Assembly (NCBI GenBank): GCA_017509785.1
Contig: JAFWOT010000012.1
Span: 1,544 to 65,543 of the forward strand
Reading direction: 5' to 3'
DNA length: 64,000 nucleotides
DNA from: Clostridia bacterium
Lineage (GTDB): Bacteria > Bacillota > Clostridia > Christensenellales > CAG-138
Shown here: piece by piece, positions 1 through 64,000 of the stretch
Position numbering within the stretch: the stretch's first letter is position 1
Layout: the number at the start of each line of letters is the position of its first letter
Program-made: the position numbers and the translations under genes
Notes under the pieces: generated by a model
What the model saw: only the letters and a program-made list of their open reading frames with translations
Told to the model about the DNA's origin: nothing
Databases searched by the model: none

Positions 1-1
1 C

Positions 2-1633
2 TTGTATGAGGCTGCCCTTTGCCGGGAGCGTGCCGACTGGATTGTCGGAATGAACGCTACCCGGCTTTTTTCATGTCTGTACGGCCAGACTCTGGCTGTT
101 GGCAGGGTGATGACGCCGACGCTGGCCATGGTTGTCATGCGGGACGCCCAGATCGCAGCCTTCAAGCCGGAACCTTTCTGGACTGTCCTGTTGAAAGCCG
201 GAGACCTTACTGTGTCCAGCCGACGTTTTTCGACAAAAAACGACGCCGAGATAGTCCTTCAGGAGTGCCAGGCTGCAGGTGAAGCCGTGATCGAAGCTGT
301 TGAGACGAAAGAAAAGCTGGAGAAGCCGCCTCTTCTGTATGACCTGACGAGCCTGCAGAGAGACGCCAACCGCATCCTCGGCTTTACGGCTCAGCAGACA
401 CTGGATCACACCCAGAGCCTTTACGAAAAGAAGTTGGTCACTTATCCCCGCACCGACAGCCGGTATCTTACCGATGATATGCGGGAGATGCTGCCGGAGC
501 TGATCAATGCAGTTGCACGCAAATTCAAATACAACGGCAGTGCGCTTCGCAGTGAGCCGGTCCGCCCTGCAAGCATTTTCAACAGCAGCAAGGTCAGCGA
601 CCATCATGCCATTATCCCGACAAAGACGATGACCGGGAGTGATTTCAGTGAGCTTTCCTTGGGAGAAATGGCAGTTCTGCAATTGATTTCCGCAAGGTTA
701 CTCTGCGCAGTTGCTGAAGATTACCGGTATGCGGAATCAACCGTAAAGTCACGATGTGGAGCTGAAGAATTCACCAAGAAAGGCAGAACAGACCTGCAGC
801 TTGGCTGGAAAGCCATCTGGCAGCATTTCTATCCGGATAAGAAGAAGGATGAGGATTCCATCGGCCAGATCCCGGGCCAGGGAAATCGGCTTCAAATCGA
901 TTCTTCGGCGCTGAAAGAGGGCAAGACCTCCCCGAGTAAGCACTTTACGGAAGACACCCTTCTCTCGGCTATGGAGACTGCCGGTGCCGATGAAACGCCG
1001 GAGGAAGCGGAACGCAAGGGCCTTGGTACCCCGGCCACCCGTGCCGCAACCATCGAAAAGCTGGTGCAGCGCGGCTTCATCGAGCGAAAGGGCGACAGGA
1101 AGACCAGACACCTGATCGCCACAGACAAAGGCAATGCCCTGATCACGGTCATGCCGGAGCAGATCCAGTCGCCTTCCATGACTGCAGAATGGGAGCAGAA
1201 GCTCCTGGGCATCGAACACGGCGAATACGACGCTGCGGATTTCATGGACGGGATCTCCGGGATGATCGCCGGGCTTGTGACAACCTATGAAAAAGCGAAA
1301 GGAGCAGATGCGCTTATGAGCAGAAACAAAGTGATCGGTACCTGCCCCCACTGCGGGGCCGAGGTGCTGGAAAAACAGAAGGGCTGGTTCTGCAGCAACA
1401 GTGAATGCCGGTTCATTCTCTGGAAGGACAATGCCTATTTCACGAAGATCGGCAAACGCCTGACCGCCCAGATCGTGGAGAAGCTTCTGAAGGATGGCCG
1501 CGCCAGACTGAAGGACTGCAAGAGCCAGAAGACCGGCAAGACCTATAATGCGGATATCCTGCTTTCCACGGAAGCGGACGGCAGACCGCAGTTCTCCATG
1601 GATTTTGACAAGCGAAAAGGAGGCGGTAAGTGA
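2..1633 (+). CDS. topB: DNA topoisomerase III (type IA), C-terminal part; 5' end outside the window
   Basis: The frame is open to the window edge. It carries the type IA catalytic-tyrosine motif LVTYPRTDSRYL and a C-terminal Cys4 zinc ribbon (CPHCG...CSNSEC). The conjugative-element context is typical. Confidence 0.8.
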   Translation: MYEAALCRERADWIVGMNATRLFSCLYGQTLAVGRVMTPTLAMVVMRDAQIAAFKPEPFWTVLLKAGDLTVSSRRFSTKNDAEIVLQECQAAGEAVIEAVETKEKLEKPPLLYDLTSLQRDANRILGFTAQQTLDHTQSLYEKKLVTYPRTDSRYLTDDMREMLPELINAVARKFKYNGSALRSEPVRPASIFNSSKVSDHHAIIPTKTMTGSDFSELSLGEMAVLQLISARLLCAVAEDYRYAESTVKSRCGAEEFTKKGRTDLQLGWKAIWQHFYPDKKKDEDSIGQIPGQGNRLQIDSSALKEGKTSPSKHFTEDTLLSAMETAGADETPEEAERKGLGTPATRAATIEKLVQRGFIERKGDRKTRHLIATDKGNALITVMPEQIQSPSMTAEWEQKLLGIEHGEYDAADFMDGISGMIAGLVTTYEKAKGADALMSRNKVIGTCPHCGAEVLEKQKGWFCSNSECRFILWKDNAYFTKIGKRLTAQIVEKLLKDGRARLKDCKSQKTGKTYNADILLSTEADGRPQFSMDFDKRKGGGK

Positions 1634-2205
1634 TGGACGAGAAAGAACACAGCATCCGCTTCATCAACAGCAGTTATGACACGCTCTTCCGGATCCCGGA
1701 CGGCGGCACCGTGGAAGTTCAGTTCCCTGACCGGAAGTTCTCCGCAAAGTGCGAGTATATCGACGATTATCACACGCTCGTTGGTGACTCTGTATTCCAC
1801 ATCTGCGAATTTGCCGAGATGGTGGAGCATCAGCACGGCTCTGTCCGCCCTGAGCCGGAGACCGAATTGGACCAGGCAGCCTGGCAGCTTGCTCACAGAG
1901 AATACCTTACACTGCAGACTACGGATTCCGGGTACGATTATACGATTTACAGCCAGCAGTTCAAACTGATGGATGGAGGTCAGCTCGATAACCCTGAACT
2001 CACCATGAATCAGGCGCGGGATCAGATCATGGAGATGCATGGGTATGGACGCAGGAACCGACGCGCTGTTCCTTATGAACACGTTATGGAACAGGCTGAG
2101 CTTGTAAGCGGCTCTGTTCTGAAACAGCTGGACGATCTGAAAAGCAATTCCTCACAGGAGAAGAAACCCGGAAAGGAGGTTCGCCATGCCGGAAAAGAAA
2201 GATAA
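1633..2205 (+). CDS. Hypothetical conjugative-element protein
   Basis: ATG overlaps the topB stop. [11 protein letters not shown] lies ~9 nt upstream. I recognise no motif. Confidence 0.45.
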   Translation: MDEKEHSIRFINSSYDTLFRIPDGGTVEVQFPDRKFSAKCEYIDDYHTLVGDSVFHICEFAEMVEHQHGSVRPEPETELDQAAWQLAHREYLTLQTTDSGYDYTIYSQQFKLMDGGQLDNPELTMNQARDQIMEMHGYGRRNRRAVPYEHVMEQAELVSGSVLKQLDDLKSNSSQEKKPGKEVRHAGKER

Positions 2206-3538
2206 AGCCTATCCCTCCCAGTTTGATAAGGTCAAGGAGATCACCGACAAGCTGGAAGCCGGTATCCAGGCGCTGTTTGAGAGTGAAGCTTTCAAGAACT
2301 ATCTGAAGACGCTCTCCAAATTCCACGATTATTCCCTGAACAATACGATCCTGATCGCCATGCAGAAGCCGGATGCCACCTTGGTTGCCGGATACACTGC
2401 CTGGCAGAAGAACTTCGGCAGGCAGGTACAGAAGGGCGAGACCGGGATCCGGATCCTTGCTCCGACGCCTTATAAGAAACAGATGGAAGTGGACCGGCTT
2501 GATCCTGTCACGCAACAGCCGGTCCTGAATCCGGACGGCAGCACGGCAAAGGATTTAAAGGAGATCATGGTCCCAGCCTTCAAGGTCGTGAACGTCTTTG
2601 ATGTCAGCCAGACGGACGGAAAGCCCCTACCCACCATCGGCGTGGATGAGCTCTCCGGTAATGTCACAAATTACGAGATGTTCTTCGAAGCCCTGAAACG
2701 GGCGTGCCCGGTTCCTGTCGGCTTTGAGGATATCCCTTCCGGGGCCAAGGGCTACTACCACACGGTTGATGAACGGATCGCCCTGCAGGAAGGTATGAGC
2801 CAGGTCCAGACGGTCAAGACAATGATTCACGAGATGGCCCACCAGAAGCTGCATGCCATTGATCCGAAGGACCTGCCTCCGGAGGAACCGAGGCTCACCC
2901 GAAACGCCAAGGAGGTCGAGGCGGAGGCTGTCGCTTACACCGTCGCCCAGCATTACGGCATCGAGACAAGCGATTACAGCTTTGCCTATATCGCCGGATG
3001 GTCTCACGGAAAGGAAACACCGGAGCTGAAGGCTTCCCTTGACAGGATCCGCAAGGCTGCCGATGAGATGATCACGAGCATCGATGACCACATCATGTAT
3101 CTTCAGCAGGAAAAAGGAATTGACGTGAAACCGGAGATTTCGCCGAATCCTGCTCCCGGTCTTCAGGAGAACGGCAGGTACCGTTATTATTCCACCCAGC
3201 GTCCGGTCGATATCGGCACTTTCCCGAAACCTGCCGGTAATGCTCCTGTGGAGATCCACAACTATGATAATCGGCAGCCTGTTGAGGGTGGCACGATGCA
3301 GGCCTGGGGTTGGCTGGAATACGCTAAGCCTCTGACTGAAAAGGAAGCCGATGATTACGAATTGAAACCAGCCCCGTCTGCGGAGAAAGCTAAGATCGCC
3401 CCGGACCAGTCAGAGTCCTCTTCCGAGAAGAAGCATTCCGTCCTGCAGGATCTGCAGACGAAGGCTGAAAAGGCCAAACAGAAATCCACACAAATAAGCA
3501 CACAGAAATCGCACAAAAAGAAGGAGGAATCACGATGA
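2186..3538 (+). CDS. ArdC-like antirestriction / ssDNA-binding protein with metalloprotease motif
   Basis: N-terminal ArdC_N (DUF1738)-type segment [48 protein letters not shown]. HExxH-type motif [23 protein letters not shown] precedes the ATG. Confidence 0.75.
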   Translation: [450 protein letters not shown]

Positions 3539-3777
3539 TCTTTACCGTAGAAGAAGCTGCTCTGGTCAGCTCATTTGATCATTCCAACCGGAATGCTGCC
3601 CTTTTGAAAATGGCAGCGCATCTGAAGTTGATCGAGGATGCTGAACTGAAGGAGCTCACCCGTCGCACCGTCAGGAAGCTGAACAAACTGACAGACTCAG
3701 AATTCGCCAGCATCGATTTTACTGTCTACGACAGTGATGCTGAGAACGAGGAGGCAGATCATGAGCAAATGGGATGA
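3535..3777 (+). CDS. Transposon-transfer assisting (TTRAP) family protein
   Basis: 80-aa protein. The start MIFTVEEAALVSS... and the C-terminal LTDSEFASIDF match the family pattern as I remember it. The gene is translationally coupled (ATGA overlap). Confidence 0.6.
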   Translation: MIFTVEEAALVSSFDHSNRNAALLKMAAHLKLIEDAELKELTRRTVRKLNKLTDSEFASIDFTVYDSDAENEEADHEQMG

Positions 3778-4294
3778 AGCACACACGGAGCCGATGCATG
3801 ATCACCCTGCTGAAAAGGATCAGCTGGTTGCTGCAATGGAGGCTGCGGGGTATACGCTGGACACACTGGAAAGCACCGGAGACAATCTGAGGTTCTACGG
3901 TGCCTTCGGAAATATCCTGACGATGGGCGGCTGGCATGAATGCGAGGAGTGGCTGAACGGCGTCGTGTTTGATGATCCGCAGGTTTCTGATCGCGTGGAG
4001 ATCATCCTGCATCCGGAGCGTTTCCCGGAACGAGATCCGCAGAGAGCCGCGCTTCGTGCTGTGGAGGACGCCGTGGAACAGAACGACAACAGCTTTGACG
4101 GAATCATCAACAACATGCCGCAGCCGGATCCTGCAGAAGCACTCAGAGCCCAGGCCAGACAATCCGAGCAGACAGCTGCAAGGGATTCTGTTCTGGAGCA
4201 GCTGAAAGCACAGCGCGAACGTGCGGAACAGATCGAGAAGGCAAAACACCGTCCTCACATTCTTCGTCATCCGGAAGAAAGGGAGCATGTATGA
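3761..4294 (+). CDS. Hypothetical conjugative-element protein (possible DUF4316-like motif)
   Basis: ATG at 3761 follows RBS GAGGAGG. The motif EQNDNSFDGIINN recalls the DGIINN signature of Clostridial ICE proteins. That assignment is from memory only. Confidence 0.45.
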   Translation: MSKWDEAHTEPMHDHPAEKDQLVAAMEAAGYTLDTLESTGDNLRFYGAFGNILTMGGWHECEEWLNGVVFDDPQVSDRVEIILHPERFPERDPQRAALRAVEDAVEQNDNSFDGIINNMPQPDPAEALRAQARQSEQTAARDSVLEQLKAQRERAEQIEKAKHRPHILRHPEEREHV

Positions 4295-4623
4295 TTTCCA
4301 GAAGTCAGGACCTGCATGCATATTTTACTCTTGATGAGGTCAAAAGGATCCATGAGCGGATGGCTGAAGCAGGCGTCAGAAGCCGCAGTGCTTATTTTCG
4401 GAAAATGGCTCTGGACGGCTATATCGTTAAGCTGGATATGGAAGAGATCACTGAGATGGTTTCTCTTCTCAGGCATAGCAGCAACAGCCTGAACCAGATC
4501 GCTAAAAAAGTCAATGCCACCGGGTCTCCTTATGGAGCCGACATTGCTTCAATGCAAGCAAGACAAGATGAGATCTGGGAGCTGGCCAAGGAGATCTTAG
4601 CAAGACTTTCGACTATTCAGTAG
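4291..4623 (+). CDS. mobC: MobC-family relaxosome accessory protein
   Basis: 110-aa protein with RSAYFRKMALDGYIV...LLRHSSNSLNQIAKKVNATG, typical of the mobilisation protein MobC. It lies directly upstream of the relaxase. Confidence 0.7.
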   Translation: MISRSQDLHAYFTLDEVKRIHERMAEAGVRSRSAYFRKMALDGYIVKLDMEEITEMVSLLRHSSNSLNQIAKKVNATGSPYGADIASMQARQDEIWELAKEILARLSTIQ

Positions 4624-4631
4624 GAGCAAAC

Positions 4632-4678
4632 GAACCGGGACTGCATCGGATTGATCCGGTGTGGTTCCGGGTTTTTTT
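4632..4678 (+). terminator. Composite hairpin plus T-run between mobC and the relaxase gene (terminator-like; also an oriT candidate)
   Basis: GAACC(4632-4636)/GGTTC(4663-4667) enclose GCATCGGA(4643-4650)/TCCGGTGT(4655-4662, two G-U pairs). The run TTTTTTT at 4672-4678 follows. Confidence 0.35.
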
Positions 4679-4698
4679 AATTTTCAGGAGGAAACCAA

Positions 4699-6093
4699 AT
4701 GGCAGCAACGAGATTAATACCTCTGCATGCAAACAAGGGTCGTACTGTGGCTCAAAGCCTCAGCGACAGAACGGATTATGCCAAGAATCCAGAGAAAACA
4801 GAAAAGGGAGAACTGGTCACAGCTTATCACTGCGACCCATTTACAGTAGACGAGGAATTTATGCTTCAGAAAAGACTCTACCACCAGATCACTGGCGGAA
4901 GCAGAAATGACAAAGTGATTGCCTACCAGATCCGCCAGTCTTTTAAGCCCGGAGAGGTAACGCCGGAAGAAGCGAATCGCCTGGGACATGAACTGGCGAT
5001 GCGGTTTACCAAGGGCAGGTATTCTTTCATCGTGGCTACTCACACAGACCGGGCACATATTCATAACCACATCCTTTTCAATGCCACCAGTATAGACGGA
5101 ACAAAAAAGTTCAGGAACTTCTGGCTTTCCAGTATCGCTCTTCAGCGGGTCAGTGATTTGGTGTGTCTGGAAAATGGACTTTCCGTTATTGCTCCGGTTC
5201 CGTATTCTGAACGCGAAAAAAGAACGGAGTATCCAAAACGCGAAAGCATCCGGACAGTCATATGCTCAGATATTGATGCGGCGCTTCAAAGGAAGCCGAA
5301 AGACTTTTCCAAATTTCTGTCCTTCATGGAAAGCACCGGATATGAGGTGAAGCAAGGGGCAAGAATAGCGGTAAAAGGCAAAAACCAGCAACGCTTCGTT
5401 CGCTTGTCTTCACTCGGTGACGGATATACGGAAGCTGATATCCGCGCAGTTATCTCCGGCGAGAGGCAGCATGAAATCAAAACTCCGGTATTCCATCGAC
5501 GCCAGAGATCCGTAAATCTCATCATAGACATCCAGGCCAAAATGAAAGAAAAAGGTCCGGGTTATACCCGGTGGGCTACGGTTTATAACCTGAAGCAGAT
5601 GTCCAAGACACTGCTGTTTCTGCGTGATAATAAGATCAGCAGTCTGGATCAGCTGCAGGCATTGACTGATGAGAAAACAGCGAAGCGGGATGAGCTGCTG
5701 GCTTCCATTAAAACGTCGGAAGCTCGGCTGACAGAAATCGCTTCTCTCAAAAAGCATATCATCAATTATTCCAAAACTCGCTCCACGTATGAAGAGTACC
5801 GTAAAGCCGGTTACAGTAAAAAGTTCTTTGAGGCTCATCGGGAAGAACTCACTTTGCATAAAGCGGCCAAGCAGGCTTTTGATGAATTGGAAGTCCGCAA
5901 GATTCCGAAGGTCAAGGAATTGTCTGCTGAGTACGCAAGGATACTCACGGAAAAGAAGCAGGCCTATGCAGAGTATCGGATGATAAAGGAAGAAGCGCAG
6001 GAATTGGTGATTGCAAAAATGAATATTGACTCTCTGTACGAAGCTGAAAAAGCGGAGGAACAGCGCATCCGCCAAAGGGAAAAAACGCATTGA
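4699..6093 (+). CDS. Relaxase / mobilisation nuclease (MobA/VirD2 family)
   Basis: Histidine-triad motif HTDRAHIHNHILFNATS. N-terminal relaxase domain with a coiled-coil C-terminus. RBS AGGAGG. Confidence 0.85.
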   Translation: MAATRLIPLHANKGRTVAQSLSDRTDYAKNPEKTEKGELVTAYHCDPFTVDEEFMLQKRLYHQITGGSRNDKVIAYQIRQSFKPGEVTPEEANRLGHELAMRFTKGRYSFIVATHTDRAHIHNHILFNATSIDGTKKFRNFWLSSIALQRVSDLVCLENGLSVIAPVPYSEREKRTEYPKRESIRTVICSDIDAALQRKPKDFSKFLSFMESTGYEVKQGARIAVKGKNQQRFVRLSSLGDGYTEADIRAVISGERQHEIKTPVFHRRQRSVNLIIDIQAKMKEKGPGYTRWATVYNLKQMSKTLLFLRDNKISSLDQLQALTDEKTAKRDELLASIKTSEARLTEIASLKKHIINYSKTRSTYEEYRKAGYSKKFFEAHREELTLHKAAKQAFDELEVRKIPKVKELSAEYARILTEKKQAYAEYRMIKEEAQELVIAKMNIDSLYEAEKAEEQRIRQREKTH

Positions 6094-6160
6094 TCATAAA
6101 GGTGGGACACAAAAAGAAGGCCAGTACGACAACTGGTCTTCTCCTACATTTCTTATTCAG

Positions 6161-6433
6161 TTATCTGTGGCGATTTTGGAGAGATCTCTCCAGGACTCTG
6201 AGCTGTTTCCCAGATAATGACGAGATGAAGTTCTCGATGGATTCATCCTTTGGCTCGGGATCAGGTTCACGCGGTTCGATGATCAGCTTACCTTCTTCAC
6301 ATGAGACCTGGATCGGTGTGTGCTTGTCGAAGCCGTACTGCTTCAACCATTGGCCCTTCAGGATGATAGTGGGAGTTGGAACATAGTTCTTTCCGCTGGT
6401 GTTGTAGACCTTCAGTTTTCTTCTTTCTGCCAT
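6161..6433 (-). CDS. symE: SymE-family type I toxin-antitoxin system toxin (AbrB/SpoVT fold)
   Basis: VPTPTIILKGQWLKQYGFDKHTPIQVSCEEGKLIIEP parallels E. coli SymE [45 protein letters not shown] precedes the ATG at 6433. Confidence 0.75.
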   Translation of the reverse strand: MAERRKLKVYNTSGKNYVPTPTIILKGQWLKQYGFDKHTPIQVSCEEGKLIIEPREPDPEPKDESIENFISSLSGKQLRVLERSLQNRHR

Positions 6434-6726
6434 GGCAGTCCTCCTTTCTTTTTAGTGCATCGATTATATCCCAAAACGCCAGTATTTACCAGAAACAGAA
6501 TGTGTGAGTTTTGAAAAATCAGCTGGAGCGACTGCTCATCATTAAGCATTTCGCAGAAACGCGCAGCCACACGAAGTGTGATCAAAGGGTTTGGGAATCC
6601 CAACATGCAAGCGCATATTCGGAGGAATCTTACGAATATGCATTGCTTGCCACTTAGTGAAAAGGCAAAAAACGGCTCTCTTGATGTTTAGAACCGTCAA
6701 CACGGGGGTTCAGCTGGGAATTAGTC

Positions 6727-6755
6727 TTGAAAAAATGCGTAATTTTGTGTATAAT
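6727..6755 (+). promoter_or_regulatory. Near-consensus sigma-A promoter upstream of the XRE gene and the type I R-M operon
   Basis: TTGAAA (6727-6732), a 17-nt spacer ending in TG, then TATAAT (6750-6755). Confidence 0.6.
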
Positions 6756-6854
6756 TCAAAATGTTGAGTTGCATCCTGATGGGCCTGCAGGTTTTGACTT
6801 TATTTCGGGCCCTACAGCAACGCCAACTTTGTTTTTTAGAACAGGGGGTTGTCT

Positions 6855-7061
6855 ATGGCAGTCAGTTATAACAAGCTCTGGAACCTGGTCAGACAGAACA
6901 AAATGAAGAAAGGTGATCTTGCCAGAGCAGCAGAAATCAGTGCGTATTGGATGTCCAAGCTGAACAAAGATCAGCCTGTACAGATGGAGGTGATGCTCCG
7001 ACTGTGCAAGGTGTTTCATTGTGATATTGGGGATTTGATGGAAGTCATCGAAGAAGAATAA
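6855..7061 (+). CDS. XRE-family helix-turn-helix regulator (possible R-M controller protein)
   Basis: 68-aa protein with HTH segment KKGDLARAAEISAYWMSKLNKDQ and ending LCKVFHCDIGDLMEVIE. ATG at 6855 lies 6 nt after AGGGGG. It is immediately upstream of hsdM. Confidence 0.8.
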   Translation: MAVSYNKLWNLVRQNKMKKGDLARAAEISAYWMSKLNKDQPVQMEVMLRLCKVFHCDIGDLMEVIEEE

Positions 7062-7078
7062 CTGTTAGGAGTGAGATA

Positions 7079-9505
7079 ATGCTCGGAGCAATTATAGGCG
7101 ATATCGCCGGTTCCAGATTCGAATGGAATAACAATAAGAACAAAGACTTTGAACTGCTATCTCATATCAAGAGATGTAAACCGACCGATGATAGTATTAT
7201 GTCCCTCGCGATTGCTCAAGCAGTTTTGGATTGCAATGGCGAATACAGTGCTTTGAATCAGCATGCTGTTTCCAGGATGCAGGAACTCGGACGTAGATAT
7301 CCTCACGCTGGCTATGGCGGGCATTTTCATAAATGGATATACGACAGCAATCCTCGTCCCTATAATAGCTGGGGCAATGGATCCGCCATGCGCGTAAGTG
7401 CCTGTGGCTTTGCGGCAGCATCACTTGATGAGGTGAAAGCTCTGGCAAAAGCCGTGACTGAAGTAACGCATAACCATCCGGAAGGTATTAAAGGCGCAGA
7501 AGCAACAGCAGTTGCCATATACCTTGCTCGCAGCGGAATGAGCATGGTTGAGATCAGAGACTACATAGAAACGAATTACTATAAGATCAATTTCAAGTTG
7601 GCAGATATCCGGCCAACATACACTTTTGATGTTTCATGCCAAGGATCTGTGCCGCAGGCGCTGGAAGCATTTTTCGAGTCAACTGGCTTTGAAGATACCA
7701 TTCGAAATGCGATTTCCATCGGCGGAGACAGCGACACGATTGCAGCAATTGCAGGTGGTATCGCAGAGGCATATTACGGCATCCCTGCTGATATCAGAAA
7801 GCTTGCTCTCACATTCTTGGATACAAAGCAGCTTGAGATACTGAATGCATTTGAATCGAAATATGGCGTCATTCTTGAAAAAGATGCCGGGCATGGCATT
7901 TCAAGACCAGCGTCATATTCATCGGTGACAGCTACACCCTCAGGTGATCGACAGGATGCGATGAGTGAAGCAGTGCGGGTTACAGAAGAAGCACAGCATG
8001 CAGATGACATTGCCGATAGAGAGACAACTGCAAATGCGCTTTACAACCATCTGTATGAGGCATGCAATATTCTTCGCGGCCCGATCGATCAGGACGACTA
8101 TAAATCTTACGTCATTCCGATTTTATTCTTCAAACGCATTTCAGACGTGTATGACGAAGAAACGATCGAGGCAGAGCAGCAATACGGTGATGACATCGAG
8201 TTCTACCCTGAAGAAGAGCTGCACACGTTTATTATCCCAAAGGGCTGCCATTGGAATGATGTACGCAATACCAGCGAAGACGTCGGCAAAGCCATCGTAG
8301 ATGCAATGATGGGAATCGAGCATGCCAACCCGGATACGATGGCGGGGCTCTTCTCCTCTTTCGACGATGCAAACTGGACGGATAAAACCAAGCTGGACGA
8401 TGAGCGGTTGAAAGATCTCATCGAGCACATGTCTGCTCTGCCTGTCGGCAACCGGAATTATTCGGCTGACGTTATGGGCGATGCTTATGAATATCTGATC
8501 AAGAAATTTGCTGACATGAGCAAAAAGAATGCCGGAGAATTCTACACCCCACGTTCTGTTGTTAAGCTCATGGTACGTATGCTCAGCCCGAAATCCGGCG
8601 ATTCGGTATATGACCCTGCATGCGGAACCGGCGGAATGCTTATAGAAGCTATCCGCAGCATGGATGATGAAAAAGCATCCTACGGTAAGATTTACGGGCA
8701 GGAAAAGAATCTGTCCACGTCGGCCATTGCAAGAATGAACCTCTTCCTTCACGGAGCAAAGGAGTTCAAAATCGTGCGTGAAGATACTTTGCGCAAGCCG
8801 GTATTCATCCATAACGGTCAGCTACAGCAATTCGATTGCGTGCTGGCCAATCCGCCGTTCGGTCTGGATCACTGGGGCGCGGAGATCTTCGAGAACGACC
8901 AATGGGGCCGCAACATCTGGGGCAGCCCGACTGATTCAAACGCCGACTATGCATGGCTGCAGCACATGTATAAATCGATGCGCCCCGGCAAAGGACGCTG
9001 CGCGGTCGTTATGCCGCAAGGTGTTCTGTTCCACGGCGGACGTGAAGGCGAAATTCGCAAGAAGATGATCGAGACTGATTGCGTTGAGTGCGTGGTCACG
9101 CTCGTGGGTAACCTGTTCTATGGAGCGGGCGTATCCGCATGCATTCTTTTCTTGAACAATAACAAGCCCCTTGCGCATCGTGGAAAGATATGCATGATAG
9201 ATGCAACAAGTATCTACACGGCGCAGCGTGCAAAGAACGTGATGACCGAAGCGAACACGGATGAAGTGTTCCGTTTGTGGCAGGGGTACGAGAACGTGAT
9301 TGATAGATGCGCGATCGTAGACCTTGATACCATTCGAGCTAAAGAGTACACCCTCTCAGTGAATACTTACATTGAGAAAACGCCCGCCCCGCCTATAGAC
9401 CCTAAGAAAATACGCGCAGAGTTCTTCGCCGCACTGCAAGAGGTACATGACAGCGAAGAGGCGCTCACACAACTGCTCAAGGAAGGAGGATACATCGATG
9501 GCTGA
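7079..9505 (+). CDS. hsdM: Fusion protein: ADP-ribosylglycohydrolase domain (aa ~1-265) + type I R-M methyltransferase subunit HsdM (aa ~320-808)
   Basis: ADP-ribosylglycohydrolase (ARH)/DraG signatures: GAIIGDIAGSRFE, WGNGSAMRV, GGDSDTIAAIAGGIAEAYYG. HsdM signatures: N-terminal FFKRISDVYDEE, GEFYTPRSVV, motif I YDPACGTGGML, motif IV NPPFG. It is a single uninterrupted 808-codon frame. Confidence 0.85.
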   Translation: MLGAIIGDIAGSRFEWNNNKNKDFELLSHIKRCKPTDDSIMSLAIAQAVLDCNGEYSALNQHAVSRMQELGRRYPHAGYGGHFHKWIYDSNPRPYNSWGNGSAMRVSACGFAAASLDEVKALAKAVTEVTHNHPEGIKGAEATAVAIYLARSGMSMVEIRDYIETNYYKINFKLADIRPTYTFDVSCQGSVPQALEAFFESTGFEDTIRNAISIGGDSDTIAAIAGGIAEAYYGIPADIRKLALTFLDTKQLEILNAFESKYGVILEKDAGHGISRPASYSSVTATPSGDRQDAMSEAVRVTEEAQHADDIADRETTANALYNHLYEACNILRGPIDQDDYKSYVIPILFFKRISDVYDEETIEAEQQYGDDIEFYPEEELHTFIIPKGCHWNDVRNTSEDVGKAIVDAMMGIEHANPDTMAGLFSSFDDANWTDKTKLDDERLKDLIEHMSALPVGNRNYSADVMGDAYEYLIKKFADMSKKNAGEFYTPRSVVKLMVRMLSPKSGDSVYDPACGTGGMLIEAIRSMDDEKASYGKIYGQEKNLSTSAIARMNLFLHGAKEFKIVREDTLRKPVFIHNGQLQQFDCVLANPPFGLDHWGAEIFENDQWGRNIWGSPTDSNADYAWLQHMYKSMRPGKGRCAVVMPQGVLFHGGREGEIRKKMIETDCVECVVTLVGNLFYGAGVSACILFLNNNKPLAHRGKICMIDATSIYTAQRAKNVMTEANTDEVFRLWQGYENVIDRCAIVDLDTIRAKEYTLSVNTYIEKTPAPPIDPKKIRAEFFAALQEVHDSEEALTQLLKEGGYIDG

Positions 9506-10985
9506 CCGTATGACGATCGACGAGTTGAAATCGTACCTGTGGCAATCTGCTGTATTGCTCCGTACCAACATTGATGCAGGCGCATATAAGCAGTACATTT
9601 TCCCGCTAATGTTCTTTAAACGGATATGCGATGTTTACGATGAAGAGACGGAAAAAGCTATCGCCGAATATGGTGATGACATCGACCTTTACCCGGAAGA
9701 AGAGCTTCATACATTCATCGTTCCAAAAGGACACCACTGGAATGATGTACGGCAGGTCACCGAGGATGTCGGCAGAGCGATCGTAACCGCTTTCAAAGAA
9801 ATCGAAAAGGCCAACGGCGAAAAAATGACCGGTATCTTTGGAGACGGCGCATGGACGAACAAAAATCGGCTTCCGGACAGACTGTTGAAGGATTTGCTGG
9901 AGCACTTCTCTTCGAGATCGCTGTCTCTCACCAACTGCCCGGAAGATGAGCTCGGTAACGGATACGAATATCTGATCAAGCAGTTTGCCGATGACAGCGG
10001 CCATACAGCGCAAGAGTTTTATACCAACAGGACTGTCGTTCACCTGATGACAGAGATTCTGCAACCGCAGAGCGGAGAGTCCGTTTACGATCCGACCTGC
10101 GGCAGCGCCGGCATGCTCATTTCCTGCATTGCGCACCTAAAAGCAAATGGACAGGAATGGCGCAACATCCAGGCCTACGGTCAAGAAATCAATCAGCTGA
10201 CCTGTGCGATCGGCAGAATGAACCTGTTCCTCCATGGCGTCGAGGATTTCCACATCGTCAATGATGATACGCTCAAAAACCCCGCTTTTATCGAGCGTGG
10301 CCAGCTGCAGCAGTTCGACATCGTTCTTGCAAATCCGCCGTATTCGATCAAACAGTGGGATCGCGGCGCTTTTGAGAACGATAAATATGGCCGTAATTTC
10401 TTGGGAACACCTCCGCAGGGACGCGCAGACTTTGCCTTCTTCCAGCACATACTCAAGAGCATGAAACCGGGCACTGGTCGTTGTGCGATACTCTTCCCTC
10501 ACGGGATACTGTTCCGTGGAGAAGAAACGGATATGCGAAAAAAGTTGGTTGAGAGTGATCTGGTAGAATGCGTGATTGGCATAGGCAAGAATCTGTTCTT
10601 TAACAGCCCCATGGATGCCTGCATTGTGATATGCAGAACCAACAAGCCGATTGATCGACGTGGAAAGGTGCTGTTTATCAACGCGAGAAACGAAGTAACA
10701 CGAAAAAATGCAGAGAGCTATCTTGAGGATACTCATATTGAAAAAATCGCAAGCGTATACCATCAGTTTAAGGTCGTAGATGGGTTTTCGGCAATCGCAG
10801 ATAATGAAGCGATCCTTCGCAATGATGGAAAGCTTAGCATAGCACTGTATGTGACAAATGCAGGCGACGGCGATCAAGAAAAACAGTCGTTTGATGATGC
10901 GATTGCAGAGTGGATGACTGGATATGCTGAAATGCGAGAAACTTATGATGCCTTGTGCAATATGCTTCCGGAGGAATCCATATGA
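9498..10985 (+). CDS. hsdM: Type I R-M methyltransferase subunit HsdM (second paralogue)
   Basis: ATG at 9498 follows GGAAGGAGGA and overlaps the upstream stop by 8 nt. Motifs: FFKRICDVYDEE, QEFYTNRTVV, YDPTCGSAGML, NPPYS. Confidence 0.9.
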   Translation: MADRMTIDELKSYLWQSAVLLRTNIDAGAYKQYIFPLMFFKRICDVYDEETEKAIAEYGDDIDLYPEEELHTFIVPKGHHWNDVRQVTEDVGRAIVTAFKEIEKANGEKMTGIFGDGAWTNKNRLPDRLLKDLLEHFSSRSLSLTNCPEDELGNGYEYLIKQFADDSGHTAQEFYTNRTVVHLMTEILQPQSGESVYDPTCGSAGMLISCIAHLKANGQEWRNIQAYGQEINQLTCAIGRMNLFLHGVEDFHIVNDDTLKNPAFIERGQLQQFDIVLANPPYSIKQWDRGAFENDKYGRNFLGTPPQGRADFAFFQHILKSMKPGTGRCAILFPHGILFRGEETDMRKKLVESDLVECVIGIGKNLFFNSPMDACIVICRTNKPIDRRGKVLFINARNEVTRKNAESYLEDTHIEKIASVYHQFKVVDGFSAIADNEAILRNDGKLSIALYVTNAGDGDQEKQSFDDAIAEWMTGYAEMRETYDALCNMLPEESI

Positions 10986-12103
10986 GCAGAATGAGACTAA
11001 AAGACATTGCTGTTGAAAAGAATGAACGAGTGGACAATCCATCCAGTAGTCCATATAGAATTTTTGTGGGTTTAGAGCATTATGATTCCGGGGAGGCTAC
11101 AATCCGCAGATACGGAAGCACTGAGAGACTTGAATCAACCATGAAGGTCTTTCATGCTGGCGATATATTGATTGCAAGAAGAAACGTTTATTTGAAGCGG
11201 GCAGCAACGGTAGATTTCGACGGTCTCACCTCCGGTGATTCCATTGTTCTGCACATTGAAAACGAAGCTTACAGGCGGATAATACCGTTTGTGTTGAACA
11301 CGGATGATTTCTGGGATTATGCCAATCAGCACGCTGACGGATCGATGTCAAAAAGGCTTTCACCCAAGCTGTTGATGGAATATGAGTTTTCCCTCCCTGA
11401 TGATAATAGCATCGATCGCGTATCCAATTTACTGTGGGCGATGGAGCGGGTAAAAAACGCATATAGGGAGCTGATTGCCAGAACCGACGATTTGGTGAAA
11501 TCGCAATTTATCGAGATGTTTTATGAGAAAGAATATCCAGAGTACAAGCTGAAAGAGCTATGTTCAAAGATAACAGATGGTACACATAAGACGCCTAATT
11601 ATCAAGACAGCGGAATTATATTCATTTCCGCAAAGAACATTATAGACGGCAAGCTGAGCTTCGATGATGTAAAGTACATTACCACAGAAGAATACAAGGA
11701 AATACAAAAACGCTGTATGACAGAGCCCGGGGACGTACTAATGGCTAAAAGCGGCTCCCTTGGAATGGTGGCAATTGTTGATACAGAACAACCGCTCGGT
11801 TTGTTCGAAAGCTTAGCGGTCTTGAAGTACGACAGAACGAAATTGGACGGTATATTCTTGAAAGAGCAGCTACGTTCAGACACTGCTCAGAGACAGCTGA
11901 TGGCTGGCGTAAAGGGAGTGGCAGTGAAGCACCTTCACTTGAATGTGATATCGGAAGTGCCGGTGATTGTACCTCCACTTGATGTACAGCGCCAGTTTGC
12001 AGCTTTCGTGGAACAGAGCGATAAATCAAAATTTACAGCCCAACAGACGCTGAAAGAGCTCACCGACGCGCAGAAGGCGCTGATGAAGAAAATATTTGAG
12101 TAA
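10982..12103 (+). CDS. hsdS: Type I R-M specificity subunit HsdS (two target-recognition domains, TRDs)
   Basis: ATGA overlap with hsdM. The layout is TRD1, central conserved region (DLVKSQFIEMF), TRD2, distal conserved region (FVEQSDKSKF...). Confidence 0.85.
   Translation: MSRMRLKDIAVEKNERVDNPSSSPYRIFVGLEHYDSGEATIRRYGSTERLESTMKVFHAGDILIARRNVYLKRAATVDFDGLTSGDSIVLHIENEAYRRIIPFVLNTDDFWDYANQHADGSMSKRLSPKLLMEYEFSLPDDNSIDRVSNLLWAMERVKNAYRELIARTDDLVKSQFIEMFYEKEYPEYKLKELCSKITDGTHKTPNYQDSGIIFISAKNIIDGKLSFDDVKYITTEEYKEIQKRCMTEPGDVLMAKSGSLGMVAIVDTEQPLGLFESLAVLKYDRTKLDGIFLKEQLRSDTAQRQLMAGVKGVAVKHLHLNVISEVPVIVPPLDVQRQFAAFVEQSDKSKFTAQQTLKELTDAQKALMKKIFE
11501..11515 (+). repeat. hsdS conserved-region repeat R1 (TCGCAATTTATCGAG), three direct copies
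   Basis: Identical 15-mers at 11501-11515, 13111-13125 and 13668-13682, all on the + strand. The first and third copies share 18 bp (AAATCGCAATTTATCGAG). Confidence 0.9.
12012..12034 (+). repeat. hsdS conserved-region repeat R2 (AACAGAGCGATAAATCAAAAT[TT]), three direct copies
   Basis: Copies at 12012-12034, 13634-13656 and 14197-14217, all on the + strand. They share 21-25 bp of identity. Confidence 0.9.
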
Positions 12104-12146
12104 TAATCTACATGGCGAAGGATGTTGGTACAAAGGAGCAATCAAC

Positions 12147-13106
12147 ATGACAAGCCAGATGATTATGAGAATTGAGCAGCAAATGCTCGCGCACCTAGAC
12201 AACAGACAGATGAAGCAATTGCATGCGGTACTGTCCGCTTGCATACAGGAAACCTGCCCCCAGCCCGATGCAGATCACATCCAGCTTTTTCTGGCAGCAA
12301 AAAGAGTTGAGGGCTGTTCGGGAAAAACGATACGGTATTATGATTCCACCCTGAGAAATGTTTTGAGTTCCATAGGAAAAGACGTGCTCCAGATCACCAC
12401 CGATGATCTGCGCCTCTATCTGGATTCGTACCAGTCGAACCGCGCAGCAGGCAAAACGACGATCGACAATATCCGTCGAATCCTATCGAGCTTCTTTGCA
12501 TGGCTGGAAGATGAGGATTATATCCTGAAAAGCCCCGTGCGAAGGATCCACAAAGTGAAGACGTGCAAAACGGTGAAGGAAACCTATTCCGATGAGGCGC
12601 TGGAGATCATGCGCGATCACTGCGAAAATAGCCGCGATCTGGCATTGATCGATCTGCTGGCCTCAACCGGAATGCGCGTGGGAGAGCTGGTGCTTCTCAA
12701 CCGGGACGATATTGACTTCACCAATCGAGAGTGCGTAGTGCTCGGCAAGGGCAATAAGCAGCGCAAAGTGTATTTCGATGCCAGAGCAAAGATACACCTG
12801 CAGAATTATCTGCATGGAAGGACGGATGATAACCCTGCGCTGTTCGTATCGTTGCAGAAGCCGCATAATCGGCTCCAGATACGCGGCATTGAAATCCGCC
12901 TACATGAGCTCGGTAAAAAGCTGAAGTTATGTCGGATCCACCCACATAAGTTCCGGAGAACGCTCGCTACCATGGCGATCGACAAAGGAATGCCGATCGA
13001 GCAGGTGCAGCAATTACTCGGGCACCAGAGTGTAGATACGACACTACAGTACGCGATGGTGAACCAGGCGAATGTGAAACAGTCCCATAAGAAGTTCATC
13101 GGTTGA
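12147..13106 (+). CDS. Tyrosine site-specific recombinase (XerC/D-like) embedded in the hsdS locus
   Basis: Motifs ASTGMRVGEL, HPHKFRRTLAT and LLGHQSVDTTLQYA (the R..H-x-x-R..Y catalytic set). ATG at 12147 follows AAAGGAG. Confidence 0.85.
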   Translation: MTSQMIMRIEQQMLAHLDNRQMKQLHAVLSACIQETCPQPDADHIQLFLAAKRVEGCSGKTIRYYDSTLRNVLSSIGKDVLQITTDDLRLYLDSYQSNRAAGKTTIDNIRRILSSFFAWLEDEDYILKSPVRRIHKVKTCKTVKETYSDEALEIMRDHCENSRDLALIDLLASTGMRVGELVLLNRDDIDFTNRECVVLGKGNKQRKVYFDARAKIHLQNYLHGRTDDNPALFVSLQKPHNRLQIRGIEIRLHELGKKLKLCRIHPHKFRRTLATMAIDKGMPIEQVQQLLGHQSVDTTLQYAMVNQANVKQSHKKFIG

Positions 13107-13110
13107 TCAG

Positions 13111-13656
13111 TCGCAATTTATCGAGGTGATCACCCCCCTGTTGGAAGCAGGGAAAACCATACCTCTTAACGATTTGGTTGAAGATGACAGGCCGATCACT
13201 TACGGCATTCTTAAACCGGGTACTGGATGTCCGGGCGGCGTTCCGGTGGTGAAAGTAAAGGACATGCGTGATGGAGCGATCGATCAGTCTGATCTTCTGC
13301 TAACCACACCGGAGCTGGATTATCAATATCGGCGTTCTCGCCTTCGCGCCGGAGATCTTCTCATTTCGATACGAGGATCTGTAGGTCGTATGGCAGAAGT
13401 CCCTGAAAACCTTGAAAACGCTAATATCACACAAGATACAGCAAGGCTTACAATAAAGCCAGAATTCAACAAGGTTTTCGTTCGTGGGGTATTGGAATCT
13501 GAACCCATGCAGCGCGACATGGAGCGCAATATACGCGGCGTTGCTGTCAAAGGAATCAATATTGGATACCTACGAGTACTTGAAATTCCGATGTGTGAGC
13601 GGGAGGAACAGGATAGACTTGCACGGCTATATCAACAGAGCGATAAATCAAAATTT
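13111..13656 (+). pseudogene. Silent hsdS half-cassette 1 (R1 - TRD - R2) with no own start or RBS
   Basis: It begins at the SQFIE conserved-region repeat immediately after the recombinase stop. The TRD motif is GDLLISIRGSVGRMAEVP. It ends with YQQSDKSKF. Confidence 0.75.
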
Positions 13657-13680
13657 GCCGGTGCAAATCGCAATTTATCG
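13641..13680. repeat. Imperfect 40-bp palindrome at the junction of the two silent hsdS cassettes
   Basis: CGATAAAT-caaa-ATTTGC-cggt-GCAAAT-cgca-ATTTATCG. The outer 8-bp and inner 6-bp arms are exact inverted repeats. Confidence 0.8.
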
Positions 13681-14276
13681 AGCAGTTCATTCAAGGAGAA
13701 AGGTATCCGTCCGTTCGGTTGGATGCGGTTTCAATGGTCAGCAGTGGACTGACCAAGAACTCTAAGCGCCCAACATTTGAAATCAAGATGCCCTATCTTC
13801 GGGTGGCAAACGTGTTTTTCGATTACATCGACCTTGCGGATGTTCAGACGATCGGTGTGCAAGAAAGCGAAATAGAAAAAACTTTGCTGAAAAAAGGAGA
13901 CGTTTTGTTCGTTGAAGGCAATGGCAGCCCCGATCAGATAGGCCGCGTTGCAGTATGGGATGGCCAATTAGAGCCGATGCTGCACCAAAACCATATCATT
14001 AAAGCGCGCCCTGACGAGCGAAAAGTTTTGCCGAGATACTGCATGTATTTCTTTATGACGCAGGCCGGTCGGAGCCAGATACTGAGCAGTGCGAAAACTA
14101 CCTCTGGACTGTACACTTTGAGCCTGAGCAAGATAGCAGGGTTTGAATTGCCGCTTGCGCCACTGGAGGAACAACAGCGGTTTTTACAGTTGGTGGAACA
14201 GAGCGATAAATCAAAATATTTGCTTCAGAGTGTAGCAGAAGCATTCACGATAAAAAGAAACTATAGGAGGTTGTGA
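13668..14276 (+). pseudogene. Silent hsdS half-cassette 2 (R1 - TRD - R2) with no ATG or RBS
   Basis: The frame is open from 13647 and reads SQFIEQFIQGERYPSVRLDAVSMVSSGLTKNS..., ending LVEQSDKSKYLL.... It is frame-shifted relative to cassette 1. Confidence 0.75.
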
Positions 14277-14279
14277 GTT

Positions 14280-17192
14280 ATGCCGGGAACTTTCACGGAA
14301 CAAAACGTTGAGGATATGGTCATTCATGCAGTCGAATCAAACGGCTGGGACTATATTCGTGCAGATGACCTGCCCAGAGCAGAGTCAGATGTGCTGGTGG
14401 AAAAGCATCTACGTGCTGCCCTTATTAGGCTGAATCCTTGCATCGCGGAAAATCCAGCACATGCTGATACCGTGATCTATAAACTGCGGGCATTGATATC
14501 TACAGTTCGTCCTCACGATCTCGTCACGCAGAATGAACGTTTCAAAAAGCTCATTTTCGAGGAAAACAGCTTCCCCTTCGACAAAGATGGAAGGTCGATC
14601 AGCATCAAGTTCTTCGACTATGATAACCCGGAGAACAACACTTTTGTGGTGACCAATCAGTGGGTGTACCCACAGAAGGTAGGTGGAAAGCGGCTCGACG
14701 TCGTTCTGCTCATCAACGGATTCCCTGTCGCCATCGGAGAAATGAAGTCGCCGGTCAGACCGTCGATTAGCTGGATGGATGGCGCAGGTGATATTCTCGA
14801 TTATGAGAAATCGATTCCGGAAATGTTTGTCACAAACATTCTGAACTTTGCGACTGAGGGCAAGTGCTTCCGATATGGTGCGATCAATGCACCGGTCACC
14901 CTGTGGGGTCCGTGGTATTCCAATATTCCGCATGAAGAAGGCGATCTGACAAAGGTACAGAAAGCCGTTGCCTCTATCACGCGGAAAGAGGTCATCCTTG
15001 ACCTGTTCCGTTATTTCACTTTGTTCTCCACGGATAAACATAACCGCAAGATCAAGATCGTATGCCGTTACCAACAGTATGAAGGTGCAAACCTCATTGT
15101 CGATCGTGTCAAGGCAGGATACCCGAAGAAGGGCTTGATCTGGCATTTCCAGGGTAGCGGTAAATCCCTGCTGATGGTGTTCGCTGCACAGAAGCTTCGC
15201 ATGGTGAAGGAGTTGAATGCGCCGACCGTTATCATCGTAAATGATCGCATTGATCTGAGTGGGCAGATTTTCGGCACCTTCTCCATGGCTGACGTGCCAA
15301 ACCTTGTACCGGCAGACACGAACGCCGAATTGATTCGCCTCCTCAAAGCGGATTCACGTAAAGTGATTATCACTAAGATTTTTGAGTTTGCTCAGATCAA
15401 CGAAGCGATCAACTATCGTGATAACATAATCCTGATGGTGGATGAAGCACACCGGACACAGGAAGGTGACCTCGGTGCAAAAATGCGAATGGCGCTTCCT
15501 AACGCATTCTTTTTCGGCCTGACGGGCACACCCATAAACAAATTGGATCGGAATACGTTTGCCACCTTCGGCGCAACCGAGGATCGTTCAGGTTACATGA
15601 GCCGGTATTCCTTCGCGGATTCCGTCAGCGATAAAGCCACCCTTCCACTGCACTTTGAACCGGTACCGGTCAAGCTGCATGTGGATCAGGCAGCAATCGA
15701 TGAAGCATTTAAGGCTCTTGCCGATGAAGCTGGGCTCACCGAGGAAGAACGCTCGAAGGTCGCGCAGCGCGTTCGTATGGCTGCTATCATGAAGGATCCG
15801 GAACGAATCAAAGCGGTGTGTGCTCATATCGCCGACCATTTCATGTCAAAGGTGAACCCCAACGGATTCAAGGCACAGGTAGTTTGCTACGATAGAGAAT
15901 GCTGTGTGCTATACAAGAAGGAATTGGATAAACTTCTTGGCGAGGCAACGTCTACAATCGTTATGGACACCAATAACGATAAGGCCGATGTGTATAAAAA
16001 ATGGCGTCGTACCCGTGAAGAAGAAGCAAAGGTATTGGATGACTTCCGCGATCCGAATAACCCGCTGCAGATAGTAATCGTAACAAGCAAACTGCTTACT
16101 GGATTCGATGCGCCGATATTACAGGTTATGTACCTTGATAAACCAATGAAGGATCACACTCTGCTTCAGGCCATTTGTCGGACGAATCGTGTATACGGGC
16201 AGGACAAAACATATGGTCTCATTGTTGACTACGTTGGCATTTTCGACGACGTCGCAAAGGCGCTAGCGTTTGACGCAGATGCCGTCGAACGGATCATCAC
16301 CAATATCGAGAGCGTAAAAGCGAAAGTTCCACAGCTTGTGGCGGCTTGCATTGGCTTTTTCCCGGGTGTGGACAGAACCCGTGATGACTGGGAGGGGCTT
16401 GTTGCTGCTCAGGACTGCTTGCCGAATGATGAAATGAAAGATAAGTTCGGCGCACAGTATCGTGTGTTGAATCGCGTTTGGAATGCGCTTTCGCCGGACA
16501 ATTGCCTCAATCCTTTCAAAGAGGACTACAGATGGCTGTCGAAGGTTTACGATTCTATTCGTCCGACCGATGAACGCGGCAAATTGATTTGGGCTGCACT
16601 CGGCCCCAAGACGCTTCAGCTCGTTCATGACAATATCTCCGTTGAAGAAGTTGGTACAGATGAAGACATCCTTGCAATGGATGCCGAAATCATCCAGCGG
16701 TTTATAGAAGGCGATCCAAATGCGGAGAAAAAACGCAGAAAGATCGAAATAGATCTTGCCGCTATTATCCGAAAACACCCGGACGATCCTCGATTTATTG
16801 CGCTTGGCGCACGTATGGAAAAGCTCCGTGAAGAGCATGAGGCAGGCCTGCTTACCAGCATGGAGTTCCTGAAGGCTTTGCTTGAGCTCGCAAAAGATGT
16901 GGCACAGGTGGAAAAAGAAGTTGTGCCAGAGGAAGAAGTCGATAAAGGAAAGGCAGCACTGACATCTCTTTTCCAGAATGTCAAGAATGACAACACCCCT
17001 ATCATAGTCGAACGTATTGTGAATGACATCGATGGGATCGTTAGGATCGTCCGCTTCCCTGGCTGGCAGAACACTTCCACCGGTAGGAAAGAAGTCAGCA
17101 AAAACCTTCGTGATGTTATCATGCGCAAGTACCGGATTAAGGATCAGGAAGTGTTTGCGAAAGCATATAGTTACGTGGAGCAGTACTATTAA
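14280..17192 (+). CDS. hsdR: Type I restriction endonuclease subunit HsdR
   Basis: 970-aa protein. N-terminal nuclease region, Walker A-like HFQGSGKS, DEAH-type box MVDEAHR, helicase C motifs TGFDAP...QAICRTNR. Confidence 0.9.
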   Translation: MPGTFTEQNVEDMVIHAVESNGWDYIRADDLPRAESDVLVEKHLRAALIRLNPCIAENPAHADTVIYKLRALISTVRPHDLVTQNERFKKLIFEENSFPFDKDGRSISIKFFDYDNPENNTFVVTNQWVYPQKVGGKRLDVVLLINGFPVAIGEMKSPVRPSISWMDGAGDILDYEKSIPEMFVTNILNFATEGKCFRYGAINAPVTLWGPWYSNIPHEEGDLTKVQKAVASITRKEVILDLFRYFTLFSTDKHNRKIKIVCRYQQYEGANLIVDRVKAGYPKKGLIWHFQGSGKSLLMVFAAQKLRMVKELNAPTVIIVNDRIDLSGQIFGTFSMADVPNLVPADTNAELIRLLKADSRKVIITKIFEFAQINEAINYRDNIILMVDEAHRTQEGDLGAKMRMALPNAFFFGLTGTPINKLDRNTFATFGATEDRSGYMSRYSFADSVSDKATLPLHFEPVPVKLHVDQAAIDEAFKALADEAGLTEEERSKVAQRVRMAAIMKDPERIKAVCAHIADHFMSKVNPNGFKAQVVCYDRECCVLYKKELDKLLGEATSTIVMDTNNDKADVYKKWRRTREEEAKVLDDFRDPNNPLQIVIVTSKLLTGFDAPILQVMYLDKPMKDHTLLQAICRTNRVYGQDKTYGLIVDYVGIFDDVAKALAFDADAVERIITNIESVKAKVPQLVAACIGFFPGVDRTRDDWEGLVAAQDCLPNDEMKDKFGAQYRVLNRVWNALSPDNCLNPFKEDYRWLSKVYDSIRPTDERGKLIWAALGPKTLQLVHDNISVEEVGTDEDILAMDAEIIQRFIEGDPNAEKKRRKIEIDLAAIIRKHPDDPRFIALGARMEKLREEHEAGLLTSMEFLKALLELAKDVAQVEKEVVPEEEVDKGKAALTSLFQNVKNDNTPIIVERIVNDIDGIVRIVRFPGWQNTSTGRKEVSKNLRDVIMRKYRIKDQEVFAKAYSYVEQYY

Positions 17193-17608
17193 TGCGGAAA
17201 GGGCGGTATGCGATGGAACCAATTGAACTAAACAATAGCACGTTTTCTAGGAGCATCCTTGATAAAGCCACCTTCTTTCAAATTGCAGAAGGCGGCGCAA
17301 TGGGAGAACCCGGAGGGATTATTATTCTAACTGAAGACGGGACAGTTTATCATGCGAATTATTGCTTTGGTGACCTGAAATGGGAAACCATCCAGCACGC
17401 ATTTCCTATCATAGAGCAATGCCGATTTGGGATGTTTGGGATTGACTCGGAAGTTCCTAATGGGTGGAACTATGTAAATCTTGGAATGGGAAACCATCTG
17501 ATAGTTCGGCAAGACCGATATGATAAATTCTCGCCGTTAATATCCGATTGCAAATCCCCCGGCGAGATTTATCAGAAGTGGCTAGGCTATGCGAAAAGCA
17601 TCGATTAA
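17192..17608 (+). CDS. Hypothetical protein
   Basis: ATG overlaps the hsdR stop; an alternative ATG lies at 17213. I recognise no motif. Confidence 0.4.
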   Translation: MRKGRYAMEPIELNNSTFSRSILDKATFFQIAEGGAMGEPGGIIILTEDGTVYHANYCFGDLKWETIQHAFPIIEQCRFGMFGIDSEVPNGWNYVNLGMGNHLIVRQDRYDKFSPLISDCKSPGEIYQKWLGYAKSID

Positions 17609-17640
17609 TCACGGTATTGATACTTACGAGGTATTAACCT

Positions 17641-18618
17641 ATGGAAAACGACCCAAAACTTCGCCCATTGTATCTGGCGAAAATCTTATATGAACGTACT
17701 GACGAGGATCATTATCTGACCACGGCGCAGTTGATGGAAATCCTCGATAAAGAATACGGCTTCAAAGTGCATCGGCAGACGATTCCGGCCGATGTGGAAG
17801 CGCTGCGTTCCTTTGGCATGGAGATTCAGGAAGTGATGTCCGCCCAGAAGCGCTACAACCTGATCAGCCGGGAGTACGATGTCGCTGAGCTGAAGCTCCT
17901 GATCGATGCGGTGGAGTCTTCCAAGTTCATCACCAAGAAAAAGAGCGAGGAGCTGGTGGCCAAGCTATCCAAAATAGCCGGCCAGCATCAGGCTGAGAAG
18001 CTGAAGCGCAACATTTCTCCCGAGGACCGTATCAAATACGATAACGAGAGCATTTACCTGATCATTGACGGGATCAACGAGGCCATCAATGCCGGAAAGA
18101 AGATCTCCTTCCTGTACTTCAAGTATGATGTCCGGAAGGAGCAGAAGCTGCGAAATGATGGGAAGCCGTGGACTTTCAGCCCGCACCGGCTGGTCTGGAA
18201 CGGTGATTTCTATTACATGGTCGGCGTCTTTGATAACGGCAAGAAGGTCGGGACCTTCCGTTTGGACCGGATCCTTAAGCGCCCTGATATCCTGGAGGAA
18301 GACGCTCTTCCCTTCCCGAAAGGCTTTGATTTTGAGAAGTATCTGCAGACGAGCTTTCGGATGTACGGAACAGAGTATACAACCGTGGATCTCATCTGTA
18401 AGAACGATCTGATGGACGCGATCCTGGACAAGTTCGGCAAGGATATCACCACATATGCCTATGACATGGAAAACTTCCGTGCCGAGGTAGATGTTGTGGT
18501 CAGCAGCGTCTTCTTCAGCTGGGTATTTGGATTCGAAGGAGAGGTCGTGATCAACGGACCCGCAGATGTGAAGGAAAAGTATAAAGAGATGGTTCTGAAG
18601 GCGGCAGAGAAGGTATGA
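17641..18618 (+). CDS. WYL-domain transcriptional regulator (BrxR/CapW-like architecture: wHTH + WYL + C-terminal domain)
   Basis: N-terminal winged helix (YLTTAQLMEILDKEYGFKVHRQTIPADVEAL). WYL core ISFLYFKYD...FSPHRLVWNGDFYYMVG...GTFRLDRI. Confidence 0.8.
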   Translation: MENDPKLRPLYLAKILYERTDEDHYLTTAQLMEILDKEYGFKVHRQTIPADVEALRSFGMEIQEVMSAQKRYNLISREYDVAELKLLIDAVESSKFITKKKSEELVAKLSKIAGQHQAEKLKRNISPEDRIKYDNESIYLIIDGINEAINAGKKISFLYFKYDVRKEQKLRNDGKPWTFSPHRLVWNGDFYYMVGVFDNGKKVGTFRLDRILKRPDILEEDALPFPKGFDFEKYLQTSFRMYGTEYTTVDLICKNDLMDAILDKFGKDITTYAYDMENFRAEVDVVVSSVFFSWVFGFEGEVVINGPADVKEKYKEMVLKAAEKV

Positions 18619-18629
18619 GGTAAACATAT

Positions 18630-19859
18630 ATGCAGCTTGGTTGGGTGGATTTTTCAAAAGCAGATCGAGAGAAAGTTCTTGATGTAATGAACCTGTTACA
18701 GGAACAGGGAGCGGTCGATGAGATTGGCATCGGCCTTATTCGCGATGCTTTTGCAAACTATTTTTTCCCTGGAACATCTACTGTTCAGACCAGAGCTAAG
18801 TATTTCTTTATCGTCCCGTATATCCTTCAGGAAGCAATATCAGGGAAGTATGGCAACCAGGTCAATTCAATACTGCAGAAGATTGATGCCGAAGAAAAGA
18901 ATTGTGGACTTCTTCTTTATCAGAAGTCTCTTGATGAAGGAATCAATCCCATTGGCGTCGGTATCATCGGCGCCAGAGTGCTTCCTCAAAACTGGGTGGC
19001 AAGAAAACCGTCAAATATCTATTGGAACGGCATAAGGACGTATCACATTTTTGAGCAGGAAAACATGACCATTCCAGATATGGTCAGATTATCCGTGCTT
19101 ATGCGAGCCCAGGCGAAGCCAGACAAGTTGGGCAATCGCAGAGATGATGCAGAGGAAGGCGAAAAAGATGACATCGACGCCGGGAGAAATGAATCCATAC
19201 ACTTTTTTGATCTTCCAGAAATGATAGATATGGATTGGCGCAACCATCTGGATATTGCATTAACAGAAACCGAAGCGTCTTTTCTGCGTACAAAGATAGA
19301 GAGATCCGTCACGGATACTCTGCTGGCATACATCTTGAGGAATAATATTGATCTAGCAAAATATGATCGGTTTGAACAACTGTATGCAGATCTAAAGGAC
19401 GTTGTGCCTGCTGAAATGGCAGACATAATGAAACTGGCATGCGACTTCAACCGCCTGGTATATGCTGCACGTGTGCGTTATAACATGATCCTTTCGAGAG
19501 GGCTGAATGAAGCTGCGCTTTCAGAGTGGGAACAGATAGAAAGCAATATAGCATGGTACACGAGTGTAGATCTTGAGTCTGTCTTAGCATTTCTTGGGAG
19601 ACCAGACTTTCGCTTGCGCAGGTTTTTGCTCAATCTACAGGCAGCATTAAGATCACACGATATCGAAAAGGCCGATGAAATCATAGTATCCAGAGAGATT
19701 GAATTAAAGACCAGGGCAAGAGCGAAACTTTGCCATTCGGAGGACTATAACCCCAACAACTGGGTCGGCGGTCGTTATCTCGATTATCGTTTTGACGACG
19801 CCAAACAGATTGTGTCAGACATATATGATGGAGAGGAGGTTGCTCATGTTTCGGACTAA
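18630..19859 (+). CDS. Hypothetical protein, first gene of the PLD/helicase module (possibly a DUF-only family such as DUF6361; unverified)
   Basis: 409-aa protein. The conserved-looking N-terminus is WVDFSKADREKVLDVMNLL...VDEIGIGLIRDAFANYFFPGTSTVQTRAKYFFIVPY. No catalytic motif is recognisable. Confidence 0.5.
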   Translation: MQLGWVDFSKADREKVLDVMNLLQEQGAVDEIGIGLIRDAFANYFFPGTSTVQTRAKYFFIVPYILQEAISGKYGNQVNSILQKIDAEEKNCGLLLYQKSLDEGINPIGVGIIGARVLPQNWVARKPSNIYWNGIRTYHIFEQENMTIPDMVRLSVLMRAQAKPDKLGNRRDDAEEGEKDDIDAGRNESIHFFDLPEMIDMDWRNHLDIALTETEASFLRTKIERSVTDTLLAYILRNNIDLAKYDRFEQLYADLKDVVPAEMADIMKLACDFNRLVYAARVRYNMILSRGLNEAALSEWEQIESNIAWYTSVDLESVLAFLGRPDFRLRRFLLNLQAALRSHDIEKADEIIVSREIELKTRARAKLCHSEDYNPNNWVGGRYLDYRFDDAKQIVSDIYDGEEVAHVSD

Positions 19860-21687
19860 CAGCAATCAGGACCGTGTGAATTATAGCAACGCTCTTCTTC
19901 CTCCGGATGGATATGTGCTGGAAAAAGCTGTTGGTACTACGTATTCATTGGACCTTGAAGCACTGACGGCTGTATGCATTGCGCTGGGGCTAAAAGAGGA
20001 TCCCGACAGTGACCTCCTGCAGAATCCAATCAGCATGCTTAATGCGCTGGTAAAGGTCTCGGAGAAAATACTGGTTTTCTGTGAAGCAGGACAGATAAAA
20101 AAGCCGTCGACACCTTCTCCGCTCATGTTGCTCTTGGATAAAATGGTTATTCCGGTTACCTTACCTCGGAAGCAGAAAGAAAGCAGGTTCCCGTCTTTTC
20201 ATCCTAAAACATGGGTTCTGCAGTATTGCAATCAGGAAGGGAACCGTAAGTATCGGTTTGTCGTATTGAGTCGTAACCTGACATTTGACAGAAGCTGGGA
20301 TGTCAGTGTGTGCATTGAAAGCTCTGATGATGTCACGCAACCGGAGAAAACGAAACCAGTTATTTCGTTCCTGGAGTTTCTGAGGAAACAGATTGATAGA
20401 ACCAGACCAGACTGTCAAAAGAAGCGGCAGCTTGTCAAAGAATTGTGCTCAGAATTGAATGAAGTTTCTTTTTCGCTGGGTGACAAAAGATTTGGCGAGA
20501 ATTTCACGATTATGCCCCTTGGGATCGGGACAGATGGTTTTGATTTAACAAAAGACCCCTTGTATTTTCAGGGGCTGTATCAAGCAGACTATTCTTTTCA
20601 TGAGTTAGTCGTTTTTTCTCCATTCCTCAGCAGTTCTGTCATTGATTATTGGAACAGACCAGAGCACACCCTGACCAATACAACCAGGACATTGATAACA
20701 AGGCGCTCCGAGCTACCCAAACTGACAGCTGATCAGGTCAGCCGCTTTCGTGTTTATGTCCTAAAGGATGACATTGTAGATGGTGAGGAATACATATCGG
20801 ACGAAGCTTCAGAAAAACAAAAGCAGGATATCCACGCAAAAATCTATATCCGACGGAAATATGGCGATGTTGACCTCTACATGGGGTCTATGAACGCATC
20901 TTATGCGGCGATACATGAAAATGTCGAGATGATGGTTCGCATAGGAACCCGGTGGAAGTATTACGACGGGCAAACCTTCTTGAAGGAGATCTTTTGCGGA
21001 GAAGAGAATTCTCCGGCAAACCCGTTTGAGGAAGTTCAGGTCCCTGCTGAGAAACAGGATGTCCCAGAGGATGAAACAAAAGTCCTTGAGCAGGTGATCA
21101 AAGAATTCTGCCGCCTCAAAAAGCGGGCAGAGGTTGTCTCTTCAGGTGAGAAATATAATGTGGTTGTGCACCTGGACGGAACGCTTAGAAGCGGAGACGT
21201 GGAGGTAACCTTGGCACCACTGCGGAGGCCGAATTTTAGTCCTCTTAATGGAGAAATGGTTTTCCATGATATGGAACTCCTTCAGCTAACAGACTTTTAT
21301 CAAGTCAAGGTGAAACGAGAGTCTGCAGAAGTAACCCGTATTATCACGATTCCGACATCTGGACTTCCGGAAGAAAGAGAAAGCGCTGTTGTGAACAGCG
21401 TAATCAAAGATAAGCGCAGTTTTGTTGAATATATCGCCTTTATTTTGGGAGACGATTATCTGCTCACACTGCTTGAAGAGTCTATTCTGGGCAAATCCGG
21501 ATTCTACGGCAATCAGGCTGATCGGCTGCCAGCATTGTACGAGAAAATGCTCAAGACAGCGCTTGAAGAGCCAGCTCGGTTAAAAGAAATCGAATATGTC
21601 CTTAAAATGATTCATGATAAGGATATCATTCCAGACGAATTCAGGGCACTCTACGGTACATTTAAAGCAACACTCGGCCTGGGCTGA
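19846..21687 (+). CDS. Phospholipase D (PLD) family nuclease-like protein
   Basis: Two HxK motifs: FHPKTWVLQ...VVLSRNLTFD and IHAKIYIRR...YMGSMNAS. ATG at 19846 follows GGAGAGGAGG and overlaps the upstream gene by 14 nt. Confidence 0.8.
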   Translation: MFRTNSNQDRVNYSNALLPPDGYVLEKAVGTTYSLDLEALTAVCIALGLKEDPDSDLLQNPISMLNALVKVSEKILVFCEAGQIKKPSTPSPLMLLLDKMVIPVTLPRKQKESRFPSFHPKTWVLQYCNQEGNRKYRFVVLSRNLTFDRSWDVSVCIESSDDVTQPEKTKPVISFLEFLRKQIDRTRPDCQKKRQLVKELCSELNEVSFSLGDKRFGENFTIMPLGIGTDGFDLTKDPLYFQGLYQADYSFHELVVFSPFLSSSVIDYWNRPEHTLTNTTRTLITRRSELPKLTADQVSRFRVYVLKDDIVDGEEYISDEASEKQKQDIHAKIYIRRKYGDVDLYMGSMNASYAAIHENVEMMVRIGTRWKYYDGQTFLKEIFCGEENSPANPFEEVQVPAEKQDVPEDETKVLEQVIKEFCRLKKRAEVVSSGEKYNVVVHLDGTLRSGDVEVTLAPLRRPNFSPLNGEMVFHDMELLQLTDFYQVKVKRESAEVTRIITIPTSGLPEERESAVVNSVIKDKRSFVEYIAFILGDDYLLTLLEESILGKSGFYGNQADRLPALYEKMLKTALEEPARLKEIEYVLKMIHDKDIIPDEFRALYGTFKATLGLG

Positions 21688-21707
21688 TTTCAGGAGATGA
21701 CTGACAG

Positions 21708-24700
21708 ATGAAATTCGATATAGACAGAACAGAATATCTGACCATGAATGTCCTGAAGGATTTCCAGAGAGCGACCGTGGAGCGTATTGACGCTCTCTTC
21801 CGGAAAGGACAAGGGCGTATTCTTGTTGCCGATGAAGTCGGTATGGGTAAAACCTTAATAGCGAGAGGTGTCATCGTCAAAACTGCCCGGCTGCGGCTCG
21901 AAGAGGGAGATGACCTGTTTAAAGTTGTCTATATTTGTTCAAACATCAGCATCGCAAACCAGAATATTCGCAAACTGAAGGTCTCTGACAGCGCTACCAT
22001 TGAAGGAGTTTCCGATACCAGACTTTCTATGCAGCATCTAAAAATCACCCAGCAGGAACTCGATCCCGAACTTCGTGATGGATACATTCAGCTGATTCCG
22101 TTGACGCCTGATACCTCGTTCCGCATGACCACAGGAGGCGGAACCGTAAATGAGCGAGCGTTAATGTATGCAGTGCTCCGCAGAATGCCTGAATTTTCCG
22201 ATGTTCTCACTGAATTAAGGAGTTTTCTTAAGTATTCGGTTTCCAAGGAGGACAGCTGGAATTACTATATAGATCTTTATGAAGGCTATGTAAAAAGCTG
22301 TGAAGACAGGACCCAAGGACGTTATCCTTATGATTTGATTGATTGTATTCGCGACTATGATCGAGAAGAATCAATAAATGCTCTGTTAAAGCAGCATTTA
22401 CAAGAGCGGATGACGAAGCAACATCCGTCACATTCTGGCACGTTTGTTTTGAACAAGCTGAGAGTCATGTTCGCAAGGCTCAGTACACAGATGCTTGAAC
22501 CGGACCTTGTAATCATGGATGAATTCCAGCGCTTCAGGTTCCTGATTAACTCTGACCGGGAATCTGACACTGGTATTTTGGCTCATCAGTTTTTAGAAGG
22601 CGGAAATGTAAGAATTCTGCTTCTTTCGGCCACACCCTATAAACTCTATTCCACACTGGAGGAAATCGATGATGCGGCAGGCGTCGATGAACACTACAGA
22701 GAATTCCTGCAGGTGATGGATTTCCTCTTTAAAGGAAACACCAAAGACTTCCGTAAGGTTTGGTCGGATTATAATGTTGCTCTTCATGAATTGCATGATG
22801 GCGATACATCCATTATTCGTGTAAAAGACGCTGCAGAAGACGCGATGTATCAGGGCGTTTGCCGGACAGAACGGATTTCAGTCATGGAGTCCGGGGACTA
22901 CACAGATGACAGTAGTGTAAAGTTCCCGATTTCGGTGTCGGAAGAAGACATTCGCTCATTCCTTGCGATGGGAACTCTGTTAAAAGAGATTGGGGCGTCG
23001 TTCTCGCTTCCTGTTGACTATGCAAAAAGCAGCCCCTTCCTAATGTCTTTTATGCGCAACTATAAAGTAAAACAGCACATTGAGCGTTACTTCCAAAAGC
23101 ATACAGAGGATGTGAAGCTGGCTGATAAAGATCTCTTGTGGGTCGATCCAGAACAGGTTAATGCCTATCGGGCCCTTCCTGCGTCAAATGCTCGTTTGGA
23201 AAAGTTGAAGGAACTCGCTTTTGAAAACCATGCTGAAATGTATCTGTGGGTTCCTCCATCAAAACCGTATTATGAGATGCAGGGAGTTTATAGGAATAGT
23301 CATCATTTTTCCAAGATACTGGTCTTTTCCGCATGGGAAATGGTACCGCGAATGATAGGTGCCATGATTTCGTATGAAGCAGAATGCCGTACTGTCGGAC
23401 GTGTTTGCGCAAATGCAGAAGGAATTGAAGAGAAAAACAGGACTTATAATGCAGAACGCAGATATCCGTACCCACGCTTGAAGTTCTCTGTAAGCGGGAA
23501 TACACCGCAAAGGATGACATTGTTCTGCCTTTTATACCCGTCTGCGACATTGGCAGATTTATTCGACCCTGTTCAAGCGCTGAATGCAGATTTGACATTG
23601 GCAGAAATTGAAGCTGGCATCAGATCACAAGTGATGACGCGCTTGCGTGATCTCCGAAAATATACAACTGCAGAAATGAGGACTGCCGACGCCAGATGGT
23701 ATTATATTGCTCCGATGCTGATGGATGGTATTGAATATACCGAGAATTGGATCGAAGCACTGAACCGATCAATGGAGAACGCCTCTGAAGATGGTGAAGA
23801 CGGAATATCCAGTGACCGTGGCAATAAGGCATTCAGTATGCATGTTGGACGGCTATTGGAGCTGATTACTCAAGGCGACAAACTGTCTTTGGGTCCCATG
23901 CCGGAAGATCTTACGGAAACGCTTGTGAACATGACGCTGGGATCCCCTGCCGTTTGTATTTACAGGTCTAACAGAAAGAACGTTATCTATGCAACAGCAT
24001 TGGCCAAGACGTTCCTGAACTACTTCAATACTACGGAATCTACTGCTGTTATCCAGCTCGCTGCAGAACAATACCGGGCTGAGTCTCAGGATGATACCGT
24101 CTACTGGAAGGATGTTTTGCTCTACTGCAAAAACGGATGTTTTCAGGCAATGTTTGATGAATACCGGCATCTGATATCTGACGCCGCAGGCTTCTCTGCA
24201 GCATCACAAAAGGAGGCACGGATCCAGAGAACAATGCTGGAGGATCTTCGTATCCATACGGCTTCTTATGATGTTGATACTTATGAGAAATTCCAGAACC
24301 GGATCCAGGGAGAAAAGGGCCGAAACCTGATGAGAGCGCATTATGCGGTCGGTTTCGTCAATAATGAGGGTACGGATAATCAAAAGGACGCGAACAGGAA
24401 AGACAGTATTCGTGGAGCTTTTAACTCTCCCCTGAAGCCATTTGTCCTGGCAACAACATCTATCGGACAGGAAGGACTGGATTTCCATAACTACTGCAGG
24501 AGAATAATGCACTGGAATCTTCCCGGAAATCCCATTGATTTGGAGCAGCGTGAAGGCAGAATCAACCGCTTTAAGTGCCTGGCAATCCGGCAGAATGTTG
24601 CTGAAAAGTATGGCACGATTCACTTTTATGATGATATTTGGAAAGAGATGTTTGAAGCGGCGGAATCTGAGAAAGCCTCTTCTCAGTCAGATTTGGTGCC

Positions 24701-26105
24701 GTATTGGTGCTTTGGAAAAGACCAGAGTATCAAGATCGAACGTATTGTTCCTATGTATCCAATGAGCAAGGATGAGATCACGTATGAAAGGCTCATTAAA
24801 ATATTGTCCTTGTATCGTTTAACCCTTGGGCAAGCAAGGCAGGAAGAACTACTGGAATATCTGTTCCAGGAGTGTAAGAATCCGGAAGAGCTGAAAAAGC
24901 TTTTTATTGATTTAAGCCCGTTTACAAAGGAGGGCTATGCGGAGAGTAGACCACTTGATATCATTCAGAAAGGCGAAAGCGCCGCTCAGCAGGAACCCGC
25001 AAAAACGAAAAAACTGTCTGGCAAAGAGATTTTGATCGATCGCGCTATTCAGGCATATATCAAGGATTTTGATCGCAACAACCATCGTGATGACAATTCT
25101 CTGAGAGACGAGACCATCAAATGGAAAGCTGCGGCAAACTTTGCCCGGAATTGGGATGTGGATGCGGTTGATATGCTTTCCATGTGGAAGCGGTGTACTA
25201 AAAGTGCGTTTATTGATACCAGGCACAATCACCCTACGCAAGGAATAACACTACTCCTGAAAAATCCTGCAGAAGTGGACGGGGTTCGCAGCGCTTTCAA
25301 GGCCCTATTTGTTAAAGAAACAGATGATGTCGAGGGAAAATGGGATCGCATTCTGGCTTTCCTTGAGTACATTAATGGAAGGCTTACTGAACTGCATCCA
25401 AACTCGTCCATTTATCTTCAAACGAAAGAAGCTGTTCTTACATATTTGAACTTGTGGGATCCCGATCATAACTATCGATACAAACCAGCGCCGGCAAATA
25501 ATTGGGCGTCCTATATGGGATATACCGATTGGGAGTCCGGTCAGCGCTTCTCTCTTCGAAAGTACTATAAGATGTGCGACGAGATACAAGAAGTGGTTAA
25601 GAATCATGCAGAGCTGCTTCAAGTTCATCGCCAGAGATTCGAAAACGGAGATCCTGATTACGATAAAGAACTGCATATTTTGACGTTTGATATCCTTTAT
25701 TGCTTCTGGAGTTATGAGGATGCTCGACGGGAGGCTCTGGAAGAATATCAGGAGGCAATGAAACAGCAGCGGATAGATGACTTGGAAGATCAGCTATCCA
25801 AGATAAGAATCGAGATCAAAACAAAAGAAGGCTTGATCCGTGATCCGAATTGTCTGGGTATTAAAGTTCGGCATAAAAAGTTTGGCGCGGGAGAAGTAAA
25901 AAACATCGCAAACGGGAAGCTGGAAGTGTTGTTTGAAAGTGAGGGGACTAAACAGTTCTTATATCCCGCCGCTTTTGAGAATGGCTTCCTGCAACCGGAA
26001 GAACCTTCAATTATGGAGCAGTTTCGCCTTAATAAGACCTTGGAAGAAGAATTATTATTGCTTCGAGAGAAGGCTGAACAGCTTCAGTCTGAACTGGTTG
26101 AGTAA
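21708..26105 (+). CDS. SNF2/SF2-family helicase with a ~500-aa C-terminal extension
   Basis: Motif I ADEVGMGKT, motif II IMDEFQRF, motif III LLLSATP, motifs V/VI TSIGQEGLDFH...LEQREGRINRF. The C-terminus GIKVRHKKFGAGEVKNIANGKLEVLFESEGTKQFL resembles the PcrA/UvrD Tudor domain. Confidence 0.85.
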   Translation: MKFDIDRTEYLTMNVLKDFQRATVERIDALFRKGQGRILVADEVGMGKTLIARGVIVKTARLRLEEGDDLFKVVYICSNISIANQNIRKLKVSDSATIEGVSDTRLSMQHLKITQQELDPELRDGYIQLIPLTPDTSFRMTTGGGTVNERALMYAVLRRMPEFSDVLTELRSFLKYSVSKEDSWNYYIDLYEGYVKSCEDRTQGRYPYDLIDCIRDYDREESINALLKQHLQERMTKQHPSHSGTFVLNKLRVMFARLSTQMLEPDLVIMDEFQRFRFLINSDRESDTGILAHQFLEGGNVRILLLSATPYKLYSTLEEIDDAAGVDEHYREFLQVMDFLFKGNTKDFRKVWSDYNVALHELHDGDTSIIRVKDAAEDAMYQGVCRTERISVMESGDYTDDSSVKFPISVSEEDIRSFLAMGTLLKEIGASFSLPVDYAKSSPFLMSFMRNYKVKQHIERYFQKHTEDVKLADKDLLWVDPEQVNAYRALPASNARLEKLKELAFENHAEMYLWVPPSKPYYEMQGVYRNSHHFSKILVFSAWEMVPRMIGAMISYEAECRTVGRVCANAEGIEEKNRTYNAERRYPYPRLKFSVSGNTPQRMTLFCLLYPSATLADLFDPVQALNADLTLAEIEAGIRSQVMTRLRDLRKYTTAEMRTADARWYYIAPMLMDGIEYTENWIEALNRSMENASEDGEDGISSDRGNKAFSMHVGRLLELITQGDKLSLGPMPEDLTETLVNMTLGSPAVCIYRSNRKNVIYATALAKTFLNYFNTTESTAVIQLAAEQYRAESQDDTVYWKDVLLYCKNGCFQAMFDEYRHLISDAAGFSAASQKEARIQRTMLEDLRIHTASYDVDTYEKFQNRIQGEKGRNLMRAHYAVGFVNNEGTDNQKDANRKDSIRGAFNSPLKPFVLATTSIGQEGLDFHNYCRRIMHWNLPGNPIDLEQREGRINRFKCLAIRQNVAEKYGTIHFYDDIWKEMFEAAESEKASSQSDLVPYWCFGKDQSIKIERIVPMYPMSKDEITYERLIKILSLYRLTLGQARQEELLEYLFQECKNPEELKKLFIDLSPFTKEGYAESRPLDIIQKGESAAQQEPAKTKKLSGKEILIDRAIQAYIKDFDRNNHRDDNSLRDETIKWKAAANFARNWDVDAVDMLSMWKRCTKSAFIDTRHNHPTQGITLLLKNPAEVDGVRSAFKALFVKETDDVEGKWDRILAFLEYINGRLTELHPNSSIYLQTKEAVLTYLNLWDPDHNYRYKPAPANNWASYMGYTDWESGQRFSLRKYYKMCDEIQEVVKNHAELLQVHRQRFENGDPDYDKELHILTFDILYCFWSYEDARREALEEYQEAMKQQRIDDLEDQLSKIRIEIKTKEGLIRDPNCLGIKVRHKKFGAGEVKNIANGKLEVLFESEGTKQFLYPAAFENGFLQPEEPSIMEQFRLNKTLEEELLLLREKAEQLQSELVE

Positions 26106-26130
26106 TAATCCTTTCAGGTGGTGATCGAAG

Positions 26131-26805
26131 ATGGGTATTACCAAGACTGATTTCATGCGCGGAATGCAATGCCGGAAGATGTTATGGCTTGATAAACACA
26201 AGCCGAATCTGAAAGTCATTCCGCCAGAGGTACAAATGAGGCTTGACGCAGGAAATGACTTCGGTGACCGGGCTATGGCCATGTTTGGTGAGTATGAGGA
26301 GATGACTGTCTATCGCCCCGGGACAACCATTCCGGACACGAAGGCAATGGTCGAAAAGACGGCGGAGCATCTTGCGAAAGGCACTCCTGTGATCTGTGAG
26401 GCGGCGTTCATTTACTATAACAACTACTGTGCCGTGGATATTCTGCGAAAAACTGAGACGGGATACGATTTCTATGAGGTCAAGAATGCCCCGATGGTCT
26501 ATGACCAGTTCATCCGGGATGCTGGATTCCAGTATTACATCATGAATCGCTGCAAGCTGAACATTGGCAAAATCTTTATTGTGACCCACGGCGAGGACGA
26601 AGAGAATCCCTTTGTTTCGAACGATGTGACTGTAAAGGCCAAAGGATACGCAAAGTGGATCAACGATAACATCTGGGATTTAAATCGGATGCAGAAACAG
26701 CCGGAGGAAGTACAGATAGAGATTGGCGAGCAGTGCACGAAGCCCTATGAATGCTGGTATTACGGGTATTGCCACCATTTAAGCGAGGTTGAGGTGAATG
26801 AGTAA
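26131..26805 (+). CDS. Cas4/AddB-like PD-(D/E)xK nuclease with Fe-S cysteines (DUF2779-like)
   Basis: N-terminal GMQCRKMLWL. Catalytic-type motif DILRKTETGYDFYEVKN. C-terminal Cys cluster CTKPYECWYYGYC. Confidence 0.7.
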   Translation: MGITKTDFMRGMQCRKMLWLDKHKPNLKVIPPEVQMRLDAGNDFGDRAMAMFGEYEEMTVYRPGTTIPDTKAMVEKTAEHLAKGTPVICEAAFIYYNNYCAVDILRKTETGYDFYEVKNAPMVYDQFIRDAGFQYYIMNRCKLNIGKIFIVTHGEDEENPFVSNDVTVKAKGYAKWINDNIWDLNRMQKQPEEVQIEIGEQCTKPYECWYYGYCHHLSEVEVNE

Positions 26806-27235
26806 TTCTGATAATCCGAAAAATGGAGCACTTTTTCAATCGAGCGTTCGGGACTGGTTTCAGGATCATTATAAGATACCATTTGAGCTTGAGAAAAAGC
26901 TGCCTATAGGTAGCCCCTCTAAAGATCACAAGTTCGATATCGTTGATTCTGCCAACACGATTGCGATCGAATGCAAAAGATACACTTGGACGGAAACAGG
27001 CAATGTGCCCAGCGCGAAATTGGGTTTTTTGAACGAGGCTGCATTTTACTTGTCTTTTCTGCCTGACAGCTACAGCAAGTACATTGTTATGATGTATTCT
27101 TTCCATGAAAAGCGGAAAGAGACTTTGGCAGAATACTATTATCGGACATATCGCCATTTGCTAGGGGATATTCAGGTTGCAGAATTCGATCCTGCAAGCA
27201 ATACGATGAAAATCATTGGAGACGGAAATCATTAA
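26798..27235 (+). CDS. Small putative PD-(D/E)xK (restriction-endonuclease-fold) protein
   Basis: FDIVDSANTIAIECKRYTW fits D-x(n)-E-x-K. The gene overlaps the upstream gene by 8 nt. Confidence 0.4.
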   Translation: MSNSDNPKNGALFQSSVRDWFQDHYKIPFELEKKLPIGSPSKDHKFDIVDSANTIAIECKRYTWTETGNVPSAKLGFLNEAAFYLSFLPDSYSKYIVMMYSFHEKRKETLAEYYYRTYRHLLGDIQVAEFDPASNTMKIIGDGNH

Positions 27236-27269
27236 TGCCAAGGCTTTATAAACTACAAAGGATAAGCAA

Positions 27270-27788
27270 ATGAGACTACTGTTTGAAATTGATAAAAAGG
27301 ATTATGGTGGCTGCACACATACTTTTACACGGGATTCTGCCAGAAGTATCATTACCAAAAACGGTAAGATCGCCATGATTCACAGCTTGAAGTATGACTA
27401 CTATAAATTTCCGGGCGGGGGGATCGAGCCTGGGGAAAGCGCAGCTGATGCATTGATCAGGGAGACATCCGAGGAAGCCGGACTGATCGTGATCCCGGAT
27501 TCTATACGGGAATACGGATATGTCCACCGGATTCAGAAGAGCACGGTGAAAGAGGATGAGTATTTCGTGCAGGATAACTATTATTTCCTGTGCGACGTGG
27601 AAGACGGTATCAGGCCACAGAAGCTGGATGACTACGAATCAGACGAACATTTTACCCTGAAATATGTAAAGCCTGAAACTGCCATTCTCAGCAACCGGAC
27701 CAAAGACCATGGACCGAAGGATCCCGTAATGATTGAACGGGAGGCTCGAGTTCTTGAAATGTTACTGTCAGAAGGGCTGATAGAATAA
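27270..27788 (+). CDS. NUDIX hydrolase
   Basis: Nudix box GGGIEPGESAADALIRETSEEAGL. Confidence 0.85.
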   Translation: MRLLFEIDKKDYGGCTHTFTRDSARSIITKNGKIAMIHSLKYDYYKFPGGGIEPGESAADALIRETSEEAGLIVIPDSIREYGYVHRIQKSTVKEDEYFVQDNYYFLCDVEDGIRPQKLDDYESDEHFTLKYVKPETAILSNRTKDHGPKDPVMIEREARVLEMLLSEGLIE

Positions 27789-27839
27789 CAGATTCCGGTC
27801 TGTCGGGATGGGCCCCATAGTAAAAGTTTAACCAGAGGT

Positions 27840-27876
27840 CTCGGAGCAACACTGCTCCGAGGCCTCTTTCCTTTTG
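27840..27876 (+). terminator. Rho-independent terminator closing the defence operon
   Basis: CTCGGAGCA (27840-27848), loop ACAC, TGCTCCGAG (27853-27861), followed by GCCTCTTTCCTTTTG. Confidence 0.75.
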
Positions 27877-27933
27877 CGTTGACGCCTGCAGCCGTCAACG
27901 TGTCTATCTGGAGCAGAAATCCGTTTTGAAGCC

Positions 27934-27962
27934 TTGAAACCAGAACATATGTTTGCTATGAT
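27934..27962 (+). promoter_or_regulatory. Sigma-A promoter with an embedded LexA (Cheo-type) box
   Basis: TTGAAA (27934-27939), a 17-nt spacer, TATGAT (27957-27962). The spacer contains GAACATATGTTT (27943-27954), against the Firmicutes consensus GAAC-N4-GTTC. Confidence 0.6.
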
Positions 27963-28013
27963 AGCCACACCAAGCAGGAGCAAGCTGCTCCAGATAGAAA
28001 TGAGGTGGCTTTA

Positions 28014-28628
28014 ATGCAACACAAGAACGTTGAACTGATGAAACAGATCAATACCTATATCGGTGAGTTTTACCTCTCCCACGACAGGACGCCTTCTACT
28101 ACGGAGATCGCCAGAAAGTTCGGCATCTCCCGGAGCTCTGCCCAGCGGTACCTTGTCGCCATGAACGACAGCGGAATGCTCTCCTACAGCGGGGGCAAGC
28201 TCAAAGTCGATCAGATGACCAAGATCCGGACGGACCGTACAACGGCTCCTCTAGTCGGGTCTGTTCCCTGCGGCGAACTGACCTATGAAGAGGAAAATGT
28301 GGAATGCGTGATGACGCTTCCCACGGAGATCTTCGGATCCGGTCCTTTCTATCTGCTTCATGCTTCCGGAGATTCCATGGAGGACGAGGGCATCGAGGAT
28401 GGCGACCTGATCGTCGTCCGGATCTGCGAGGAAGCAAAGAAGGGTGATCTGGTAATCGCCCTGGATGCGGAGAACCGGAACACGCTGAAGAAGTTCGGCG
28501 GCATGAGCCGGAAGAATCACAAGGCCATACTCCAGTACTGCAATCAGGGCGTGTACGGCAACAAGGTCATCTATGTGGATCAGCTGGTCTGCCAGGGTGT
28601 GGTCAGCCATGTTATCAAGACAAAGTAA
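28014..28628 (+). CDS. LexA-like repressor (winged HTH + S24 peptidase)
   Basis: N-terminal HTH (TPSTTEIARKFGISRSSAQRYL). S24 catalytic serine context HASGDSMED and lysine context NTLKKF. A GTG at 28005 is an alternative start. Confidence 0.8.
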   Translation: MQHKNVELMKQINTYIGEFYLSHDRTPSTTEIARKFGISRSSAQRYLVAMNDSGMLSYSGGKLKVDQMTKIRTDRTTAPLVGSVPCGELTYEEENVECVMTLPTEIFGSGPFYLLHASGDSMEDEGIEDGDLIVVRICEEAKKGDLVIALDAENRNTLKKFGGMSRKNHKAILQYCNQGVYGNKVIYVDQLVCQGVVSHVIKTK

Positions 28629-28657
28629 TTAACGGTTGTTTCGAGGAGGAATTAGCG

Positions 28658-28879
28658 ATGGGACTTTACAATGTGGTCTGCCCCTGCTGCGGGCATGTAA
28701 ATAAGCATCTGTATCTTGAGGAGACGGAAGGCTTCTTTGAATGCGAAGCCTGCGGCCAGGTATCTTTTACAAAGGACTATATGACAGACACTTCATCGGG
28801 GGATGAAATCAAAAAACTGAAAAAGGCTATGACAGGAGCGATCTTCCCTGCTGGAGAAACATATAAGAAGGCGGTCTGA
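28658..28879 (+). CDS. Small zinc-ribbon protein
   Basis: CPCCGH...ECEACGQ. RBS GAGGAGG. Confidence 0.5.
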   Translation: MGLYNVVCPCCGHVNKHLYLEETEGFFECEACGQVSFTKDYMTDTSSGDEIKKLKKAMTGAIFPAGETYKKAV

Positions 28880-28880
28880 A

Positions 28881-29105
28881 GTGAGCAAGGTATATGTAAA
28901 TGTGCGCTGTGATCAGCAGCATAATGGAGCATTGTCTCCAAAAGAACTGATCTGGCCGGACGGGAGATCCTGGGTGATCAGTAAGACGCTGCACGTGGCA
29001 GCGCCGGTGGAGGATGAATTTGAAGGAATTCGCTACACGGTAATTATCGGTAGTGCGGAAAGATATATCTACAAAGCTGGTCACGCATGGTACGTGATGG
29101 CTTGA
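28881..29105 (+). CDS. Hypothetical protein
   Basis: GTG-initiated 74-codon frame packed tightly between neighbouring genes. No motif recognised. Confidence 0.35.
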   Translation: MSKVYVNVRCDQQHNGALSPKELIWPDGRSWVISKTLHVAAPVEDEFEGIRYTVIIGSAERYIYKAGHAWYVMA

Positions 29106-29123
29106 CAAGAGGAGGTGTTCAGG

Positions 29124-29867
29124 GTGAAGAAATTCACGACGAACGACGAGATCGAATCCCTCTGTGAAGCCATGATCAAAGACTTCTTTAAGCGCAGGCA
29201 TTACACCAATGTGCTCTGTGTCGATATTGAAGGCTTTGTCGAGGAATACCTGGGGATTCCCATCGTCTATGAGACCTTTGCCGAAGCAGATCCTGGGAGA
29301 ATCGGGTTTCTGGCAGATGGGAAGCGGCCGTTATCGGTCCACAGAGAAGGCATGACACAGCAGGTGGTTTTCCCGCAAAGGACAGCGGTGATAGAAAGTT
29401 TCCTGCTGAGTCCCAAAGAGAGCGCAAGGAAGCGTTTCACAATCGCTCACGAAGGCGCTCATGATGTTATCAACCGGCATATTCCTGCCCAAGCGAGCCC
29501 TGAAGCTGCATTTCACAGCGAGTATGATCCGGAAATGACGTATTCCAAAGATATGCTGAAGGAGATGCTGTCGGTCAACGAGAGCTTTACCAACAGGGCT
29601 GCAGCGTGTTTCCTGATGCCCAGTTTCCTGGTCGAGAGAGCATTGAAACGGTACAACAATTCCAGGAAGGTGATCGTCTATGAAGGCGGAGTCCTGGCAC
29701 AGGATCAGAAGTTCCTGATCCAGAAGATGGCCAATGCCATGGGCGTATCATACAGCGCTTTCCGCATCCGGCTGATGGAGCTGGATCAGTATGAAGTCCG
29801 TCCCGTGGAAGAATACCTGCATGCGGGACTGCGGTACGGAGGTGATCCAAATGCCGGCGGTTATTGA
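29124..29867 (+). CDS. ImmA/IrrE-family metallopeptidase
   Basis: HExxH motif in FTIAHEGAHDVINRH. GTG at 29124 lies 8 nt after AGGAGG; the ORF track starts at 29115. Confidence 0.7.
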   Translation: MKKFTTNDEIESLCEAMIKDFFKRRHYTNVLCVDIEGFVEEYLGIPIVYETFAEADPGRIGFLADGKRPLSVHREGMTQQVVFPQRTAVIESFLLSPKESARKRFTIAHEGAHDVINRHIPAQASPEAAFHSEYDPEMTYSKDMLKEMLSVNESFTNRAAACFLMPSFLVERALKRYNNSRKVIVYEGGVLAQDQKFLIQKMANAMGVSYSAFRIRLMELDQYEVRPVEEYLHAGLRYGGDPNAGGY

Positions 29868-30156
29868 GCGCCATGTGACGGCAGGGCCTGAGCTTCGGGA
29901 AAAGCTCGACCAGTCCAGAAAGCTGGCTCAGCAGCAGACAGCAAGGAGCATCCGATGCCCGAGCTGCGGCTTCTATCTTCTGGACGTCTACGGTCAGGGG
30001 CACTACCTGATCCGCGTCAAATGCAGGAAGTGCAAGTTCGATGAGACCATCGACACGGCACTCTTCCGGACGATGAGGAGCAAGAACAGAAGCTGCTGGC
30101 TTAAGAAAAGGAAACGAAGGATGAGCGCTTATGGAAAGGACCTACATATGTATTGA
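29851..30156 (+). CDS. Small zinc-ribbon protein
   Basis: CPSCG...CRKCKF. ATG at 29851 overlaps the upstream stop. Confidence 0.45.
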   Translation: MPAVIERHVTAGPELREKLDQSRKLAQQQTARSIRCPSCGFYLLDVYGQGHYLIRVKCRKCKFDETIDTALFRTMRSKNRSCWLKKRKRRMSAYGKDLHMY

Positions 30157-31528
30157 CCTGAAGTCCTACTATGCGTCCGTCGAATGTGTATACCGTGGAC
30201 TCGATCCGCTGAAGGCAAACCTGCTGGTGGCGGACGAGTCCCGGTCCGACCAGACGATCTGCCTGGCCGTTTCTCCCTCACTGAAAGCGATCGGTGTCCC
30301 GAGCCGTCCCAGGCTCTTTGAGGCCAAGCAGGCGATCCGGCAGTATGAAGCGCTGCATCATACCAGAATTGAATACATCATCGCCGTCCCGAGGATGGCG
30401 GAGTATGAGCGGATCTCCGCGAAGATCTATTCCATCTATCTTCGGTATGTGGCTCCTGAAGACATCCACGTCTATTCCATCGATGAGTGTTTTATCGATG
30501 TGACGGGCTATCTTCACGCTTATCGCAAGGACGCAGCAGCCTCCGGGACCAATCCGGCGCATCTCATGGCTATTACCATGATCCGGGATGTCTTGAAGGA
30601 GACCGGAATCACTGCGACAGTGGGTATCGGTACGAATCTGTATCTGGCCAAGGTTGCCATGGATATTGTGGCGAAGAAGCGTCCAGCGGATAAGGACGGC
30701 GTCCGGATCGCGGAGCTCAATGAGGATTCCTATAAGTTCTTGCTCTGGGATCACAAGCCGCTGACGGACTTCTGGCAGATCGGTCCTGGCAAGGCTAGGC
30801 GGCTGCAGTCCGCTTCCATGTTCACAATGGGGGATATTGCTCAGAGAACGCAGTGGGACGAGGAGTATTTCTACAAGACCTTCGGCATCGACGGCGAGAT
30901 CCTGATCGATCATGCCTGGGGCATTGAACCAGTCACCATGCAGGATATCAAGTCTTACAGGAGCGAAGGCCACAGTCTTTCAAACGGGCAGGTGCTTCCG
31001 AGACCCTATAAGTACCAGGAAGCGAAGCTGGTTTTCAAAGAGATGATCGAAGTGCTCTGCACGGATATGTTTTCAAAGAACCTGGTTACGAAATGCTGTA
31101 CCTAGTGGGTATCCTACGATTACAAGAGTCTGGAGGCCTGCCCCGGTTACAATGGTCCCTTGAGCATCGATTTCTACGGAAGGATCCATCCTAAGCACAG
31201 CAACGGTACGGTCAGGCTTCACACACTGACAAACAATTTAAACATCATCACAGAGCCGCTGGTCAGGCAGTTCGATGATAAAACAGACCACCGCCTTCTC
31301 TATCGGAGGCTGGGTGTCTGCGCAGCAGATGTAACAGAAGATCTGGGAGTATTTCAGATGAACATGTTTGTGGATTATGGGGCTCTGGAGAAAGATCGAC
31401 GCCTTCAGGGAGCCATGCTGGAGGTTCGGAAAAAGTTCGGAGCCAACGCCATCTTCAAAGGCATGAACCTGATGGAAGGCGCAACCACATTGGAACGGAA
31501 CCGGCAGATCGGAGGACACAAGGCTTAA
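30131..31528 (+). pseudogene. Y-family DNA polymerase (UmuC/DinB/UvrX-like) interrupted by one in-frame TAG
   Basis: The N-terminus YICIDLKSYYASVECVYRGLDP is typical. ORFs 30131-31105 and 31160-31528 are in the same frame. TAG at 31103-31105 is the only interruption (…LVTKCCT*WVSYDYKSLEACPGYNGPLSIDFYGR…). Confidence 0.8.
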
Positions 31529-31563
31529 GCCACTCTCCTGCCGGAGCGCAGGAGGTGTAAACG

Positions 31564-32115
31564 ATGAGTGCGATAGGCGTAATGGCGATGCCGGCAGATT
31601 TCCGGTATCGGGAGGTCTTCCTTAAAGGGAAACCAAGACATGATCAGTATGACCCATTCAGAGCCAAACATCCGAGAATGAACCGGGGCCACAGGGCAAA
31701 GATCTTTGCTCCGTTCGATGCCCTGAAAGGCTTCAACGAGGCTGTCTCAGCCAAGGATGTCCTATATGAAGACCGGATCGAGCTGAATCCGGAAGACTCG
31801 GAAGAGCTTGACCGGAGGCTTTCCATCCTTCATAACCTGACCTACAACAGCAGGATGGCAAGAGCCAACCGGGTGCAGGTTTCAGTGACGTATTATCAGC
31901 CTTGCCAGGACAAAGAACATGATGCGTATGGCCTGAGAGGCCAGTATCAGACCATCACCGGCATCTGCTGGAATGTGGATGCTGATGTGGAACGGACGAT
32001 TACGATCGATCGGATAAAGCTTTCCCTGGATGATGTCATCAGGATCGAAGCACCGGGAGATATCTTTAGAATCAACTGGGCAGATCCATGGGAAGAATCG
32101 GTTCGGGCTGAGTAA
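31564..32115 (+). CDS. YolD-like protein (usual partner of Firmicutes UmuC-like polymerases)
   Basis: KIFAPFDALKGFNEAV matches the YolD-like core. The gene lies immediately downstream of the polymerase. Confidence 0.6.
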   Translation: MSAIGVMAMPADFRYREVFLKGKPRHDQYDPFRAKHPRMNRGHRAKIFAPFDALKGFNEAVSAKDVLYEDRIELNPEDSEELDRRLSILHNLTYNSRMARANRVQVSVTYYQPCQDKEHDAYGLRGQYQTITGICWNVDADVERTITIDRIKLSLDDVIRIEAPGDIFRINWADPWEESVRAE

Positions 32116-32362
32116 TGCCCGGACGCAACACAACTGAATAACAAAAATCGACTTTAAATCGCGCAAGCGGAGCAGCCCCGGGAAACCGGACTGAGAAACT
32201 ACCAAGCACCGTACGAAGCCGAATCAAGAGATGGGATAACCATATCCTTCTCAAGATTCGATTCGACGGTGCTTTTCTTTTGCTCTCTTGCGTGAAATCA
32301 CATGTTCGACCGCTTTGTACGGCGATGGAGTCCTCTCCACTGCTCTGCGGAAAGGACAGAAC

Positions 32363-32650
32363 ATGTATTTTAACCAGGTGGAATTCGGACAGAGGATGCA
32401 GGAAGCCAGAAAGCTGGCTGGGATGACACAGGAAGAACTTGCAGACGTACTTGGAATTGATAAGAATCACGTCAGCCGGCTCGAACGAGGCGCAAAGGCC
32501 TGCTCGATCGATATTCTGGTCGAGATATCAGCGGCGTTGAGAGTCAGTACAGATTATTTGCTGACAGGGAGAAGTATTGACTTGGAAGATACAAGGAATC
32601 AGATGCTGTCAGTCATCACTCAGCTGACAAAACTTGCTCAGAATCTGTAA
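32363..32650 (+). CDS. XRE-family HTH transcriptional regulator
   Basis: FGQRMQEARKLAGMTQEELADVLGIDKNHVSRLERG. Confidence 0.8.
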   Translation: MYFNQVEFGQRMQEARKLAGMTQEELADVLGIDKNHVSRLERGAKACSIDILVEISAALRVSTDYLLTGRSIDLEDTRNQMLSVITQLTKLAQNL

Positions 32651-33139
32651 AAGTAGGCCCACGAGGCCTACTAAATAGGCCCACTGGGCCCACGGCAAAC
32701 GTCGTTTTCTCCTCTAAAATATCACTCGTAACAACCAAGTTGTTACAGGAAAAAGCAAACCAAGCACCTTGACAACTGAATAGACATTCATCAGGTACGA
32801 ACCTGTGATGAGGAGCCACATCAGCAGCCAACGCGAAGACGGTCGAAAGACCAGAGCGGCAACTGGCCTGTAAGAGCCGGACAGCTCCCGGATTACGGCG
32901 AAGATCCATCACAGCATAATGAGACTTCCGTCGAAGGACGGCTCTGTGAGAACCACAGAGGGGTAAAACGGCCCATGGACCCGGTAAGCTGCCGGACGCC
33001 TGAATGATTTCCCGATTTCTGGGGGTGTCGAGGGCAAATACGGAAAGATCATAAACGAAATTATCGTCCGATATGGACGTTATTTGTGGGGCAGGCAGAA
33101 GGCTTGTCCCGTACATAAATCAAGCAAGGAGGAAAAGAA

Positions 33140-33925
33140 ATGCCTGAAGCAATTATCAGACCGTTTGAAGAAAAAATGGTCAACAGCGCTCTTCTGGAGA
33201 TTCCTCGTAATACATATCAGAGGAGCCTGAATCCTGAGAGAGTCAAACGGATCTCCCATTCCTTTGATGAACGGATCGCCAACGAGCCGAAGGTCAGCCT
33301 GAGGGACGGCCATTACGTTGTATTCGACGGCCAGCATGTGATCGCAGCCAGAGTGGACAAGAACAGCGGCGAGGAACTCCCGATCCGATGCAAGGTATAT
33401 TCGGGCCTGACGGACAAGGAAGAAGCATCGCTCTTCGCCAACCAGACCGGCTTCGGTGTTCCGCCCAGCATCGGGATGAAGCTGAGAGCGCTGGTGTTTG
33501 CCGGCGATCCGGAAGCCTGCGGTTTCCTGAAGGCTACCGAGAATGTCGGTCTTCGTATCGACTACGGCCAGCACAAAGGAAGAAAGCGTGTCGCCTGCAT
33601 TGCGGCTGCACTCACCGAGTACCGAAAACTTGGCCCGGAGAAATACCAGGAAGCCATGAAGATGATCCTGGATGGCTGGGACGGCGAGCCGGATTCCCTG
33701 AGAGCTGAAACCGTGACCGGTGTCTGCCGGTTCGTGGATCTCTACAACGGCGAGTACGATCCGAAGCGGATGGTCAAGCGTTTCCGCACAGTGGATCCCC
33801 TGAAGATCTACCGAGACGGCAAGGCTATGGGAGACAATCTTCCCGGTTATAAGAAGTATCTCTATCAGGTACTGCTGATCTACAACGGAGCCAGCAAGAA
33901 GGCTGCGCTGCCGATGAAGTTCTGA
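33140..33925 (+). CDS. ParB/sulfiredoxin-fold protein (DGQH motif)
   Basis: YVVFDGQHVIAARV resembles the ParB-like nuclease / DGQHR motif. RBS AAGGAGG. Confidence 0.5.
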   Translation: MPEAIIRPFEEKMVNSALLEIPRNTYQRSLNPERVKRISHSFDERIANEPKVSLRDGHYVVFDGQHVIAARVDKNSGEELPIRCKVYSGLTDKEEASLFANQTGFGVPPSIGMKLRALVFAGDPEACGFLKATENVGLRIDYGQHKGRKRVACIAAALTEYRKLGPEKYQEAMKMILDGWDGEPDSLRAETVTGVCRFVDLYNGEYDPKRMVKRFRTVDPLKIYRDGKAMGDNLPGYKKYLYQVLLIYNGASKKAALPMKF

Positions 33926-33939
33926 GGAGGAAGATTCGG

Positions 33940-34362
33940 ATGAGATACGAATCAAAGGAAAACAAGTTCTACCGTCAGCCCGGAACCGTGAAGAATTGGA
34001 TCTACAGACGAGGCGACATTTATCTGGCGAATCTGAACCCTTTCAAAGGGGTAGAGCAAGGGGGCACCCGGCCCGTTTTGGTCGTCTCGAACGACATCGG
34101 GAACTTCTTCAGCGAGTTGCTGCTTATCGCCCCAATCACCTCCCAGATAAAGAAAATGGATCAGCCGACACACGTACTTCTTCAGAATGTACGTGGTTTA
34201 AGTACTGACTCAGTAGTCTGCCTGGAACAGATTAAAGGAATCGACAAGCTGAGGATCCTGAAATACCTCGGCAAGATCAGCAAGGAGCAGATGGCGGCAG
34301 TCGATGAGGCTGCGCTGGAGAGTTTGGGAATAGAACTCCCGGAATGCGTCGAGGCTCCATGA
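33940..34362 (+). CDS. mazF: MazF/PemK-family endoribonuclease toxin
   Basis: RRGDIYLANLNPFKGVEQGGTRPVLVVSNDIGN...IAPITSQ. Confidence 0.85.
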   Translation: MRYESKENKFYRQPGTVKNWIYRRGDIYLANLNPFKGVEQGGTRPVLVVSNDIGNFFSELLLIAPITSQIKKMDQPTHVLLQNVRGLSTDSVVCLEQIKGIDKLRILKYLGKISKEQMAAVDEAALESLGIELPECVEAP

Positions 34363-34422
34363 TATGGAAAACGATCCGGCCAGCATAGCCGGATCGTACA
34401 TAAACCGGAGGTGAGAAATAAG

Positions 34423-34662
34423 ATGGAAAAGCTTCTTACAAGGAAGGAGGCGGCAAGGCTGCTTGGAATCAGCATTGATACACTCGATGCTGCCAGGACG
34501 AAAGGCCAGGTTTCCTTCGTTCAATATGTCGAGAATGGCTGCGTGTACTTTACAGAGCAAAGCCTTCAGGAGTTCATTGCACGATCAACGCACAGGGCAA
34601 AGCCCAGGGAAGTCAATACCGGCACCACTTTCAGAACTCCACGAAATACTGCCCGAAGGTGA
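34423..34662 (+). CDS. Excisionase-like / MerR-type HTH DNA-binding protein
   Basis: LLTRKEAARLLGISIDTLDAARTKGQVSF. The gene lies directly upstream of the integrases. Confidence 0.6.
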   Translation: MEKLLTRKEAARLLGISIDTLDAARTKGQVSFVQYVENGCVYFTEQSLQEFIARSTHRAKPREVNTGTTFRTPRNTARR

Positions 34663-34731
34663 CATCCTTGATTCAGGGGCCGGCTCCCTGAGACAATAAA
34701 GCCGCAGTCAAGAGGCAAGGAGGTCACAGCA

Positions 34732-35943
34732 ATGCCAAAGAAAAGAATACCGAATTTCAATTTCAATACCGTGACGATCAAAGGCCACCAGTACTATAAG
34801 GCCTACATCCAGAACGCAGACGGAAAGACAATCATCGTATACGGTAAGACCATAGAGGATCTTTGTCAGAAGGTCGATGCGGCACAGCACCGCTCGGAAA
34901 CAGACGAAAAGCGATTAAACTCTCCTACAGTGAAGGAGTACGCAGAGAAATGGCTGCTGATGCAGTCGGCAAACGTCCGGGCGACAACGCTGATCGATTA
35001 TACGTCCAAGGTGAAACGGCACATCATCGCTCCGCTTGGACATATGAAGATGACCGACGTTACGGCGGATGACATCAAACTGGCGCTGGTCCCGGTCTCC
35101 AAGAAATCTGCTTCCGTTTTCAAGTCAGTGAATATCCTGTACAAATGCATTTTCAATTCCGCAGAGGACAGCAGGATCATCACTTATAACCCAACAAGGT
35201 TCCTTTCTACGAAGGGCGGCGGTGTTCCGCAAAAGGACCGGGAATCACTGACAGACGAGCAGGTTGGCCTTTTACTGGACACAATTCGGGATCTGCCGCC
35301 ATATGTTTTCGTAATGCTTGGCCTTTACGCCGGTCTTCGCAGGGAAGAGATCCTGGCGCTCAAATGGGACTGTGTCTTTCTGGATACAGAATCTCCTTAT
35401 CTTTTGGTCCGGAGAGCCTGGCATACAGAGAGCAACCGCCCGGTTATCCTGACGGAACTGAAAACGAAAGCGGCCAGAAGGGATATTGCCATTCCGGATC
35501 ATCTTGCCGAGTGTCTGAGAGAAGCAAAGACGAAATCCACTTCTGAATATGTGGTGGCTAATAAAGAGGGCGGTCCTCTGACTTACACAGAATTCAAAGG
35601 CCTATGGCGGTTTATCGTAGTCAGGACGGCCAAACCGAGGATTGCCAAGAAGAAGGTCGGCGGCAAGTACGTGAAATACATGCTGTATCCGAAGCTGGGA
35701 GAGATGGCACGGAACAACGGGAAGGTCCAGTATGTTCTGGATTTTGAGGTGACGCCTCACCAGCTGCGCCACACCTATATCACCAACCTGATCCATGCCG
35801 GCGTTGATCCGAAGACGGTGCAGTACCTGGCCGGTCATGAAAACAGCAAGATTACGATGGACATCTATGCGAAGGCCAAGTACAACAGGCCGGAAGATAT
35901 CGCCAAAGCGCTGGGAGACGCATTCTCCATGTGGGACGAATAA
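34732..35943 (+). CDS. int: Tyrosine-type site-specific integrase (copy 1)
   Basis: GLRREEILALKWDCV, TPHQLRHTYITNLIHAGVDPKTVQYLAGHENSKITMDIYAK (the R, H-x-x-R, H and Y set). Confidence 0.9.
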   Translation: MPKKRIPNFNFNTVTIKGHQYYKAYIQNADGKTIIVYGKTIEDLCQKVDAAQHRSETDEKRLNSPTVKEYAEKWLLMQSANVRATTLIDYTSKVKRHIIAPLGHMKMTDVTADDIKLALVPVSKKSASVFKSVNILYKCIFNSAEDSRIITYNPTRFLSTKGGGVPQKDRESLTDEQVGLLLDTIRDLPPYVFVMLGLYAGLRREEILALKWDCVFLDTESPYLLVRRAWHTESNRPVILTELKTKAARRDIAIPDHLAECLREAKTKSTSEYVVANKEGGPLTYTEFKGLWRFIVVRTAKPRIAKKKVGGKYVKYMLYPKLGEMARNNGKVQYVLDFEVTPHQLRHTYITNLIHAGVDPKTVQYLAGHENSKITMDIYAKAKYNRPEDIAKALGDAFSMWDE

Positions 35944-36104
35944 ACAGCCCACCCAACATAACGATGAAAAGTCAGAGCGGGGACCGGTTTTTCCGGGAAC
36001 CTCGCTCTTTCTTCATACATAAGGGTGACATCCTTGATGAAGCCCGTGTCTTTACGGACAATATAGCCAGTCCTTCGGGACAGCAACTAAAGGAGGATTT
36101 TGCA

Positions 36105-37346
36105 ATGGAAAACAAAAACGAAAATGAACAGCCGGCCTTCACCCGGACCATGATCAAAGGGATCCCTTACTACAGGACGCGCATTACAGATGCGGACGGC
36201 AAAAGGGTCAGTCTGTATGCCCGCACCGAAAAGGAACTGGCGGTGAAACTCGCTATGGCGAAGGGGATCATCGAGGACGCCAGGTTCCGGAAGTACAACC
36301 CCACGGTGGCCGAGTATGCCGAGAAATGGTTGGTCATGCAGTCCGCTCACATCCAGCCCAGTACGCTTGAGGGCTATGCCAATTCGGTCAGGAAGTACAT
36401 AATCGGACCTCTTGGGGACATGTACATGTCTGATGTGACGGCGGATGATATCAAGCTGGCAATGGTGCCGGTCGCGAAGAAATCTGCTGCCGTATACAGC
36501 ATGGTCAACATGCTTTTCAAGAGCATCTTTTACTCTGCCGAGTACAGCAACCTCATAAAGGACAACCCCACTAAGAAGCTGAATGCCAAAGGCGGGACGC
36601 CAAAAAAAGAGAAGGAAGCGCTGACCGATGAGCAGGCTGCAAAGCTGCTGGATACGATCAAGGGCCTTCCTCCCTATGTCTTTGTGATGATCGGGCTGTA
36701 TTCCGGTCTCCGCCGCGAGGAGATCCTGGCGCTGCAGTGGGACTGTGTATTCCTTGACTGCCCCACGCCGTATATCTCCGTCAGGCGGGCTTGGCATGAG
36801 GAAAAGAACCGTCCGATTATAAACACCGATCTCAAAACGAAATCAGCACGCAGGGATGTTCCCATTCCGAAGGTCCTCGTGGACTGCCTAAAGGAAGAGA
36901 AAGAAAAGACGATCTCGGATTACGTGATCGCTGACAGTGAAGGGCAGCCGCTTTCGTATTCCCAGTTCGTCAGGATCTGGAACTACATCAAGGTCCGGAG
37001 CACCAAGGAAAGAACGCTGTACAAGTACGTGAACGGGCAGGCAATCAAGAAGACCTTCAAGCCGGAACCGGGACAAAAGTGCGTCAACCGGGAAAACATC
37101 GTATACTGCATCGACTTTGATGTGACGCCGCATCTGCTGCGGCACACCTATATCACGAACCTGATCCACGCCGGCGTCGATCCGAAGACCGTCCAGTACC
37201 TGGCTGGCCACAAGAACAGCAAGGTCACCATGGACATTTACGCAAAGGTCAAGTATAATAAGCCGGAAGAACTCAGTGCTGTCGTCAATGAGGCATTGGA
37301 TAACAGATCTGAAAAGGCCGAAAACGCTGTCTCCGAGGACAGTTAA
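36105..37346 (+). CDS. int: Tyrosine-type site-specific integrase (copy 2, paralogue of copy 1)
   Basis: ATG at 36105 follows AAGGAGG. Motifs: GLRREEILALQWDCV, TPHLLRHTYITNLIHAGVDPKTVQYLAGHKNSKVTMDIYAK. Confidence 0.9.
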   Translation: MENKNENEQPAFTRTMIKGIPYYRTRITDADGKRVSLYARTEKELAVKLAMAKGIIEDARFRKYNPTVAEYAEKWLVMQSAHIQPSTLEGYANSVRKYIIGPLGDMYMSDVTADDIKLAMVPVAKKSAAVYSMVNMLFKSIFYSAEYSNLIKDNPTKKLNAKGGTPKKEKEALTDEQAAKLLDTIKGLPPYVFVMIGLYSGLRREEILALQWDCVFLDCPTPYISVRRAWHEEKNRPIINTDLKTKSARRDVPIPKVLVDCLKEEKEKTISDYVIADSEGQPLSYSQFVRIWNYIKVRSTKERTLYKYVNGQAIKKTFKPEPGQKCVNRENIVYCIDFDVTPHLLRHTYITNLIHAGVDPKTVQYLAGHKNSKVTMDIYAKVKYNKPEELSAVVNEALDNRSEKAENAVSEDS

Positions 37347-37490
37347 CCGAAGGGCTAACTCAAAGCCCGGGTGGCCAGAAATCCAGTAAAATCAAGGGTT
37401 TCCGAGGGCAATTTCGTTCGAGTACGGTTTGAAGGCCGCGCGCAGAGCGCCTCAGTTCTCCAAGCGTTAATCAGACCCAACAAGAGTCGA

Positions 37491-37528
37491 ATACCCCGGA
37501 AATACGTCATTTCCGGGGTATTTTTATT
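37491..37528 (+). terminator. Strong hairpin terminator between the integrase and the convergent chromosomal gene
   Basis: ATACCCCGGAAAT (37491-37503), loop ACGTC, ATTTCCGGGGTAT (37509-37521), TTTTATT. Confidence 0.8.
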
Positions 37529-37542
37529 CGGTTCGGCGATTT

Positions 37543-38466
37543 TTACATGCGGGCTTCTATCCAGTCAAGTATGAATCGGTCGACGTCCTCCTTGTCGAGC
37601 TCGTTCAGGATCTCGTGACGGTCGCCGGGGAAGAGCTTCAAAGTGACGTCGGATACCCCGATCTCCTTATAGGTCTGAGCGACGATCCTCGGCCCCTTGC
37701 CGCATTCGCCGACGGGATCCTCCGCACCGGAGACTACGAGTATGGGCAGATCCTTCGGGATCTTTTCGAGGTTCTCCTTTCGCTGGGAATAGCGCATCCC
37801 GCGGAAGAGGTTATAGTATCCGTTTATCGTGAAAGTGAACTGATTGAGCGGGTTCGCCTCATATGCGTCGACTATTGCCTCATCCTTCGTGAGCCAGTCG
37901 TTCTTGGTGCGGCCGGGCTCGAAAGCCTTGTTATAGGAGCCGAGCGCCATGTTGTTTATTGTGGTGCTGCGGAAATGCCCGCCCCGCGCCTGCTGGAAAA
38001 CCGCTGTCAGCGCGATGGCCATATCGAGCGTGGCGTTGGGCTGGTAGCCCGTGCCCATAACTATCGCTCCCTTGAGTCCCTCGCCGTATTTTTCAATGAA
38101 TTCCCTTGTGAGGAAGGAACCCATGCTGTGCCCGAGTATGAAATACGGAACACCCGGATACTTCTTCGCGGTATCCTCGCGGAGCTGCTGCATATCGCCG
38201 AGGACGGTGAAGTTGCCGTCGTGCTTCGCAAAATAGCCGAGCTGATTCTCATCCGTCACGGATTTCCCGTGGCCGAGATGATCGTTCCCGACTACGTAAA
38301 ATCCCTGCGACGCCATGAACGAGGCGAACCTGTCATAGCGGTCGATGAATTCGACCATCCCGTGCGCGATCTGAAGTATGCCGCGGATTTCCCCCTCGGG
38401 GATCCACTCGATGGCGTGTATCTGCGTCAGCCCGTCCTTCGACGGATAATAGAACTCGTTTTTCAT
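37543..38466 (-). CDS. Alpha/beta hydrolase (lysophospholipase / monoacylglycerol-lipase-like)
   Basis: Nucleophile elbow GHSMGS. HG oxyanion region IAHGMVE. 307 aa. Confidence 0.8.
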   Translation of the reverse strand: MKNEFYYPSKDGLTQIHAIEWIPEGEIRGILQIAHGMVEFIDRYDRFASFMASQGFYVVGNDHLGHGKSVTDENQLGYFAKHDGNFTVLGDMQQLREDTAKKYPGVPYFILGHSMGSFLTREFIEKYGEGLKGAIVMGTGYQPNATLDMAIALTAVFQQARGGHFRSTTINNMALGSYNKAFEPGRTKNDWLTKDEAIVDAYEANPLNQFTFTINGYYNLFRGMRYSQRKENLEKIPKDLPILVVSGAEDPVGECGKGPRIVAQTYKEIGVSDVTLKLFPGDRHEILNELDKEDVDRFILDWIEARM

Positions 38467-38606
38467 TGGTCTGCATCCTTTCGTTTCATCCCCGGATTCC
38501 CGGCGGTTCTTTAGATCTCAAACAGTATATAACACGGGACTTCGTTAGTCAAGTCCAAAGCAAATAAAAAACCGCGGGCGGACGGCCCGCGGCATTCGTG
38601 CGGCGA

Positions 38607-39902
38607 TCAGTTTTGCTTGCTGAAAATGAGCTGATAGACAGCGGAGATATCGGAAGAGTCGACTATGCCGTTGCCGCTCGCCTCGGCGTTGATGATGCCC
38701 TGCGGAGTGAGGACGGCCTTGCCGAGCAGGTAAGCGGAGAGAGCGGAAACGTCCGCCATGTCGACAACGCCGTCACAGTTGACGTCGCCGAGCAGCCCCG
38801 CGGAGCCGCCGGAGATCTCCAGCACGGGCAGCCCGGTGGAGGGATCCGTCCCGGGGGTATAGTTCCCGTCGGAGAACGTGCCGTAAACCATGCTGAGCTC
38901 GCTCCCGAGAACGGAAACACCTTCGGACTTGCACTTGAGCACGCAGGTGAGGGGATACTTCGTCGCGGCGATCCTTACGTGCGAAACGCCGTTGTTGACG
39001 ACGAATTTATCGCAGGAAACGAGAGGATATGACTCGCCGGAGCCGACGGGGCGGGAGGAAACGTCGAGCGTGCCGCCTTCGAGCACGAGGGAGAGGTAAG
39101 CGTAAATGCTGTTATGACCCGCGTGGATGTTTACGTGGCTGTCACCCGTGACGCGGACCCTGCCGAAGGTGGCTTCGATGCCCGTCTCATACTTAGTGCC
39201 GTTATCCTCGACCTGATTCTCGATATTTACAGTGCTGTTCTCAATAAGTATCTCGTCCGCGGTATCCTCGGTAACGCCGCCGATGGGGGTCTCGCCCCAG
39301 ATCCTGACGCCCCAGCGCCCGTACTGCGCGTTGATGACCGCGTTGCGGATGGTGATGGATTTGTATGCGTAGATGCAGGCCCCGTTGGAGAAGGCGGTGT
39401 TCATATCGTGCGGGGTGTTGAAGCAGTTGACGGTCACGCCGTCGATAATGAGATCGTCATTGTGGTTGCTTGCGGAGCCGCTCTCCTTATTTATGCAGTT
39501 GCCCTGAAACTGATTCGCGTAGAGGTTGAGCGTGCCCGTTCCCTCGATCTTGAGGTAACCGTTGCAGGCGGCGGAGATGACGTCGTATTTTTCATTCATA
39601 TAGACGTTATCGATATAGCAGTCGCCGTTGACGACTATGAGCGTATTCGGCGCAAGCTTTATCGGCGCGCTGTGAGCGGAAGCGAGACCGTAGGAATTGA
39701 GCGTCAGCTTGGGGCTGCCGTTATTGCCTGTTGGGGAATAGACCCAGCCCTGCGCCGTGGAAGAAGTGCTCGACGTAGTGGACGAAAGATCGAGCAGGGT
39801 CGTCCTTGCGGCAGTCGCCGCGGGGATGACTTCCGACGCGAACACGGGCATCGAGCAGAAAACGAGAAGCAGCGCGCATATCAGCGCAATTGATTTCTTC
39901 AT
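38607..39902 (-). CDS. Secreted dockerin-containing protein
   Basis: Signal peptide MKKSIALICALLLVFCSMPVFA. The C-terminus has two dockerin Ca-binding repeats, GDVNCDGVVDMADVSAL and NGIVDSSDISAV. ATG at 39902 follows GGAGG. Confidence 0.7.
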   Translation of the reverse strand: MKKSIALICALLLVFCSMPVFASEVIPAATAARTTLLDLSSTTSSTSSTAQGWVYSPTGNNGSPKLTLNSYGLASAHSAPIKLAPNTLIVVNGDCYIDNVYMNEKYDVISAACNGYLKIEGTGTLNLYANQFQGNCINKESGSASNHNDDLIIDGVTVNCFNTPHDMNTAFSNGACIYAYKSITIRNAVINAQYGRWGVRIWGETPIGGVTEDTADEILIENSTVNIENQVEDNGTKYETGIEATFGRVRVTGDSHVNIHAGHNSIYAYLSLVLEGGTLDVSSRPVGSGESYPLVSCDKFVVNNGVSHVRIAATKYPLTCVLKCKSEGVSVLGSELSMVYGTFSDGNYTPGTDPSTGLPVLEISGGSAGLLGDVNCDGVVDMADVSALSAYLLGKAVLTPQGIINAEASGNGIVDSSDISAVYQLIFSKQN

Positions 39903-40340
39903 ATATCGACCTCCGGGTTTTTTTAAATTATACCCCAATTCAAAAAAGTGTCAAGTCATTTCGGGACGCTATTCACATTTTTTCGCAAAAATCCCGAGGC
40001 GTGGGAGCGCCCGTCACCCCGCACGGAACTTCCACCTTGGTCAGCGAAGAATGTGAAAAAGTAAAAATAATGCTGAATTTATTGTTGACAGGCTATCGGG
40101 TTTGATGTAAAATATAAAAAACGCGCGGAAAGAGTCCTTACGTTTGCCGTAAAACCGCACCGATACGATCCGCACGGGCGGGAGCTTTAAAATATATTTT
40201 TAAAAGCGTGTGATATCCGTCCGAAAAAACCGTCTATATAAGTGAGGGCATATCGCGTTTTCCCCGATGCCCGCGGCCTCAGCCTGCAAAACGCGGTAAC
40301 ACAATAAAAACGACAGCCGAAAGGCGGAAAGAAAAACATA

Positions 40341-41633
40341 ATGAAAAAAACGATCCTGCTTGCGCTATGCTTTTTACTGCTGTTGCCGGTCGGATGCGCC
40401 GGCCGCGGCGATCCGAAACAAAGCGAAACACCCTCTGCTGATTCCGGAGATGATGACAGCACAGGATACAGATTTGATTATCACTATAGTGCAGTCGCGG
40501 CGTTTGGATCTGATACCTACGTGATCGAGACCGAAGATACCGTCTATTACCTTTGCAACAATATACTGTATTTCAGCGACAAGGAGTATAAGGAGTTCAT
40601 ACCCCTTTGCCCGAGGCCGGAGTGCGACCACAAAACTTCGGATTGTAACGCTCATATCGATCCGATAGGTGGGTTCTGGATCTATGACAAGTACATCTAT
40701 TATGCAAGTTATGACCTTGGCGGGAAGGCGCCCGGGGATGTGCCCGTTAAGAGCGCTTCGCTTTGGCGCATCCGTCTGGATGGGACCGCGCACGAGCAGG
40801 TCCTCGTGTTCGATCCGGTGGATCTCGGCTTCACTCCGAAGAGGACGAAATGGAGCTTCAATTTCATCGCTGACCGTATTTACGTAACATTCAGTGCATA
40901 CAGGGATCAGACGAGCCTCGAATCAAGTACGGCATACGGATTGGTTTATCTTGATGAACTCAAACTGCCGGAATATAAAACAAACTCCGAAGACGAAAAA
41001 GATGAAGAGTCTCTTGGCGGGGTATGGCTCAGCTCCGACGGGAACCTGATATATGAGTTGAACACCGTCAACGATGGGAACACGGGCGATGAGCCAAAGT
41101 ATCGTCTGACACAATATGATATGGATACCGATGAGTATACCGTTCTTGCCGATCTCGCGATAAGGCCGGAATACCTGGACGGCGGTTTTATGGTCTATGA
41201 CGACGCGTTCTATTATAATTCATTCGACGGAGTTAACGTTCATCTGCATAAGGTCGACTACGGTTCGGATGATATAACGGACAAGATCATCAAGGAGGGC
41301 CCGTACAACGAGGTAAGGATAGCGTATTTCGATTGGAAATACGGCGCCTTGATAGGACATGTCAAGGATCCGGACGGCGATCCGGCAAAGAGCGGGCTTT
41401 ACGTATACGATACGGATCTTGACCTTGTGGATTCGCTATCATATGCAGGCTTGCCTGAGGACGTTATGAAGATAAGCATTTTCCTCCAGACGGACAACTA
41501 TCTGTTTGCGGCTCTTCCGAAGGATGACAACAGCATTTCCTGCGCCTACACCATCCCCACCTGGTACATCGATAAATCCGAGATAGGCACGGGGAACCTC
41601 GCTTGGCGCCGCTGGGCGCCGGACGGGGATTAA
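40341..41633 (+). CDS. Putative lipoprotein, function unknown
   Basis: Lipobox LLLPVGC in MKKTILLALCFLLLLPVGCAG. Confidence 0.55.
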   Translation: MKKTILLALCFLLLLPVGCAGRGDPKQSETPSADSGDDDSTGYRFDYHYSAVAAFGSDTYVIETEDTVYYLCNNILYFSDKEYKEFIPLCPRPECDHKTSDCNAHIDPIGGFWIYDKYIYYASYDLGGKAPGDVPVKSASLWRIRLDGTAHEQVLVFDPVDLGFTPKRTKWSFNFIADRIYVTFSAYRDQTSLESSTAYGLVYLDELKLPEYKTNSEDEKDEESLGGVWLSSDGNLIYELNTVNDGNTGDEPKYRLTQYDMDTDEYTVLADLAIRPEYLDGGFMVYDDAFYYNSFDGVNVHLHKVDYGSDDITDKIIKEGPYNEVRIAYFDWKYGALIGHVKDPDGDPAKSGLYVYDTDLDLVDSLSYAGLPEDVMKISIFLQTDNYLFAALPKDDNSISCAYTIPTWYIDKSEIGTGNLAWRRWAPDGD

Positions 41634-41641
41634 GGGACGAA

Positions 41642-41683
41642 AAAACGCTCCGGGGAGTGGGAAATCTCCGGAGCGTTTTATTA
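41642..41683. terminator. Bidirectional hairpin terminator between convergent genes
   Basis: AAAACGCTCCGG (41642-41653) pairs with CCGGAGCGTTTT (41668-41679). A-runs and T-runs flank it. Confidence 0.7.
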
Positions 41684-41694
41684 TGCCCGGTCTG

Positions 41695-42987
41695 TCAGCC
41701 GACGTCGCATACGGTCGAGGCGAAGAGTACGGCCCCCGTCTCAACGTGGTATATGAGCATCGCGTAAGGCCTGTCACAGAGGAGCTCGTATTCGCCAACG
41801 GTCGGGGTGAGGCCCTTTGTCGTGATGACGGCGGTAGCCGCCGAGGCCGTTGTGCCGAACTCCGTAACGGAGAGCGTCGCCCCGTGCAGTATGGCGGAAA
41901 CGATGGCGCTTTCGTCGTCGAGCATATTGGGGAAGCTTCCGCGGACGCCTTCCGAAATGCCGAGCTTATCGGCGAGCTCGAGCACGTCGAGCTTTGTGTC
42001 GAGATCGACCTTCGGCATCTTTATGCTGACTACCGCGGGGCTGCATTCGCTCATGCGGCCCATCAGCGCCTTGGCTGCCTCGGAGGGGGCGACGCCTTCG
42101 GCCGGAAGTATCACGGCCATGGCGTATTCGCCGCCCGCGTAGGGGATGAGCGCCATCTGCCCCTCGTCAAAGGAGGCGTACCCGTATTCGGAAACCGAGC
42201 TTATCATGCCGACGTTCTCAACACCCTTAAGTCCGTGGAACTCCGTCAGCTCGCGCAGGGCGGTGAAGGGCTTTTCCCAATCGAGCTTCAGCGTGAGAGC
42301 GTTTAATATTATGACTGCGGTATCCGCGCCGACGGTATCGACGAGCTTTTCTATGAGCCCGTCCGTGTTATCGCTTATCCAGCCGTTTATCTCTTCAAGG
42401 GCGGCCTTCGGGTCGGAGAAATCCAGCGCACCGACTGAGGCGCGGAAATATGAGGCCGCGGCGTTCGCAAAATCGGTATTGATGCGGTAGGCGCTGTTGG
42501 CAATGACGGCGGAATTTACCGTCACGCCCTTGCTCGCGGTGAGCTTTTCTATGAGCCTTGCCGCGCTGACCTTGACCTGCTCGCGGGTGAGGCCGGGGCA
42601 GAGCGCGTCAAGCAGGGCCTTCGAGGTCTGCTCGTCTCCGCCCTCGGAAAGGACCTGCAGGGCGATCTCCAGCGAGAGGGGGGAGAACACCGCCGTGCTG
42701 CCGGCCTCGAGAGAATCGAACATCCTCCCGGCGAAAACGTTGTTGACGCCCGTATAGAGCGGCTCGTACTCACCTTTGAGCATGAATCTGTTTCCGTTTG
42801 AGAGGAGGGTTATCGGCAGAGCCTCGCCCTTCTCGTTGAGATAGTTCGTGCGGGAAGCGTTTTGCGTGGGCTCCGCGCTCCCGGGGACGGGATCGTTCCC
42901 GGCGTTCTGCGTGCCCGTCCCCGCGCATCCGGTGAGCGCGGCGGAGAGCGTCAGCGCAAGAAACAATGAAATGAAGCGTTTGAACAT
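41695..42987 (-). CDS. Serpin-family protease inhibitor, lipoprotein-anchored
   Basis: Lipobox ALTGCAG. Serpin N-terminal motif VFSPLSLEIALQVLSEGG. C-terminal LCDRPYAMLIYHVETGAVLFASTV. Confidence 0.8.
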   Translation of the reverse strand: MFKRFISLFLALTLSAALTGCAGTGTQNAGNDPVPGSAEPTQNASRTNYLNEKGEALPITLLSNGNRFMLKGEYEPLYTGVNNVFAGRMFDSLEAGSTAVFSPLSLEIALQVLSEGGDEQTSKALLDALCPGLTREQVKVSAARLIEKLTASKGVTVNSAVIANSAYRINTDFANAAASYFRASVGALDFSDPKAALEEINGWISDNTDGLIEKLVDTVGADTAVIILNALTLKLDWEKPFTALRELTEFHGLKGVENVGMISSVSEYGYASFDEGQMALIPYAGGEYAMAVILPAEGVAPSEAAKALMGRMSECSPAVVSIKMPKVDLDTKLDVLELADKLGISEGVRGSFPNMLDDESAIVSAILHGATLSVTEFGTTASAATAVITTKGLTPTVGEYELLCDRPYAMLIYHVETGAVLFASTVCDVG

Positions 42988-43089
42988 CTCAGTTCCTCCT
43001 TGTTTTAAATGGCAGTACCATTTTACTTATATAACGAATAAATTGCAATACGGGTTCCCAAAAATTCAAAAATAAGTTATAATAGGGGC

Positions 43090-44934
43090 ATGAACGATAC
43101 CATCAGGGATAAATTGAAGCTTCTTCCGGACAGCCCGGGCGTGTACAGGATGTACAATTCGCGCGGGGAGATAATCTACGTCGGCAAGGCGGTGAACCTC
43201 AAGAACCGCGTGAGGCAGTATTTTCAGAATACGGCAAAGCCGCCGAAGGTCGCGGCGATGGTCTCCAACATAGCGGATTTCGAATTCACGATAACGGGCT
43301 CCGAGGCGGAGGCGCTGACGCTTGAATGCAACATGATCAAGCAGAACCGCCCGCGCTACAACATCCTATTAAAGGACGACAAGCACTTCCCTTACGTGAG
43401 GATCGATTTCACGAAGGATTTCCCGCGGCCGGAGATAGTCCGCCGCATAAAGAAGGACGGGGCAAAGTATTTCGGGCCCTATCTTTCCGGCCTCGCGCTG
43501 AGGGAGGCAATTACCGCAGTTCGGGATTTCTTCCCCGTCCGCCACTGCAGGAAGGATATAGAGCGGGCTATCGCGCGGCGCGAAAGGCCCTGCCTCATGT
43601 ACCACATAGGCAAGTGCTGCGCGCCCTGCTCCGGCAAAGTCACAAGGGAGGAATACCACGGCTACCTCAACGAGATCGCCCAGCTCCTGCAGGGGCATTC
43701 CGGAGCCATCACGGAGCTTCTGACGAAGCAGATGGAGGAGGCCGCCGGGAAGCTCGAATTCGAGCGCGCCGCCGTCCTGCGGGACCGCATCCGCGCCATG
43801 GAGAGTCTCGCCGCCAAGCAGCGCGCCGCGACGACCACCGTGAACAGCTTCGACGTTTTCGCCGTCGCTTCGGACGAGATGAACACCCTCGTCTACGCTA
43901 TGCTCATGCGCGACGGCAACGTCGTGATGACGGACGCGTATTTCGTCACGGCCTCCGGTGAGAGCGAGGCGGAGATAATGCAATCGTTCCTCATGCAGTT
44001 CTACACGGAGAGCGGCTATATCCCGCCCGAAATAGTCTGCCGCGAGCTCCCCGACGACGCGGAGAACGTGATCTCCTGCCTGCGGGATGAGTGCGGCCAC
44101 GCCGTAAAGCTCACAAAGCCGCAGCGGGGCGAAAAGAAACAGCTCGCCGATCTCGCCTTCATGAACGGGGTCGAGACCCTGAAACGCCGCAGGGAGCTCA
44201 CCCAAAAGGAATGGGAGCGCGGCGAGGGCGCGCTCATAGAGCTTGCGCGGATAGTCGGCATGGACGAGCTCCCGCACAGGATGGAATGTTTCGACAACTC
44301 CCATTTTCAGGGGCGTGATACCGTCGGTTCGATGGTCGTATTCATCGACGGCAAGGCCGATAAGAGCCTCTACCGCAGATTCAAAACGAAGACGAAGGTC
44401 GAGGGCGACGATTACGAGGCGATGCGCGAGCATCTGACGAGGCGCTTCAAAAGGGCCGTCGACGGGGACGTGAAGTTCAACGAGCTTCCCGATCTGCTTA
44501 TAATGGACGGCGGCAGGGGTCAGCTTAACGTCGCGCTCGAGGTGCTCGAAGCGTTCGGGCTCTCGTACATACCCGCGATAGGCCTCGCCGAGAGGAACGA
44601 GGATATCATCCTTCCCGATTCGCCGGAGCCCGTTTCGCTGCCCGCCGCCTCGCCGACGCTGCATCTGCTCCAGCGGATAAGGGACGAGGCGCACAGATTC
44701 GCCATAACGTATCACAGGAGCATGCGCTCGAAGACGGCGCTGTATTCCGTGCTGCAGAGCATCGAAGGGGTCGGCGAGAAGAGGCGCAGGGCGCTGTTCG
44801 ATAAATTCCTGACTATGGATGCGATAAAGACCGCATCCGTTGAGGAACTCGCCGCCGTGCCCGGCATGAACCGCCCCGCCGCGCAGAGGGTCTGGGAGCA
44901 TTTTCACGGTAAAGGAGAAGAGAGTGAAGTATAA
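43090..44934 (+). CDS. uvrC: Excinuclease ABC subunit C
   Basis: GIY-YIG segment GVYRMYNSRGEIIYVGKAVNLKNRVRQYF. UvrBC-interaction and endonuclease V-like domains with a C-terminal HhH. 614 aa. Confidence 0.95.
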   Translation: MNDTIRDKLKLLPDSPGVYRMYNSRGEIIYVGKAVNLKNRVRQYFQNTAKPPKVAAMVSNIADFEFTITGSEAEALTLECNMIKQNRPRYNILLKDDKHFPYVRIDFTKDFPRPEIVRRIKKDGAKYFGPYLSGLALREAITAVRDFFPVRHCRKDIERAIARRERPCLMYHIGKCCAPCSGKVTREEYHGYLNEIAQLLQGHSGAITELLTKQMEEAAGKLEFERAAVLRDRIRAMESLAAKQRAATTTVNSFDVFAVASDEMNTLVYAMLMRDGNVVMTDAYFVTASGESEAEIMQSFLMQFYTESGYIPPEIVCRELPDDAENVISCLRDECGHAVKLTKPQRGEKKQLADLAFMNGVETLKRRRELTQKEWERGEGALIELARIVGMDELPHRMECFDNSHFQGRDTVGSMVVFIDGKADKSLYRRFKTKTKVEGDDYEAMREHLTRRFKRAVDGDVKFNELPDLLIMDGGRGQLNVALEVLEAFGLSYIPAIGLAERNEDIILPDSPEPVSLPAASPTLHLLQRIRDEAHRFAITYHRSMRSKTALYSVLQSIEGVGEKRRRALFDKFLTMDAIKTASVEELAAVPGMNRPAAQRVWEHFHGKGEESEV

Positions 44935-45751
44935 GCTGCTTGCATTGGATATCGACGATACGATCCTTCCGAGGCTCGGGGTCATATCCGAAAGGACGAA
45001 GCTTGCCGTCCGCCGAGCGCGGGAGGCGGGCGTCATAGTTACGATAGCCACGGGGAGGGGCTACCACGGTTCCTTATCCGTCCTGCGGGAGCTCGACGTG
45101 GACGGTCTCGTCATAAACTACGGCGGCGCCGTCATAAACGATGCGAAGACGGGCGAGCCCTTCTTCGTGACGGAGCTCGAAAGCTCCGTCGTAACGGAGA
45201 TACTGGAGTTATCCGAGAGCCTCGGTCTGCACGTCCATCTCTATCAGGGGGACGAGATAGTCTATGAGCGCGAGCACGAGTACGGCAGAGCGTATTCCGA
45301 ACATCTCGGCCTCCCCGCAAGGATAGAGCCGAACGTCCGCCGAATGGTGTGGCGGAACGTGCCGAAGGTCCTCGTGATCACGGAGCCCGAAAGGGTGGAG
45401 GGCCTGCTGCCGTTTTTCCGCGAAAAGCTTGCGGGAAAGGCAGCCGTTTCGGCCTCATCGCCCGGGTTTATTGAGTTCAACAGGATAGGCGCGAGCAAGG
45501 GCTCCGCGCTGAAGCTGCTTGCGGAGCATTACGGCTTCGCAAGGGAGGAGACAGCCGCCGTCGGCGACAACACGCTCGATCTCGAGATGATAGAATGGGC
45601 GGGCCTCGGCTGCTGCGTTGCGGACGGGAACGATGAGGTGAAGGCCGCGGCGGACGTTATCGCGCCCCCCTGCCGGGAGGACGGCGCCGCCCGGTTCATA
45701 GAGGAATACATATTGGAAGAAGGAGGCCCCAATGCTCAGTATAGGCTTTGA
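44924..45751 (+). CDS. Cof-type HAD-IIB family hydrolase
   Basis: KLLALDIDDTIL (DxD motif) and GDNTLDLEMIEWAG. Confidence 0.8.
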   Translation: MKYKLLALDIDDTILPRLGVISERTKLAVRRAREAGVIVTIATGRGYHGSLSVLRELDVDGLVINYGGAVINDAKTGEPFFVTELESSVVTEILELSESLGLHVHLYQGDEIVYEREHEYGRAYSEHLGLPARIEPNVRRMVWRNVPKVLVITEPERVEGLLPFFREKLAGKAAVSASSPGFIEFNRIGASKGSALKLLAEHYGFAREETAAVGDNTLDLEMIEWAGLGCCVADGNDEVKAAADVIAPPCREDGAARFIEEYILEEGGPNAQYRL

Positions 45752-46628
45752 TATCGGCGGGACGACGGTGAAGGCCGGCGCCGTGGACGAACAGTTCCGC
45801 ATAGTGCGAAAGCTCTCCTGCCCGACGCCCTTCGGCGAAGCGGAAGCTCTCGCCGATATGCTCCGCGGCATGGCGGAGGAGCTCGCGCCCGAGGGCTGCG
45901 CGGCTGCCGGCGTCACGGTGCCGGGCTCAATAGACTGCGAAGGCGGCATAATAGACGCGTGGAACATCGGGCTCCATAACGTCCCTCTGAAGAAGATGAT
46001 GGAGGAAAGACTCGGCGTCGGCGTCGCCGTCAGGAACGACGCGGACGCGGCCGCCGCCGCAGAACTGAAGCTCGGCGCGCTGAAGGGCGTGAGGACGGGC
46101 CTCATGCTGACGCTCGGCACGGGCGTCGGAGGGAGCATAATACTTAACGGCGAGCTCTTCCGCGGCGGGCTGGGCCGCGGCACGGAGCTCGGCCACGCCG
46201 TGATGGAACGCGGCGGTCTGAAATGCGGCTGCGGGCACCGGGGCTGTATAGAGACTCTCTGCTCCGCTTCCGCCCTGACGAGGAAGGCGGAAGCGGCCTC
46301 GAAGGAGGAGGGCATGATCCGCGTCCGCGCTGAAGCGGGGGAGAAGCCCGACGCGAAGCTCCTCATCGAATGCGCGAGGGAGGGGGACGCCGCGGCGATT
46401 GCCCTTTTTGACGAATACACCGACGCCCTCGCCGACGCGGCGGCGTCATTCGTGAACGTGCTCGATCCCGAGGTCATCGTATTCGGCGGAGGCGTCTCCG
46501 GCGCGGGAGAGCTGCTCGTTGACGCGCTGCGCAAAAAGATCCCCCCGAGGACATTCTTCGGCTCCTGCGGGCGGATAACGACGGCTTCGGCCGGCAACGA
46601 CGCGGGCATATTGGGCTCGCTGATATAA
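45732..46628 (+). CDS. glcK: ROK-family sugar kinase (glucokinase-like)
   Basis: IGFDIGGTTVKAG. ROK zinc motif GHAVMERGGLKCGCGHRGCIE. Confidence 0.85.
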   Translation: MLSIGFDIGGTTVKAGAVDEQFRIVRKLSCPTPFGEAEALADMLRGMAEELAPEGCAAAGVTVPGSIDCEGGIIDAWNIGLHNVPLKKMMEERLGVGVAVRNDADAAAAAELKLGALKGVRTGLMLTLGTGVGGSIILNGELFRGGLGRGTELGHAVMERGGLKCGCGHRGCIETLCSASALTRKAEAASKEEGMIRVRAEAGEKPDAKLLIECAREGDAAAIALFDEYTDALADAAASFVNVLDPEVIVFGGGVSGAGELLVDALRKKIPPRTFFGSCGRITTASAGNDAGILGSLI

Positions 46629-46657
46629 ACGAAGGATCAGGAAAGGAGAATCAAAAA

Positions 46658-47332
46658 ATGTCAGTAATGTGCACGGTGTACGTACCGGAGGGCATCGTCA
46701 TGGCGGCGGACAGCCGCATGACGGGCAATATAATGTACAAGACCCAGGACGGCAAGACTCAGCAGCAGGGGATGTTCTCCCTCTCCGACAACGCGCAGAA
46801 GGTTTTCCTTCTCAGCAAGGTGAGGGTCGGCATATCCTCCTGCGGGATGGCTGTGCTCGAGAACAAGACCATTTCCGATTTCCTCAGGATATTCGAGATA
46901 GAGGAGGTCGGCAGAAAGGATTCCGTCACCGACGTTGCGAAGAAGCTTCAGGCGTACGCCTATAAGTTCTTCCCGCACGTTAACTTCTTCGTCTGCGGAT
47001 ACGACGAGGACGAGCCCTTCGTATACGACGTCGGCAAGGAATTGAAGCGCATCAATATGGATAACGGGAATATCCGCTACGCCTCCTCCTGGAGCGGCGA
47101 ACAGCAGGCGATAACGAAGCTGCTCAACTCCCAACCGCCCACGCCGATAAACCACAACCTCATGCCGCTGAAGGACGCTGTCGATTTTGCCGATTTCCTC
47201 ATCGACGTGACGATCAAGCTCCAGCGCTTCGAGATGAAGCCGAAGACCTGCGGCGGCGAGGTGGACGTGCTCGTCCTGACGAAGGACGACGCCTTCTGGC
47301 ACAGGCACAAGCTGCTGAAGCCCGGCAAATGA
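46658..47332 (+). CDS. Hypothetical protein with a proteasome beta-subunit / Ntn-hydrolase-like N-terminus
   Basis: MSVMCTVYVPEGIVMAADSRMTG resembles the T-x-x-x...AaDsR start of HslV / 20S beta subunits. Assigned from sequence resemblance only. Confidence 0.4.
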   Translation: MSVMCTVYVPEGIVMAADSRMTGNIMYKTQDGKTQQQGMFSLSDNAQKVFLLSKVRVGISSCGMAVLENKTISDFLRIFEIEEVGRKDSVTDVAKKLQAYAYKFFPHVNFFVCGYDEDEPFVYDVGKELKRINMDNGNIRYASSWSGEQQAITKLLNSQPPTPINHNLMPLKDAVDFADFLIDVTIKLQRFEMKPKTCGGEVDVLVLTKDDAFWHRHKLLKPGK

Positions 47333-47363
47333 CGCATCCCCGATCCGAACGATAGGAGTTTCC

Positions 47364-47852
47364 ATGGCACGAAAGCAGAAGACTACCGGGGGCGCGAGCG
47401 CATACGACGCCGCGCTCTCATACCTGACCCCGAAGGCGAGGACGGTCCGCGAGGTGGAGCTGAAGCTCGACGAGGGCTGTTATTCCGAGGGTGAGATAAT
47501 GCAGACGATAGATCGGCTGAAGGAAGCGGGTCTTCTCGACGACGAGAGATACGCAAGGGATTTCGTCGAAACGAGGCTCTCCACAAAGCCGGTGAGCCGC
47601 TTCCGCCTGCGCGAACAGCTCCGGGGGCATCACGTCCCGGAGGATATCATCGAAGAGGCTCTCGGCGGCGTCGACTCCGGCACGGAGCTCAACAACGCCG
47701 TCGCCGTTGCGGGAAAGTACCTTCGCCAATTCAGCGGCATAGAGGACGATACGGAAAAGCTCCGCCGCGTCTACACGAGGCTGCAGACCCGCGGCTATGA
47801 CCACGACACCATAATGCAGGCCCTTCGGGAGGCGGCGGATGGAGAACAATAG
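47364..47852 (+). CDS. recX: RecA regulator RecX
   Basis: ALSYLTPKARTVREVELKL...DDERYARDFVETR, with the three-repeat RecX pattern. Confidence 0.8.
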   Translation: MARKQKTTGGASAYDAALSYLTPKARTVREVELKLDEGCYSEGEIMQTIDRLKEAGLLDDERYARDFVETRLSTKPVSRFRLREQLRGHHVPEDIIEEALGGVDSGTELNNAVAVAGKYLRQFSGIEDDTEKLRRVYTRLQTRGYDHDTIMQALREAADGEQ

Positions 47853-49449
47853 ATACAATCATTACCCCTTCAAGGTCTACACCTATGATATCGTCGATTC
47901 GACGAACGCCGTCGCAAAGCGCGCGATAGCCGAGTTCGGAAGGGAATTCGATCTGACCGTTCACGTCGCCGGGAGCCAGACGAAGGGGCGCGGGCGAAAG
48001 GACAGAGCATGGCTCAACACCGAAGAGGCCGTGCTGATGAGCATAGTCCACAGGGCGGCGCTCTCATCCGACAGGCTTCCCATGCTGAATCTCGCGGCGG
48101 CGGAGGCCGTCAGGAACGCGCTCGTAAAACTCACGGGGAACGATATCGATCTTTCCGTTAAGTGGCCGAACGACGTCATCGCCTCCTTCGATATGAAGAA
48201 GATCTGCGGCATACTCTCGGAGTCCCTGTACCTGAAGGGCGACCGCTTCGCCGTCATCGGCATAGGGGTGAACCTCAACACGGGCAGCATACCGGGCGAT
48301 CTCCTCCAGCCCGCTTCGAGCGTATACCTCGAATGCGGGAGGCGCTTCCGCATACTCGACGTCGTCAACGCCATACTTGACGAATACATGCTGCAATACG
48401 ATCTGCTCCGCAGCGATCCCGATGAATTCCTGCGGTGCTTTTCGAAGAACTGCATCTCGCTCGGGAGCCACGTCGCCGTCATACGGGGAGATGAGACCCG
48501 CTACGGCATGGCGGACAGGATATTCGGGGACGGAAGGCTCGTCGTCCGTTATGAGGACGGAGCCATAGAGGAGGTCGGAGCCGCCGACGTTTCGATAAGG
48601 AGCAGGGGCGGGATCGACGATAAGCTTATAAAGAGGATACTCCCGAAGCGCGATCCGAATGGCAACAAGGGCTCCAACGGCAGGGCGGCTCTCATAGTCG
48701 GCTCCGGGAGCATGCCCGGCGCGGCGCTCATGTGCTCGAAGGCCTGCGTCAGAGCCGGCGCGGGATTGACGAGGGCGCTCATCCCGAAGGAGATCGTTCC
48801 TTCATTCGCGCTCGTTCCGGAGGTGATGCTCGTTCCGGAGACCGAAAGTGCGGACGAGCTCATAAAATGGGCCTCTGCAGTCGGGATAGGCTGCGGCATG
48901 GGCGTTTCCGAAAGGACGGCGGGACTCCTTGGAAAGGTGCTCCGCTCGGGCAAGCCCTGCGTCATAGACGCGGACGCCCTCAATACGATGGCAAGTAAGC
49001 CGGAGCTCATGGCTCTGCTCCATGCAAAAGCGGTCATAACGCCTCACCCCGGCGAGATGGCGCGGCTCCTCGGCTGTGAAACGGAGGAGGTCGTCAAAAA
49101 CTTCACCGCCTCGGCCGTGAACTTCGCAAACGAGCATGGATGCTGCGTGCTTTTGAAATCGGCTTCGAGCATAATAGTCTCGCCGAAGGGCGCAGTCAGA
49201 TACAACGACAGGGGCAGCAGCGCTCTGGCTAAGGGCGGCAGCGGCGACGTGCTGACGGGGATCGTTGCCTCACTTCTCGCACAGGGCGCGAAACCCTATG
49301 ACGCCGCCTCCGCGGGAGCGTACCTGCTCGGCGTATCCGCGGAGCACGCGATGGAGCTTTTGAGAGAGAGGTTCATATGCGCGTCCGACGTGACCGAAAT
49401 GATAAGCAAAGAACTGGAAAGGGGTACGGGTAATGATACCGAAGACTGA
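47839..49449 (+). CDS. Fusion: biotin-protein ligase (BirA catalytic + SH3-like domains) + NAD(P)HX dehydratase (YjeF_C / Nnr C-terminal domain)
   Basis: BirA motifs GSQTKGRGRKDRAW and KWPNDV. YjeF_C motifs KGSNGRAALIVGSGSMPGAALM, DADAL, ITPHPGEMARL, GGSGDVLTG. Single 536-codon frame. Confidence 0.8.
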   Translation: MENNRYNHYPFKVYTYDIVDSTNAVAKRAIAEFGREFDLTVHVAGSQTKGRGRKDRAWLNTEEAVLMSIVHRAALSSDRLPMLNLAAAEAVRNALVKLTGNDIDLSVKWPNDVIASFDMKKICGILSESLYLKGDRFAVIGIGVNLNTGSIPGDLLQPASSVYLECGRRFRILDVVNAILDEYMLQYDLLRSDPDEFLRCFSKNCISLGSHVAVIRGDETRYGMADRIFGDGRLVVRYEDGAIEEVGAADVSIRSRGGIDDKLIKRILPKRDPNGNKGSNGRAALIVGSGSMPGAALMCSKACVRAGAGLTRALIPKEIVPSFALVPEVMLVPETESADELIKWASAVGIGCGMGVSERTAGLLGKVLRSGKPCVIDADALNTMASKPELMALLHAKAVITPHPGEMARLLGCETEEVVKNFTASAVNFANEHGCCVLLKSASSIIVSPKGAVRYNDRGSSALAKGGSGDVLTGIVASLLAQGAKPYDAASAGAYLLGVSAEHAMELLRERFICASDVTEMISKELERGTGNDTED

Positions 49450-50032
49450 TATCGCGGAAGTGAAGGCGGAGCTGCGAAAGCGCATCCGCGCGGAGAGACG
49501 CGCCATCCCCGGAGAGGAGCGCAGGGCGGCCGCCCTGCTGACGGCGGAAAGGCTCATGGAAATGCCCGAGCTTAAAAACTGCGAATACGTACTCGGGTAC
49601 ATGCCGATGAAGTACGAGCTCGACGTGCTCCCCGCTCTCGAGGGCTTGAAGAAGCTCGGCGCAACGCCGGTGTTCCCGCTCTGCATAGATGAAGGCGGTC
49701 TGCGGCTCTTCGTCCCCGCGGAGGAGAACGGTTTCGTGACGGGCGCGTACGGAATACTCGAACCGGATATCCGTACCGCGAGGGAGATCGAAGCGGAAGA
49801 CCTCGGCGCGATAATACTCCCCGCCATAGGCTTTGACAGACAGGGCCACAGGCTCGGCCAGGGCGGCGGGTATTACGACAGGCTCCTTGCGAGATGCAGC
49901 TGCTTCACGGTCGCCGTCGGGTTCGATTGTCAGCTCGTTGAAAGCGTCCCCACGGAGGGGACGGACAGACCCGTCCGCGCAATAGTGACGCCGAGCGGGG
50001 TGATAAGGCCCCAAACACAATATTTTGTGTAA
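49433..50032 (+). CDS. 5-formyltetrahydrofolate cyclo-ligase
   Basis: N-terminal KAELRKRIRAERRAI. C-terminal GQGGGYYDR. Confidence 0.8.
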   Translation: MIPKTDIAEVKAELRKRIRAERRAIPGEERRAAALLTAERLMEMPELKNCEYVLGYMPMKYELDVLPALEGLKKLGATPVFPLCIDEGGLRLFVPAEENGFVTGAYGILEPDIRTAREIEAEDLGAIILPAIGFDRQGHRLGQGGGYYDRLLARCSCFTVAVGFDCQLVESVPTEGTDRPVRAIVTPSGVIRPQTQYFV

Positions 50033-50100
50033 AAATTTCGCGCGGGCTATTGATTGAAACAAGATAAGGTGATACAATAAAGGAGTATACGGAGCGGAAC

Positions 50101-50664
50101 ATGCGTATCATAGCCGGTGAAGCAAAGGGCAGGGAGATACTTGCCCCCAAAGGAATGAACACGAGGCCCACCCTGGCGAAGGTCAAGGAGGCAATGTTCG
50201 GCATGATCCAGTTCGAGGTGGCAGGCGCCGTAGTGCTCGATCTCTTCTCGGGAAGCGGCGGCCTCGGCATAGAGGCGCTCTCCCGCGGGGCGGAAAGGGT
50301 CGTCTTCTGCGACAGCTCAAGGGAAGCATACAACACCGTCAGGAGCAATTTAAAAAGGCTCGGGTATGATGAAAGAGCGGCCGTTTCCTGCTGTGACTCG
50401 ATCCGTCTGCTCGAAGGGCTTGCGGGCTCCGGCGAAGCCTTCGATATCGTCCTGCTCGATCCTCCGTATGAGACGGATCTCGAATCCCGCGCGATAGCGA
50501 AGCTTTCCGAGCTCGGTCTGATAAAGGCCGGAGCTATATTGCTCTGTGAGCATTCAAAACAGAACCCGCCCGTTTTTCCGGAGGGGTTCAACGTGAAGAA
50601 GGCAAGGAAATACGGCGATTCGTTCGTCACCTATGCCGTTTATGAGGGGGTGGATGATATTTGA
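50101..50664 (+). CDS. rsmD: 16S rRNA (guanine966-N2)-methyltransferase
   Basis: MRIIAGEAKGREILAPKGMNTRPT, DLFSGSGGLGIEALSRGA, LDPPY. Confidence 0.85.
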   Translation: MRIIAGEAKGREILAPKGMNTRPTLAKVKEAMFGMIQFEVAGAVVLDLFSGSGGLGIEALSRGAERVVFCDSSREAYNTVRSNLKRLGYDERAAVSCCDSIRLLEGLAGSGEAFDIVLLDPPYETDLESRAIAKLSELGLIKAGAILLCEHSKQNPPVFPEGFNVKKARKYGDSFVTYAVYEGVDDI

Positions 50665-51131
50665 CCACGGCGGTTTTTCCGGGCAGCTTTGATCCGATCA
50701 CGGTCGGTCACGTCGATCTCGTTCGGCGCGCCGCGCAGGTGTTCGATAAGGTTTACGTTTCGATCCTCGATAACCCCGGCAAGGGCTGCGCCTTCACCAT
50801 GGAGGAAAGACTGGAGCTCGTGCGCGACGCCGTAAAGGATATCCCGAACGCGTTCGTCGCTTCAAGCACGGGGCTGCTCGTCGATCACTGCCATGAGATC
50901 GGGGCAACCGTCATCGTCCGCGGCATAAGGGCCGGGAACGACGTCGATTACGAGGCCACGCTTGAGGAGGTCAACACCCGCATCGATCCCTCGATAACGA
51001 CGGTCTACCTCATATCAAAGGCCGAGTATTCGCACGTAAGCTCGAGCCTCGTGCGGCAGCTCATCAAAATCGGAATTAGCATTGAAGGAGTTGTACCGAA
51101 TGCTGATCATAAAATACTAAGGAGAGTTTGA
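50661..51131 (+). CDS. coaD: Pantetheine-phosphate adenylyltransferase
   Basis: AVFPGSFDPITVGHVDL. C-terminal ISSSLVRQL-type motif (HVSSSLVRQL). Confidence 0.9.
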   Translation: MTTAVFPGSFDPITVGHVDLVRRAAQVFDKVYVSILDNPGKGCAFTMEERLELVRDAVKDIPNAFVASSTGLLVDHCHEIGATVIVRGIRAGNDVDYEATLEEVNTRIDPSITTVYLISKAEYSHVSSSLVRQLIKIGISIEGVVPNADHKILRRV

Positions 51132-51133
51132 TT

Positions 51134-51919
51134 ATGGCAAAGAATACGGATCCCACAGTCGTCCTGAGCCTTGAGAAGATCAACGAGCTTGAAGAGATAA
51201 TCGATTCCAGCCCCGCGCCCCGCTTCGGCGGCAATACCGACAGGCGCATCGTTGATATAGATGAGATCTATAATCTTCTCGGAGACCTCAAGGTAACCAT
51301 CCCGGAGGACGTCCGCAAGGCCGACTCCATCATCACCGACGCAAAGAACATCACCGCAAAGGCCGAGAATTACGCTTCCGAGCTCGTGGACAACGCGCAG
51401 GTCAGGGCGGATACCCTCGTCAGCGAGGCGGAGAGCAAGCGTGACAACATGCTTTCCACGGCAAACGCTTCCGCTTCCTCCATCATCGCGGAGGCCGAAG
51501 CGAAGGCCGCTTCCATCATCGCGGAGGCCGAGGCGCAGCGCGAAGCCATTCTCGAGGAGCATGATATCGTCAAGGAGGCGGAGCGCCGCTCCGAGCTCCT
51601 GAGGCGCAAGGCCGAATACAACGCGAAGAGCGTTTATGACAACGCCAAGACCTATGCCGACGGCGTTCTGGGCAGCCTCATGAAATTCCTTGAGGATTAT
51701 TATGAGATAGTCGAGATCAACCGCAAGGATCTCGGCGTAGTCCCCAAGCCCGATTTCAACGAGTCCGCCGAGGAGGCGAAGGCCAAGGAAGAGGCCGAGG
51801 CCGCGAAGCAGGCGGAAGCGGAGGAGCATGAGGAAGAGGAGAACGAGGGCTTCTTCGGTTTCCTCAAGAGGAAGAAGAAAAAGATCGAGGAAGACGAATT
51901 CGAAGAGGACGACGAATAA
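51134..51919 (+). CDS. Coiled-coil protein (ATPase subunit B/H-like), acidic C-terminus
   Basis: Ala/Glu-rich heptad-like sequence with an internal duplication SIIAEAEAKAASIIAEAEAQ. ATG at 51134 follows AAGGAGAG. Confidence 0.45.
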   Translation: MAKNTDPTVVLSLEKINELEEIIDSSPAPRFGGNTDRRIVDIDEIYNLLGDLKVTIPEDVRKADSIITDAKNITAKAENYASELVDNAQVRADTLVSEAESKRDNMLSTANASASSIIAEAEAKAASIIAEAEAQREAILEEHDIVKEAERRSELLRRKAEYNAKSVYDNAKTYADGVLGSLMKFLEDYYEIVEINRKDLGVVPKPDFNESAEEAKAKEEAEAAKQAEAEEHEEEENEGFFGFLKRKKKKIEEDEFEEDDE

Positions 51920-51959
51920 TTGTTTAAACTCTCTCGGGGCTGCGTTTTTAAGCAGCCCC

Positions 51960-53030
51960 TTAGCTTTTTTTGAAGAGCCGCGACGCTGTGAACGAGCACA
52001 GCAGACAGAGCGCGGCCGAGAGCGCGAACCCCGCCGCTGCCGCGCCCGCTTCGGCGGAACCGCGGAGCAGATCGGCTGTCCGCTCGCCCGTAAAGCCGAA
52101 GACGGCGGCGGTCCTATAAAAACGCGGATACAGCAGCCAAAAAGTCAGGGCGGATAAAGCGCCCGTCGCAGCCTTCGCCGCGAAATAGGGCCCCGCGCGC
52201 AGCTCCGTGTATATGAGCTTCGATTGAGCGAAAAGACAGATCCCTCCGAACGAGAGTATGAACGAGGCGAGCGTCAGCGCGTTTCGGGTGTTCCCCGCGA
52301 GAGAAACGAGCCGCAGTCCGTTAGTCATCTCGAATGCGCCGGCGGCGGCTCCCTTTATTATCGCGGGCGCCCCCGGAAGCAGCAGCGGCTCCGCGACAGC
52401 CTGCGCCGTGCGGAAGAACACGATCGTTCCGCAGACGCGAAGCATCGCCGTTACGGCTTCCGATATCGCCCCGGTAAACGCCGAGGCCGAAGAAGGCGGG
52501 GGCGGGGAGGAAAGCTTTTCATCATGCGAGCCCCTCCGGGCGCCGAAGGCGCAGAGTATGAGGCTCCCCGAAAAAGCCGGCAGATAGTGCGACAGCGCGA
52601 GCGGAAGCGCAAGGGACCGGTCGCCGAAGAACGCGGATGAAAGCGTCGAGACTATGAACATCGGCCCCGCCTGATTGCATACCGCGCAGAGCGCCGAGGC
52701 CATGCCCGCGTCCCCGGGGCAGACCATTCCGCAGATCATGGCGGCGGAGGGAGTCCCGCAGACAGCGGAAAAGAACGCCGCCGCCGGGTATCTCAGCGCG
52801 GGACGGAGCTTTCCCGGGTCGGCTTTCCCGCTCCTTGTAAAAAAGCATGCGCACACCGTGAAGGGGAACAGCGACGGCGCGACCTGATAAGTGAACGTCC
52901 GAAGCCCCTCCGAAGCGCCCTCAAAGGCCCTGTCGCTGAAGGGGATGAGCAGCGCGCCAAACGCCGCCATCAAAAAGAAAAAGACATATCCCATGGGAAA
53001 GGATATGCCTTGGATCGCGTCACGTATCAC
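51960..53030 (-). CDS. Integral membrane protein, YlbJ-like (sporulation membrane protein / nucleoside-recognition gate family)
   Basis: Multi-pass hydrophobic protein. Its position between coaD and tmcAL mirrors the Bacillus ylbH-ylbI-ylbJ...ylbM-ylbN-rpmF synteny. Confidence 0.55.
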   Translation of the reverse strand: MIRDAIQGISFPMGYVFFFLMAAFGALLIPFSDRAFEGASEGLRTFTYQVAPSLFPFTVCACFFTRSGKADPGKLRPALRYPAAAFFSAVCGTPSAAMICGMVCPGDAGMASALCAVCNQAGPMFIVSTLSSAFFGDRSLALPLALSHYLPAFSGSLILCAFGARRGSHDEKLSSPPPPSSASAFTGAISEAVTAMLRVCGTIVFFRTAQAVAEPLLLPGAPAIIKGAAAGAFEMTNGLRLVSLAGNTRNALTLASFILSFGGICLFAQSKLIYTELRAGPYFAAKAATGALSALTFWLLYPRFYRTAAVFGFTGERTADLLRGSAEAGAAAAGFALSAALCLLCSFTASRLFKKS

Positions 53031-54226
53031 TCTCGGACGATCAGCCGATGGGAAATATCCTCCGTGCAGGATCTGTCGTACGGTTGTCCGAGAGCGCGTA
53101 TCCTGTGCGCGAGCGCCGATACTCGTTCGGACTCGGCCGCCGCCGCGGGCAGGGTATCCCTGTCGGACGATCGTACGATAACAGGGAGCGAAGCCTTTCC
53201 GCGCAATTCAGAGAGCATCGCCCTTGAAGACACACCGAGAACCCTTATATAGAGGGCCTCCTTTTTTACGGCTTCCGACTGTATCCTTTCGTCTATGCCG
53301 AGGAGCGCGCACATCAGCGAGCGCTTCAGCCGCGCCATCGTGTAGCGCTTTGATTTAACGTGCGCCAGCAGCTCGTCTGCGTCGCTCGAAACGAGCGCAC
53401 CCTCGCGGAAGAGGTTCTCGAGCCCCTCCGAGATCTCCGGCAGCGCCCGTAATTCCTCGTCCGACATTGCTCTGACCCTGTAAAGCGCCGCGTCGGAAAG
53501 CCCCGCAAGCGTCGCGGGGAAGACACCCTTCCTCATCATCCCGGCGACGCCGTCGAGCACGGATCTCGGCAGCGCCCGGACGAGCCCGTCAAACACGGCA
53601 GGAGTCATGCGGGTCTGCCCGGCGCACCGTGCCAGCGCTCCGCGTATCGCCCCGGCGGAGCTGAATTCCCCGCCGAGCTCGCTGTCGGAGTGGCCGCTCC
53701 CGCTGCGCCTGACGGCGCGGAGCTCCATCCCCGGGCAGATGGTCCTCGCCGCCCTCGCATACTCAACGCCGAGTATGTCGTTCGGGCCGAGCTTTATCCC
53801 GAGCGCAGCCGAGAGCGCGGCGGGGTAGGGAAGGCCCTCTCCGAGGAGCTTTGAAAGAAGCGCGGGATCGGCGCTCGCTTCGCTTGCCCCGAGTACGGTC
53901 TCGGTATCCCCCGATTCGCTCCCGAAGGCGATCGCTTCGACGAGACCCGTCCCGGCGAGTATCCCGACGCCGCCGAGCGCGAATCTTTCCGCGCAGGAGA
54001 GAGCGAGCGCGTCGGGAAGCTCGACTACCATATCCGCGCCCCCGCGAAGCGCCCATTCGGCCCGCGTGAACTTATCCGCGCAGGCGGGCTCGCCGCGCTG
54101 AACGAAGCTCCCGCTCATAACGACAACGGCGCGCTCCGCGCCTGTCAGCCGCTTCGCTTCCGCTATGTGATACGAGTGCCCGTTGTGAAACGGGTTGTAT
54201 TCGGCGATAATTCCGACTGTTTTCAT
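53027..54226 (-). CDS. tmcAL: tRNA(Met) cytidine acetate ligase (YlbM/UPF0348 family)
   Basis: MKTVGIIAEYNPFHNGHSYHI nucleotidyltransferase signature. 399 aa. Confidence 0.8.
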   Translation of the reverse strand: MKTVGIIAEYNPFHNGHSYHIAEAKRLTGAERAVVVMSGSFVQRGEPACADKFTRAEWALRGGADMVVELPDALALSCAERFALGGVGILAGTGLVEAIAFGSESGDTETVLGASEASADPALLSKLLGEGLPYPAALSAALGIKLGPNDILGVEYARAARTICPGMELRAVRRSGSGHSDSELGGEFSSAGAIRGALARCAGQTRMTPAVFDGLVRALPRSVLDGVAGMMRKGVFPATLAGLSDAALYRVRAMSDEELRALPEISEGLENLFREGALVSSDADELLAHVKSKRYTMARLKRSLMCALLGIDERIQSEAVKKEALYIRVLGVSSRAMLSELRGKASLPVIVRSSDRDTLPAAAAESERVSALAHRIRALGQPYDRSCTEDISHRLIVRE

Positions 54227-54331
54227 TCAGACCTCAAATTATATTATTTTTCAGTGTCCATTTTCACCGCATATATGTTATAATCTAATTTGATGTGACC
54301 GTCAACTATTTTTTCGGAAGGAGATAAGAAA

Positions 54332-55330
54332 ATGTCGGTTATAGACAACATTAAGGCAAAAGCCAGAACACAGAAGAAGCACATCCTTCTTCCCGAAGGT
54401 ACCGAGGAGCGCACCGTTCAGGCGGCTCAGCGCATAATCGAGGAGGGCGTCGCCGATATCTCCCTCATGGGCAATGAGGACGAGATCCGCGCCGTCGCGG
54501 CAAAGTTCAACGTGGACCTCACGGGCGTTGGGATCGTCGATCCCGTCAAGTCCCCCGATTTCGATACCTACGTCGAGCGCTTCTATGAGATGCGCAAGGC
54601 GAAGGGCGTCGATATGGAAAAGGCCAACAAGATGATGCACGATCCTCTCTTCTTCGCCTGCATGATGATCAAGGACGGCAAGGCCGACGGCATGGTGGCG
54701 GGCGCCATCAACACCACCGGCAACACGCTCCGTCCGGGCCTCCAGATAATCAAGATGGCCCCCGGCATCAGCACCGTATCCTCCTGCTTTATAATGGAAG
54801 TTCCCAACAAGGCTTACGGCGACGACGGCGTCATGGTATTCGCCGACTGCGCTGTCAATATCGATCCCACCGCCGAACAGCTTGCCGCCATCGCCATCTC
54901 CTCCGCAGAGAGCGCGAAGAACCTCGTCGGCATCGATCCGCGCGTTGCCATGCTGAGCTTCTCCACCAAGGGCTCCGCCAAGCATGAGAACGTCGATAAG
55001 GTCGTCGCCGCGACCGCCATGGTCAAGGAGCAGGCTCCCGATCTGATGATCGACGGCGAGCTCCAGGCCGACGCCGCCCTCGTTGAGAAGGTCGGTCAGC
55101 TCAAGAGCCCCGGCAGCCCCGTTGCCGGCAAGGCCAACGTACTCGTGTTCCCCGATCTCCAGGCGGGCAACATCGGCTATAAGCTCGTTCAGCGTCTCGC
55201 GGGCGCGACGGCTGTCGGCCCCATCTGCCAGGGATTCGCAAAGCCCATCAACGATCTCTCCCGCGGCTGCAGCATCGAGGACGTCGTTTCCGTAGTCGCC
55301 ATCACCGCCGTACAGGCTCAGAACCTCTGA
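54332..55330 (+). CDS. pta: Phosphate acetyltransferase
   Basis: 332-aa PTA_PTB-type protein: [43 protein letters not shown]. Confidence 0.9.
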
Positions 55331-55348
55331 TAATACGGGAGAAGCATT

Positions 55349-56551
55349 ATGAAGATACTGGTCATCAACGCGGGAAGCTCTTCCCTCAAATATCAGCTCA
55401 TCGACGTCGATAACGGCAGCGTCATCGCCAAGGGCCTTTGCGAGCGCATCGGCATCGAGAATTCCAAGCTCACCTACAAGCCCACCGGCAAGGAGCCCTA
55501 TGAGCTCGTCCGGAACATGAAGGATCATACCGACGCGATCAAGCTCGTGCTTGACGCCCTCGTCGATCCTCAGCGCGGCGTCATCGCCTCCATGGATGAG
55601 ATCGACGCCGTCGGTCACCGTGTCGTACACGGCGGCGAGAGGTTCGCAAAGTCCGTCCTCCTCACCCCCGAGGTGATCAAGGAGATAGAGGATCTTTCCG
55701 AGCTTGCTCCCCTCCACAACCCCGCCAACATAATGGGCATCAACGCCTGCCGCGCCATAATGCCCAACACCCCCATGGTAGCCGTTTTCGACACCGCCTT
55801 CCATCAGACCATGCCCGAGCACGCCTTCCTTTACGGCCTCCCCTATGAGGCGTATACCGATCTCAAGGTCCGCCGCTACGGCTTCCACGGCACCAGCCAC
55901 GCTTACGTTACGGGCCGCGCGCTGACCTATCTCGATAAGCCCGCCAGCGACACGAAGATAATCACCTGCCACCTCGGCAACGGTTCCTCCGTTTCCGCCG
56001 TTAAGGGCGGCAAGTGCATCGATACCTCCATGGGCTTCACTCCCCTTGAGGGTCTGCCCATGGGCACCCGTTGCGGCGATATGGATCCCGCCATTGTAGC
56101 TTACCTCATGAAGAAGCTCGATCTCGACCGCGCCGGCATCGATAACTACATGAACAAGAAGAGCGGCATGCTCGGCATCTCCGGCGTCTCCAGCGACTTC
56201 CGCGATCTGGATGAGGCCTCGAAGCAGGGCAACAAGCGCGCGGCTATGGCGCTTGAGACCTTCGCCTATAAGGTAAAGAAGTACATCGGCGCATACGCCG
56301 CTGCGTTAAACGGCGTTGACGCCATCGTCTTCACCGCCGGCGTAGGCGAGAATGACCGCGCGATGCGCGCCTCCATTATGAAGGACATGGAGTACCTCGG
56401 CGTAGCGTTCGACGAGGAGTACAACATGAACTGCCCGAGGGGCTCGGAGCAGGTCATCTCCAAGCCCGAGAGCCGCGTCAAGGTCCTCGTCATCCCCACC
56501 GATGAGGAAATGATGATCGCGAAGGACACCGCAGCAATCGTAAGGGCGTAA
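55349..56551 (+). CDS. ackA: Acetate kinase
   Basis: [35 protein letters not shown]. Confidence 0.95.
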
Positions 56552-56603
56552 AATAACACGGAATATTTGTCGGCAGCAAAAGCAAATATATTTGCTTTTG
56601 CTG

Positions 56604-56632
56604 TTGACAATATAGGCGCAAACGCTTAAAAT
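56604..56632 (+). promoter_or_regulatory. Sigma-A promoter of the DUF177-rpmF operon
   Basis: TTGACA (56604-56609), a 17-nt spacer, TAAAAT (56627-56632). It follows the ackA hairpin at 56574-56603. Confidence 0.55.
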
Positions 56633-56675
56633 GTATAAGGTTGTCTTGTAGATACGGGTACTGTGGAGTGTTAAT

Positions 56676-57191
56676 GTGGAACTGAACGTATCAAAGGAAT
56701 TGAAGCTTCCCGGCGAGGTGAGCCATGCTCGTCTCGTTGAAGAGATCGAGCCGATCGAGCTGCCCGGCTACGTAATAAGGCCGTCCGCACCCGTCACCGT
56801 CGATCTCGATTACAGCTTTGACGGAGAGGGTTTCCGGCTTACCGGTACGCTCAGCGCCGAAGTCGTCATGAACTGCACCAAGTGCAATGACGAATTCACG
56901 CAGGGCTTCACCGTCGAATTTGACGAAAGGTTCCTCAGAGTCTCCGAAACGGAGGCGGAGGAGATGGAGGTCTACCCCTTCAGCGGGGAAAAGCTCGATC
57001 TCACGAAGCTCGTGCAGGATACGGTTCTTTTAAACGCTCCGATGTACGGTCTCTGCAAACCCGATTGCCGCGGGCTCTGCCCGGTGTGCGGCGCAAACTT
57101 AAATAATACACAGTGCTCATGCACGCTTCCGGATGACGGCAATCCGTTTGCCGCATTAAAAGGGCTTGCAGAACTGTTGAAGGAAGATTAG
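56676..57191 (+). CDS. YceD/YlbN (DUF177) family protein
   Basis: C-terminal Cys motif CKPDCRGLCPVCGANLN..C.C. Conserved position upstream of rpmF. Confidence 0.8.
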   Translation: MELNVSKELKLPGEVSHARLVEEIEPIELPGYVIRPSAPVTVDLDYSFDGEGFRLTGTLSAEVVMNCTKCNDEFTQGFTVEFDERFLRVSETEAEEMEVYPFSGEKLDLTKLVQDTVLLNAPMYGLCKPDCRGLCPVCGANLNNTQCSCTLPDDGNPFAALKGLAELLKED

Positions 57192-57203
57192 GAGGAAAAG
57201 ACT

Positions 57204-57392
57204 ATGGCAGTCCCGAAAAGGAAAACATCTAAGGCAAGGCGTGATCAGCGCCGCGCTAACTGGAAGATCAGCGCTCCCGCGCTCGTAGAGTGCCCTCAGT
57301 GCCACGCTAAGAAGCTTGCCCATAGGGTTTGCAGGAGCTGCGGCTACTACGACGGCGAGCAGGTCGTCGCCATGGACAAGGACGAGAAGTAA
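57204..57392 (+). CDS. rpmF: 50S ribosomal protein L32
   Basis: [18 protein letters not shown]...[20 protein letters not shown]. Confidence 0.95.
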
Positions 57393-57419
57393 TCGCTTCC
57401 GCCTGATGAATGAGCTAAT

Positions 57420-57450
57420 AAGGGTACGTAACAAGTACCCTTCTTTGCTT
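57420..57450 (+). terminator. Terminator after rpmF
   Basis: AAGGGTAC (57420-57427), loop GTAACAA, GTACCCTT (57435-57442), CTTTGCTT. Confidence 0.6.
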
Positions 57451-57505
57451 CAATAACGAAGCGGCTTCCGTGGAAATATATCCGTTGTTTTTCATAATTC
57501 GAGGG

Positions 57506-57534
57506 TTGACATTTCCGATCGGAAGCTGTATAAT
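57506..57534 (+). promoter_or_regulatory. Consensus sigma-A promoter of the tRNA operon
   Basis: TTGACA (57506-57511), a 17-nt spacer, TATAAT (57529-57534). Confidence 0.7.
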
Positions 57535-57561
57535 AATGCCCGTCGCAAATACGGGTGCTAA

Positions 57562-57638
57562 CGGGGTGTGGCGCAGTCTGGTAGCGCACGTGCTTTGGGA
57601 GCATGGGGCCGGAAGTTCAAATCTTCTCACCCCGACCA
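57562..57638 (+). tRNA. tRNA-Pro (UGG)
   Basis: Manual cloverleaf. Acceptor CGGGGTG/CACCCCG. Anticodon loop TTTGGGA. T-loop TTCAAAT. CCA is encoded. Confidence 0.85.
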
Positions 57639-57644
57639 TTATGT

Positions 57645-57719
57645 GGCCTCGTGGTCAAGCGGTCAAGACACCGCCCTTTCACGGCGGTAACAGGAGTTCG
57701 ATTCTCCTCGAGGTCACCA
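57645..57719 (+). tRNA. tRNA-Glu (UUC)
   Basis: Near-identical in its core to B. subtilis tRNA-Glu (TGGTCAAGCGGT.AAGACACCGCCCTTTCACGGCGGTAAC). Anticodon loop CTTTCAC. CCA is encoded. Confidence 0.85.
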
Positions 57720-57727
57720 TTTTTTAA

Positions 57728-57804
57728 GGGCCTTTAGCTCAGTTGGTCAGAGCGGTCGGCTCATAACCGATTGGTCCGGGGTTCGAGTCCCTGAAGGCCC
57801 ACCA
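57728..57804 (+). tRNA. tRNA with CAU anticodon (Met, or lysidine-modified Ile2; it resembles ileX-type)
   Basis: Acceptor GGGCCTT/AAGGCCC. Anticodon loop CTCATAA. The TTGGTC variable region resembles tRNA-Ile2. CCA is encoded. Confidence 0.8.
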
Positions 57805-57821
57805 CTATAATTTAATAACGC

Positions 57822-57898
57822 GGCCCGGTAGTTCAGTTGGTTAGAATGCCAGCCTGTCACGCTGGAGGTCAGGGGTTCGAGCCCCCTTCGGGTCGCCA
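57822..57898 (+). tRNA. tRNA-Asp (GUC)
   Basis: GTAGTTCAGTTGGTTAGAATG D-arm. Anticodon loop CTGTCAC. CCA is encoded. Confidence 0.85.
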
Positions 57899-57911
57899 TC
57901 TTTGCAAATTT

Positions 57912-57987
57912 GCTGGTGTAGCTCAATCGGCAGAGCAGCTGATTTGTAATCAGCAGGTTGACGGTTCAAGTCCGTCCACCAGCTCCA
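57912..57987 (+). tRNA. tRNA-Thr (UGU)
   Basis: Acceptor GCTGGTG/CACCAGC. Anticodon loop TTTGTAA. CCA is encoded. Confidence 0.85.
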
Positions 57988-57999
57988 CCGGCATAATAT

Positions 58000-58084
58000 G
58001 GACGGGTTCCCGAGCGGCCAAAGGGAGCGGACTGTAAATCCGTTGTCACAGACTACGATGGTTCGAATCCATCCCCGTCCACCA
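58000..58084 (+). tRNA. tRNA-Tyr (GUA), long variable arm
   Basis: Acceptor GGACGGG/CCCGTCC. Anticodon loop CTGTAAA. Variable arm TGTCACAGACTAC. CCA is encoded. Confidence 0.85.
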
Positions 58085-58265
58085 AATCCAAGTCCCCGCG
58101 CGGCGGGGGTTTGGATTTGGCAAATGATGGAAGGGATTCGAAGGGCGGTAGTGAATGACCGTCCGGTGGACGGTCAGAGCCGCCCCGGGCTGCCCGAAGG
58201 CAGACGAATCCATCCCCGTCCACCAAATCCAAGTCCCCGCGCGGCGGGGGTTTGGATTTGGCAAA
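58064..58265 (+). repeat. 61-bp direct duplication of the tRNA-Tyr 3' end plus its downstream hairpin
   Basis: CGAATCCATCCCCGTCCACCAAATCCAAGTCCCCGCGCGGCGGGGGTTTGGATTTGGCAAA occurs at 58064-58124 and again at 58205-58265. The copies are separated by 80 bp. Confidence 0.9.
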
Positions 58266-58277
58266 GGCCAAAGCTTC

Positions 58278-58364
58278 GCGGGCATGGCGGAATTGGCAGA
58301 CGCGTACGGTTCAGGTCCGTATGGGGGCAACTCCATGGAGGTTCAAGTCCTCTTGCCCGCACCA
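58278..58364 (+). tRNA. tRNA-Leu (CAG), long variable arm
   Basis: Acceptor GCGGGCA/TGCCCGC. Anticodon loop TTCAGGT. CCA is encoded. Confidence 0.85.
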
Positions 58365-58832
58365 AACAAAAAGCACCCATCGGGTGCTTTTTGTTTGGTC
58401 CGAGAAACCTGCGTGAACCTCCATCGAGAACGCTCGCGTTCTCAATACGCAGGCGCGCGCAAGTATGCAAACGGTCAACAAGCTGCCTGCGTCATTGGAG
58501 AGTTCAAGTCCTCTTGCCCGCACCCATCGGGTGCTTTTTGTTTGGTCCGAGAAACCTGCGAGAACCTCCATCGAGAACGCTTGCGTTCTCAATACGCAGG
58601 CGCACGCAAGTATGCAAACGGTCAACAAGCTGCCTGCGTCATTGGAGAGTTCAAGTCCTCTTGCCCGCACCAAACAAAAAGCACCCATCGGGTGCTTTTT
58701 GTTTGGTCTGAGAAACCTGCGTGAACCTCCATCGAGAACGCTCGCGTTCTCAATACGCAGGCGCGCGCAAGTATGCAAACGGTCAACAAGCTGCCTGTGT
58801 CATTGGAGAGTTCAAGTCCTCTTGCCCGCACC
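58341..58832 (+). repeat. Tandem array (3 units of 161/147/161 bp), each unit ending in a copy of the tRNA-Leu T-arm/acceptor 3' segment
   Basis: GTTCAAGTCCTCTTGCCCGCAC occurs at 58341, 58502, 58649 and 58810. Each unit also carries the hairpin AAACAAAAAGCACCCATCGGGTGCTTTTTGTTT, truncated in unit 2, and a ~100-nt conserved segment. Confidence 0.9.
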
Positions 58833-59262
58833 TCTGTAAATACCTCATTTGTCTACCACATGAATAGGGCGAACAGACATAAGCGAAAAGCTACCAAAGC
58901 CGCCGAATATCAAACAGCGTACTATACCGATGATGATGAAAAATAGATGAGATTCATACTGTGGCCATGCTGCCGGACAACAGCACCGGCGGACAAGCCG
59001 CTGAAGGAGTGCTTGCCGGTAGGACAGTATGAAAACTGAAATGATCACAGTATCAACACTATTGAAAAAAGGCTGTATATAGAGTAACATATACTACAGT
59101 ATCCGCATCACGGTGCGATACGCTTGATTTCTTGTCGCACAGGTGAAAAAACGGCGGGTTTTGCTCAAAACTCAGCTAACAAGCTCGGGGTGAAGGTCAA
59201 AGCACCGTCAAACACGTTATGGATACTTTCCGGCGGGAAAGTCGTAATAGACGGAGGAAAGA

Positions 59263-60375
59263 ATGAAAAGGCTTTTGTCGATCATTATCGCAGTGCTCAC
59301 ATCCATCGCTATGCTCTCCGGCTGCAGCCGCAGAAGAGGCGCCTACGAAAGTACTCAGCCGCCGGAGACTTTCTGCCCTGCCACGCAGGAAGCCGCTGCC
59401 GGGATCACCGCAGAGACAACTCCCGCTCTAACGCCGGAGCCCACGCCGGAAGCTGCCGCTGAGGCAACGGAGGAGCCTCTCGGCCGCTTTGCTTTTCAGC
59501 CCAAGGTCTGCTCAGTATTTATGCATGAGGTCTTCGGTGAAGACATGTGCGAAGCATGGTACAATCTTGTGGACGCAGTCATGGCGGGGGAGAACACCTT
59601 TGCATGCAGGGACCAGCATACCTACGACTGGGTTATGGGGCAGTTCCCGAGGCTCTGCTTTCCGGTCTTCGTTGAGCTGATCGACCTCGCGGAGGATCGT
59701 GAGCATTCCGTTATCGACGGCGTTGCGAGCTTTACCTGGCGAGTTTCGCCGGAGGAAGCCGCTTCCGAGATCGAAGAATTCGCGGAGCTGATCGAAGAAA
59801 TTCTTAACGAAACGATGAGGACAGATTATTCGGATTTCGAAAAGGCGGTCGCGCTGTATGATTATTTCTCGAATACCTATGAATACGATTATGAAACCTA
59901 TGATAAGATGTTCGAAACATATGTGGACTATACGACGACTTATCGCCTGTTGACGACAGGAACGGGTATCTGCAGCGAGATCGCTCCGGCGTATTCCTAC
60001 CTTATGATGCAGGCCGGCGTTGAAGCGACGACTATGATGGGGCCGGACCATGAATGGAGCTATATACGCATCAACGGTCACGATTACCACATCGACCCGA
60101 CCTATCTGCTAAGCAACAAAGGGGCGCTGACCTATTTTATGATGACTGACGATCAGCGTGAGTACCACGGATTCAGCAAAGACGATTTTACAATAACGTC
60201 AAATTATTCGGATGATAACCCGCACCCCGATTACACAGCGGACGACGACACCTTCTCAAAGCTGTGGGATTACAGCTTCGAGGAGCTTATTCCGAATGAA
60301 AACATACTGCGCTGCTGGAAATATACTGAGGGCTGGGAGAAGGAGTATCTTGAATTCGACTACAGCGGTTTTTGA
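59263..60375 (+). CDS. Transglutaminase-like (Cys-His-Asp) lipoprotein
   Basis: Lipobox MLSGCS. Core GTGICSEIAPAYSYLMMQAGVEA...DHEWSYIRINGHDYHIDPT. Confidence 0.7.
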   Translation: MKRLLSIIIAVLTSIAMLSGCSRRRGAYESTQPPETFCPATQEAAAGITAETTPALTPEPTPEAAAEATEEPLGRFAFQPKVCSVFMHEVFGEDMCEAWYNLVDAVMAGENTFACRDQHTYDWVMGQFPRLCFPVFVELIDLAEDREHSVIDGVASFTWRVSPEEAASEIEEFAELIEEILNETMRTDYSDFEKAVALYDYFSNTYEYDYETYDKMFETYVDYTTTYRLLTTGTGICSEIAPAYSYLMMQAGVEATTMMGPDHEWSYIRINGHDYHIDPTYLLSNKGALTYFMMTDDQREYHGFSKDDFTITSNYSDDNPHPDYTADDDTFSKLWDYSFEELIPNENILRCWKYTEGWEKEYLEFDYSGF

Positions 60376-60719
60376 TCGCCGCGTGCCGGTTGGAAGGCAG
60401 CCGGCAGTGCTATCCGTTCGGCCGGGCGTGCCGCAGATCGGCCGGGTACTTGACATCATCCGCAGTGAAAGAAGCGTAAGGCGCAGAACGATCAAGGGTG
60501 AGCTGTACCACGTCGCGCTCTACACGGATGCGTCCGGAAATGACATGCATTTCATCTTCGGAGGTGGCAGTTGGACAACAGCACCGGCGGACAAACCTCT
60601 GAAGGAGTGCTTGCCAGTAAAAGGGTAAGCGGAGTGATGAAAGCAAGCGGAACTGAATCGTTTACAAAAAAAGTCGCTTAATCATATCGATAAATCGGAG
60701 CTTGTAAGGAGGCGATAAT

Positions 60720-61067
60720 GTGGATGGCTGTAACGAGGATTTTTGGAAAGCACTTGATGAATTGGTAAATAAATCGGAAATCGTGATCGACAGGCCAAGA
60801 GGCTCTGCCCATCCCAGATTCCCGAACTTCATCTATAATGTCGACAATGGATATTTGAAAGATACTGCCTCTATGGATGGTGCGGGAATTGATGTATGGG
60901 TTGGAAGCGGTGATAAAAAGATCGATGCCATCATGTGTATCGTTGATTTGATGAAGAGAGATTCAGAGATCAAAATACTGGTAGGCTGTACGGAAGAAGA
61001 AAAGCTGGAAGTCTACAAAACACATAACGAAACGCAGTATATGAAAGGCGTTTTGATACGTCGTTAA
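60720..61067 (+). CDS. Inorganic-pyrophosphatase-like small protein
   Basis: DRPRGSAHPRFPNFIYNVDNGYLKDTASMDGAGIDVWV resembles the PPase family core. GTG start lies 7 nt after AAGGAGG. Confidence 0.5.
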   Translation: MDGCNEDFWKALDELVNKSEIVIDRPRGSAHPRFPNFIYNVDNGYLKDTASMDGAGIDVWVGSGDKKIDAIMCIVDLMKRDSEIKILVGCTEEEKLEVYKTHNETQYMKGVLIRR

Positions 61068-61262
61068 ATTCCAGTTTAGAGAACTGAATCTTTGGCGTGC
61101 TTTTCGCAAGTTTACCCTTAAATAGTGCATCTTTTATATGAACACTACAACAACAAAGGCGCCCACAGGGGTGCTTTTGTTATTATGCGAATGGTTATGT
61201 TTACACGGCAGGGATGGCGTGCTATAATCATATCGACAAATCGGTATTTATAGGGGGCAAGC

Positions 61263-61787
61263 ATGATGCTGGAATTACTGAAAGTGAGATTTTCAGAACA
61301 AAAGGAACTTCATCCGGATTTGGAATGGTCTGAGGTGGAGCAGAGGCTGCGCGATTTTCCTGCTGCCATCACGATTTTGCAAAAAATGGAGGAAACCGGC
61401 GGTGAACCTGACACCATAGGGTATGACGTAAAGACGGGAAAACTCATTTTCTGCGACTGCGCAAAGGAATCGCCCGTCGGGCGAAGAAGCCTGTGCTATG
61501 ATGAAAAGGCGTTGCATAGCCGCGCTAAAAACCCGCCGTCAAGCAGCGCCGAGCGGAAAGCGAAAGAGATCGGCATATCGATGATGACGGAGGAACTCTA
61601 TCGTCGACTGCAAAGTCTCGGTTCATTTGATTTGAAAACGTCAAGCTGGATCGCTACGCCGGAGGATATCCGCAGCAAGGGCGGCGCGTTGTTCTGCGAA
61701 CGGCGCTATGATACCGTTTTTACTTTTCACAACGGAGCGGATTCCTACTATTCTGTGCGCGGATTCAGAGGGTATATTCTTGTCTGA
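61263..61787 (+). CDS. DUF4256-family protein
   Basis: MEETGGEPDTIGYD...FCDCAKESPVGRRSLCYD...KTSSWIATPEDIRSKGGALFCERRY...HNGADSYYSVRGFRG matches my memory of DUF4256. Confidence 0.6.
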   Translation: MMLELLKVRFSEQKELHPDLEWSEVEQRLRDFPAAITILQKMEETGGEPDTIGYDVKTGKLIFCDCAKESPVGRRSLCYDEKALHSRAKNPPSSSAERKAKEIGISMMTEELYRRLQSLGSFDLKTSSWIATPEDIRSKGGALFCERRYDTVFTFHNGADSYYSVRGFRGYILV

Positions 61788-62028
61788 ACACCGGACTCAA
61801 CGATAAAACCCCTGCAATTTATGGGACTTAAACATTGACAAATTCCAGTTTGTCGATGTACAGACGGCATTTTATGCCTACCTTAAAAGGATTATCGTAC
61901 CGATTGCCGACCTTTGACATCATAGAGACCTCTTTTGTCTTACGCTTCAAAAGAGGTTTTCTTGTTGTTCTAACCGCGTGAATATGGTATAATCATCTCA
62001 ACAAATCGAGAGCTGCGGAGGATAAAAC

Positions 62029-63468
62029 ATGTTTATCGTCGATTATAATGACCTCAGTCTGTCTTTCAACGAATTTCACGATCTGTCCGACAACGACACG
62101 CCGCAGTACGGGGAATACTGCCTGCTTGAGCTGAAGAACGGCGATCACACCGCGGGAGAATGGCACCCGTCGGGGGACGAACGCAAAGCTTCGGGCATGT
62201 TCATACGCGGCACCGCCGACGCTGTTGATTCGGAAGAGGTGGCAAGATGGCACTCTCTCGACCGTTATGACCTGACCGAGAGCCTTGAAGAAGAAGGCGT
62301 CAACTGGATAAACATAGGCCGCGAAGAGGAAGAGGGCGACCGCAACGTTCAGTTTGAAGGCTTTAAGTCGTTTGCCGAAAAAAAGAAGCCGAAAGAGGAG
62401 CAGTTCTGCCTTTTGATAATGAAGGACGGAAGCCTGGCTGCGGGCCGATGGAACAAGTGGCGGCACGAGGCCGGAGGGGCGTTTATCTACTCTTCTGCGC
62501 TGGCGAGCCACAGCTGGGACAAGGTTTGGGCGTGGACGCCGCTGAGCGTCGATGAATTCTTTGCGATGGAGCTCGAGCGGGAGAATGAGAAAAAGCGCGA
62601 AAAGAAGCTGAATAAAAACCCGCAGGCGGATCCGGAGCTGTTCAAATACGGTATGGATATCAGCGTGTATTATGAAAAAGCGCTGGAAAAGCTGCGCGGG
62701 GAATTCAACTGGGCAACGCTTGCGATGATGAAAAAGAAGACCCCCGTCTGGCAGATCGCGCCCCTGCACGGAAAATACGTTTTCGGTCAGATAGAAAAAA
62801 ACTATTATGATGATTCGGACATTGTTACCCCGTGGACGGATGGCACGACCGCGGACGAGTTCATAGATTTTCTGTGCGGCTATACGCACGATGCCGTCGC
62901 GCACTCGAACCCGGAAGAGAGATTCAAATTCGGTACGGACGTGAATGTCTACCTTGAAAAGGCCTTCCAAAACGTCAAAAAGGATTACCGGTGGCTCGAC
63001 AAAAAGATGCTCAGCAAGACCTGGCAGTATGATATCCGGAGGGTCGACGGAGACCTTGAATTTGTCAGAAGGTATTGGAATGAGAGCGAATTCTCCGTGT
63101 ATGACGTCGAAAGCGCGGAGCAGTTTATAGAATGGGTGGAGGCCGACTATCAGCAGACGGCGCTTCGGGCCAACAAAACCACGGCATGCTATGAGCCGCA
63201 TTTCGGTCATATCGAGTTGTACGGCTGGAATCTCGAAAGATACGTTTTCCACAAGCTGCAGTCGGGCGACTATATGGTGAGCGTAACGGCCGGGAACCGC
63301 ACGACCGGAGGCAGCAGGGACTTCTTCATAACGCCGGACTGCTTCGAGGCGAAGACCTACGAGGAGTTCCTTGAACGATATCTGAAGATCGTTCCCGCAC
63401 ACTCCTTCGGGCTCGGCAAAAAGGAACTTCTGCCCGATAAGGATCTGAAGAAATTCCTCGGTTATTGA
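62029..63468 (+). CDS. Hypothetical protein (479 aa)
   Basis: RBS GGAGG lies 8 nt upstream. The amino-acid composition looks normal. The longer opposite-strand ORF (61993-63600) is Arg/Leu/Pro-rich and looks like a shadow frame. Confidence 0.55.
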   Translation: MFIVDYNDLSLSFNEFHDLSDNDTPQYGEYCLLELKNGDHTAGEWHPSGDERKASGMFIRGTADAVDSEEVARWHSLDRYDLTESLEEEGVNWINIGREEEEGDRNVQFEGFKSFAEKKKPKEEQFCLLIMKDGSLAAGRWNKWRHEAGGAFIYSSALASHSWDKVWAWTPLSVDEFFAMELERENEKKREKKLNKNPQADPELFKYGMDISVYYEKALEKLRGEFNWATLAMMKKKTPVWQIAPLHGKYVFGQIEKNYYDDSDIVTPWTDGTTADEFIDFLCGYTHDAVAHSNPEERFKFGTDVNVYLEKAFQNVKKDYRWLDKKMLSKTWQYDIRRVDGDLEFVRRYWNESEFSVYDVESAEQFIEWVEADYQQTALRANKTTACYEPHFGHIELYGWNLERYVFHKLQSGDYMVSVTAGNRTTGGSRDFFITPDCFEAKTYEEFLERYLKIVPAHSFGLGKKELLPDKDLKKFLGY

Positions 63469-63671
63469 AACATCGATACGATATCGACCGGGGATCTGCC
63501 CGTGATAAACGGCGTCCTTGAGCAAAAGGACGGGTGAGCCCGGCCGACCTGAAGGGGCGTATCCGACAACCGCGGCGCAAACGAACAGAACGGGCTCCAA
63601 ACGTGCTTAAAGCCGCGTGCGGACGCCCGAAGCCGAACCGTTATAATTATATCCGCCCGGACGGCGGCGCA

Positions 63672-64000
63672 TTACGCGCGGACCTTCCGGCACTTTTTTA
63701 TCAGGAAGAAAACGAGATAGAAGACCGCGATATAGACGAGCAGCAGCAGTACGACGAGAAGCGGATAGAGCACCGGGCTGCCGGAAACGAGCCCGTAGAG
63801 AAGGTCGTATGGGGTGCCGTCTCCGCGGACGAGGAACATATAGTTGTAATCGAGGAGCTTGTTCGCCGCGAACGCTGCCGCGCAGAAGAAGATCATTATC
63901 GAAAACGTGACGGGTATATTGCGCCTGTTCATGCTCGCCATGCGGGATACGCCGATGTAGATCGAGCAGAATCCGGCGATCGAGTGCGTGATTCCCGAAG
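63672..64000 (-). CDS. Integral membrane protein, N-terminus outside the window (possibly YwaF/TIGR02206-like)
   Basis: The reverse frame stays open to the window edge (…SGITHSIAGFCSIYIGVSRMASMNRR…). The C-terminus is hydrophobic. Confidence 0.45.
   Translation of the reverse strand, partial: SGITHSIAGFCSIYIGVSRMASMNRRNIPVTFSIMIFFCAAAFAANKLLDYNYMFLVRGDGTPYDLLYGLVSGSPVLYPLLVVLLLLVYIAVFYLVFFLIKKCRKVRA

Follow-up and report, generated by a model that had tools for sequence, protein, structure and literature searches.

An ADP-ribosylglycohydrolase domain fused to the M1 methyltransferase of a predicted two-methylase type I restriction-modification system in Clostridia

The locus described here, located in a 64,000-nucleotide stretch of DNA from a Clostridia bacterium (the window), raises the question why an ADP-ribosylglycohydrolase (ARH) domain should be joined in one polypeptide to HsdM, the methyltransferase subunit of type I restriction-modification (R-M) systems. 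ORF listing and translation of positions 7079..9505 (+) revealed a single ATG-started ORF of 808 amino acids (aa) free of internal stops, in agreement with the uninterrupted 808-codon frame reported in a preliminary description of this DNA. Pfam analysis located ADP_ribosyl_GH at aa 1-235 (2e-33; 116.7 bits versus a cut-off of 26.2), HsdM_N at aa 323-451 (1.7e-22) and N6_Mtase at aa 462-767 (4.8e-95), which bears out the presence of two complete domains. The linker between them, initially estimated at ~50 aa, measures ~56 aa. All sequence motifs quoted in that description were found in the translated protein, namely GAIIGDIAGSRFE (aa 3-15), WGNGSAMRV (aa 98-106) and GGDSDTIAAIAGGIAEAYYG (aa 215-234), followed in the HsdM part by YDPACGTGGML (aa 511-521) and NPPFG (aa 591-595).

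The exact 808-aa protein is present on 13 contigs; the matches listed (five places) are ENA and Logan assemblies from different samples. Of 14 related genome loci (numbered with the prefix L below), 12 keep this frame open, and in L009 the product is shortened to 644 aa. Clustering at 90% identity gave at least 119 clusters with the ARH-HsdM architecture, and the ARH domain is carried by 119 of the 120 closest relatives of the HsdM core (M1). Because an identical protein occurs on 13 contigs and nearly all closest relatives carry the ARH domain, the fusion is not an assembly artefact; independent assemblies, related loci and homologue clusters together exclude the frameshift or assembly error against which the preliminary description had cautioned. 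The ARH-HsdM fusion is thus confirmed as real and conserved. The literature searched, including term searches inside the most relevant papers, contained no description or characterisation of such a fusion, consistent with the earlier remark that no characterised example was known, and no annotated plasmid of PLSDB carried it. The same description had expected novelty to fall should the architecture prove both common and functionally described. The architecture is abundant in metagenomes, yet it belongs to one narrow lineage and no description of it was found.

The methyltransferase part had been described as an HsdM without further distinction. This identity stood, but the protein is better assigned as M1 of a two-methylase m6A/m4C type I system, as a second HsdM gene, absent from that description, lies directly downstream. 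Non-canonical type I R-M systems of the m6A/m4C class (M1M2S) include PacII, DbaKI, Mma5219I and others (Morgan et al. 2016, PMC5100572), and the structure of PacII is available as 7vru (Zhu et al. 2022, PMC9613975). In this class one strand receives m6A and the other m4C, as with PacII, and the defining motifs are NPPF and AGEF in M1 and NPPY and AAEF in M2 (PMC5100572, PMC9613975). Among PDB entries, the M1 core matched 7vru chain A best (9e-134), ahead of chain B (3e-118), and M2 matched chain B best (1.1e-160), ahead of chain A (1.5e-122), each subunit thereby scoring higher with its own PacII counterpart, where the chains, unlabelled in the PDB table, were assigned as M1 (A) and M2 (B) from this reciprocal pattern and the motifs. 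Classical HsdMs such as EcoR124I scored 1e-56 or weaker. M1 reads NAGEFYTP and NPPFG, and M2 reads NPPYS and TAQEFYT; three of the four family motif states are present, M2 having AQEF where the family has AAEF. As in the PacII class, the HsdM paralogues stand in tandem in the order M1, M2, S, R, with M1 preceding M2, which adjoins hsdS, and hsdR following. The tandem M1-M2 arrangement recurs in every related locus with enough DNA, and the layout M1-M2-hsdS-hsdR is kept in L001-L007, L009-L011, L013, L015, L016, L018, L019, L021 and L022; L037 contains an M2-S fusion, as in Dac11109IV. Judged from sequence, it is well supported that the fusion protein represents the M1 (m6A) subunit of a non-canonical, PacII-like M1M2S(R) type I R-M system, and m6A/m4C chemistry is predicted for this system. 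Unlike the PacII class, M1 here bears 318 N-terminal residues comprising ARH and linker, and the hsdS region contains a recombinase and spare TRD cassettes. A term search of PMC5100572 and PMC9613975 retrieved no ADP-ribose-related wording.

Table 1. Features of the ARH-M1 operon, in positions of the window.
Feature	Position	Strand	Evidence or remark
Sigma-70-like promoter candidate, TTGAAA-17-TATAAT, 11/12 matches	6727..6755	+	consensus match alone
HTH_26 (XRE-type) regulator, 68 aa	6855..7061	+	PF13443; stops 17 nt 5' of the fusion gene
ARH domain, aa 1-262	7079..7864	+	Pfam (2e-33), likeness to ARH3, AF2 model
Linker, aa 263-318, with one predicted helix (aa 291-308)	7865..8032	+	column identity, pN/pS, pLDDT
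M1 methyltransferase core (HsdM_N and N6_Mtase), AGEF and NPPF	8033..9505	+	Pfam, likeness to PacII; predicted m6A subunit
M2 methyltransferase, 495 aa, NPPY	9498..10985	+	Pfam, likeness to PacII; predicted m4C subunit
HsdS specificity subunit, 373 aa	10982..12103	+	PF01420
Tyrosine recombinase, 319 aa, embedded in the hsdS region	12147..13106	+	annotation
Two spare half-hsdS (TRD) cassettes	13141..13752, 13734..14276	+	annotation, repeats
HsdR restriction/translocase subunit, 970 aa	14280..17192	+	HSDR_N, SWI2_SNF2, T1R_D3-like, ResIII
ORF of 138 aa, start overlapping the hsdR stop by 1 nt	17192..17608	+	membership of the system uncertain

The operon runs from the HTH regulator through ARH-M1, M2, HsdS and the recombinase with its spare TRD cassettes to HsdR (Table 1), and is carried by an integrative conjugative element in an Oscillospiraceae-like genome of gut or rumen Clostridia. 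The candidate promoter motif was counted once, compared with 1.1 sites expected in shuffled sequences. The HTH_26 protein is probably a controller protein of the R-M operon; homologues occupy the same position in L002, L004, L005, L011, L013 and L035, and a WYL regulator takes its place in L009 and L037. M2, which is 46% identical to the M1 core, is preceded by the Shine-Dalgarno sequence GGAAGGAGG, and its start overlaps the M1 stop by 8 nt (ATGGCTGA). The tyrosine recombinase is conserved in L001, L006, L010, L011, L013, L016, L018 and L019. Direct repeats that also occur in the expressed hsdS (families D1 and D2) bound each TRD cassette; no inverted repeats were found. HsdR is 81-94% identical in related loci. 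The 138-aa ORF had no family match in Pfam, PADLOC, NCBIfam or PHROGs and tblastn matches only in copies of this same element; an unannotated 132-aa gene stands in its place in L035.

Structure modelling and alignment indicated that the ARH domain is intact. Its score lay above the curated threshold of the superfamily profile PF03747, and PHROG 6572 matched it as well (5e-54). By sequence, the best solved relative is ARH3 (2e-14). The AF2 model of the domain (pLDDT 95.8, pTM 0.94) adopts the all-alpha ARH fold, and Foldseek searches with it returned ARH3 first (TM 0.75-0.78), then MJ1187 and DraG, all three with a probability of 1.00 and TM values of 0.71-0.78. In the alignment with ARH3 suggested by the preliminary description, all ligands of the di-metal site were kept and conserved: E15, T36-D37-D38 and D217/D219/T220 align with the metal-site ligands E41, T76-D77-D78 and D314/D316/T317 of human ARH3. 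Conservation of these seven residues and of a TH motif (T130-H131) is complete or at least 90%, and the metal ligands are invariant across 119 fused homologues and 90 ARH relatives, which rules out a degenerate catalytic site. Values of pN/pS, tabulated in place of dN/dS as saturation left just three usable ARH pairs, were 0.10-0.17 for ARH versus 0.24-0.54 for the linker and indicate that the ARH domain is under purifying selection. Apparently, it is an active ADP-ribosylhydrolase with an intact two-metal site.

ARH3 (ADPRHL2/ADPRS), a eukaryotic serine-ADP-ribose, poly(ADP-ribose) and O-acetyl-ADP-ribose hydrolase, is closest in sequence and fold and has equivalents of the entire metal site; unlike ARH3, the domain described here is bacterial and methyltransferase-fused, shares 21-25% identity with it and, at 262 aa versus ~340, is ~80 residues shorter. 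DraG and Tri1, which are arginine-ADP-ribose hydrolases and erase protein ADP-ribosylation either as orphans or with a partner, belong to the same superfamily and fold. Equivalence to either was rejected on the basis of NCBIfam scores far under the cut-offs (57.9 versus 337.05 for DraG; 32.3 versus 490 for Tri1) and, unlike them, no DraT or Tre1 partner is annotated near ARH-M1. More generally, Pfam annotation of the genes around the ARH-M1 loci looked up, and of the rest of the element, contained no ADP-ribosyltransferase (ART) family. Nor did these annotated neighbours, from which a very divergent ART could escape, include an adjacent DarT, and a DarTG-type toxin-antitoxin system was rejected on this ground. 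No PADLOC model matched the ARH domain, which was consequently not assigned to a known defence system.

A conceptual parallel is offered by host systems centred on ARG proteins, for which a role against viral ADP-ribosylation has been predicted (Iyer et al. 2022, PMC9503650, section 3.8). Like ARH-M1, these contain orphan ARG/ARH proteins without a coupled transferase, are occasionally tied to restriction-fold effectors and have WYL proteins nearby (in L009 and L037 directly upstream, in the window downstream) as well as a Nudix gene (here in the same island, ~27270..27788). They are systems of Actinobacteria, Planctomycetes and Proteobacteria with phosphatases and chaperones at their core; neither a phosphatase nor a chaperone gene was seen near ARH-M1, and a term search of PMC9503650 found no mention of HsdM, methylase or R-M. 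A second parallel is provided by DarG1 (NADAR), DarG2 (macrodomain), the ARH-like DarG3 and phage AdfN, erasers without their own transferase which undo the ADP-ribosylation of an opponent. DarG-type erasers work on DNA bases and for the most part differ in fold, and no DarT is annotated here.

The best explanation of these findings, which we put forward tentatively and at somewhat less than an even chance, is that M1 of an M1M2S complex carries a tethered ARH eraser that cleans the complex or adjoining proteins. ADP-ribosyltransferases of invaders, for instance Alt-like enzymes that phages inject or the ART domains carried by polyvalent proteins of phages and conjugative elements, would attach ADP-ribose to the restriction complex or to neighbouring proteins on incoming DNA. 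Its hydrolysis by ARH would allow methylation and restriction to keep working and would constitute a built-in counter to anti-restriction. The linker is predicted to be a flexible tether: its column identity is 0.47-0.65 compared with at least 0.9 in the M1 core, its length is near constant (the fusion proteins mostly having 808 aa in total), and in a model of the whole protein (pTM 0.55) it reached pLDDT values of 55-81, with the ARH and M1 modules lacking a fixed relative orientation. Such a tether would give ARH reach and a high local concentration and, because its ~56 aa join ARH to M1, each M1M2S complex should carry one eraser domain. ARH-less M1 forms exist at 83-88% identity (L021; P0393), and the ARH domain is consequently an add-on, dispensable for the R-M core. 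Following the reasoning that an eraser lacking a partner enzyme removes modifications of extrinsic origin, an ARH without an annotated ART nearby points to extrinsic modification as its target (Iyer et al. 2022, PMC9503650). Among the protein-modifying domains of polyvalent proteins, which phages and conjugative elements are predicted to introduce along with their DNA, ARTs are the most frequent (PMC5512222), and post-translational modification of defence proteins by a phage is an established counter-defence, as exemplified by a T7 kinase (PMC13645617). The literature searched contained no report of ADP-ribosylation of any type I R-M subunit. The wider version of this explanation, in which the R-M complex carries its own repair enzyme and ARH strips invader-made ADP-ribose from the complex or from the DNA or proteins engaged by it, appears possible, if doubtful.

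Members of the ARH subfamily have many unrelated fusion partners, and their census is too heterogeneous to fix the substrate. At ~70% identity, relatives have NADAR or an RlaP nucleotidyltransferase as fusion partner, and RNase_T and SseB are further partners. SseB is a predicted peptide-binding chaperone found in ARG-centred systems (Iyer et al. 2022, PMC9503650), and the SseB-fused relatives were counted as support for an eraser directed at proteins. A search for a general eraser theme in the N-terminal extensions of other HsdMs revealed no Pfam domain save one MerR HTH.

Among the alternatives, it is unlikely, though deserving serious consideration, that ARH is a passenger which does the job of a stand-alone ARH, such as immunity to ADP-ribosylating toxins or clearing of ADP-ribose conjugates, and was fused to M1 for co-expression and co-transfer, uncoupled from restriction. 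Stand-alone ARH genes 73-80% identical to the domain occur in unrelated contexts without R-M, and a neighbour-joining tree, on which no weight was placed as it is star-like and without support values, interleaves fused and stand-alone ARHs. On several contigs an intact 289-aa ARH ORF persists after decay of the R-M genes and therefore has value without the complex. The stand-alone genes and the persisting ORF were also counted against a tethered eraser, and the weak constraint on the linker and the promiscuity of the subfamily likewise favour a passenger. However, mere cargo would be expected to split from M1 or vanish more often than is seen among the closest M1 genes, where the fusion is nearly universal and is kept across M1 divergence down to 62% identity; the near-constant linker length and, in related loci, the transfer of the fusion as a unit between different mobile elements also argue against a passenger. 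Swapping of ARH modules by recombination had been suspected, as 99%-identical M1 cores carry 84%-identical ARHs. In the closest pair the synonymous differences were equally saturated (pS 0.64 in ARH versus 0.61 in the core) and, because pS is equal in both parts, the identity gap reflects weaker constraint on ARH and recombination is not demonstrated.

A role in which ARH removes ADP-ribose from DNA or RNA, either base-linked (of the DarT or pierisin type) or on terminal phosphates, seems unlikely. The R-M complex would bring ARH to the DNA, and sites would become readable, methylatable or translocatable. Fusion to a DNA-clamping enzyme is consistent with such a role, and so is the kinship with ARH3, an enzyme that also cleaves phosphate-linked ADP-ribose off DNA and RNA termini. 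The NADAR, RlaP and RNase_T fusions of close relatives point in the same direction; they leave a nucleic-acid substrate possible and were counted against the tethered eraser as well. An ARH-fold antitoxin of a DarT system, "DarG3", was reported in 2026 (PMC13069673), and ARH-like hydrolases reverse phosphate-linked ADP-ribosylation of RNA, as stated in a part of PMC11833690. On the other hand, the known reversers of base-linked DNA ADP-ribose are macrodomains and NADARs, each specific to the base modified by the cognate toxin (PMC11825919), and neither DarT nor another ART is annotated in the loci looked up. Moreover, the shielding of a phage's own DNA by ADP-ribose is without precedent, and DNA modified in this way is not replicable.

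It is highly improbable that an endogenous ADP-ribosylation cycle in the style of DraT/DraG switches the complex between restriction and modification, for example to relieve restriction upon arrival of the element in a new host whose DNA is unmethylated. ARH-based control has a precedent in DraT/DraG, a conjugative element must set up methylation ahead of restriction, and in EcoKI the N-terminal region of HsdM sways the choice between the two activities; but no partner transferase is annotated in either the operon or those related loci that were looked up, and the HTH or WYL regulator already offers transcriptional control. The chance that a frameshift or assembly error created the fusion, or that ARH is a decaying remnant, is negligible: frameshifted or truncated relatives exist (P0230, L009, L039-L041), but this reading was ruled out by the same ORF on all 13 contigs, the architecture of the 119 or more clusters, the invariant catalytic residues and the purifying selection seen in pN/pS.

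With this locus the m6A/m4C type I class gains a phase-variable member from gut and rumen Clostridia, borne by an integrative conjugative element, and M1 is shown to accept a large cargo domain at its N terminus, which bears on the engineering of these enzymes. Were the wider version of the tethered-eraser explanation true, this would be the first defence system known with a built-in eraser against modification-based anti-defence, and ADP-ribosylation of R-M enzymes would be an unrecognised anti-restriction strategy of gut phages and conjugative elements. If ARH indeed protects the complex, defence systems would evolve built-in erasers, which would add one more layer to the arms race.

ARH-M1, the fusion of an ADP-ribosylglycohydrolase (ARH) domain to HsdM, is encoded by one uninterrupted, ATG-started frame of 808 codons, as the ORF listing and the translation confirmed, and all motifs quoted in the preliminary description were found in the translated protein. 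Pfam recognised both domains named there, and the linker, put at about 50 residues, comprises some 56 (aa 263-318). The exact 808-aa protein is present on 13 contigs, and the five places shown are ENA and Logan assemblies from different samples. Of 14 related genome loci, 12 have the frame open (799-812 aa), and no fewer than 119 clusters at 90% identity display the architecture; these findings rule out an artefact of assembly or sequencing. The copy at locus L009 is shortened to 644 aa. At L032 (8001-10414), on a 560-kb contig, a frameshifted or decaying copy is split into two ORFs, one for ARH plus HsdM_N (438 aa) and one for N6_Mtase (363 aa); immediately upstream are an additional M/S-like gene and an IS21-family element.

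The HsdM part of ARH-M1 is complete, as previously claimed; overlooked at that stage was a second HsdM gene, which is preceded by a strong Shine-Dalgarno sequence and overlaps the ARH-M1 stop codon by 8 nt (ATGGCTGA). The protein it encodes and the HsdM part of ARH-M1 share 46% identity. Two studies (Morgan et al. 2016, PMC5100572; Zhu et al. 2022, PMC9613975) define a non-canonical type I class with its genes ordered M1-M2-S-R, in which an upstream M1 (NPPF/AGEF) generates m6A and a downstream M2 (NPPY/AAEF) m4C, both forming an M1M2S methyltransferase with S. ARH-M1 carries AGEF and NPPF and the downstream HsdM carries NPPY, the sole motif departure being AQEF instead of AAEF in the latter. 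The M1 core (chain A 9e-134, chain B 3e-118) and M2 (chain B 1.1e-160, chain A 1.5e-122) matched the PacII structure 7vru as reciprocal best hits, where the chains are unlabelled in the PDB table and this pattern, with the motifs, was the basis for reading A as M1 and B as M2; classical HsdMs matched much more weakly. The tandem M1-M2 pair recurs in all related loci with enough sequence. On the basis of the PacII matches, motifs, gene order and tandem pairs, the locus very probably belongs to the m6A/m4C type I class, with predicted m4C activity.

A relative, L037, carries the R-M module on a different mobile element, with a WYL regulator directly upstream of ARH-M1 and M2 fused to HsdS (12417-15095, 892 aa), an M2-S fusion matching the one noted for Dac11109IV by Morgan et al. 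(PMC5100572). Further M1/M2-like HsdMs (P0312, P0307, P0339, P0371) possess N-terminal extensions of 170-580 residues without Pfam match, one with a MerR HTH; accessory domains may in general be attached at HsdM N-termini. Fusions with accessory domains are frequent in defence systems.

The spare hsdS cassettes are flanked by direct repeats that recur midway in hsdS and at its 3' end, with a conserved core GAACAGAGCGATAAATCAAAAT at 12011-12032, 13633-13654 and 14196-14217, and TCGCAATTTATCGAG at about 11501, 13111 and 13668. A search for inverted repeats in the hsdS variable region (10982..14276) gave none, and recombinase and cassettes are oriented the same way as hsdS, unlike the inversion shufflons of the well-known phase-variable type I systems. 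Judged from position, the cassettes replace TRD2. As TRD2 of PacII recognises the m6A half-site served by M1, according to PMC5100572, the cassettes would by analogy change this half-site here.

An integrative conjugative element (ICE) carries the R-M operon as cargo. Upstream, RadC and an ABC-F protein accompany the tabulated TopB, LPD16, ArdC-N/DarA_C, TTRAP, NikA, relaxase and SymE genes. The WYL regulator and ZacABC are a candidate defence module, which with the R-M system makes up a small defence island on the ICE. Two integrases mark the ICE end at about 37.3 kb, beyond which lies host chromosome (37543..64000); its dockerin is in keeping with a Ruminococcus or Oscillospiraceae-type host that bears a cellulosome.

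Features of the R-M operon, the surrounding ICE and the adjoining chromosome (window coordinates unless given as aa)
Feature	Position	Strand	Remark
ArdC-N/DarA_C polyvalent-type protein	2186..3538
Relaxase	4699..6093		ICE backbone span 1..6433, with TopB, LPD16, TTRAP, NikA-like
SymE-family toxin	6161..6433	-
Promoter-like site	6727-6755	+	near-consensus
HTH_26 regulator	6855..7061	+	68 aa
ARH-M1	7079..9505	+
ADP_ribosyl_GH	aa 1-235 of ARH-M1		Pfam 2e-33
HsdM_N	aa 323-451 of ARH-M1		Pfam 1.7e-22
N6_Mtase	aa 462-767 of ARH-M1		Pfam 4.8e-95
M2	9498..10985	+
HsdS	10982..12103	+
Tyrosine recombinase	12147..13106	+
Two spare half-hsdS (TRD) cassettes	13141..14276	+
HsdR	14280..17192	+
138-aa ORF		+	unassigned; start overlaps hsdR stop
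WYL regulator	17641..18618	+	adjoins R-M operon downstream
ZacA (DUF6361)	18630..19859	+	1e-86
ZacB	19792..21687	+	5e-142
ZacC	21708..26105	+	1465-aa helicase, E=0
Nudix	~27270..27788
LexA-like S24 peptidase	28014..28628
ImmA-like M78 peptidase			within 26131..37346
Y-family polymerase	30131..31105
DUF6551	within 26131..37346
PemK toxin	~33940..34362
Excisionase-like HTH_17	within 26131..37346
Two tyrosine integrases	34732..35943; ~36105..37346
Dockerin-containing protein	38607..39938	-	chromosomal
Serpin	41695..42987	-	chromosomal
UvrC	43090..44934		chromosomal
Acetate kinase with phosphotransacetylase; RecX	within 37543..64000		chromosomal

The nearest solved relatives of the ARH domain by sequence are ARH3 orthologues (2e-14), followed by MJ1187, DraG and ARH1. 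An AlphaFold2 model based on 91 sequences (pLDDT 95.8, pTM 0.94) likewise retrieved ARH3 first in a Foldseek search of the PDB (TM 0.75-0.78), then MJ1187 and DraG. The catalytic glutamate and the di-metal ligands are all retained as E15, T36-D37-D38 and D217/D219/T220, the counterparts of E41, T76-D77-D78 and D314/D316/T317 of ARH3. Across 119 fused homologues and 90 ARH relatives these residues, like a T130-H131 motif, vary little or not at all; the acidic metal residues, for which the preliminary description proposed an alignment to DraG/ARH3, are intact. The domain scores far below the NCBIfam cut-offs for the DraG and Tri1 equivalogs, and PADLOC holds no model for it. The phage ARH family PHROG 6572 matches it at 5e-54, and proteins of 40-61% identity are encoded by Porphyromonas and Bacteroides phages as well as by some megaphages.

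As all pairs were saturated at synonymous sites, pN/pS was used, which overestimates dN/dS. Values of 0.10-0.17 for the ARH domain against 0.03-0.08 for the M1 core clearly place the ARH domain under purifying selection, weaker than that on the methylase. The linker (0.24-0.54) is weakly constrained in sequence and almost constant in length. The full-length AlphaFold2 model comprises two confident modules and a linker of pLDDT 55-81 with one helix (aa 291-308); its overall pTM of 0.55 indicates modules without fixed relative orientation.

Among 50%-identity representatives of an exhaustive library, only one further full-length fusion was present (P0241, 61% identity), so the fusion is a single, narrow lineage. 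Genome matches come from Clostridia MAGs of gut and rumen (Oscillospiraceae, Ruminococcus, Faecalibacterium, Subdoligranulum) and a few bins with unlikely labels. Some fusion-bearing bins (L004, L012, L014, L019, L022) carry a Candidatus Saccharibacteria or Thermoguttaceae label, which is implausible given that the ICE is a Clostridia element; they probably contain a mis-binned mobile element, the alternative being real transfer. M1 forms without ARH exist (P0393, 88% identity; L021, 83%), hence the R-M core can do without this domain. Conversely, stand-alone ARH genes of 73-80% identity occur in unrelated contexts. L039 (6001-7282), L040 and L041 are decayed copies of the system, in which an intact 289-aa ARH ORF ends inside the linker; after it come an HsdM_N stub of 132-142 aa and then unrelated chromosomal genes. 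As several near-identical variants of this 289-aa ORF are found on multiple contigs, ARH was apparently retained after R-M loss. Such orphan and stand-alone forms would suit a passenger domain without mechanistic coupling to restriction, an explanation we consider rather unlikely. Of the 120 closest M1 genes within the lineage, 119 keep ARH, which speaks against a passenger, as does the constant linker length.

Relatives within the ARH subfamily (P0163, P0164 and P0273-P0386; 54-72% identical) are fused to NADAR, RlaP nucleotidyltransferase, SseB, protein kinase, patatin, RNase_T, DUF1810, flavodoxin, dockerin and many regions without any Pfam match, which makes this eraser module very promiscuous. 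A nucleic-acid substrate, which we regard as unlikely for ARH-M1, finds support in the fusions to NADAR, RlaP and RNase_T and in the ARH-fold DarG3 reported in 2026 (PMC13069673). An endogenous regulatory cycle is highly improbable; no ADP-ribosyltransferase (ART) gene was annotated in any neighbourhood inspected, in this element or in related loci.

Full-text literature searches, and term searches within PMC5100572, PMC9613975 and two Aravind-group surveys, turned up no account of the ARH-HsdM fusion, in line with the earlier remark that no characterised example was known. The cluster members checked have no source name on record, and one relative is labelled by JGI merely as 'type I restriction enzyme M protein'. 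Each building block is known by itself; their combination is undescribed and uncharacterised.

ARH-M1 carries a conserved, intact ARH domain, flexibly tethered at the M1 N-terminus of an M1M2S-type system on a mobile element. In other ARG-centred systems, an eraser without a writer is taken to act on modifications that an extrinsic enzyme has introduced (Iyer et al. 2022, PMC9503650); by analogy, since no cognate writer is annotated in the neighbourhoods inspected, this would most plausibly apply to ARH-M1. Among the protein-modifying domains of polyvalent proteins, which are predicted to be co-delivered with phage or conjugative-element DNA, ARTs occur most often, and T4 Alt is injected together with phage DNA (PMC5512222). 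That phages counter defence proteins by modifying them post-translationally is by now established, the T7 kinase being an example (PMC13645617). From this orphan-eraser logic, the ARTs and the kinase precedent we tentatively infer, as the favoured reading, a tethered eraser: extrinsic transferases would ADP-ribosylate the restriction complex or adjacent proteins on incoming DNA, and ARH would clear ADP-ribose from either. With function inferred in this way, the locus yields a clean, testable hypothesis, that ADP-ribosylation may serve as an anti-restriction strategy.

What the first reader, a model, noticed from the sequence alone, without database searches (positions are those of the whole stretch)
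18630..26105. Three-gene module (unknown 409-aa protein + PLD nuclease + giant SNF2 helicase): candidate anti-phage system
The three genes are tightly coupled: a 14-nt overlap at 19846/19859 and a 20-nt gap at 21687/21708. The module sits between a type I R-M locus and further nucleases, inside ICE cargo, directly behind a WYL regulator.

- Gene 1 has no catalytic motif I can recognise, only a conserved-looking N-terminus (VDEIGIGLIRDAFANYFFPGTSTVQTRAKYFFIVPY).
- Gene 2 has two HxK PLD motifs.
- Gene 3 has all SNF2/SF2 motifs.

PLD nuclease plus SF2 helicase pairs are a hallmark of DISARM (DrmC with DrmA/DrmD). I also recall three-gene PLD+helicase systems such as Azaca (ZacABC). Here there is no DUF1998 protein and no dedicated methyltransferase inside the operon, so this is not canonical DISARM. 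I cannot verify membership of any named family from sequence alone.
Basis: partly seen in the sequence, partly recalled or inferred. Interest (0 to 1): 0.8.

Follow-up and report, generated by a model that had tools for sequence, protein, structure and literature searches.

The report
Azaca defence operon, extended helicase
The three genes are a complete copy of the already described Azaca anti-phage system (ZacA, ZacB nuclease, ZacC helicase) carried on a mobile element; its only unusual feature is that the helicase is fused to an extra 366-residue module ending in a UvrD/PcrA-type Tudor domain.

Summary
Three intact, tightly packed genes lie at 18630-19859, 19846-21687 and 21708-26105.

They are not a new system. 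PADLOC models assign them full-length to ZacA (1.1e-86), ZacB (5e-142) and ZacC (E=0, 1028 bits).

- **Synteny:** the order ZacA-ZacB-ZacC recurs in every one of about 60 related loci that hold enough DNA.
- **Catalytic residues:** the ZacB HxK pairs (H119/K121, H330/K332) and the ZacC Walker A, DEFQ, SAT and QREGR motifs are intact.
- **Published function:** Azaca ZacABC cleaves phage T4 DNA and protects more than 10^6-fold against T4. Cleavage needs all three proteins, the nuclease active site and the ZacC Walker A motif.

What differs here is ZacC. It is 1465 aa, against 972-1129 aa in 56 of 60 complete homologues. Residues 1100-1465 are a fused copy of a widespread, unannotated stand-alone protein of about 370 aa. 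That protein has a helical domain, a coiled coil and a PcrA/UvrD-like Tudor domain.

The operon sits in a defence island on an integrative mobile element, directly behind a WYL regulator.

Verdict: a known system with a minor architectural variant. Interest is low to moderate.

The parts
17641..18618 (+). WYL-domain transcriptional regulator (HTH + WYL + WCX-like). It ends 11 nt upstream of zacA and is the likely regulator of the operon.
   Evidence: PADLOC WYL 2.8e-24. Pfam WYL 6.8e-09. The same position is occupied in L005, L006 and L090, and related WYL genes lie upstream of Azaca in L012, L015 and L036.
18630..19859 (+). zacA: a 409-aa DUF6361 protein. It is the non-catalytic third subunit of Azaca.
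   Evidence: PADLOC ZacA 1.1e-86, covering residues 2-402 against profile positions 4-394 of 396. Pfam DUF6361 6.5e-22. 41 positions are at least 97% conserved in 77 sequences. The AF2 model is all-helical with pLDDT 65 and has no PDB fold match.
19846..21687 (+). zacB: a 613-aa PLD-family nuclease with two HKD-type half-sites in one chain (HPK at 20200-20208, HAK at 20833-20841).
   Evidence: PADLOC ZacB 5e-142, covering 6-610 against 4-581 of 586. H119, K121, S142/R143/N144, H330, K332 and G347/S348/N350 are at least 97% conserved in 68 sequences. Motif coordinates were verified. The Pfam PLDc_2 hit is below threshold.
21708..24926 (+). zacC core (aa 1-1073): SF2 helicase/translocase. Walker A GMGKT at 21840-21854, DEFQ at 22518-22529, SAT at 22626-22634, QREGR at 24546-24560.
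   Evidence: PADLOC ZacC E=0, 1028 bits, covering aa 12-1073 against profile positions 9-1018 of 1019. 185 positions are at least 97% conserved in 55 sequences, including all motifs. Motif coordinates were verified.
24927..25004 (+). Fusion linker (ZacC aa 1074-1099). It is variable and poorly conserved, and corresponds to a former stop codon plus intergenic spacer.
   Evidence: Junction alignment. Short ZacC proteins end at ...DLSPFSKEG. Long forms read on through a linker of about 24 variable residues. pLDDT is below 50.
25005..25715 (+). Fused module, helical N-domain (ZacC aa 1100-1336). It is homologous to the N-terminal part of a stand-alone family of about 370-aa proteins, and its function is unknown.
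   Evidence: It starts exactly where the stand-alone proteins start (MKKLSGKE). The family has 1750 representatives at E<=1e-3. There is no Pfam hit and no PDB fold match for this part.
25716..25835 (+). Fused module, long helix / coiled coil (ZacC aa 1337-1376).
   Evidence: AF2 model helix 264-303, pLDDT 83-95.
25854..25982 (+). Fused module, PcrA/UvrD-type Tudor-like beta-barrel (ZacC aa 1383-1425). Signature: V-x-H1389-K-K-F1392-G-x-G ... F1409 ... K1415-x-F1417.
   Evidence: The top 7 Foldseek hits are all UvrD/PcrA/UvrD1 C-terminal Tudor domains (TM 0.51-0.78, 22-35% identity). phmmer against 7egs_B and 6yi2_A gives E of about 0.3. Pfam PcrA_UvrD_tudor matches below threshold here (E 0.008) and in 9 of 15 family members (best 2.7e-4). 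The signature is conserved in 131 diverse family members.
26004..26105 (+). Fused module, C-terminal amphipathic helix (ZacC aa 1433-1464) and the stop codon.
   Evidence: AF2 helix 360-391, pLDDT about 90. Translation checked.
26131..27235 (+). Two small overlapping genes (224 aa and 145 aa) that travel with the long-form zacC. The first has a PD-(D/E)xK-like D103/E116/K118 plus four invariant Cys. It is not established that they belong to the Azaca unit.
   Evidence: They are conserved downstream of long ZacC in L005, L006, L088, L089 and L090. Alignment A3 shows the invariant residues. No HMM or PDB hits.
27834..27867 (+). The only strong intrinsic terminator on the + strand between 17.0 and 28.2 kb (15-bp stem). 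It follows the NUDIX gene (27270-27788) and is the likely 3' end of the transcription unit.
   Evidence: NUDIX assignment from Pfam, 3.6e-15.

Best explanation
The locus is a complete Azaca (ZacABC) anti-phage system. It is carried as cargo of an integrative mobilisable/conjugative element of a gut Clostridia-type bacterium and lies directly behind a WYL-type regulator.

**Mechanism, by homology to the characterised Azaca systems.** ZacA (DUF6361), ZacB (PLD nuclease) and ZacC (SF2 ATPase/helicase) assemble into one complex. ZacC uses ATP, through Walker A K48 and the DEFQ box, to load or translocate on invading DNA. ZacB cuts the DNA through its single-chain two-HxK active site, with little sequence specificity. 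ZacA is an obligatory non-catalytic subunit. Published data point to preferential attack on hypermodified (T4-type) phage DNA.

**What is shown and what is inferred.**
- Shown here: gene content, gene order, intact catalytic residues and synteny across about 60 loci.
- Taken from the literature: complex formation, cleavage of T4 DNA, and the requirement for all three proteins.
- Inferred: that this particular copy is active in its own host.

**What is particular to this copy.** An adjacent stand-alone gene has been fused in frame to the 3' end of zacC. This adds a helical domain, a coiled coil and a PcrA/UvrD-type Tudor domain (aa 1100-1465). My inference, at about 25% confidence, is that this Tudor domain tethers the ZacABC motor to a host protein. 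The RNA polymerase beta subunit is the best-precedented partner. Such a tether would localise or gate the nuclease.
For: **Assignment to Azaca**
- PADLOC gives full-length hits: ZacA 1.1e-86, ZacB 5e-142, ZacC E=0. Pfam finds DUF6361 in gene 1.
- The order ZacA-ZacB-ZacC on one strand is seen in every related locus with enough DNA. These come from Clostridia, Bacteroidales, Treponema and Fusobacterium.
- Catalytic residues are at least 97% conserved across 55-77 homologues and are all present here.

**Published function**
- ZacABC cleaves T4 DNA and gives more than 10^6-fold protection. All three proteins, the nuclease active site and the ZacC Walker A motif are required.

**The fusion**
- 56 of 60 complete ZacC proteins are 972-1129 aa. 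Only 4 are about 1465 aa.
- 14 protein clusters (74-96% identity) share the long form.
- The junction alignment shows read-through into a gene that still begins with Met in several long forms.
- The stand-alone family is large.
- The same module is a separate gene just downstream of zacC in L050 and L026.

**The Tudor domain**
- Supported.
- Residues equivalent to the RNAP-binding H681, W684 and K712 of PcrA (PMC5397179) are H1389, F1392 and K1415.

**Context**
-.
Against: - No experiment was done on this copy.
- The characterised Azaca systems (Bm, Kp) have not been aligned directly with it. Membership rests on the PADLOC profiles.
- ZacA has no recognisable fold, so its role is unknown. Published mutants of its conserved residues had no effect.
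- The target preference for T4-type modified DNA comes from one preprint and may not transfer to gut Clostridia phages.
- Every single line of evidence for the Tudor assignment is below standard thresholds: Pfam 16.4 bits against a cut-off of 23.9, and Foldseek E of 0.02-0.15.
- Tudor domains of UvrD-family proteins also bind UvrB and Ku, so RNAP is only one candidate partner.
- Stand-alone copies of the module have heterogeneous neighbours. The module may therefore be an independent defence-island gene that merely became fused.
Confidence: 0.85

Rival explanations
1. The C-terminal module is an independent defence-island gene with its own function. It became fused to zacC by accidental loss of a stop codon. 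It contributes nothing to Azaca, and the locus is functionally a plain Azaca plus a passenger.
For: - Nearly all of about 1750 family representatives are stand-alone proteins of 360-390 aa.
- Their neighbours are heterogeneous: HsdR, GmrSD_N proteins, an AAA ATPase, macro-domain proteins, an SNF2-SWIM helicase and WYL regulators.
- Most Azaca loci lack the module.
Against: - The fusion is kept intact in at least 14 protein clusters that have diverged to 74% identity, with no stop codon or frameshift.
- The module lies next to zacC as a separate gene in two distant Azaca loci, L050 and L026, and close to distant Azaca genes in L109 and L105. This recurrent linkage argues for a functional connection.
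Confidence: 0.3
2. The module is a DISARM-like or other PLD+helicase system (DISARM class, Mokosh, or an unnamed new family) rather than Azaca.
For: - ZacB has a weak DrmC hit (E 3.4e-4, 18 bits over 45 residues).
- ZacC hits DrmD, DrmA and DpdE models over aa 890-960 only.
- NCBIfam DrmD scores 53 bits.
Against: - These hits cover only the generic helicase C-lobe or the HKD motif, and they are 10-20 times weaker than the Zac hits.
- NCBIfam DrmD scores 53 bits against a cut-off of 610.
- There is no DUF1998/DrmB protein and no methyltransferase in the operon.
- No Mko model hits any of the three proteins.
Confidence: 0.03
3. The three genes serve the mobile element itself (DNA processing, entry exclusion or stabilisation of the ICE) rather than phage defence.
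For: The operon lies between the relaxase/anti-restriction genes and the integrases of a mobile element. It is co-directional with them, and no terminator is found until 27834.
Against: - The same operon occurs in many unrelated contexts without conjugation genes, for example L007 beside a PLD-helicase restriction enzyme, Fic and AIPR genes.
- Its neighbours here are R-M genes and a WYL regulator, which is typical defence cargo.
- Homologous systems protect against phage when expressed alone.
Confidence: 0.05

Closest known systems
Azaca (ZacABC). Attributed to Millman et al. 2022 in PMC10952713. BmAzaca and KpAzaca are characterised in bioRxiv 10.1101/2025.07.10.664194.
   Same: - Same three protein families, in the same order and orientation.
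- Full-length matches to the PADLOC ZacA, ZacB and ZacC models.
- PLD HxK pairs and ZacC Walker A/DExx motifs intact.
- DUF6361 in ZacA.
   Different: - ZacC carries 392 extra C-terminal residues: a 26-aa linker plus a 366-aa module with a Tudor domain. These lie outside the ZacC profile and are absent from 56 of 60 complete homologues.
- The host is a gut Clostridia-type bacterium, and the operon sits on an ICE behind a WYL regulator.
- No activity data exist for this copy.
DISARM (DrmA/DrmB/DrmC with DrmD or DrmE and a methylase)
   Same: It combines a PLD-family nuclease-like protein with large SF2 helicases, and it resides in defence islands.
   Different: - No DUF1998 (DrmB) protein.
- No operon-internal methyltransferase.
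- The Drm models match only short generic segments, far below the family cut-offs.
Mokosh and other nuclease-NTPase defence systems (Hachiman, Gabija, AbpAB)
   Same: The general logic is shared: a nuclease effector is controlled by a larger NTPase/helicase within one complex. Mokosh also uses a PLD domain.
   Different: - Different protein families. No Mko, Ham or Gaj model matches the three proteins.
- Azaca needs a third subunit, DUF6361.
- Unlike AbpAB, Hachiman and Mokosh II, Azaca needs the NTPase Walker A motif for cleavage.
C-terminal Tudor domain of PcrA/UvrD/UvrD1 helicases (PDB 5dma, 6yi2, 7egs, 7egt, 9dqs; Pfam PF21196)
   Same: - A small beta-barrel placed at the C-terminal end of a helicase.
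- Shared signature V-x-H-x-x-[FW]-G-x-G ... K-x-[LF].
- 22-35% identity and TM 0.5-0.78 to the model.
   Different: - Here it is attached to an SF2 helicase, not an SF1 helicase.
- It is embedded between two long helices and preceded by a helical domain of about 240 residues of unknown fold.
- Sequence scores are below threshold.
- The binding partner is untested.

Membership tests
Azaca | ZacA: DUF6361-family protein | tested here: met
   PADLOC ZacA 1.1e-86, full length. Pfam DUF6361 6.5e-22, 78.5 bits against a cut-off of 25.
Azaca | ZacB: PLD-family nuclease with conserved HxK active-site residues | tested here: met
   PADLOC ZacB 5e-142, full length. H119/K121 and H330/K332 are present and at least 97% conserved in 68 homologues.
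Azaca | [quoted passage not shown] | tested here: met
   PADLOC ZacC E=0, 1028 bits, covering profile positions 9-1018 of 1019. GMGKT, DEFQ, SAT and QREGR are present and conserved.
Azaca | All three genes adjacent and co-directional in one operon | tested here: met
   A 14-nt overlap and a 20-nt gap. The same order occurs in all related loci with enough DNA.
Azaca | ZacABC complex formation, ATP-dependent cleavage of phage DNA, and protection against phage | not testable with these tools
   Known only for BmAzaca and KpAzaca from the literature.
DISARM | DrmB (DUF1998) and DrmA helicase present | tested here: not met
   No DUF1998 or DrmB hit in any of the 8 proteins from 17192 to 27788. DrmA matches only 57 residues of the ZacC helicase C-lobe.
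DISARM | DrmD/DrmC equivalogs above the family cut-off | tested here: not met
   NCBIfam DISARM_DrmD scores 53 bits against a cut-off of 610. PADLOC DrmC scores 18 bits over 45 residues.
DISARM | Dedicated methyltransferase inside the operon | tested here: not met
   None between 17641 and 27788. The HsdM genes at 7079-10985 belong to the separate type I R-M locus.
Mokosh | MkoA/MkoB/MkoC-type helicase and PLD proteins | tested here: not met
   No Mko model among the PADLOC hits of the three proteins.
PcrA/UvrD Tudor domain (PF21196), for ZacC aa 1383-1425 only | Pfam model above the gathering score | tested here: inconclusive
   16.4 bits against a cut-off of 23.9 (E 0.008) in this protein. 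9 of 15 family members match below threshold, best E 2.7e-4.
PcrA/UvrD Tudor domain (PF21196), for ZacC aa 1383-1425 only | Tudor-like five-stranded barrel fold resembling solved PcrA/UvrD C-terminal domains | tested here: met
   The model has pLDDT of about 90 in this region. The top 7 Foldseek PDB hits are all UvrD/PcrA/UvrD1 Tudor domains, with TM 0.51-0.78 and rmsd 1.8-3.4 A.
PcrA/UvrD Tudor domain (PF21196), for ZacC aa 1383-1425 only | Binding to RNA polymerase beta (or UvrB) | not testable with these tools
   The only support is conservation of residues equivalent to PcrA H681, W684 and K712.

The most novel reading that the evidence does not exclude
The long-form ZacC defines an Azaca subtype in which the nuclease-helicase complex is physically coupled to RNA polymerase, or to another host machine, through a PcrA/UvrD-type Tudor domain.

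More broadly, the unannotated family of about 370-aa proteins (about 1750 representatives at 50% identity) may be a general adaptor. It could link restriction-type motors such as ZacC, HsdR, GmrSD and SF1 helicases to the transcription apparatus in defence islands.
Probability: 0.2. Interest if true: 0.6.

Novelty: new variant of a known kind. Interest (0 to 1): 0.3.

Why it matters
As a three-gene system it adds nothing new. It is Azaca, and standard defence-finding HMMs would label it. Showing this removes a false lead.

The residual value lies in three points:
1. **A natural gene fusion.** The fusion, together with two loci where the same module is a separate gene next to zacC, ties a large uncharacterised defence-island protein family to a characterised nuclease-helicase system. 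That gives the family its first testable functional context.
2. **A concrete hypothesis.** The module's PcrA/UvrD-like Tudor domain suggests recruitment to RNA polymerase. This could explain how a nuclease with little sequence specificity is localised or gated.
3. **An example of spread.** The locus shows Azaca spreading as ICE cargo in gut anaerobes under a WYL regulator.

Tried and rejected
- **ZacA fold.** The AF2 model from a 15-sequence alignment has low confidence (pLDDT 65, N-terminal DUF6361 part below 70). Foldseek against the PDB found nothing (best E 2.1). No fold or mechanism could be assigned.
- **N-terminal helical domain of the fused module.** No PDB fold match. No Pfam, PHROG or NCBIfam family.
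- **The 224-aa and 145-aa downstream proteins.** No hit in PADLOC, Pfam, NCBIfam or PHROGs, apart from a marginal RusA-like hit at E 0.0066 for the 145-aa protein. No PDB hit by sequence or by profile. The nuclease reading of the 224-aa protein rests on an invariant D/E-x-K plus four Cys.
- **An obligate partner for the stand-alone module.** A census of neighbours in 80 metagenome loci gave heterogeneous neighbours and no single partner. My crude gene caller also picked spurious antisense ORFs on high-GC contigs, and I discarded these.
- **Phage origin of the module.** A scan of IMG/VR viral contigs found no relative, so an anti-defence (phage-encoded) origin has no support.
- **The module as a hidden fourth Azaca gene.** Rejected as a general rule. 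The short-form locus L007 and most others have unrelated genes after zacC.
- **RNA elements and promoters.** Rfam found nothing inside 17-28 kb. The promoter scan was not above the shuffled background.
- **DISARM and Mokosh readings.** Considered and rejected; see the membership tests.


Full report
**1. Observation**

The three ORFs are present exactly as described: 18630-19859 (409 aa), 19846-21687 (613 aa from the ATG) and 21708-26105 (1465 aa). The mechanical ORF of gene 2 extends back to TTG 19792. The ATG at 19846 follows a GGAGAGGAGG Shine-Dalgarno sequence, and the ZacB profile aligns from residue 6 of that product.

The 14-nt overlap and the 20-nt gap are exact. All three frames are intact.

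**2. Identity**

A scan against PADLOC-DB assigns gene 1 to ZacA (1.1e-86, residues 2-402 against profile positions 4-394 of 396). It assigns gene 2 to ZacB (5e-142, 6-610 against 4-581 of 586). It assigns gene 3 to ZacC (E=0, 1028 bits, residues 12-1073 against 9-1018 of 1019).

Pfam adds DUF6361 for gene 1, a below-threshold PLDc_2 hit for gene 2, and Helicase_C, DEAD and ResIII for gene 3. All other defence models (DrmC, DrmD, DrmA, DpdE, BrxH) touch only 45-120 residues of generic helicase or HKD sequence. NCBIfam's DrmD equivalog scores 53 bits against a cut-off of 610.

**3. Conservation and synteny**

A scan of one genome per GTDB species with a ZacA alignment returned 80 loci. They come from Clostridia (Eubacterium, Ruminococcus, Blautia, Lachnospiraceae, Oscillospiraceae), Bacteroidales, Treponema, Sphaerochaetaceae and Fusobacterium.

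In every locus with enough DNA, ZacA is followed on the same strand by ZacB and then ZacC.

In alignments of 55-77 homologues the following are at least 97% conserved, and all are present here:
- ZacB: H119, K121, S142/R143/N144, H330, K332 and G347/S348/N350.
- ZacC: G45/G47/K48/T49, D271/E272/F273/Q274, S307/A308/T309 and Q947/R948/G950/R951.

**4. What is known about Azaca**

PMC10952713 lists Azaca among PLD-domain systems and attributes it to Millman et al. 2022.

A 2025 preprint (10.1101/2025.07.10.664194) reports the following:
- Purified BmAzaca preferentially degrades T4 DNA. The authors suggest that glucosyl-hydroxymethylcytosine may be the cue.
- Cleavage requires ZacA, ZacB and ZacC together, the nuclease active site and the ZacC Walker A motif.
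- Mutating conserved ZacA (DUF6361) residues has no effect.
- The cut-site motif is highly degenerate (A^NT).

The mechanism I adopt for this locus is that one, carried over by homology. No step of it was tested on this copy.

**5. What differs: ZacC is a fusion**

The ZacC profile ends at residue 1073 of 1465.

- *Length.* Of 60 complete ZacC homologues in the fetched loci, 56 are 972-1129 aa. Only four are about 1465 aa: two metagenome contigs at 96% identity and two Eubacterium sp. MAGs.
- *Clade.* In the 5.8-billion-protein search, 14 clusters (74-96% identity, 1465-1480 aa) share the long form. The next relatives (58-74% identity) are about 1075 aa and cover 73% of the query.
- *Stand-alone copies.* The extra 392 residues match stand-alone proteins of about 370 aa at 58-71% identity.
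- *Family size.* An exhaustive profile search finds 1750 representatives (E<=1e-3; 234 at <=1e-30). Almost all are 360-390 aa and stand-alone.
- *Junction.* Short ZacC proteins stop at ...DLSPFSKEG. The long forms read through about 24 variable residues and then enter the module exactly at the start Met of the stand-alone proteins (MKKLSGKE). Several long forms still keep that Met. This is a fusion of two adjacent genes by loss of a stop codon.
- *Ancestral arrangement.* It survives in L050, where a 377-aa module gene lies 236 nt after zacC. It survives in L026 as zacC, then a 215-aa gene, then a 383-aa module gene. Distant Azaca genes also lie near stand-alone modules in L109 and L105.
- *Not universal.* The short-form locus L007 has unrelated Fic genes after zacC, so the module is not a general fourth gene.

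**6. Anatomy of the module**

An AF2 model (pLDDT 74 overall, about 90 for the last 110 residues) shows four parts:
- a helical domain (ZacC 1100-1336);
- a 40-residue helix;
- a small beta-barrel (1383-1425);
- a terminal helix.

The seven best Foldseek matches in the PDB are all C-terminal Tudor domains of UvrD, PcrA or UvrD1. They include 7egs (bound to the RNAP lobe), 7egt (bound to UvrB), 6yi2, 5dma and 9dqs. TM scores are 0.51-0.78 and identity is 22-35%.

Two sequence searches point the same way. phmmer gives E of about 0.3 against 7egs_B and 6yi2_A. Pfam PcrA_UvrD_tudor gives E 0.008 here and matches 9 of 15 family members, best 2.7e-4.

Each line is weak alone, but they agree. The signature G-x-x-V-x-H-K-x-F-G-x-G...F...K-x-F is kept across 131 family members with a median of 26% identity to the window's module.

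In PcrA, H681, W684, K712 and L714 are needed for RNAP binding (PMC5397179). The equivalents here are H1389, F1392, K1415 and F1417. Recruitment to RNAP is therefore my leading hypothesis, but it is untested. UvrB-like or Ku-like partners are also precedented.

The helical N-domain has no match anywhere.

**7. Is the module tied to Azaca or merely a neighbour?**

A metagenome scan with the module alignment gave 80 loci. Four of them are long-ZacC fusions.

In the rest, neighbours vary. They include:
- HsdR;
- GmrSD_N proteins directly upstream;
- an AAA ATPase;
- an HSDR_N_2 protein;
- an SF1 helicase of more than 1583 aa;
- macro-domain and ADP-ribosylglycohydrolase proteins;
- an SNF2-SWIM helicase;
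- HNH and DUF4238 proteins;
- WYL regulators in roughly a dozen loci.

No relative was found in viral contigs.

The module is thus a defence-island or ICE-cargo gene with no single obligate partner. It often sits just after a restriction-type motor or nuclease. The passenger-fusion rival therefore stays open at about 0.3. Long-term maintenance of the intact fusion and the repeated linkage to zacC argue for a functional link.

**8. Context**

Positions 1 to about 37.3 kb form a mobile element. In order along the window, it carries:
- a topoisomerase (Pfam Topoisom_bac);
- an ArdC/DarA-type anti-restriction protein;
- a MobA/VirD2 relaxase;
- a type I R-M locus with two hsdM genes, hsdS, a Xer-like recombinase, hsdS fragments and hsdR;
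- a 138-aa ORF;
- the WYL regulator;
- zacABC;
- the 224-aa and 145-aa genes;
- a NUDIX gene;
- LexA-like, ImmA/IrrE and ImpB/UmuC genes;
- a DUF6551 gene;
- two tyrosine integrases.

GC content is 45-49% over 6-28 kb, against 55-64% in the flanking chromosome. That chromosome encodes a dockerin protein, UvrC and a cluster of seven tRNA genes.

All genes from 7079 to 27788 are co-directional with short gaps. The only strong + strand terminator between 17.0 and 28.2 kb is at 27834-27867.

Close relatives (L005, L006, L090) keep the block WYL, zacABC(long), 224 aa, 145 aa. Public records name these proteins only 'hypothetical protein'.

**9. Verdict**

The one new element is the ZacC-Tudor-module fusion, found in a small clade. 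It links a large uncharacterised protein family to Azaca and yields a testable tethering hypothesis.

Interest is low to moderate.

Noticed in passing
window 7079-10985: There are two tandem type I hsdM genes. The first (808 aa) has an N-terminal ADP-ribosylglycohydrolase domain fused to HsdM_N + N6_Mtase. ADP-ribosylglycohydrolase and macro-domain genes also recur next to stand-alone copies of the ZacC C-terminal module in other loci.
   Followed up: partly
window 10955-14276: A full hsdS (10955-12103) is followed by a Xer-like tyrosine recombinase (12096-13106) and two partial hsdS cassettes (13126-13752, 13719-14276). The cassettes share 23-58-nt repeats with the full hsdS (D1 and D2, three copies each). 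This looks like a phase-variable specificity locus, but the repeats are direct rather than inverted.
   Followed up: partly
window 26131-26805: A 224-aa protein with invariant D103...E116-x-K118 and four invariant cysteines (C14, C202, C208, C214) resembles a Cas4/RecB-type Fe-S nuclease by eye. It has no HMM or PDB hit. It follows long-form ZacC in all close relatives, and a 30-32% homologue follows a short-form Azaca in L012.
   Followed up: partly
window 26798-27235: A 145-aa protein of unknown function overlaps the 224-aa gene by 8 nt. Homologues also lie directly next to stand-alone copies of the module: in L001 downstream, as the N-terminus of a 347-aa protein, and in L142 upstream.
   Followed up: partly
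window 17192-17608: A 138-aa ORF of unknown function lies between hsdR and the WYL gene. A 49% homologue sits immediately upstream of a stand-alone module in L109, which also has a distant Azaca 2 kb downstream.
   Followed up: no
L026 7360-8007; L027 16321-16950; L011 16309-16953; L058 9340-10008: A family of about 215-aa proteins recurs immediately downstream of zacC in three loci and immediately upstream of zacA in one. It may be another facultative Azaca-associated gene.
   Followed up: partly
L002 3-5907: A stand-alone copy of the module (68% identity) lies 40 nt downstream of an SF1 helicase of more than 1583 aa. The helicase has AAA_11/AAA_12 domains and resembles MkoA/TmtA.
   Followed up: partly
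window 32916-32978: An Rfam pemK RNA motif (51.5 bits, above the gathering score) lies upstream of a DUF6551 gene (33140-33925).
   Followed up: no
window 28005-31105: The element carries an SOS-like module: a LexA-like S24 peptidase/HTH protein, an ImmA/IrrE M78 peptidase and an ImpB/UmuC-family polymerase.
   Followed up: no
window 34732-37346 and 57562-58364: Two tandem tyrosine integrases mark the probable end of the element. GC content rises from 45-53% to 55-64% beyond them. A cluster of seven tRNA genes lies 20 kb further on and is not adjacent to the integrases.
   Followed up: no

Follow-up and report, generated by a model that had tools for sequence, protein, structure and literature searches.

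In E. coli K-12, the tyrT and tyrV loci carry trailer repeats, each with a copied tRNA 3′ end as its last part. Six occurrences of the final 19 nt of tRNA-Tyr are found in these loci, and Tandem Repeats Finder returns units of 178 bp that are present in 3.1 copies after tyrV, with one unit located between two tRNAs. A role in the stringent response has been proposed for these rtT repeats; to our knowledge, both their origin and their role have been unclear since 1991.

Copies of the 3′ end of a target gene also delimit integrative elements. The microCIMEs of streptococci are gene-less, att-bounded elements of 130-220 bp that are found at the 3′ ends of their target genes, where they form tandems with ICEs or IMEs, and in S. 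salivarius the most decayed elements are those located farthest from the target gene (PMC7563491). In Dehalococcoides, tandem islands have a 20-bp repeat from the ssrA 3′ end at their boundaries, with insertion in the T-loop (PMC3146451).

Here, a window of 64,000 nucleotides from an uncultured Clostridia bacterium was analysed, in which a similar arrangement is found in and behind a tRNA operon. All coordinates refer to the whole window, and the features of the operon and of the array lie on the plus strand. The host lineage consists of uncultured Clostridia in gut, bovine and sheep metagenomes, and its nearest relatives with a genome are Clostridia MAGs from ruminants (water-buffalo rumen). 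The operon (57562-58364) comprises seven tRNA genes (Pro, Glu, Met, Asp, Thr, Tyr and Leu(CAG)) and is preceded by a sigma-70 promoter at 57506-57534, in which TTGACA and TATAAT are separated by a 17-nt spacer (12 of 12 matches). The first six genes span 57562-58084, with tRNA-Tyr(GTA) at 58000-58084, and tRNA-Leu(CAG), the target gene of the array, is located at 58278-58364.

The last 23 nt of tRNA-Leu(CAG), GTTCAAGTCCTCTTGCCCGCACC, are referred to below as A. This sequence lies at 58341-58363 in the tRNA gene itself and recurs as exact copies that start at 58502, 58649 and 58810, in accordance with the preliminary description of this locus. Four matches were thus observed versus none expected (100 shuffles), and no additional copy with up to three mismatches was found on either strand of the window. 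Identity with the tRNA runs slightly upstream of A, with two differences (CATGGAG-GTTCA in the tRNA versus CATTGGAGAGTTCA in the units). As the repeat begins within the T-loop, it agrees with the T-loop sublocation class of tRNA-targeting integrases that Williams reportedly distinguished in 2002.

The spacing of the A copies (161 or 147 bp) divides the array into three units of 161, 147 and 161 bp, as described before, and the periods of 147 and 161 bp were also returned by Tandem Repeats Finder across 58373-58832. Each unit is built from a terminator hairpin (T), a structured segment of about 100 nt (x) and a copy of A. The T hairpin has a stem of 18 bp, takes in the ACCA of the tRNA and has a U-rich 3′ arm; in units 1 and 3 it reads ACCAAACAAAAAGCACCC-ATC-GGGTGCTTTTTGTTTGGT, with arms that are 100% complementary. 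Unit 1 (161-bp period) occupies 58365-58524, with its T hairpin at 58361-58399 and its A copy at 58502-58524. Unit 2 (147 bp, 58525-58671) has lost the 5′ arm of T through a deletion of 14 bp, in line with the shortening of this hairpin noted earlier, and retains a residual short terminator at 58520-58534, followed by TTTTTGTTTG. It differs from unit 1 at three positions, two of which it has in common with the single unit of sister strains. Unit 3 (161 bp, 58672-58832) ends with the last A copy at 58810-58832 and differs from unit 1 by a T for C at 58706 and at 58798. The units are gene-less, as the open frames present are spurious ones that run across tRNAs and repeats. Two such frames, 57998-58711 (237 aa) and 58155-58724 (189 aa), span tRNA-Tyr, tRNA-Leu and the repeats. 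The 189-aa frame, which is listed as a gene where these contigs have been annotated publicly (L001, 2893-3462), is almost certainly spurious.

Related loci are denoted by L numbers here; further ones came from scanning metagenomes with the unit-specific junction. Altogether, four diverged unit types can be distinguished (those of the window, L021, L023 and L025), all of 161-167 bp and with the junction TTGGAGAG+A in common. The number of units varies from zero to three, and their presence or absence is precise at the repeats. Locus L008, with a YceD that is 64% identical, has the same seven tRNAs and no unit: tRNA-Leu follows tRNA-Tyr after 9 nt, and a native terminator, unlike T, is located directly after tRNA-Leu. 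It represents the empty state for both the Tyr and the Leu units. Within the species, with a flank that is 99.1-99.3% identical, three Leu units are present in the window, L001, L002 and L010, and one is present in L011, L013 and L029-L031; related lineages carry one or two. The units are thus also found outside the strain, in sister strains as well as in related lineages; lack of conservation outside the strain had been named in the preliminary description as part of the evidence against its proposal, which had also called for a search for copy-number variation and an empty site among relatives. Distal A copies decay, as seen in L025 (GCCGGCACC), L011 (CTAATCC) and also L023. A covariance model of the units (R1) recovered most of the known ones, missing unit 2 and the first unit of L025, and revealed no new units other than a hairpin remnant at 61146 in the window.

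Folding of x together with the A that follows it predicts a three-way junction, in which GAGA...TGAACCTCCA, from the 5′ part of x, and the copied T-arm (TGGAGAGTTCA...TCTT) form the helices P0 and P1. These helices enclose two hairpins, P2 and P3, and leave the tail GCCCGCACC(A) single-stranded. In unit 1, the 5′ strand of P0 is located at 58401-58405, the strands of P1 at 58414-58423 and 58496-58506, the inner hairpin P2 at 58426-58443, and P3 is formed by 58447-58454 with 58485-58492. This architecture is the minimum-free-energy fold in three of the four x types behind tRNA-Leu; in the L023 type it is not the minimum-free-energy structure. The T for C at 58798 in unit 3 yields a G-T pair in P3. 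As the covariance-model alignment had mixed in palindrome matches on the minus strand, the pairs were counted by hand. Seven compensatory (double) changes were found across the unit types, four in P2 and three in P3, together with two G-T pairs that are workable on the plus strand. The minus strands, of x at Leu as well as at Tyr (see below), fold about as well, so the data do not separate an RNA from palindromes at the DNA level.

All segments for which pairing had been predicted in the preliminary description are present, i.e. CCTGCGT (58408-58414), ACGCAGGC (58447-58454), GCCTGCGT (58485-58492) and the inner hairpin at 58426-58443. The first and the third of these had been considered to pair with the second in a mutually exclusive manner. 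This holds for one half only: the 3′ pairing, which is P3, is kept by compensatory changes, whereas the 5′ alternative is not conserved, with seven of seven positions pairing in the window type and four of seven in L021, L023 and L025. A riboswitch-like or attenuator switch was rejected, since the two helices are not both conserved among the unit types. A pseudo-tRNA origin of x is likewise unsupported: an nhmmer profile of the unit scored 22.4 versus 20 bits in the comparison with genuine tRNA, a gain of only about 2 bits beyond the A part. As a separate observation, TGAACCTCCAT in x of the window type (58414-58424) is perfectly complementary, over 11 nt, to the T-arm of the genuine tRNA-Leu, ATGGAGGTTCA (58334-58344), and needs a bulge to pair with the A copy of its own unit. 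In L021 it is the A copy of the same unit to which the complement is perfect; each x can thus pair upstream or downstream.

A second unit is located within the operon, between tRNA-Tyr and tRNA-Leu. A 61-nt repeat consisting of the last 21 nt of tRNA-Tyr (A_Tyr, 58064-58084) and a hairpin (T_Tyr, with arms at 58082-58099 and 58103-58120) is present at 58064-58124, and a second exact copy is found 141 bp downstream, at 58205-58265. Between them lies a structured segment of 80 nt (x_Tyr, 58125-58204), so that the tRNA-Tyr unit (58064-58265) has the form of a 141-bp insertion of the hairpin, x_Tyr and a copy of A_Tyr. For x_Tyr, a similar three-way junction is predicted in the versions of both lineages in which it occurs, closed by the pairing of GGATTCG with CGAATCC of the next A_Tyr. 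The fold has a predicted energy of -51 kcal/mol in the window (z = -4.2), and the same fold is obtained for L021 (z = -4.9). A compensatory change, GGGCGG/CCGCCC to GGACGG/CCGTCC, can be read from the two sequences. In the species of the window, the 141-bp unit is present in the window and in L011/L029 and absent from L030 and L031, in which one A-T is left. In the second lineage it is present in L021 and absent from L022 and L026, where AATAT and tRNA-Leu directly follow tRNA-Tyr.

Several arrangements at tRNA-Leu point to repeated accretion at this site. In L023, one unit type is followed by a partial unit, of which the hairpin and the 5′ part resemble the L025 type. To this truncated micro-unit, a remnant of the first ~35 codons of a serine-recombinase gene (RVAAYVRASTEEDE, L023:415-519) is fused directly. 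The order in L025 is a TnpV-carrying element, a unit of the L025 type, a unit of the window type (97% identical to that of the window), A with one SNP, and a native terminator, which is the one that directly follows tRNA-Leu in L008. Such mixing of unit types in tandem is an arrangement that local duplication cannot produce. In L024, L022 and L026, tRNA-Leu is followed by one unit, A, an island of 4.1 kb, another A and a remnant of the native terminator; the cargo of the island includes a flavin reductase and an Fe-ADH, and no integrase or recombinase is among its genes.

The same holds for the window itself, in which ~3 kb of accreted cargo (58833-61887), without a recombinase, separates the array from the native flank. 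This block carries a transglutaminase-core lipoprotein (59263-60375), small ORFs, a DUF4256 protein and the remnant of a T-type hairpin on the plus strand (ACAACAACAAAGGCGCCC..., 61146-61184) that is 89% identical to the T of the L025 unit. It ends at a decayed A copy at about 61888-61917 (plus strand), behind which the native tRNA-Leu terminator is found (61918-61965, plus strand), the one located immediately behind tRNA-Leu in L008. Decayed A, native terminator and promoter region together occupy 61888-62027, with the terminator displaced 3.1 kb downstream, so that the sequence from 58365 to about 61917 has been inserted between the tRNA and its original flank. The block has moved from lineage to lineage, as the identity of L021 and L022 rises from 90.6% upstream of tRNA-Tyr to 99.2% from tRNA-Leu onward. 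Similarly, the region of the transglutaminase-core lipoprotein (59484-60574 of the window) is 96.5-97% identical to L022 and L024, versus 84-90% for the housekeeping flank of that lineage, which looks like a recent horizontal exchange of cargo beside tRNA-Leu.

The genes downstream of the array had been said to lack an integrase. That is correct for the window, but sister strains carry a large serine recombinase of 566 aa at this very place, the gene of which starts about 60 bp past the last copy of the tRNA end. It belongs to an element of 13.4 kb that is inserted exactly at the end of the last A (L011:5350-7516; L033:1-13430). Besides the recombinase (with DUF4368), the element encodes ParB_N, VapE-like and NikA/MobC proteins, an S24 repressor, a sigma-70-like protein, ABC-transporter genes and TnpV. 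Its unoccupied attachment site is present in the window at 58826-58859 on the plus strand, ...GCCCGCACC/TCTGTAAATACC, where the slash marks the junction (the site can also be written as GCCCGCACC/TCTGTAAATACCTC). The left junction in L011 reads GCCCGCACCA/TAGCGAG and the right junction in L033 reads GATTCGCACC/ACTGTAAATACC, or, as also given, GATTCGCACC/ACTGTAAATACCTC. The junctions share only about 7 nt, CGCACCA, with the site. The element therefore does not explain the 23-nt repeats, and its serine recombinase was rejected as the maker of the A repeats; this unrelated element uses the end of A as its own attB. Two inverted copies of the tRNA-Leu 3′ end are located on the minus strand of L033 (13623-13648 and 13716-13736), about 200 bp past the right end of the element; the window lacks both. 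Look-ups of TnpV and of a 66-aa ORF returned short contigs or nothing.

A parent element of the units was sought in several collections. Four pattern scans of viral contigs (with the junction, the x core, the left arm of the L025 type and the x_Tyr core) gave no matches each. BLAST searches with the unit gave only terminator-like matches of 30 nt in jumbo phages among the phages, and nothing among plasmids. Neither a full-length element with the halves of x at its ends nor a recombinase linked to A repeats was found in viral contigs, phages, plasmids or the nhmmer search of all loci.

The array probably consists of tandem microCIME-like minimal integrative remnants, the att site of which would lie in the T-loop; the locus as a whole is a busy hot spot of integration. 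Stacked att-site scars at tRNA-Leu had been suggested before, and this suggestion gains support from the precise A boundaries, the zero to three copies, the mixed tandems, the A-bounded elements in the neighbourhood, the displaced native terminator and the serine-recombinase element at the same place. According to this model, A, which reaches from the T-loop of tRNA-Leu(CAG) to its CCA end, would be the recombination core of integrative elements. Each element would bring its own A and its own terminator T; as the element carries its own A, the tRNA would be kept intact and one A would be added per insertion. A unit of 147-167 bp (T, x and A) would be the remainder when only the two att arms are kept, with x representing these arms, and would be the smallest piece recognisable by a recombinase supplied in trans. 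This would account for a length and an architecture that stay constant from one diverged type to another. The polymorphism in presence and absence and the transfer of the block would be indirect evidence for excision or mobilisation in trans. The A repeats would have been made by a T-loop-specific recombinase, and copies could be gained, lost and mixed through recombination of A with A, either site-specific or by unequal homologous crossing-over. The three near-identical copies in the window may stem from amplification or from re-insertion.

Compared with the streptococcal elements, which are the closest precedent at the DNA level, the Clostridia units are likewise gene-less and, at 141-167 bp, fall within the range of 130-220 bp. 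They have direct repeats on both sides that match the 3′ end of the target exactly (here 23 nt), occur in tandem with other integrated elements at the site (the L024 island and the element remnants in L023 and L025) and vary in copy number and composition from strain to strain. Moreover, the 3-kb block in the window ends at a decayed A. The differences concern the target, which is here the T-loop and 3′ end of a tRNA in Clostridia, and the parent, as no ICE or IME with matching arms and no integrase was found for the Clostridia units in the collections searched. In addition, the micro-units adjoin the target gene, unlike the situation in S. salivarius, where the most decayed elements are the farthest (PMC7563491), and their structure is conserved with compensatory changes. 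The Dehalococcoides islands are similar in their tandem order, their repeat of ~20 bp from the 3′ end of a tRNA-like gene, their insertion point in the T-loop and the CIME-like lack of an integration module in some of them (PMC3146451). The L011 element resembles them in its large serine recombinase and a ParB-domain gene on the reverse strand beside the left junction; it differs in that it crosses over at the CCA end, with about 7 nt shared. Micro-sized units are not mentioned in the passages of PMC3146451 considered here.

Several points argue against a reading of the array as remnants. Neither a parent element nor a recombinase linked to A was found in the searches above, and the serine-recombinase/TnpV element does not account for the 23-nt repeats. 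The micro-units are positioned next to the target gene, and units 1 and 3 are nearly identical (see below). There are also the seven compensatory changes in P2 and P3 and the z values of -4 to -5 for x_Tyr; on the basis of these predicted folds, a conserved structure would fit a selected RNA or a single-stranded DNA at least as well as att arms.

The best-surviving alternative, compatible with an origin as remnants, is that the units specify a trailer RNA of the RtT type with a selected role, which we consider possible though rather unlikely. Such an RNA would be made by read-through from the strong tRNA promoter. Its x+A part would fold, closed on the T-arm, into a structure whose unpaired end, ...GCCCGCACC(A), imitates a tRNA 3′ end, and tRNA-processing enzymes would release it as an RNA of ~125 nt, which might, for example, titrate factors that recognise 3′ ends. 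The E. coli tyrT and tyrV repeats have the same anatomy. Both are trailer units of tRNA operons, arranged in tandem, with each unit ending in a copy of a tRNA 3′ end that starts inside the T-loop, and both show about 3.1 copies in tandem behind the last tRNA and one unit between two tRNAs. The annotated E. coli RttR is exactly x+A. The Rfam RtT consensus (RF00391), with a closing helix of GGGGAAGGAU (internal) and AUCCUUCCCC (copied), inner hairpins and a free CCACCA tail, has the same architecture as the fold predicted here, in which an internal segment and the copied T-arm form the closing helix and the acceptor/CCA tail remains free; this fold is obtained for three of the four Leu types and for both x_Tyr versions. 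The seven double compensatory changes and the plus-strand G-T pairs point in the same direction.

Nevertheless, the Rfam RtT model gave no match in the window between 57000 and 59400 at E up to 1, while as a positive control four E. coli units were matched at 133-138 bits. With all Rfam families, again at E up to 1, only the tRNAs were found, and no RtT, ribozyme or riboswitch. The Clostridia units also differ from those of E. coli in the absence of any sequence match, in their length (141-167 bp versus 178 bp), in the strong terminator hairpin, including CCA, with which each of them begins, and in their host (uncultured gut/rumen Clostridia versus Enterobacteria). Judged by the predicted folds, the window units appear to be built like RtT units, but they are not members of the RtT family. 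Further points against an RNA with a selected role are the intrinsic terminator that opens each unit, with no promoter found inside the array, the equal folding of the minus strand, the deviating L023 type, the lack of units in a relative and in sister strains and the decay of distal A copies. Weak evidence for transcription comes from runs labelled RNA, in which assembled contigs cover x_Tyr, the unit 1/unit 2 junction and 58727-58859 and the protein-coding flanks have zero depth; these contigs are shallow, DNA may have been carried over, and the label of two of the runs is GENOMIC.

An unlikely, more general proposal is that the Leu and Tyr units of Clostridia and E. coli RtT together form one unrecognised class of minimal elements bounded by tRNA 3′ ends, in which the structure itself is selected. 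A single strand, of RNA or DNA, would fold into a three-way junction closed on the copied T-arm, and the structure could be either a folded recombination substrate like integron attC or a released mimic of a tRNA 3′ end. Selection on the structure itself would explain why structure and length are conserved and sequence is not.

It is improbable that the array arose purely by local tandem duplication of the tRNA 3′ end and its trailer through unequal crossing-over, without any mobile element. Units 1 and 3 differ by two SNPs only, the array ends exactly in A, as amplification of A-x-A would have it, and the E. coli repeats are also present in 3.1 copies according to Tandem Repeats Finder. As a complete account, local duplication is largely refuted by the mixed unit types in tandem, the window-type unit in another flank context (L025), the A-bounded cargo islands, the horizontal transfer (99.2% versus 90.6% identity) and the clean presence or absence of the Tyr unit in two lineages. 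Given the near identity of units 1 and 3, the local triplet could be a product of simple unequal crossing-over, which possibly was the last step, from one copy to three.

That a single unit was inflated to three by mis-assembly of a repeat is very improbable: all assemblies concerned are short-read ones and Logan contigs are only 1.2-1.8 times as deep over the unit as over the flanks (these contigs break within the repeats, and their depth is uninformative on copy number), but SNPs and a 14-bp deletion set the three units apart, the same order occurs in independent assemblies and studies (L001 and L002, from two other metagenome assemblies, are identical to the window across the 1.9 kb compared, and in a third study L012 backs units 1-2, up to its contig end, and L003 the last unit and flank), and a contig of another run spans the unit 1/unit 2 junction.

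In conclusion, this tRNA operon of uncultured gut/rumen Clostridia is a hot spot for more than one system: the proposed elements that would recombine at the T-loop, and an element with a serine recombinase and TnpV that enters at the CCA end. The locus offers a clean series of natural states, from an empty site via one unit and three units to mixed tandems and cargo islands. Arrays of this kind break short-read assemblies and seed spurious ORF calls such as the 189-aa "gene". The link to RtT is the most interesting lead, as the likeness in architecture to rtT suggests that repeats of the RtT type may have been left by integrative elements as micro-remnants, or may form a separate structured class.
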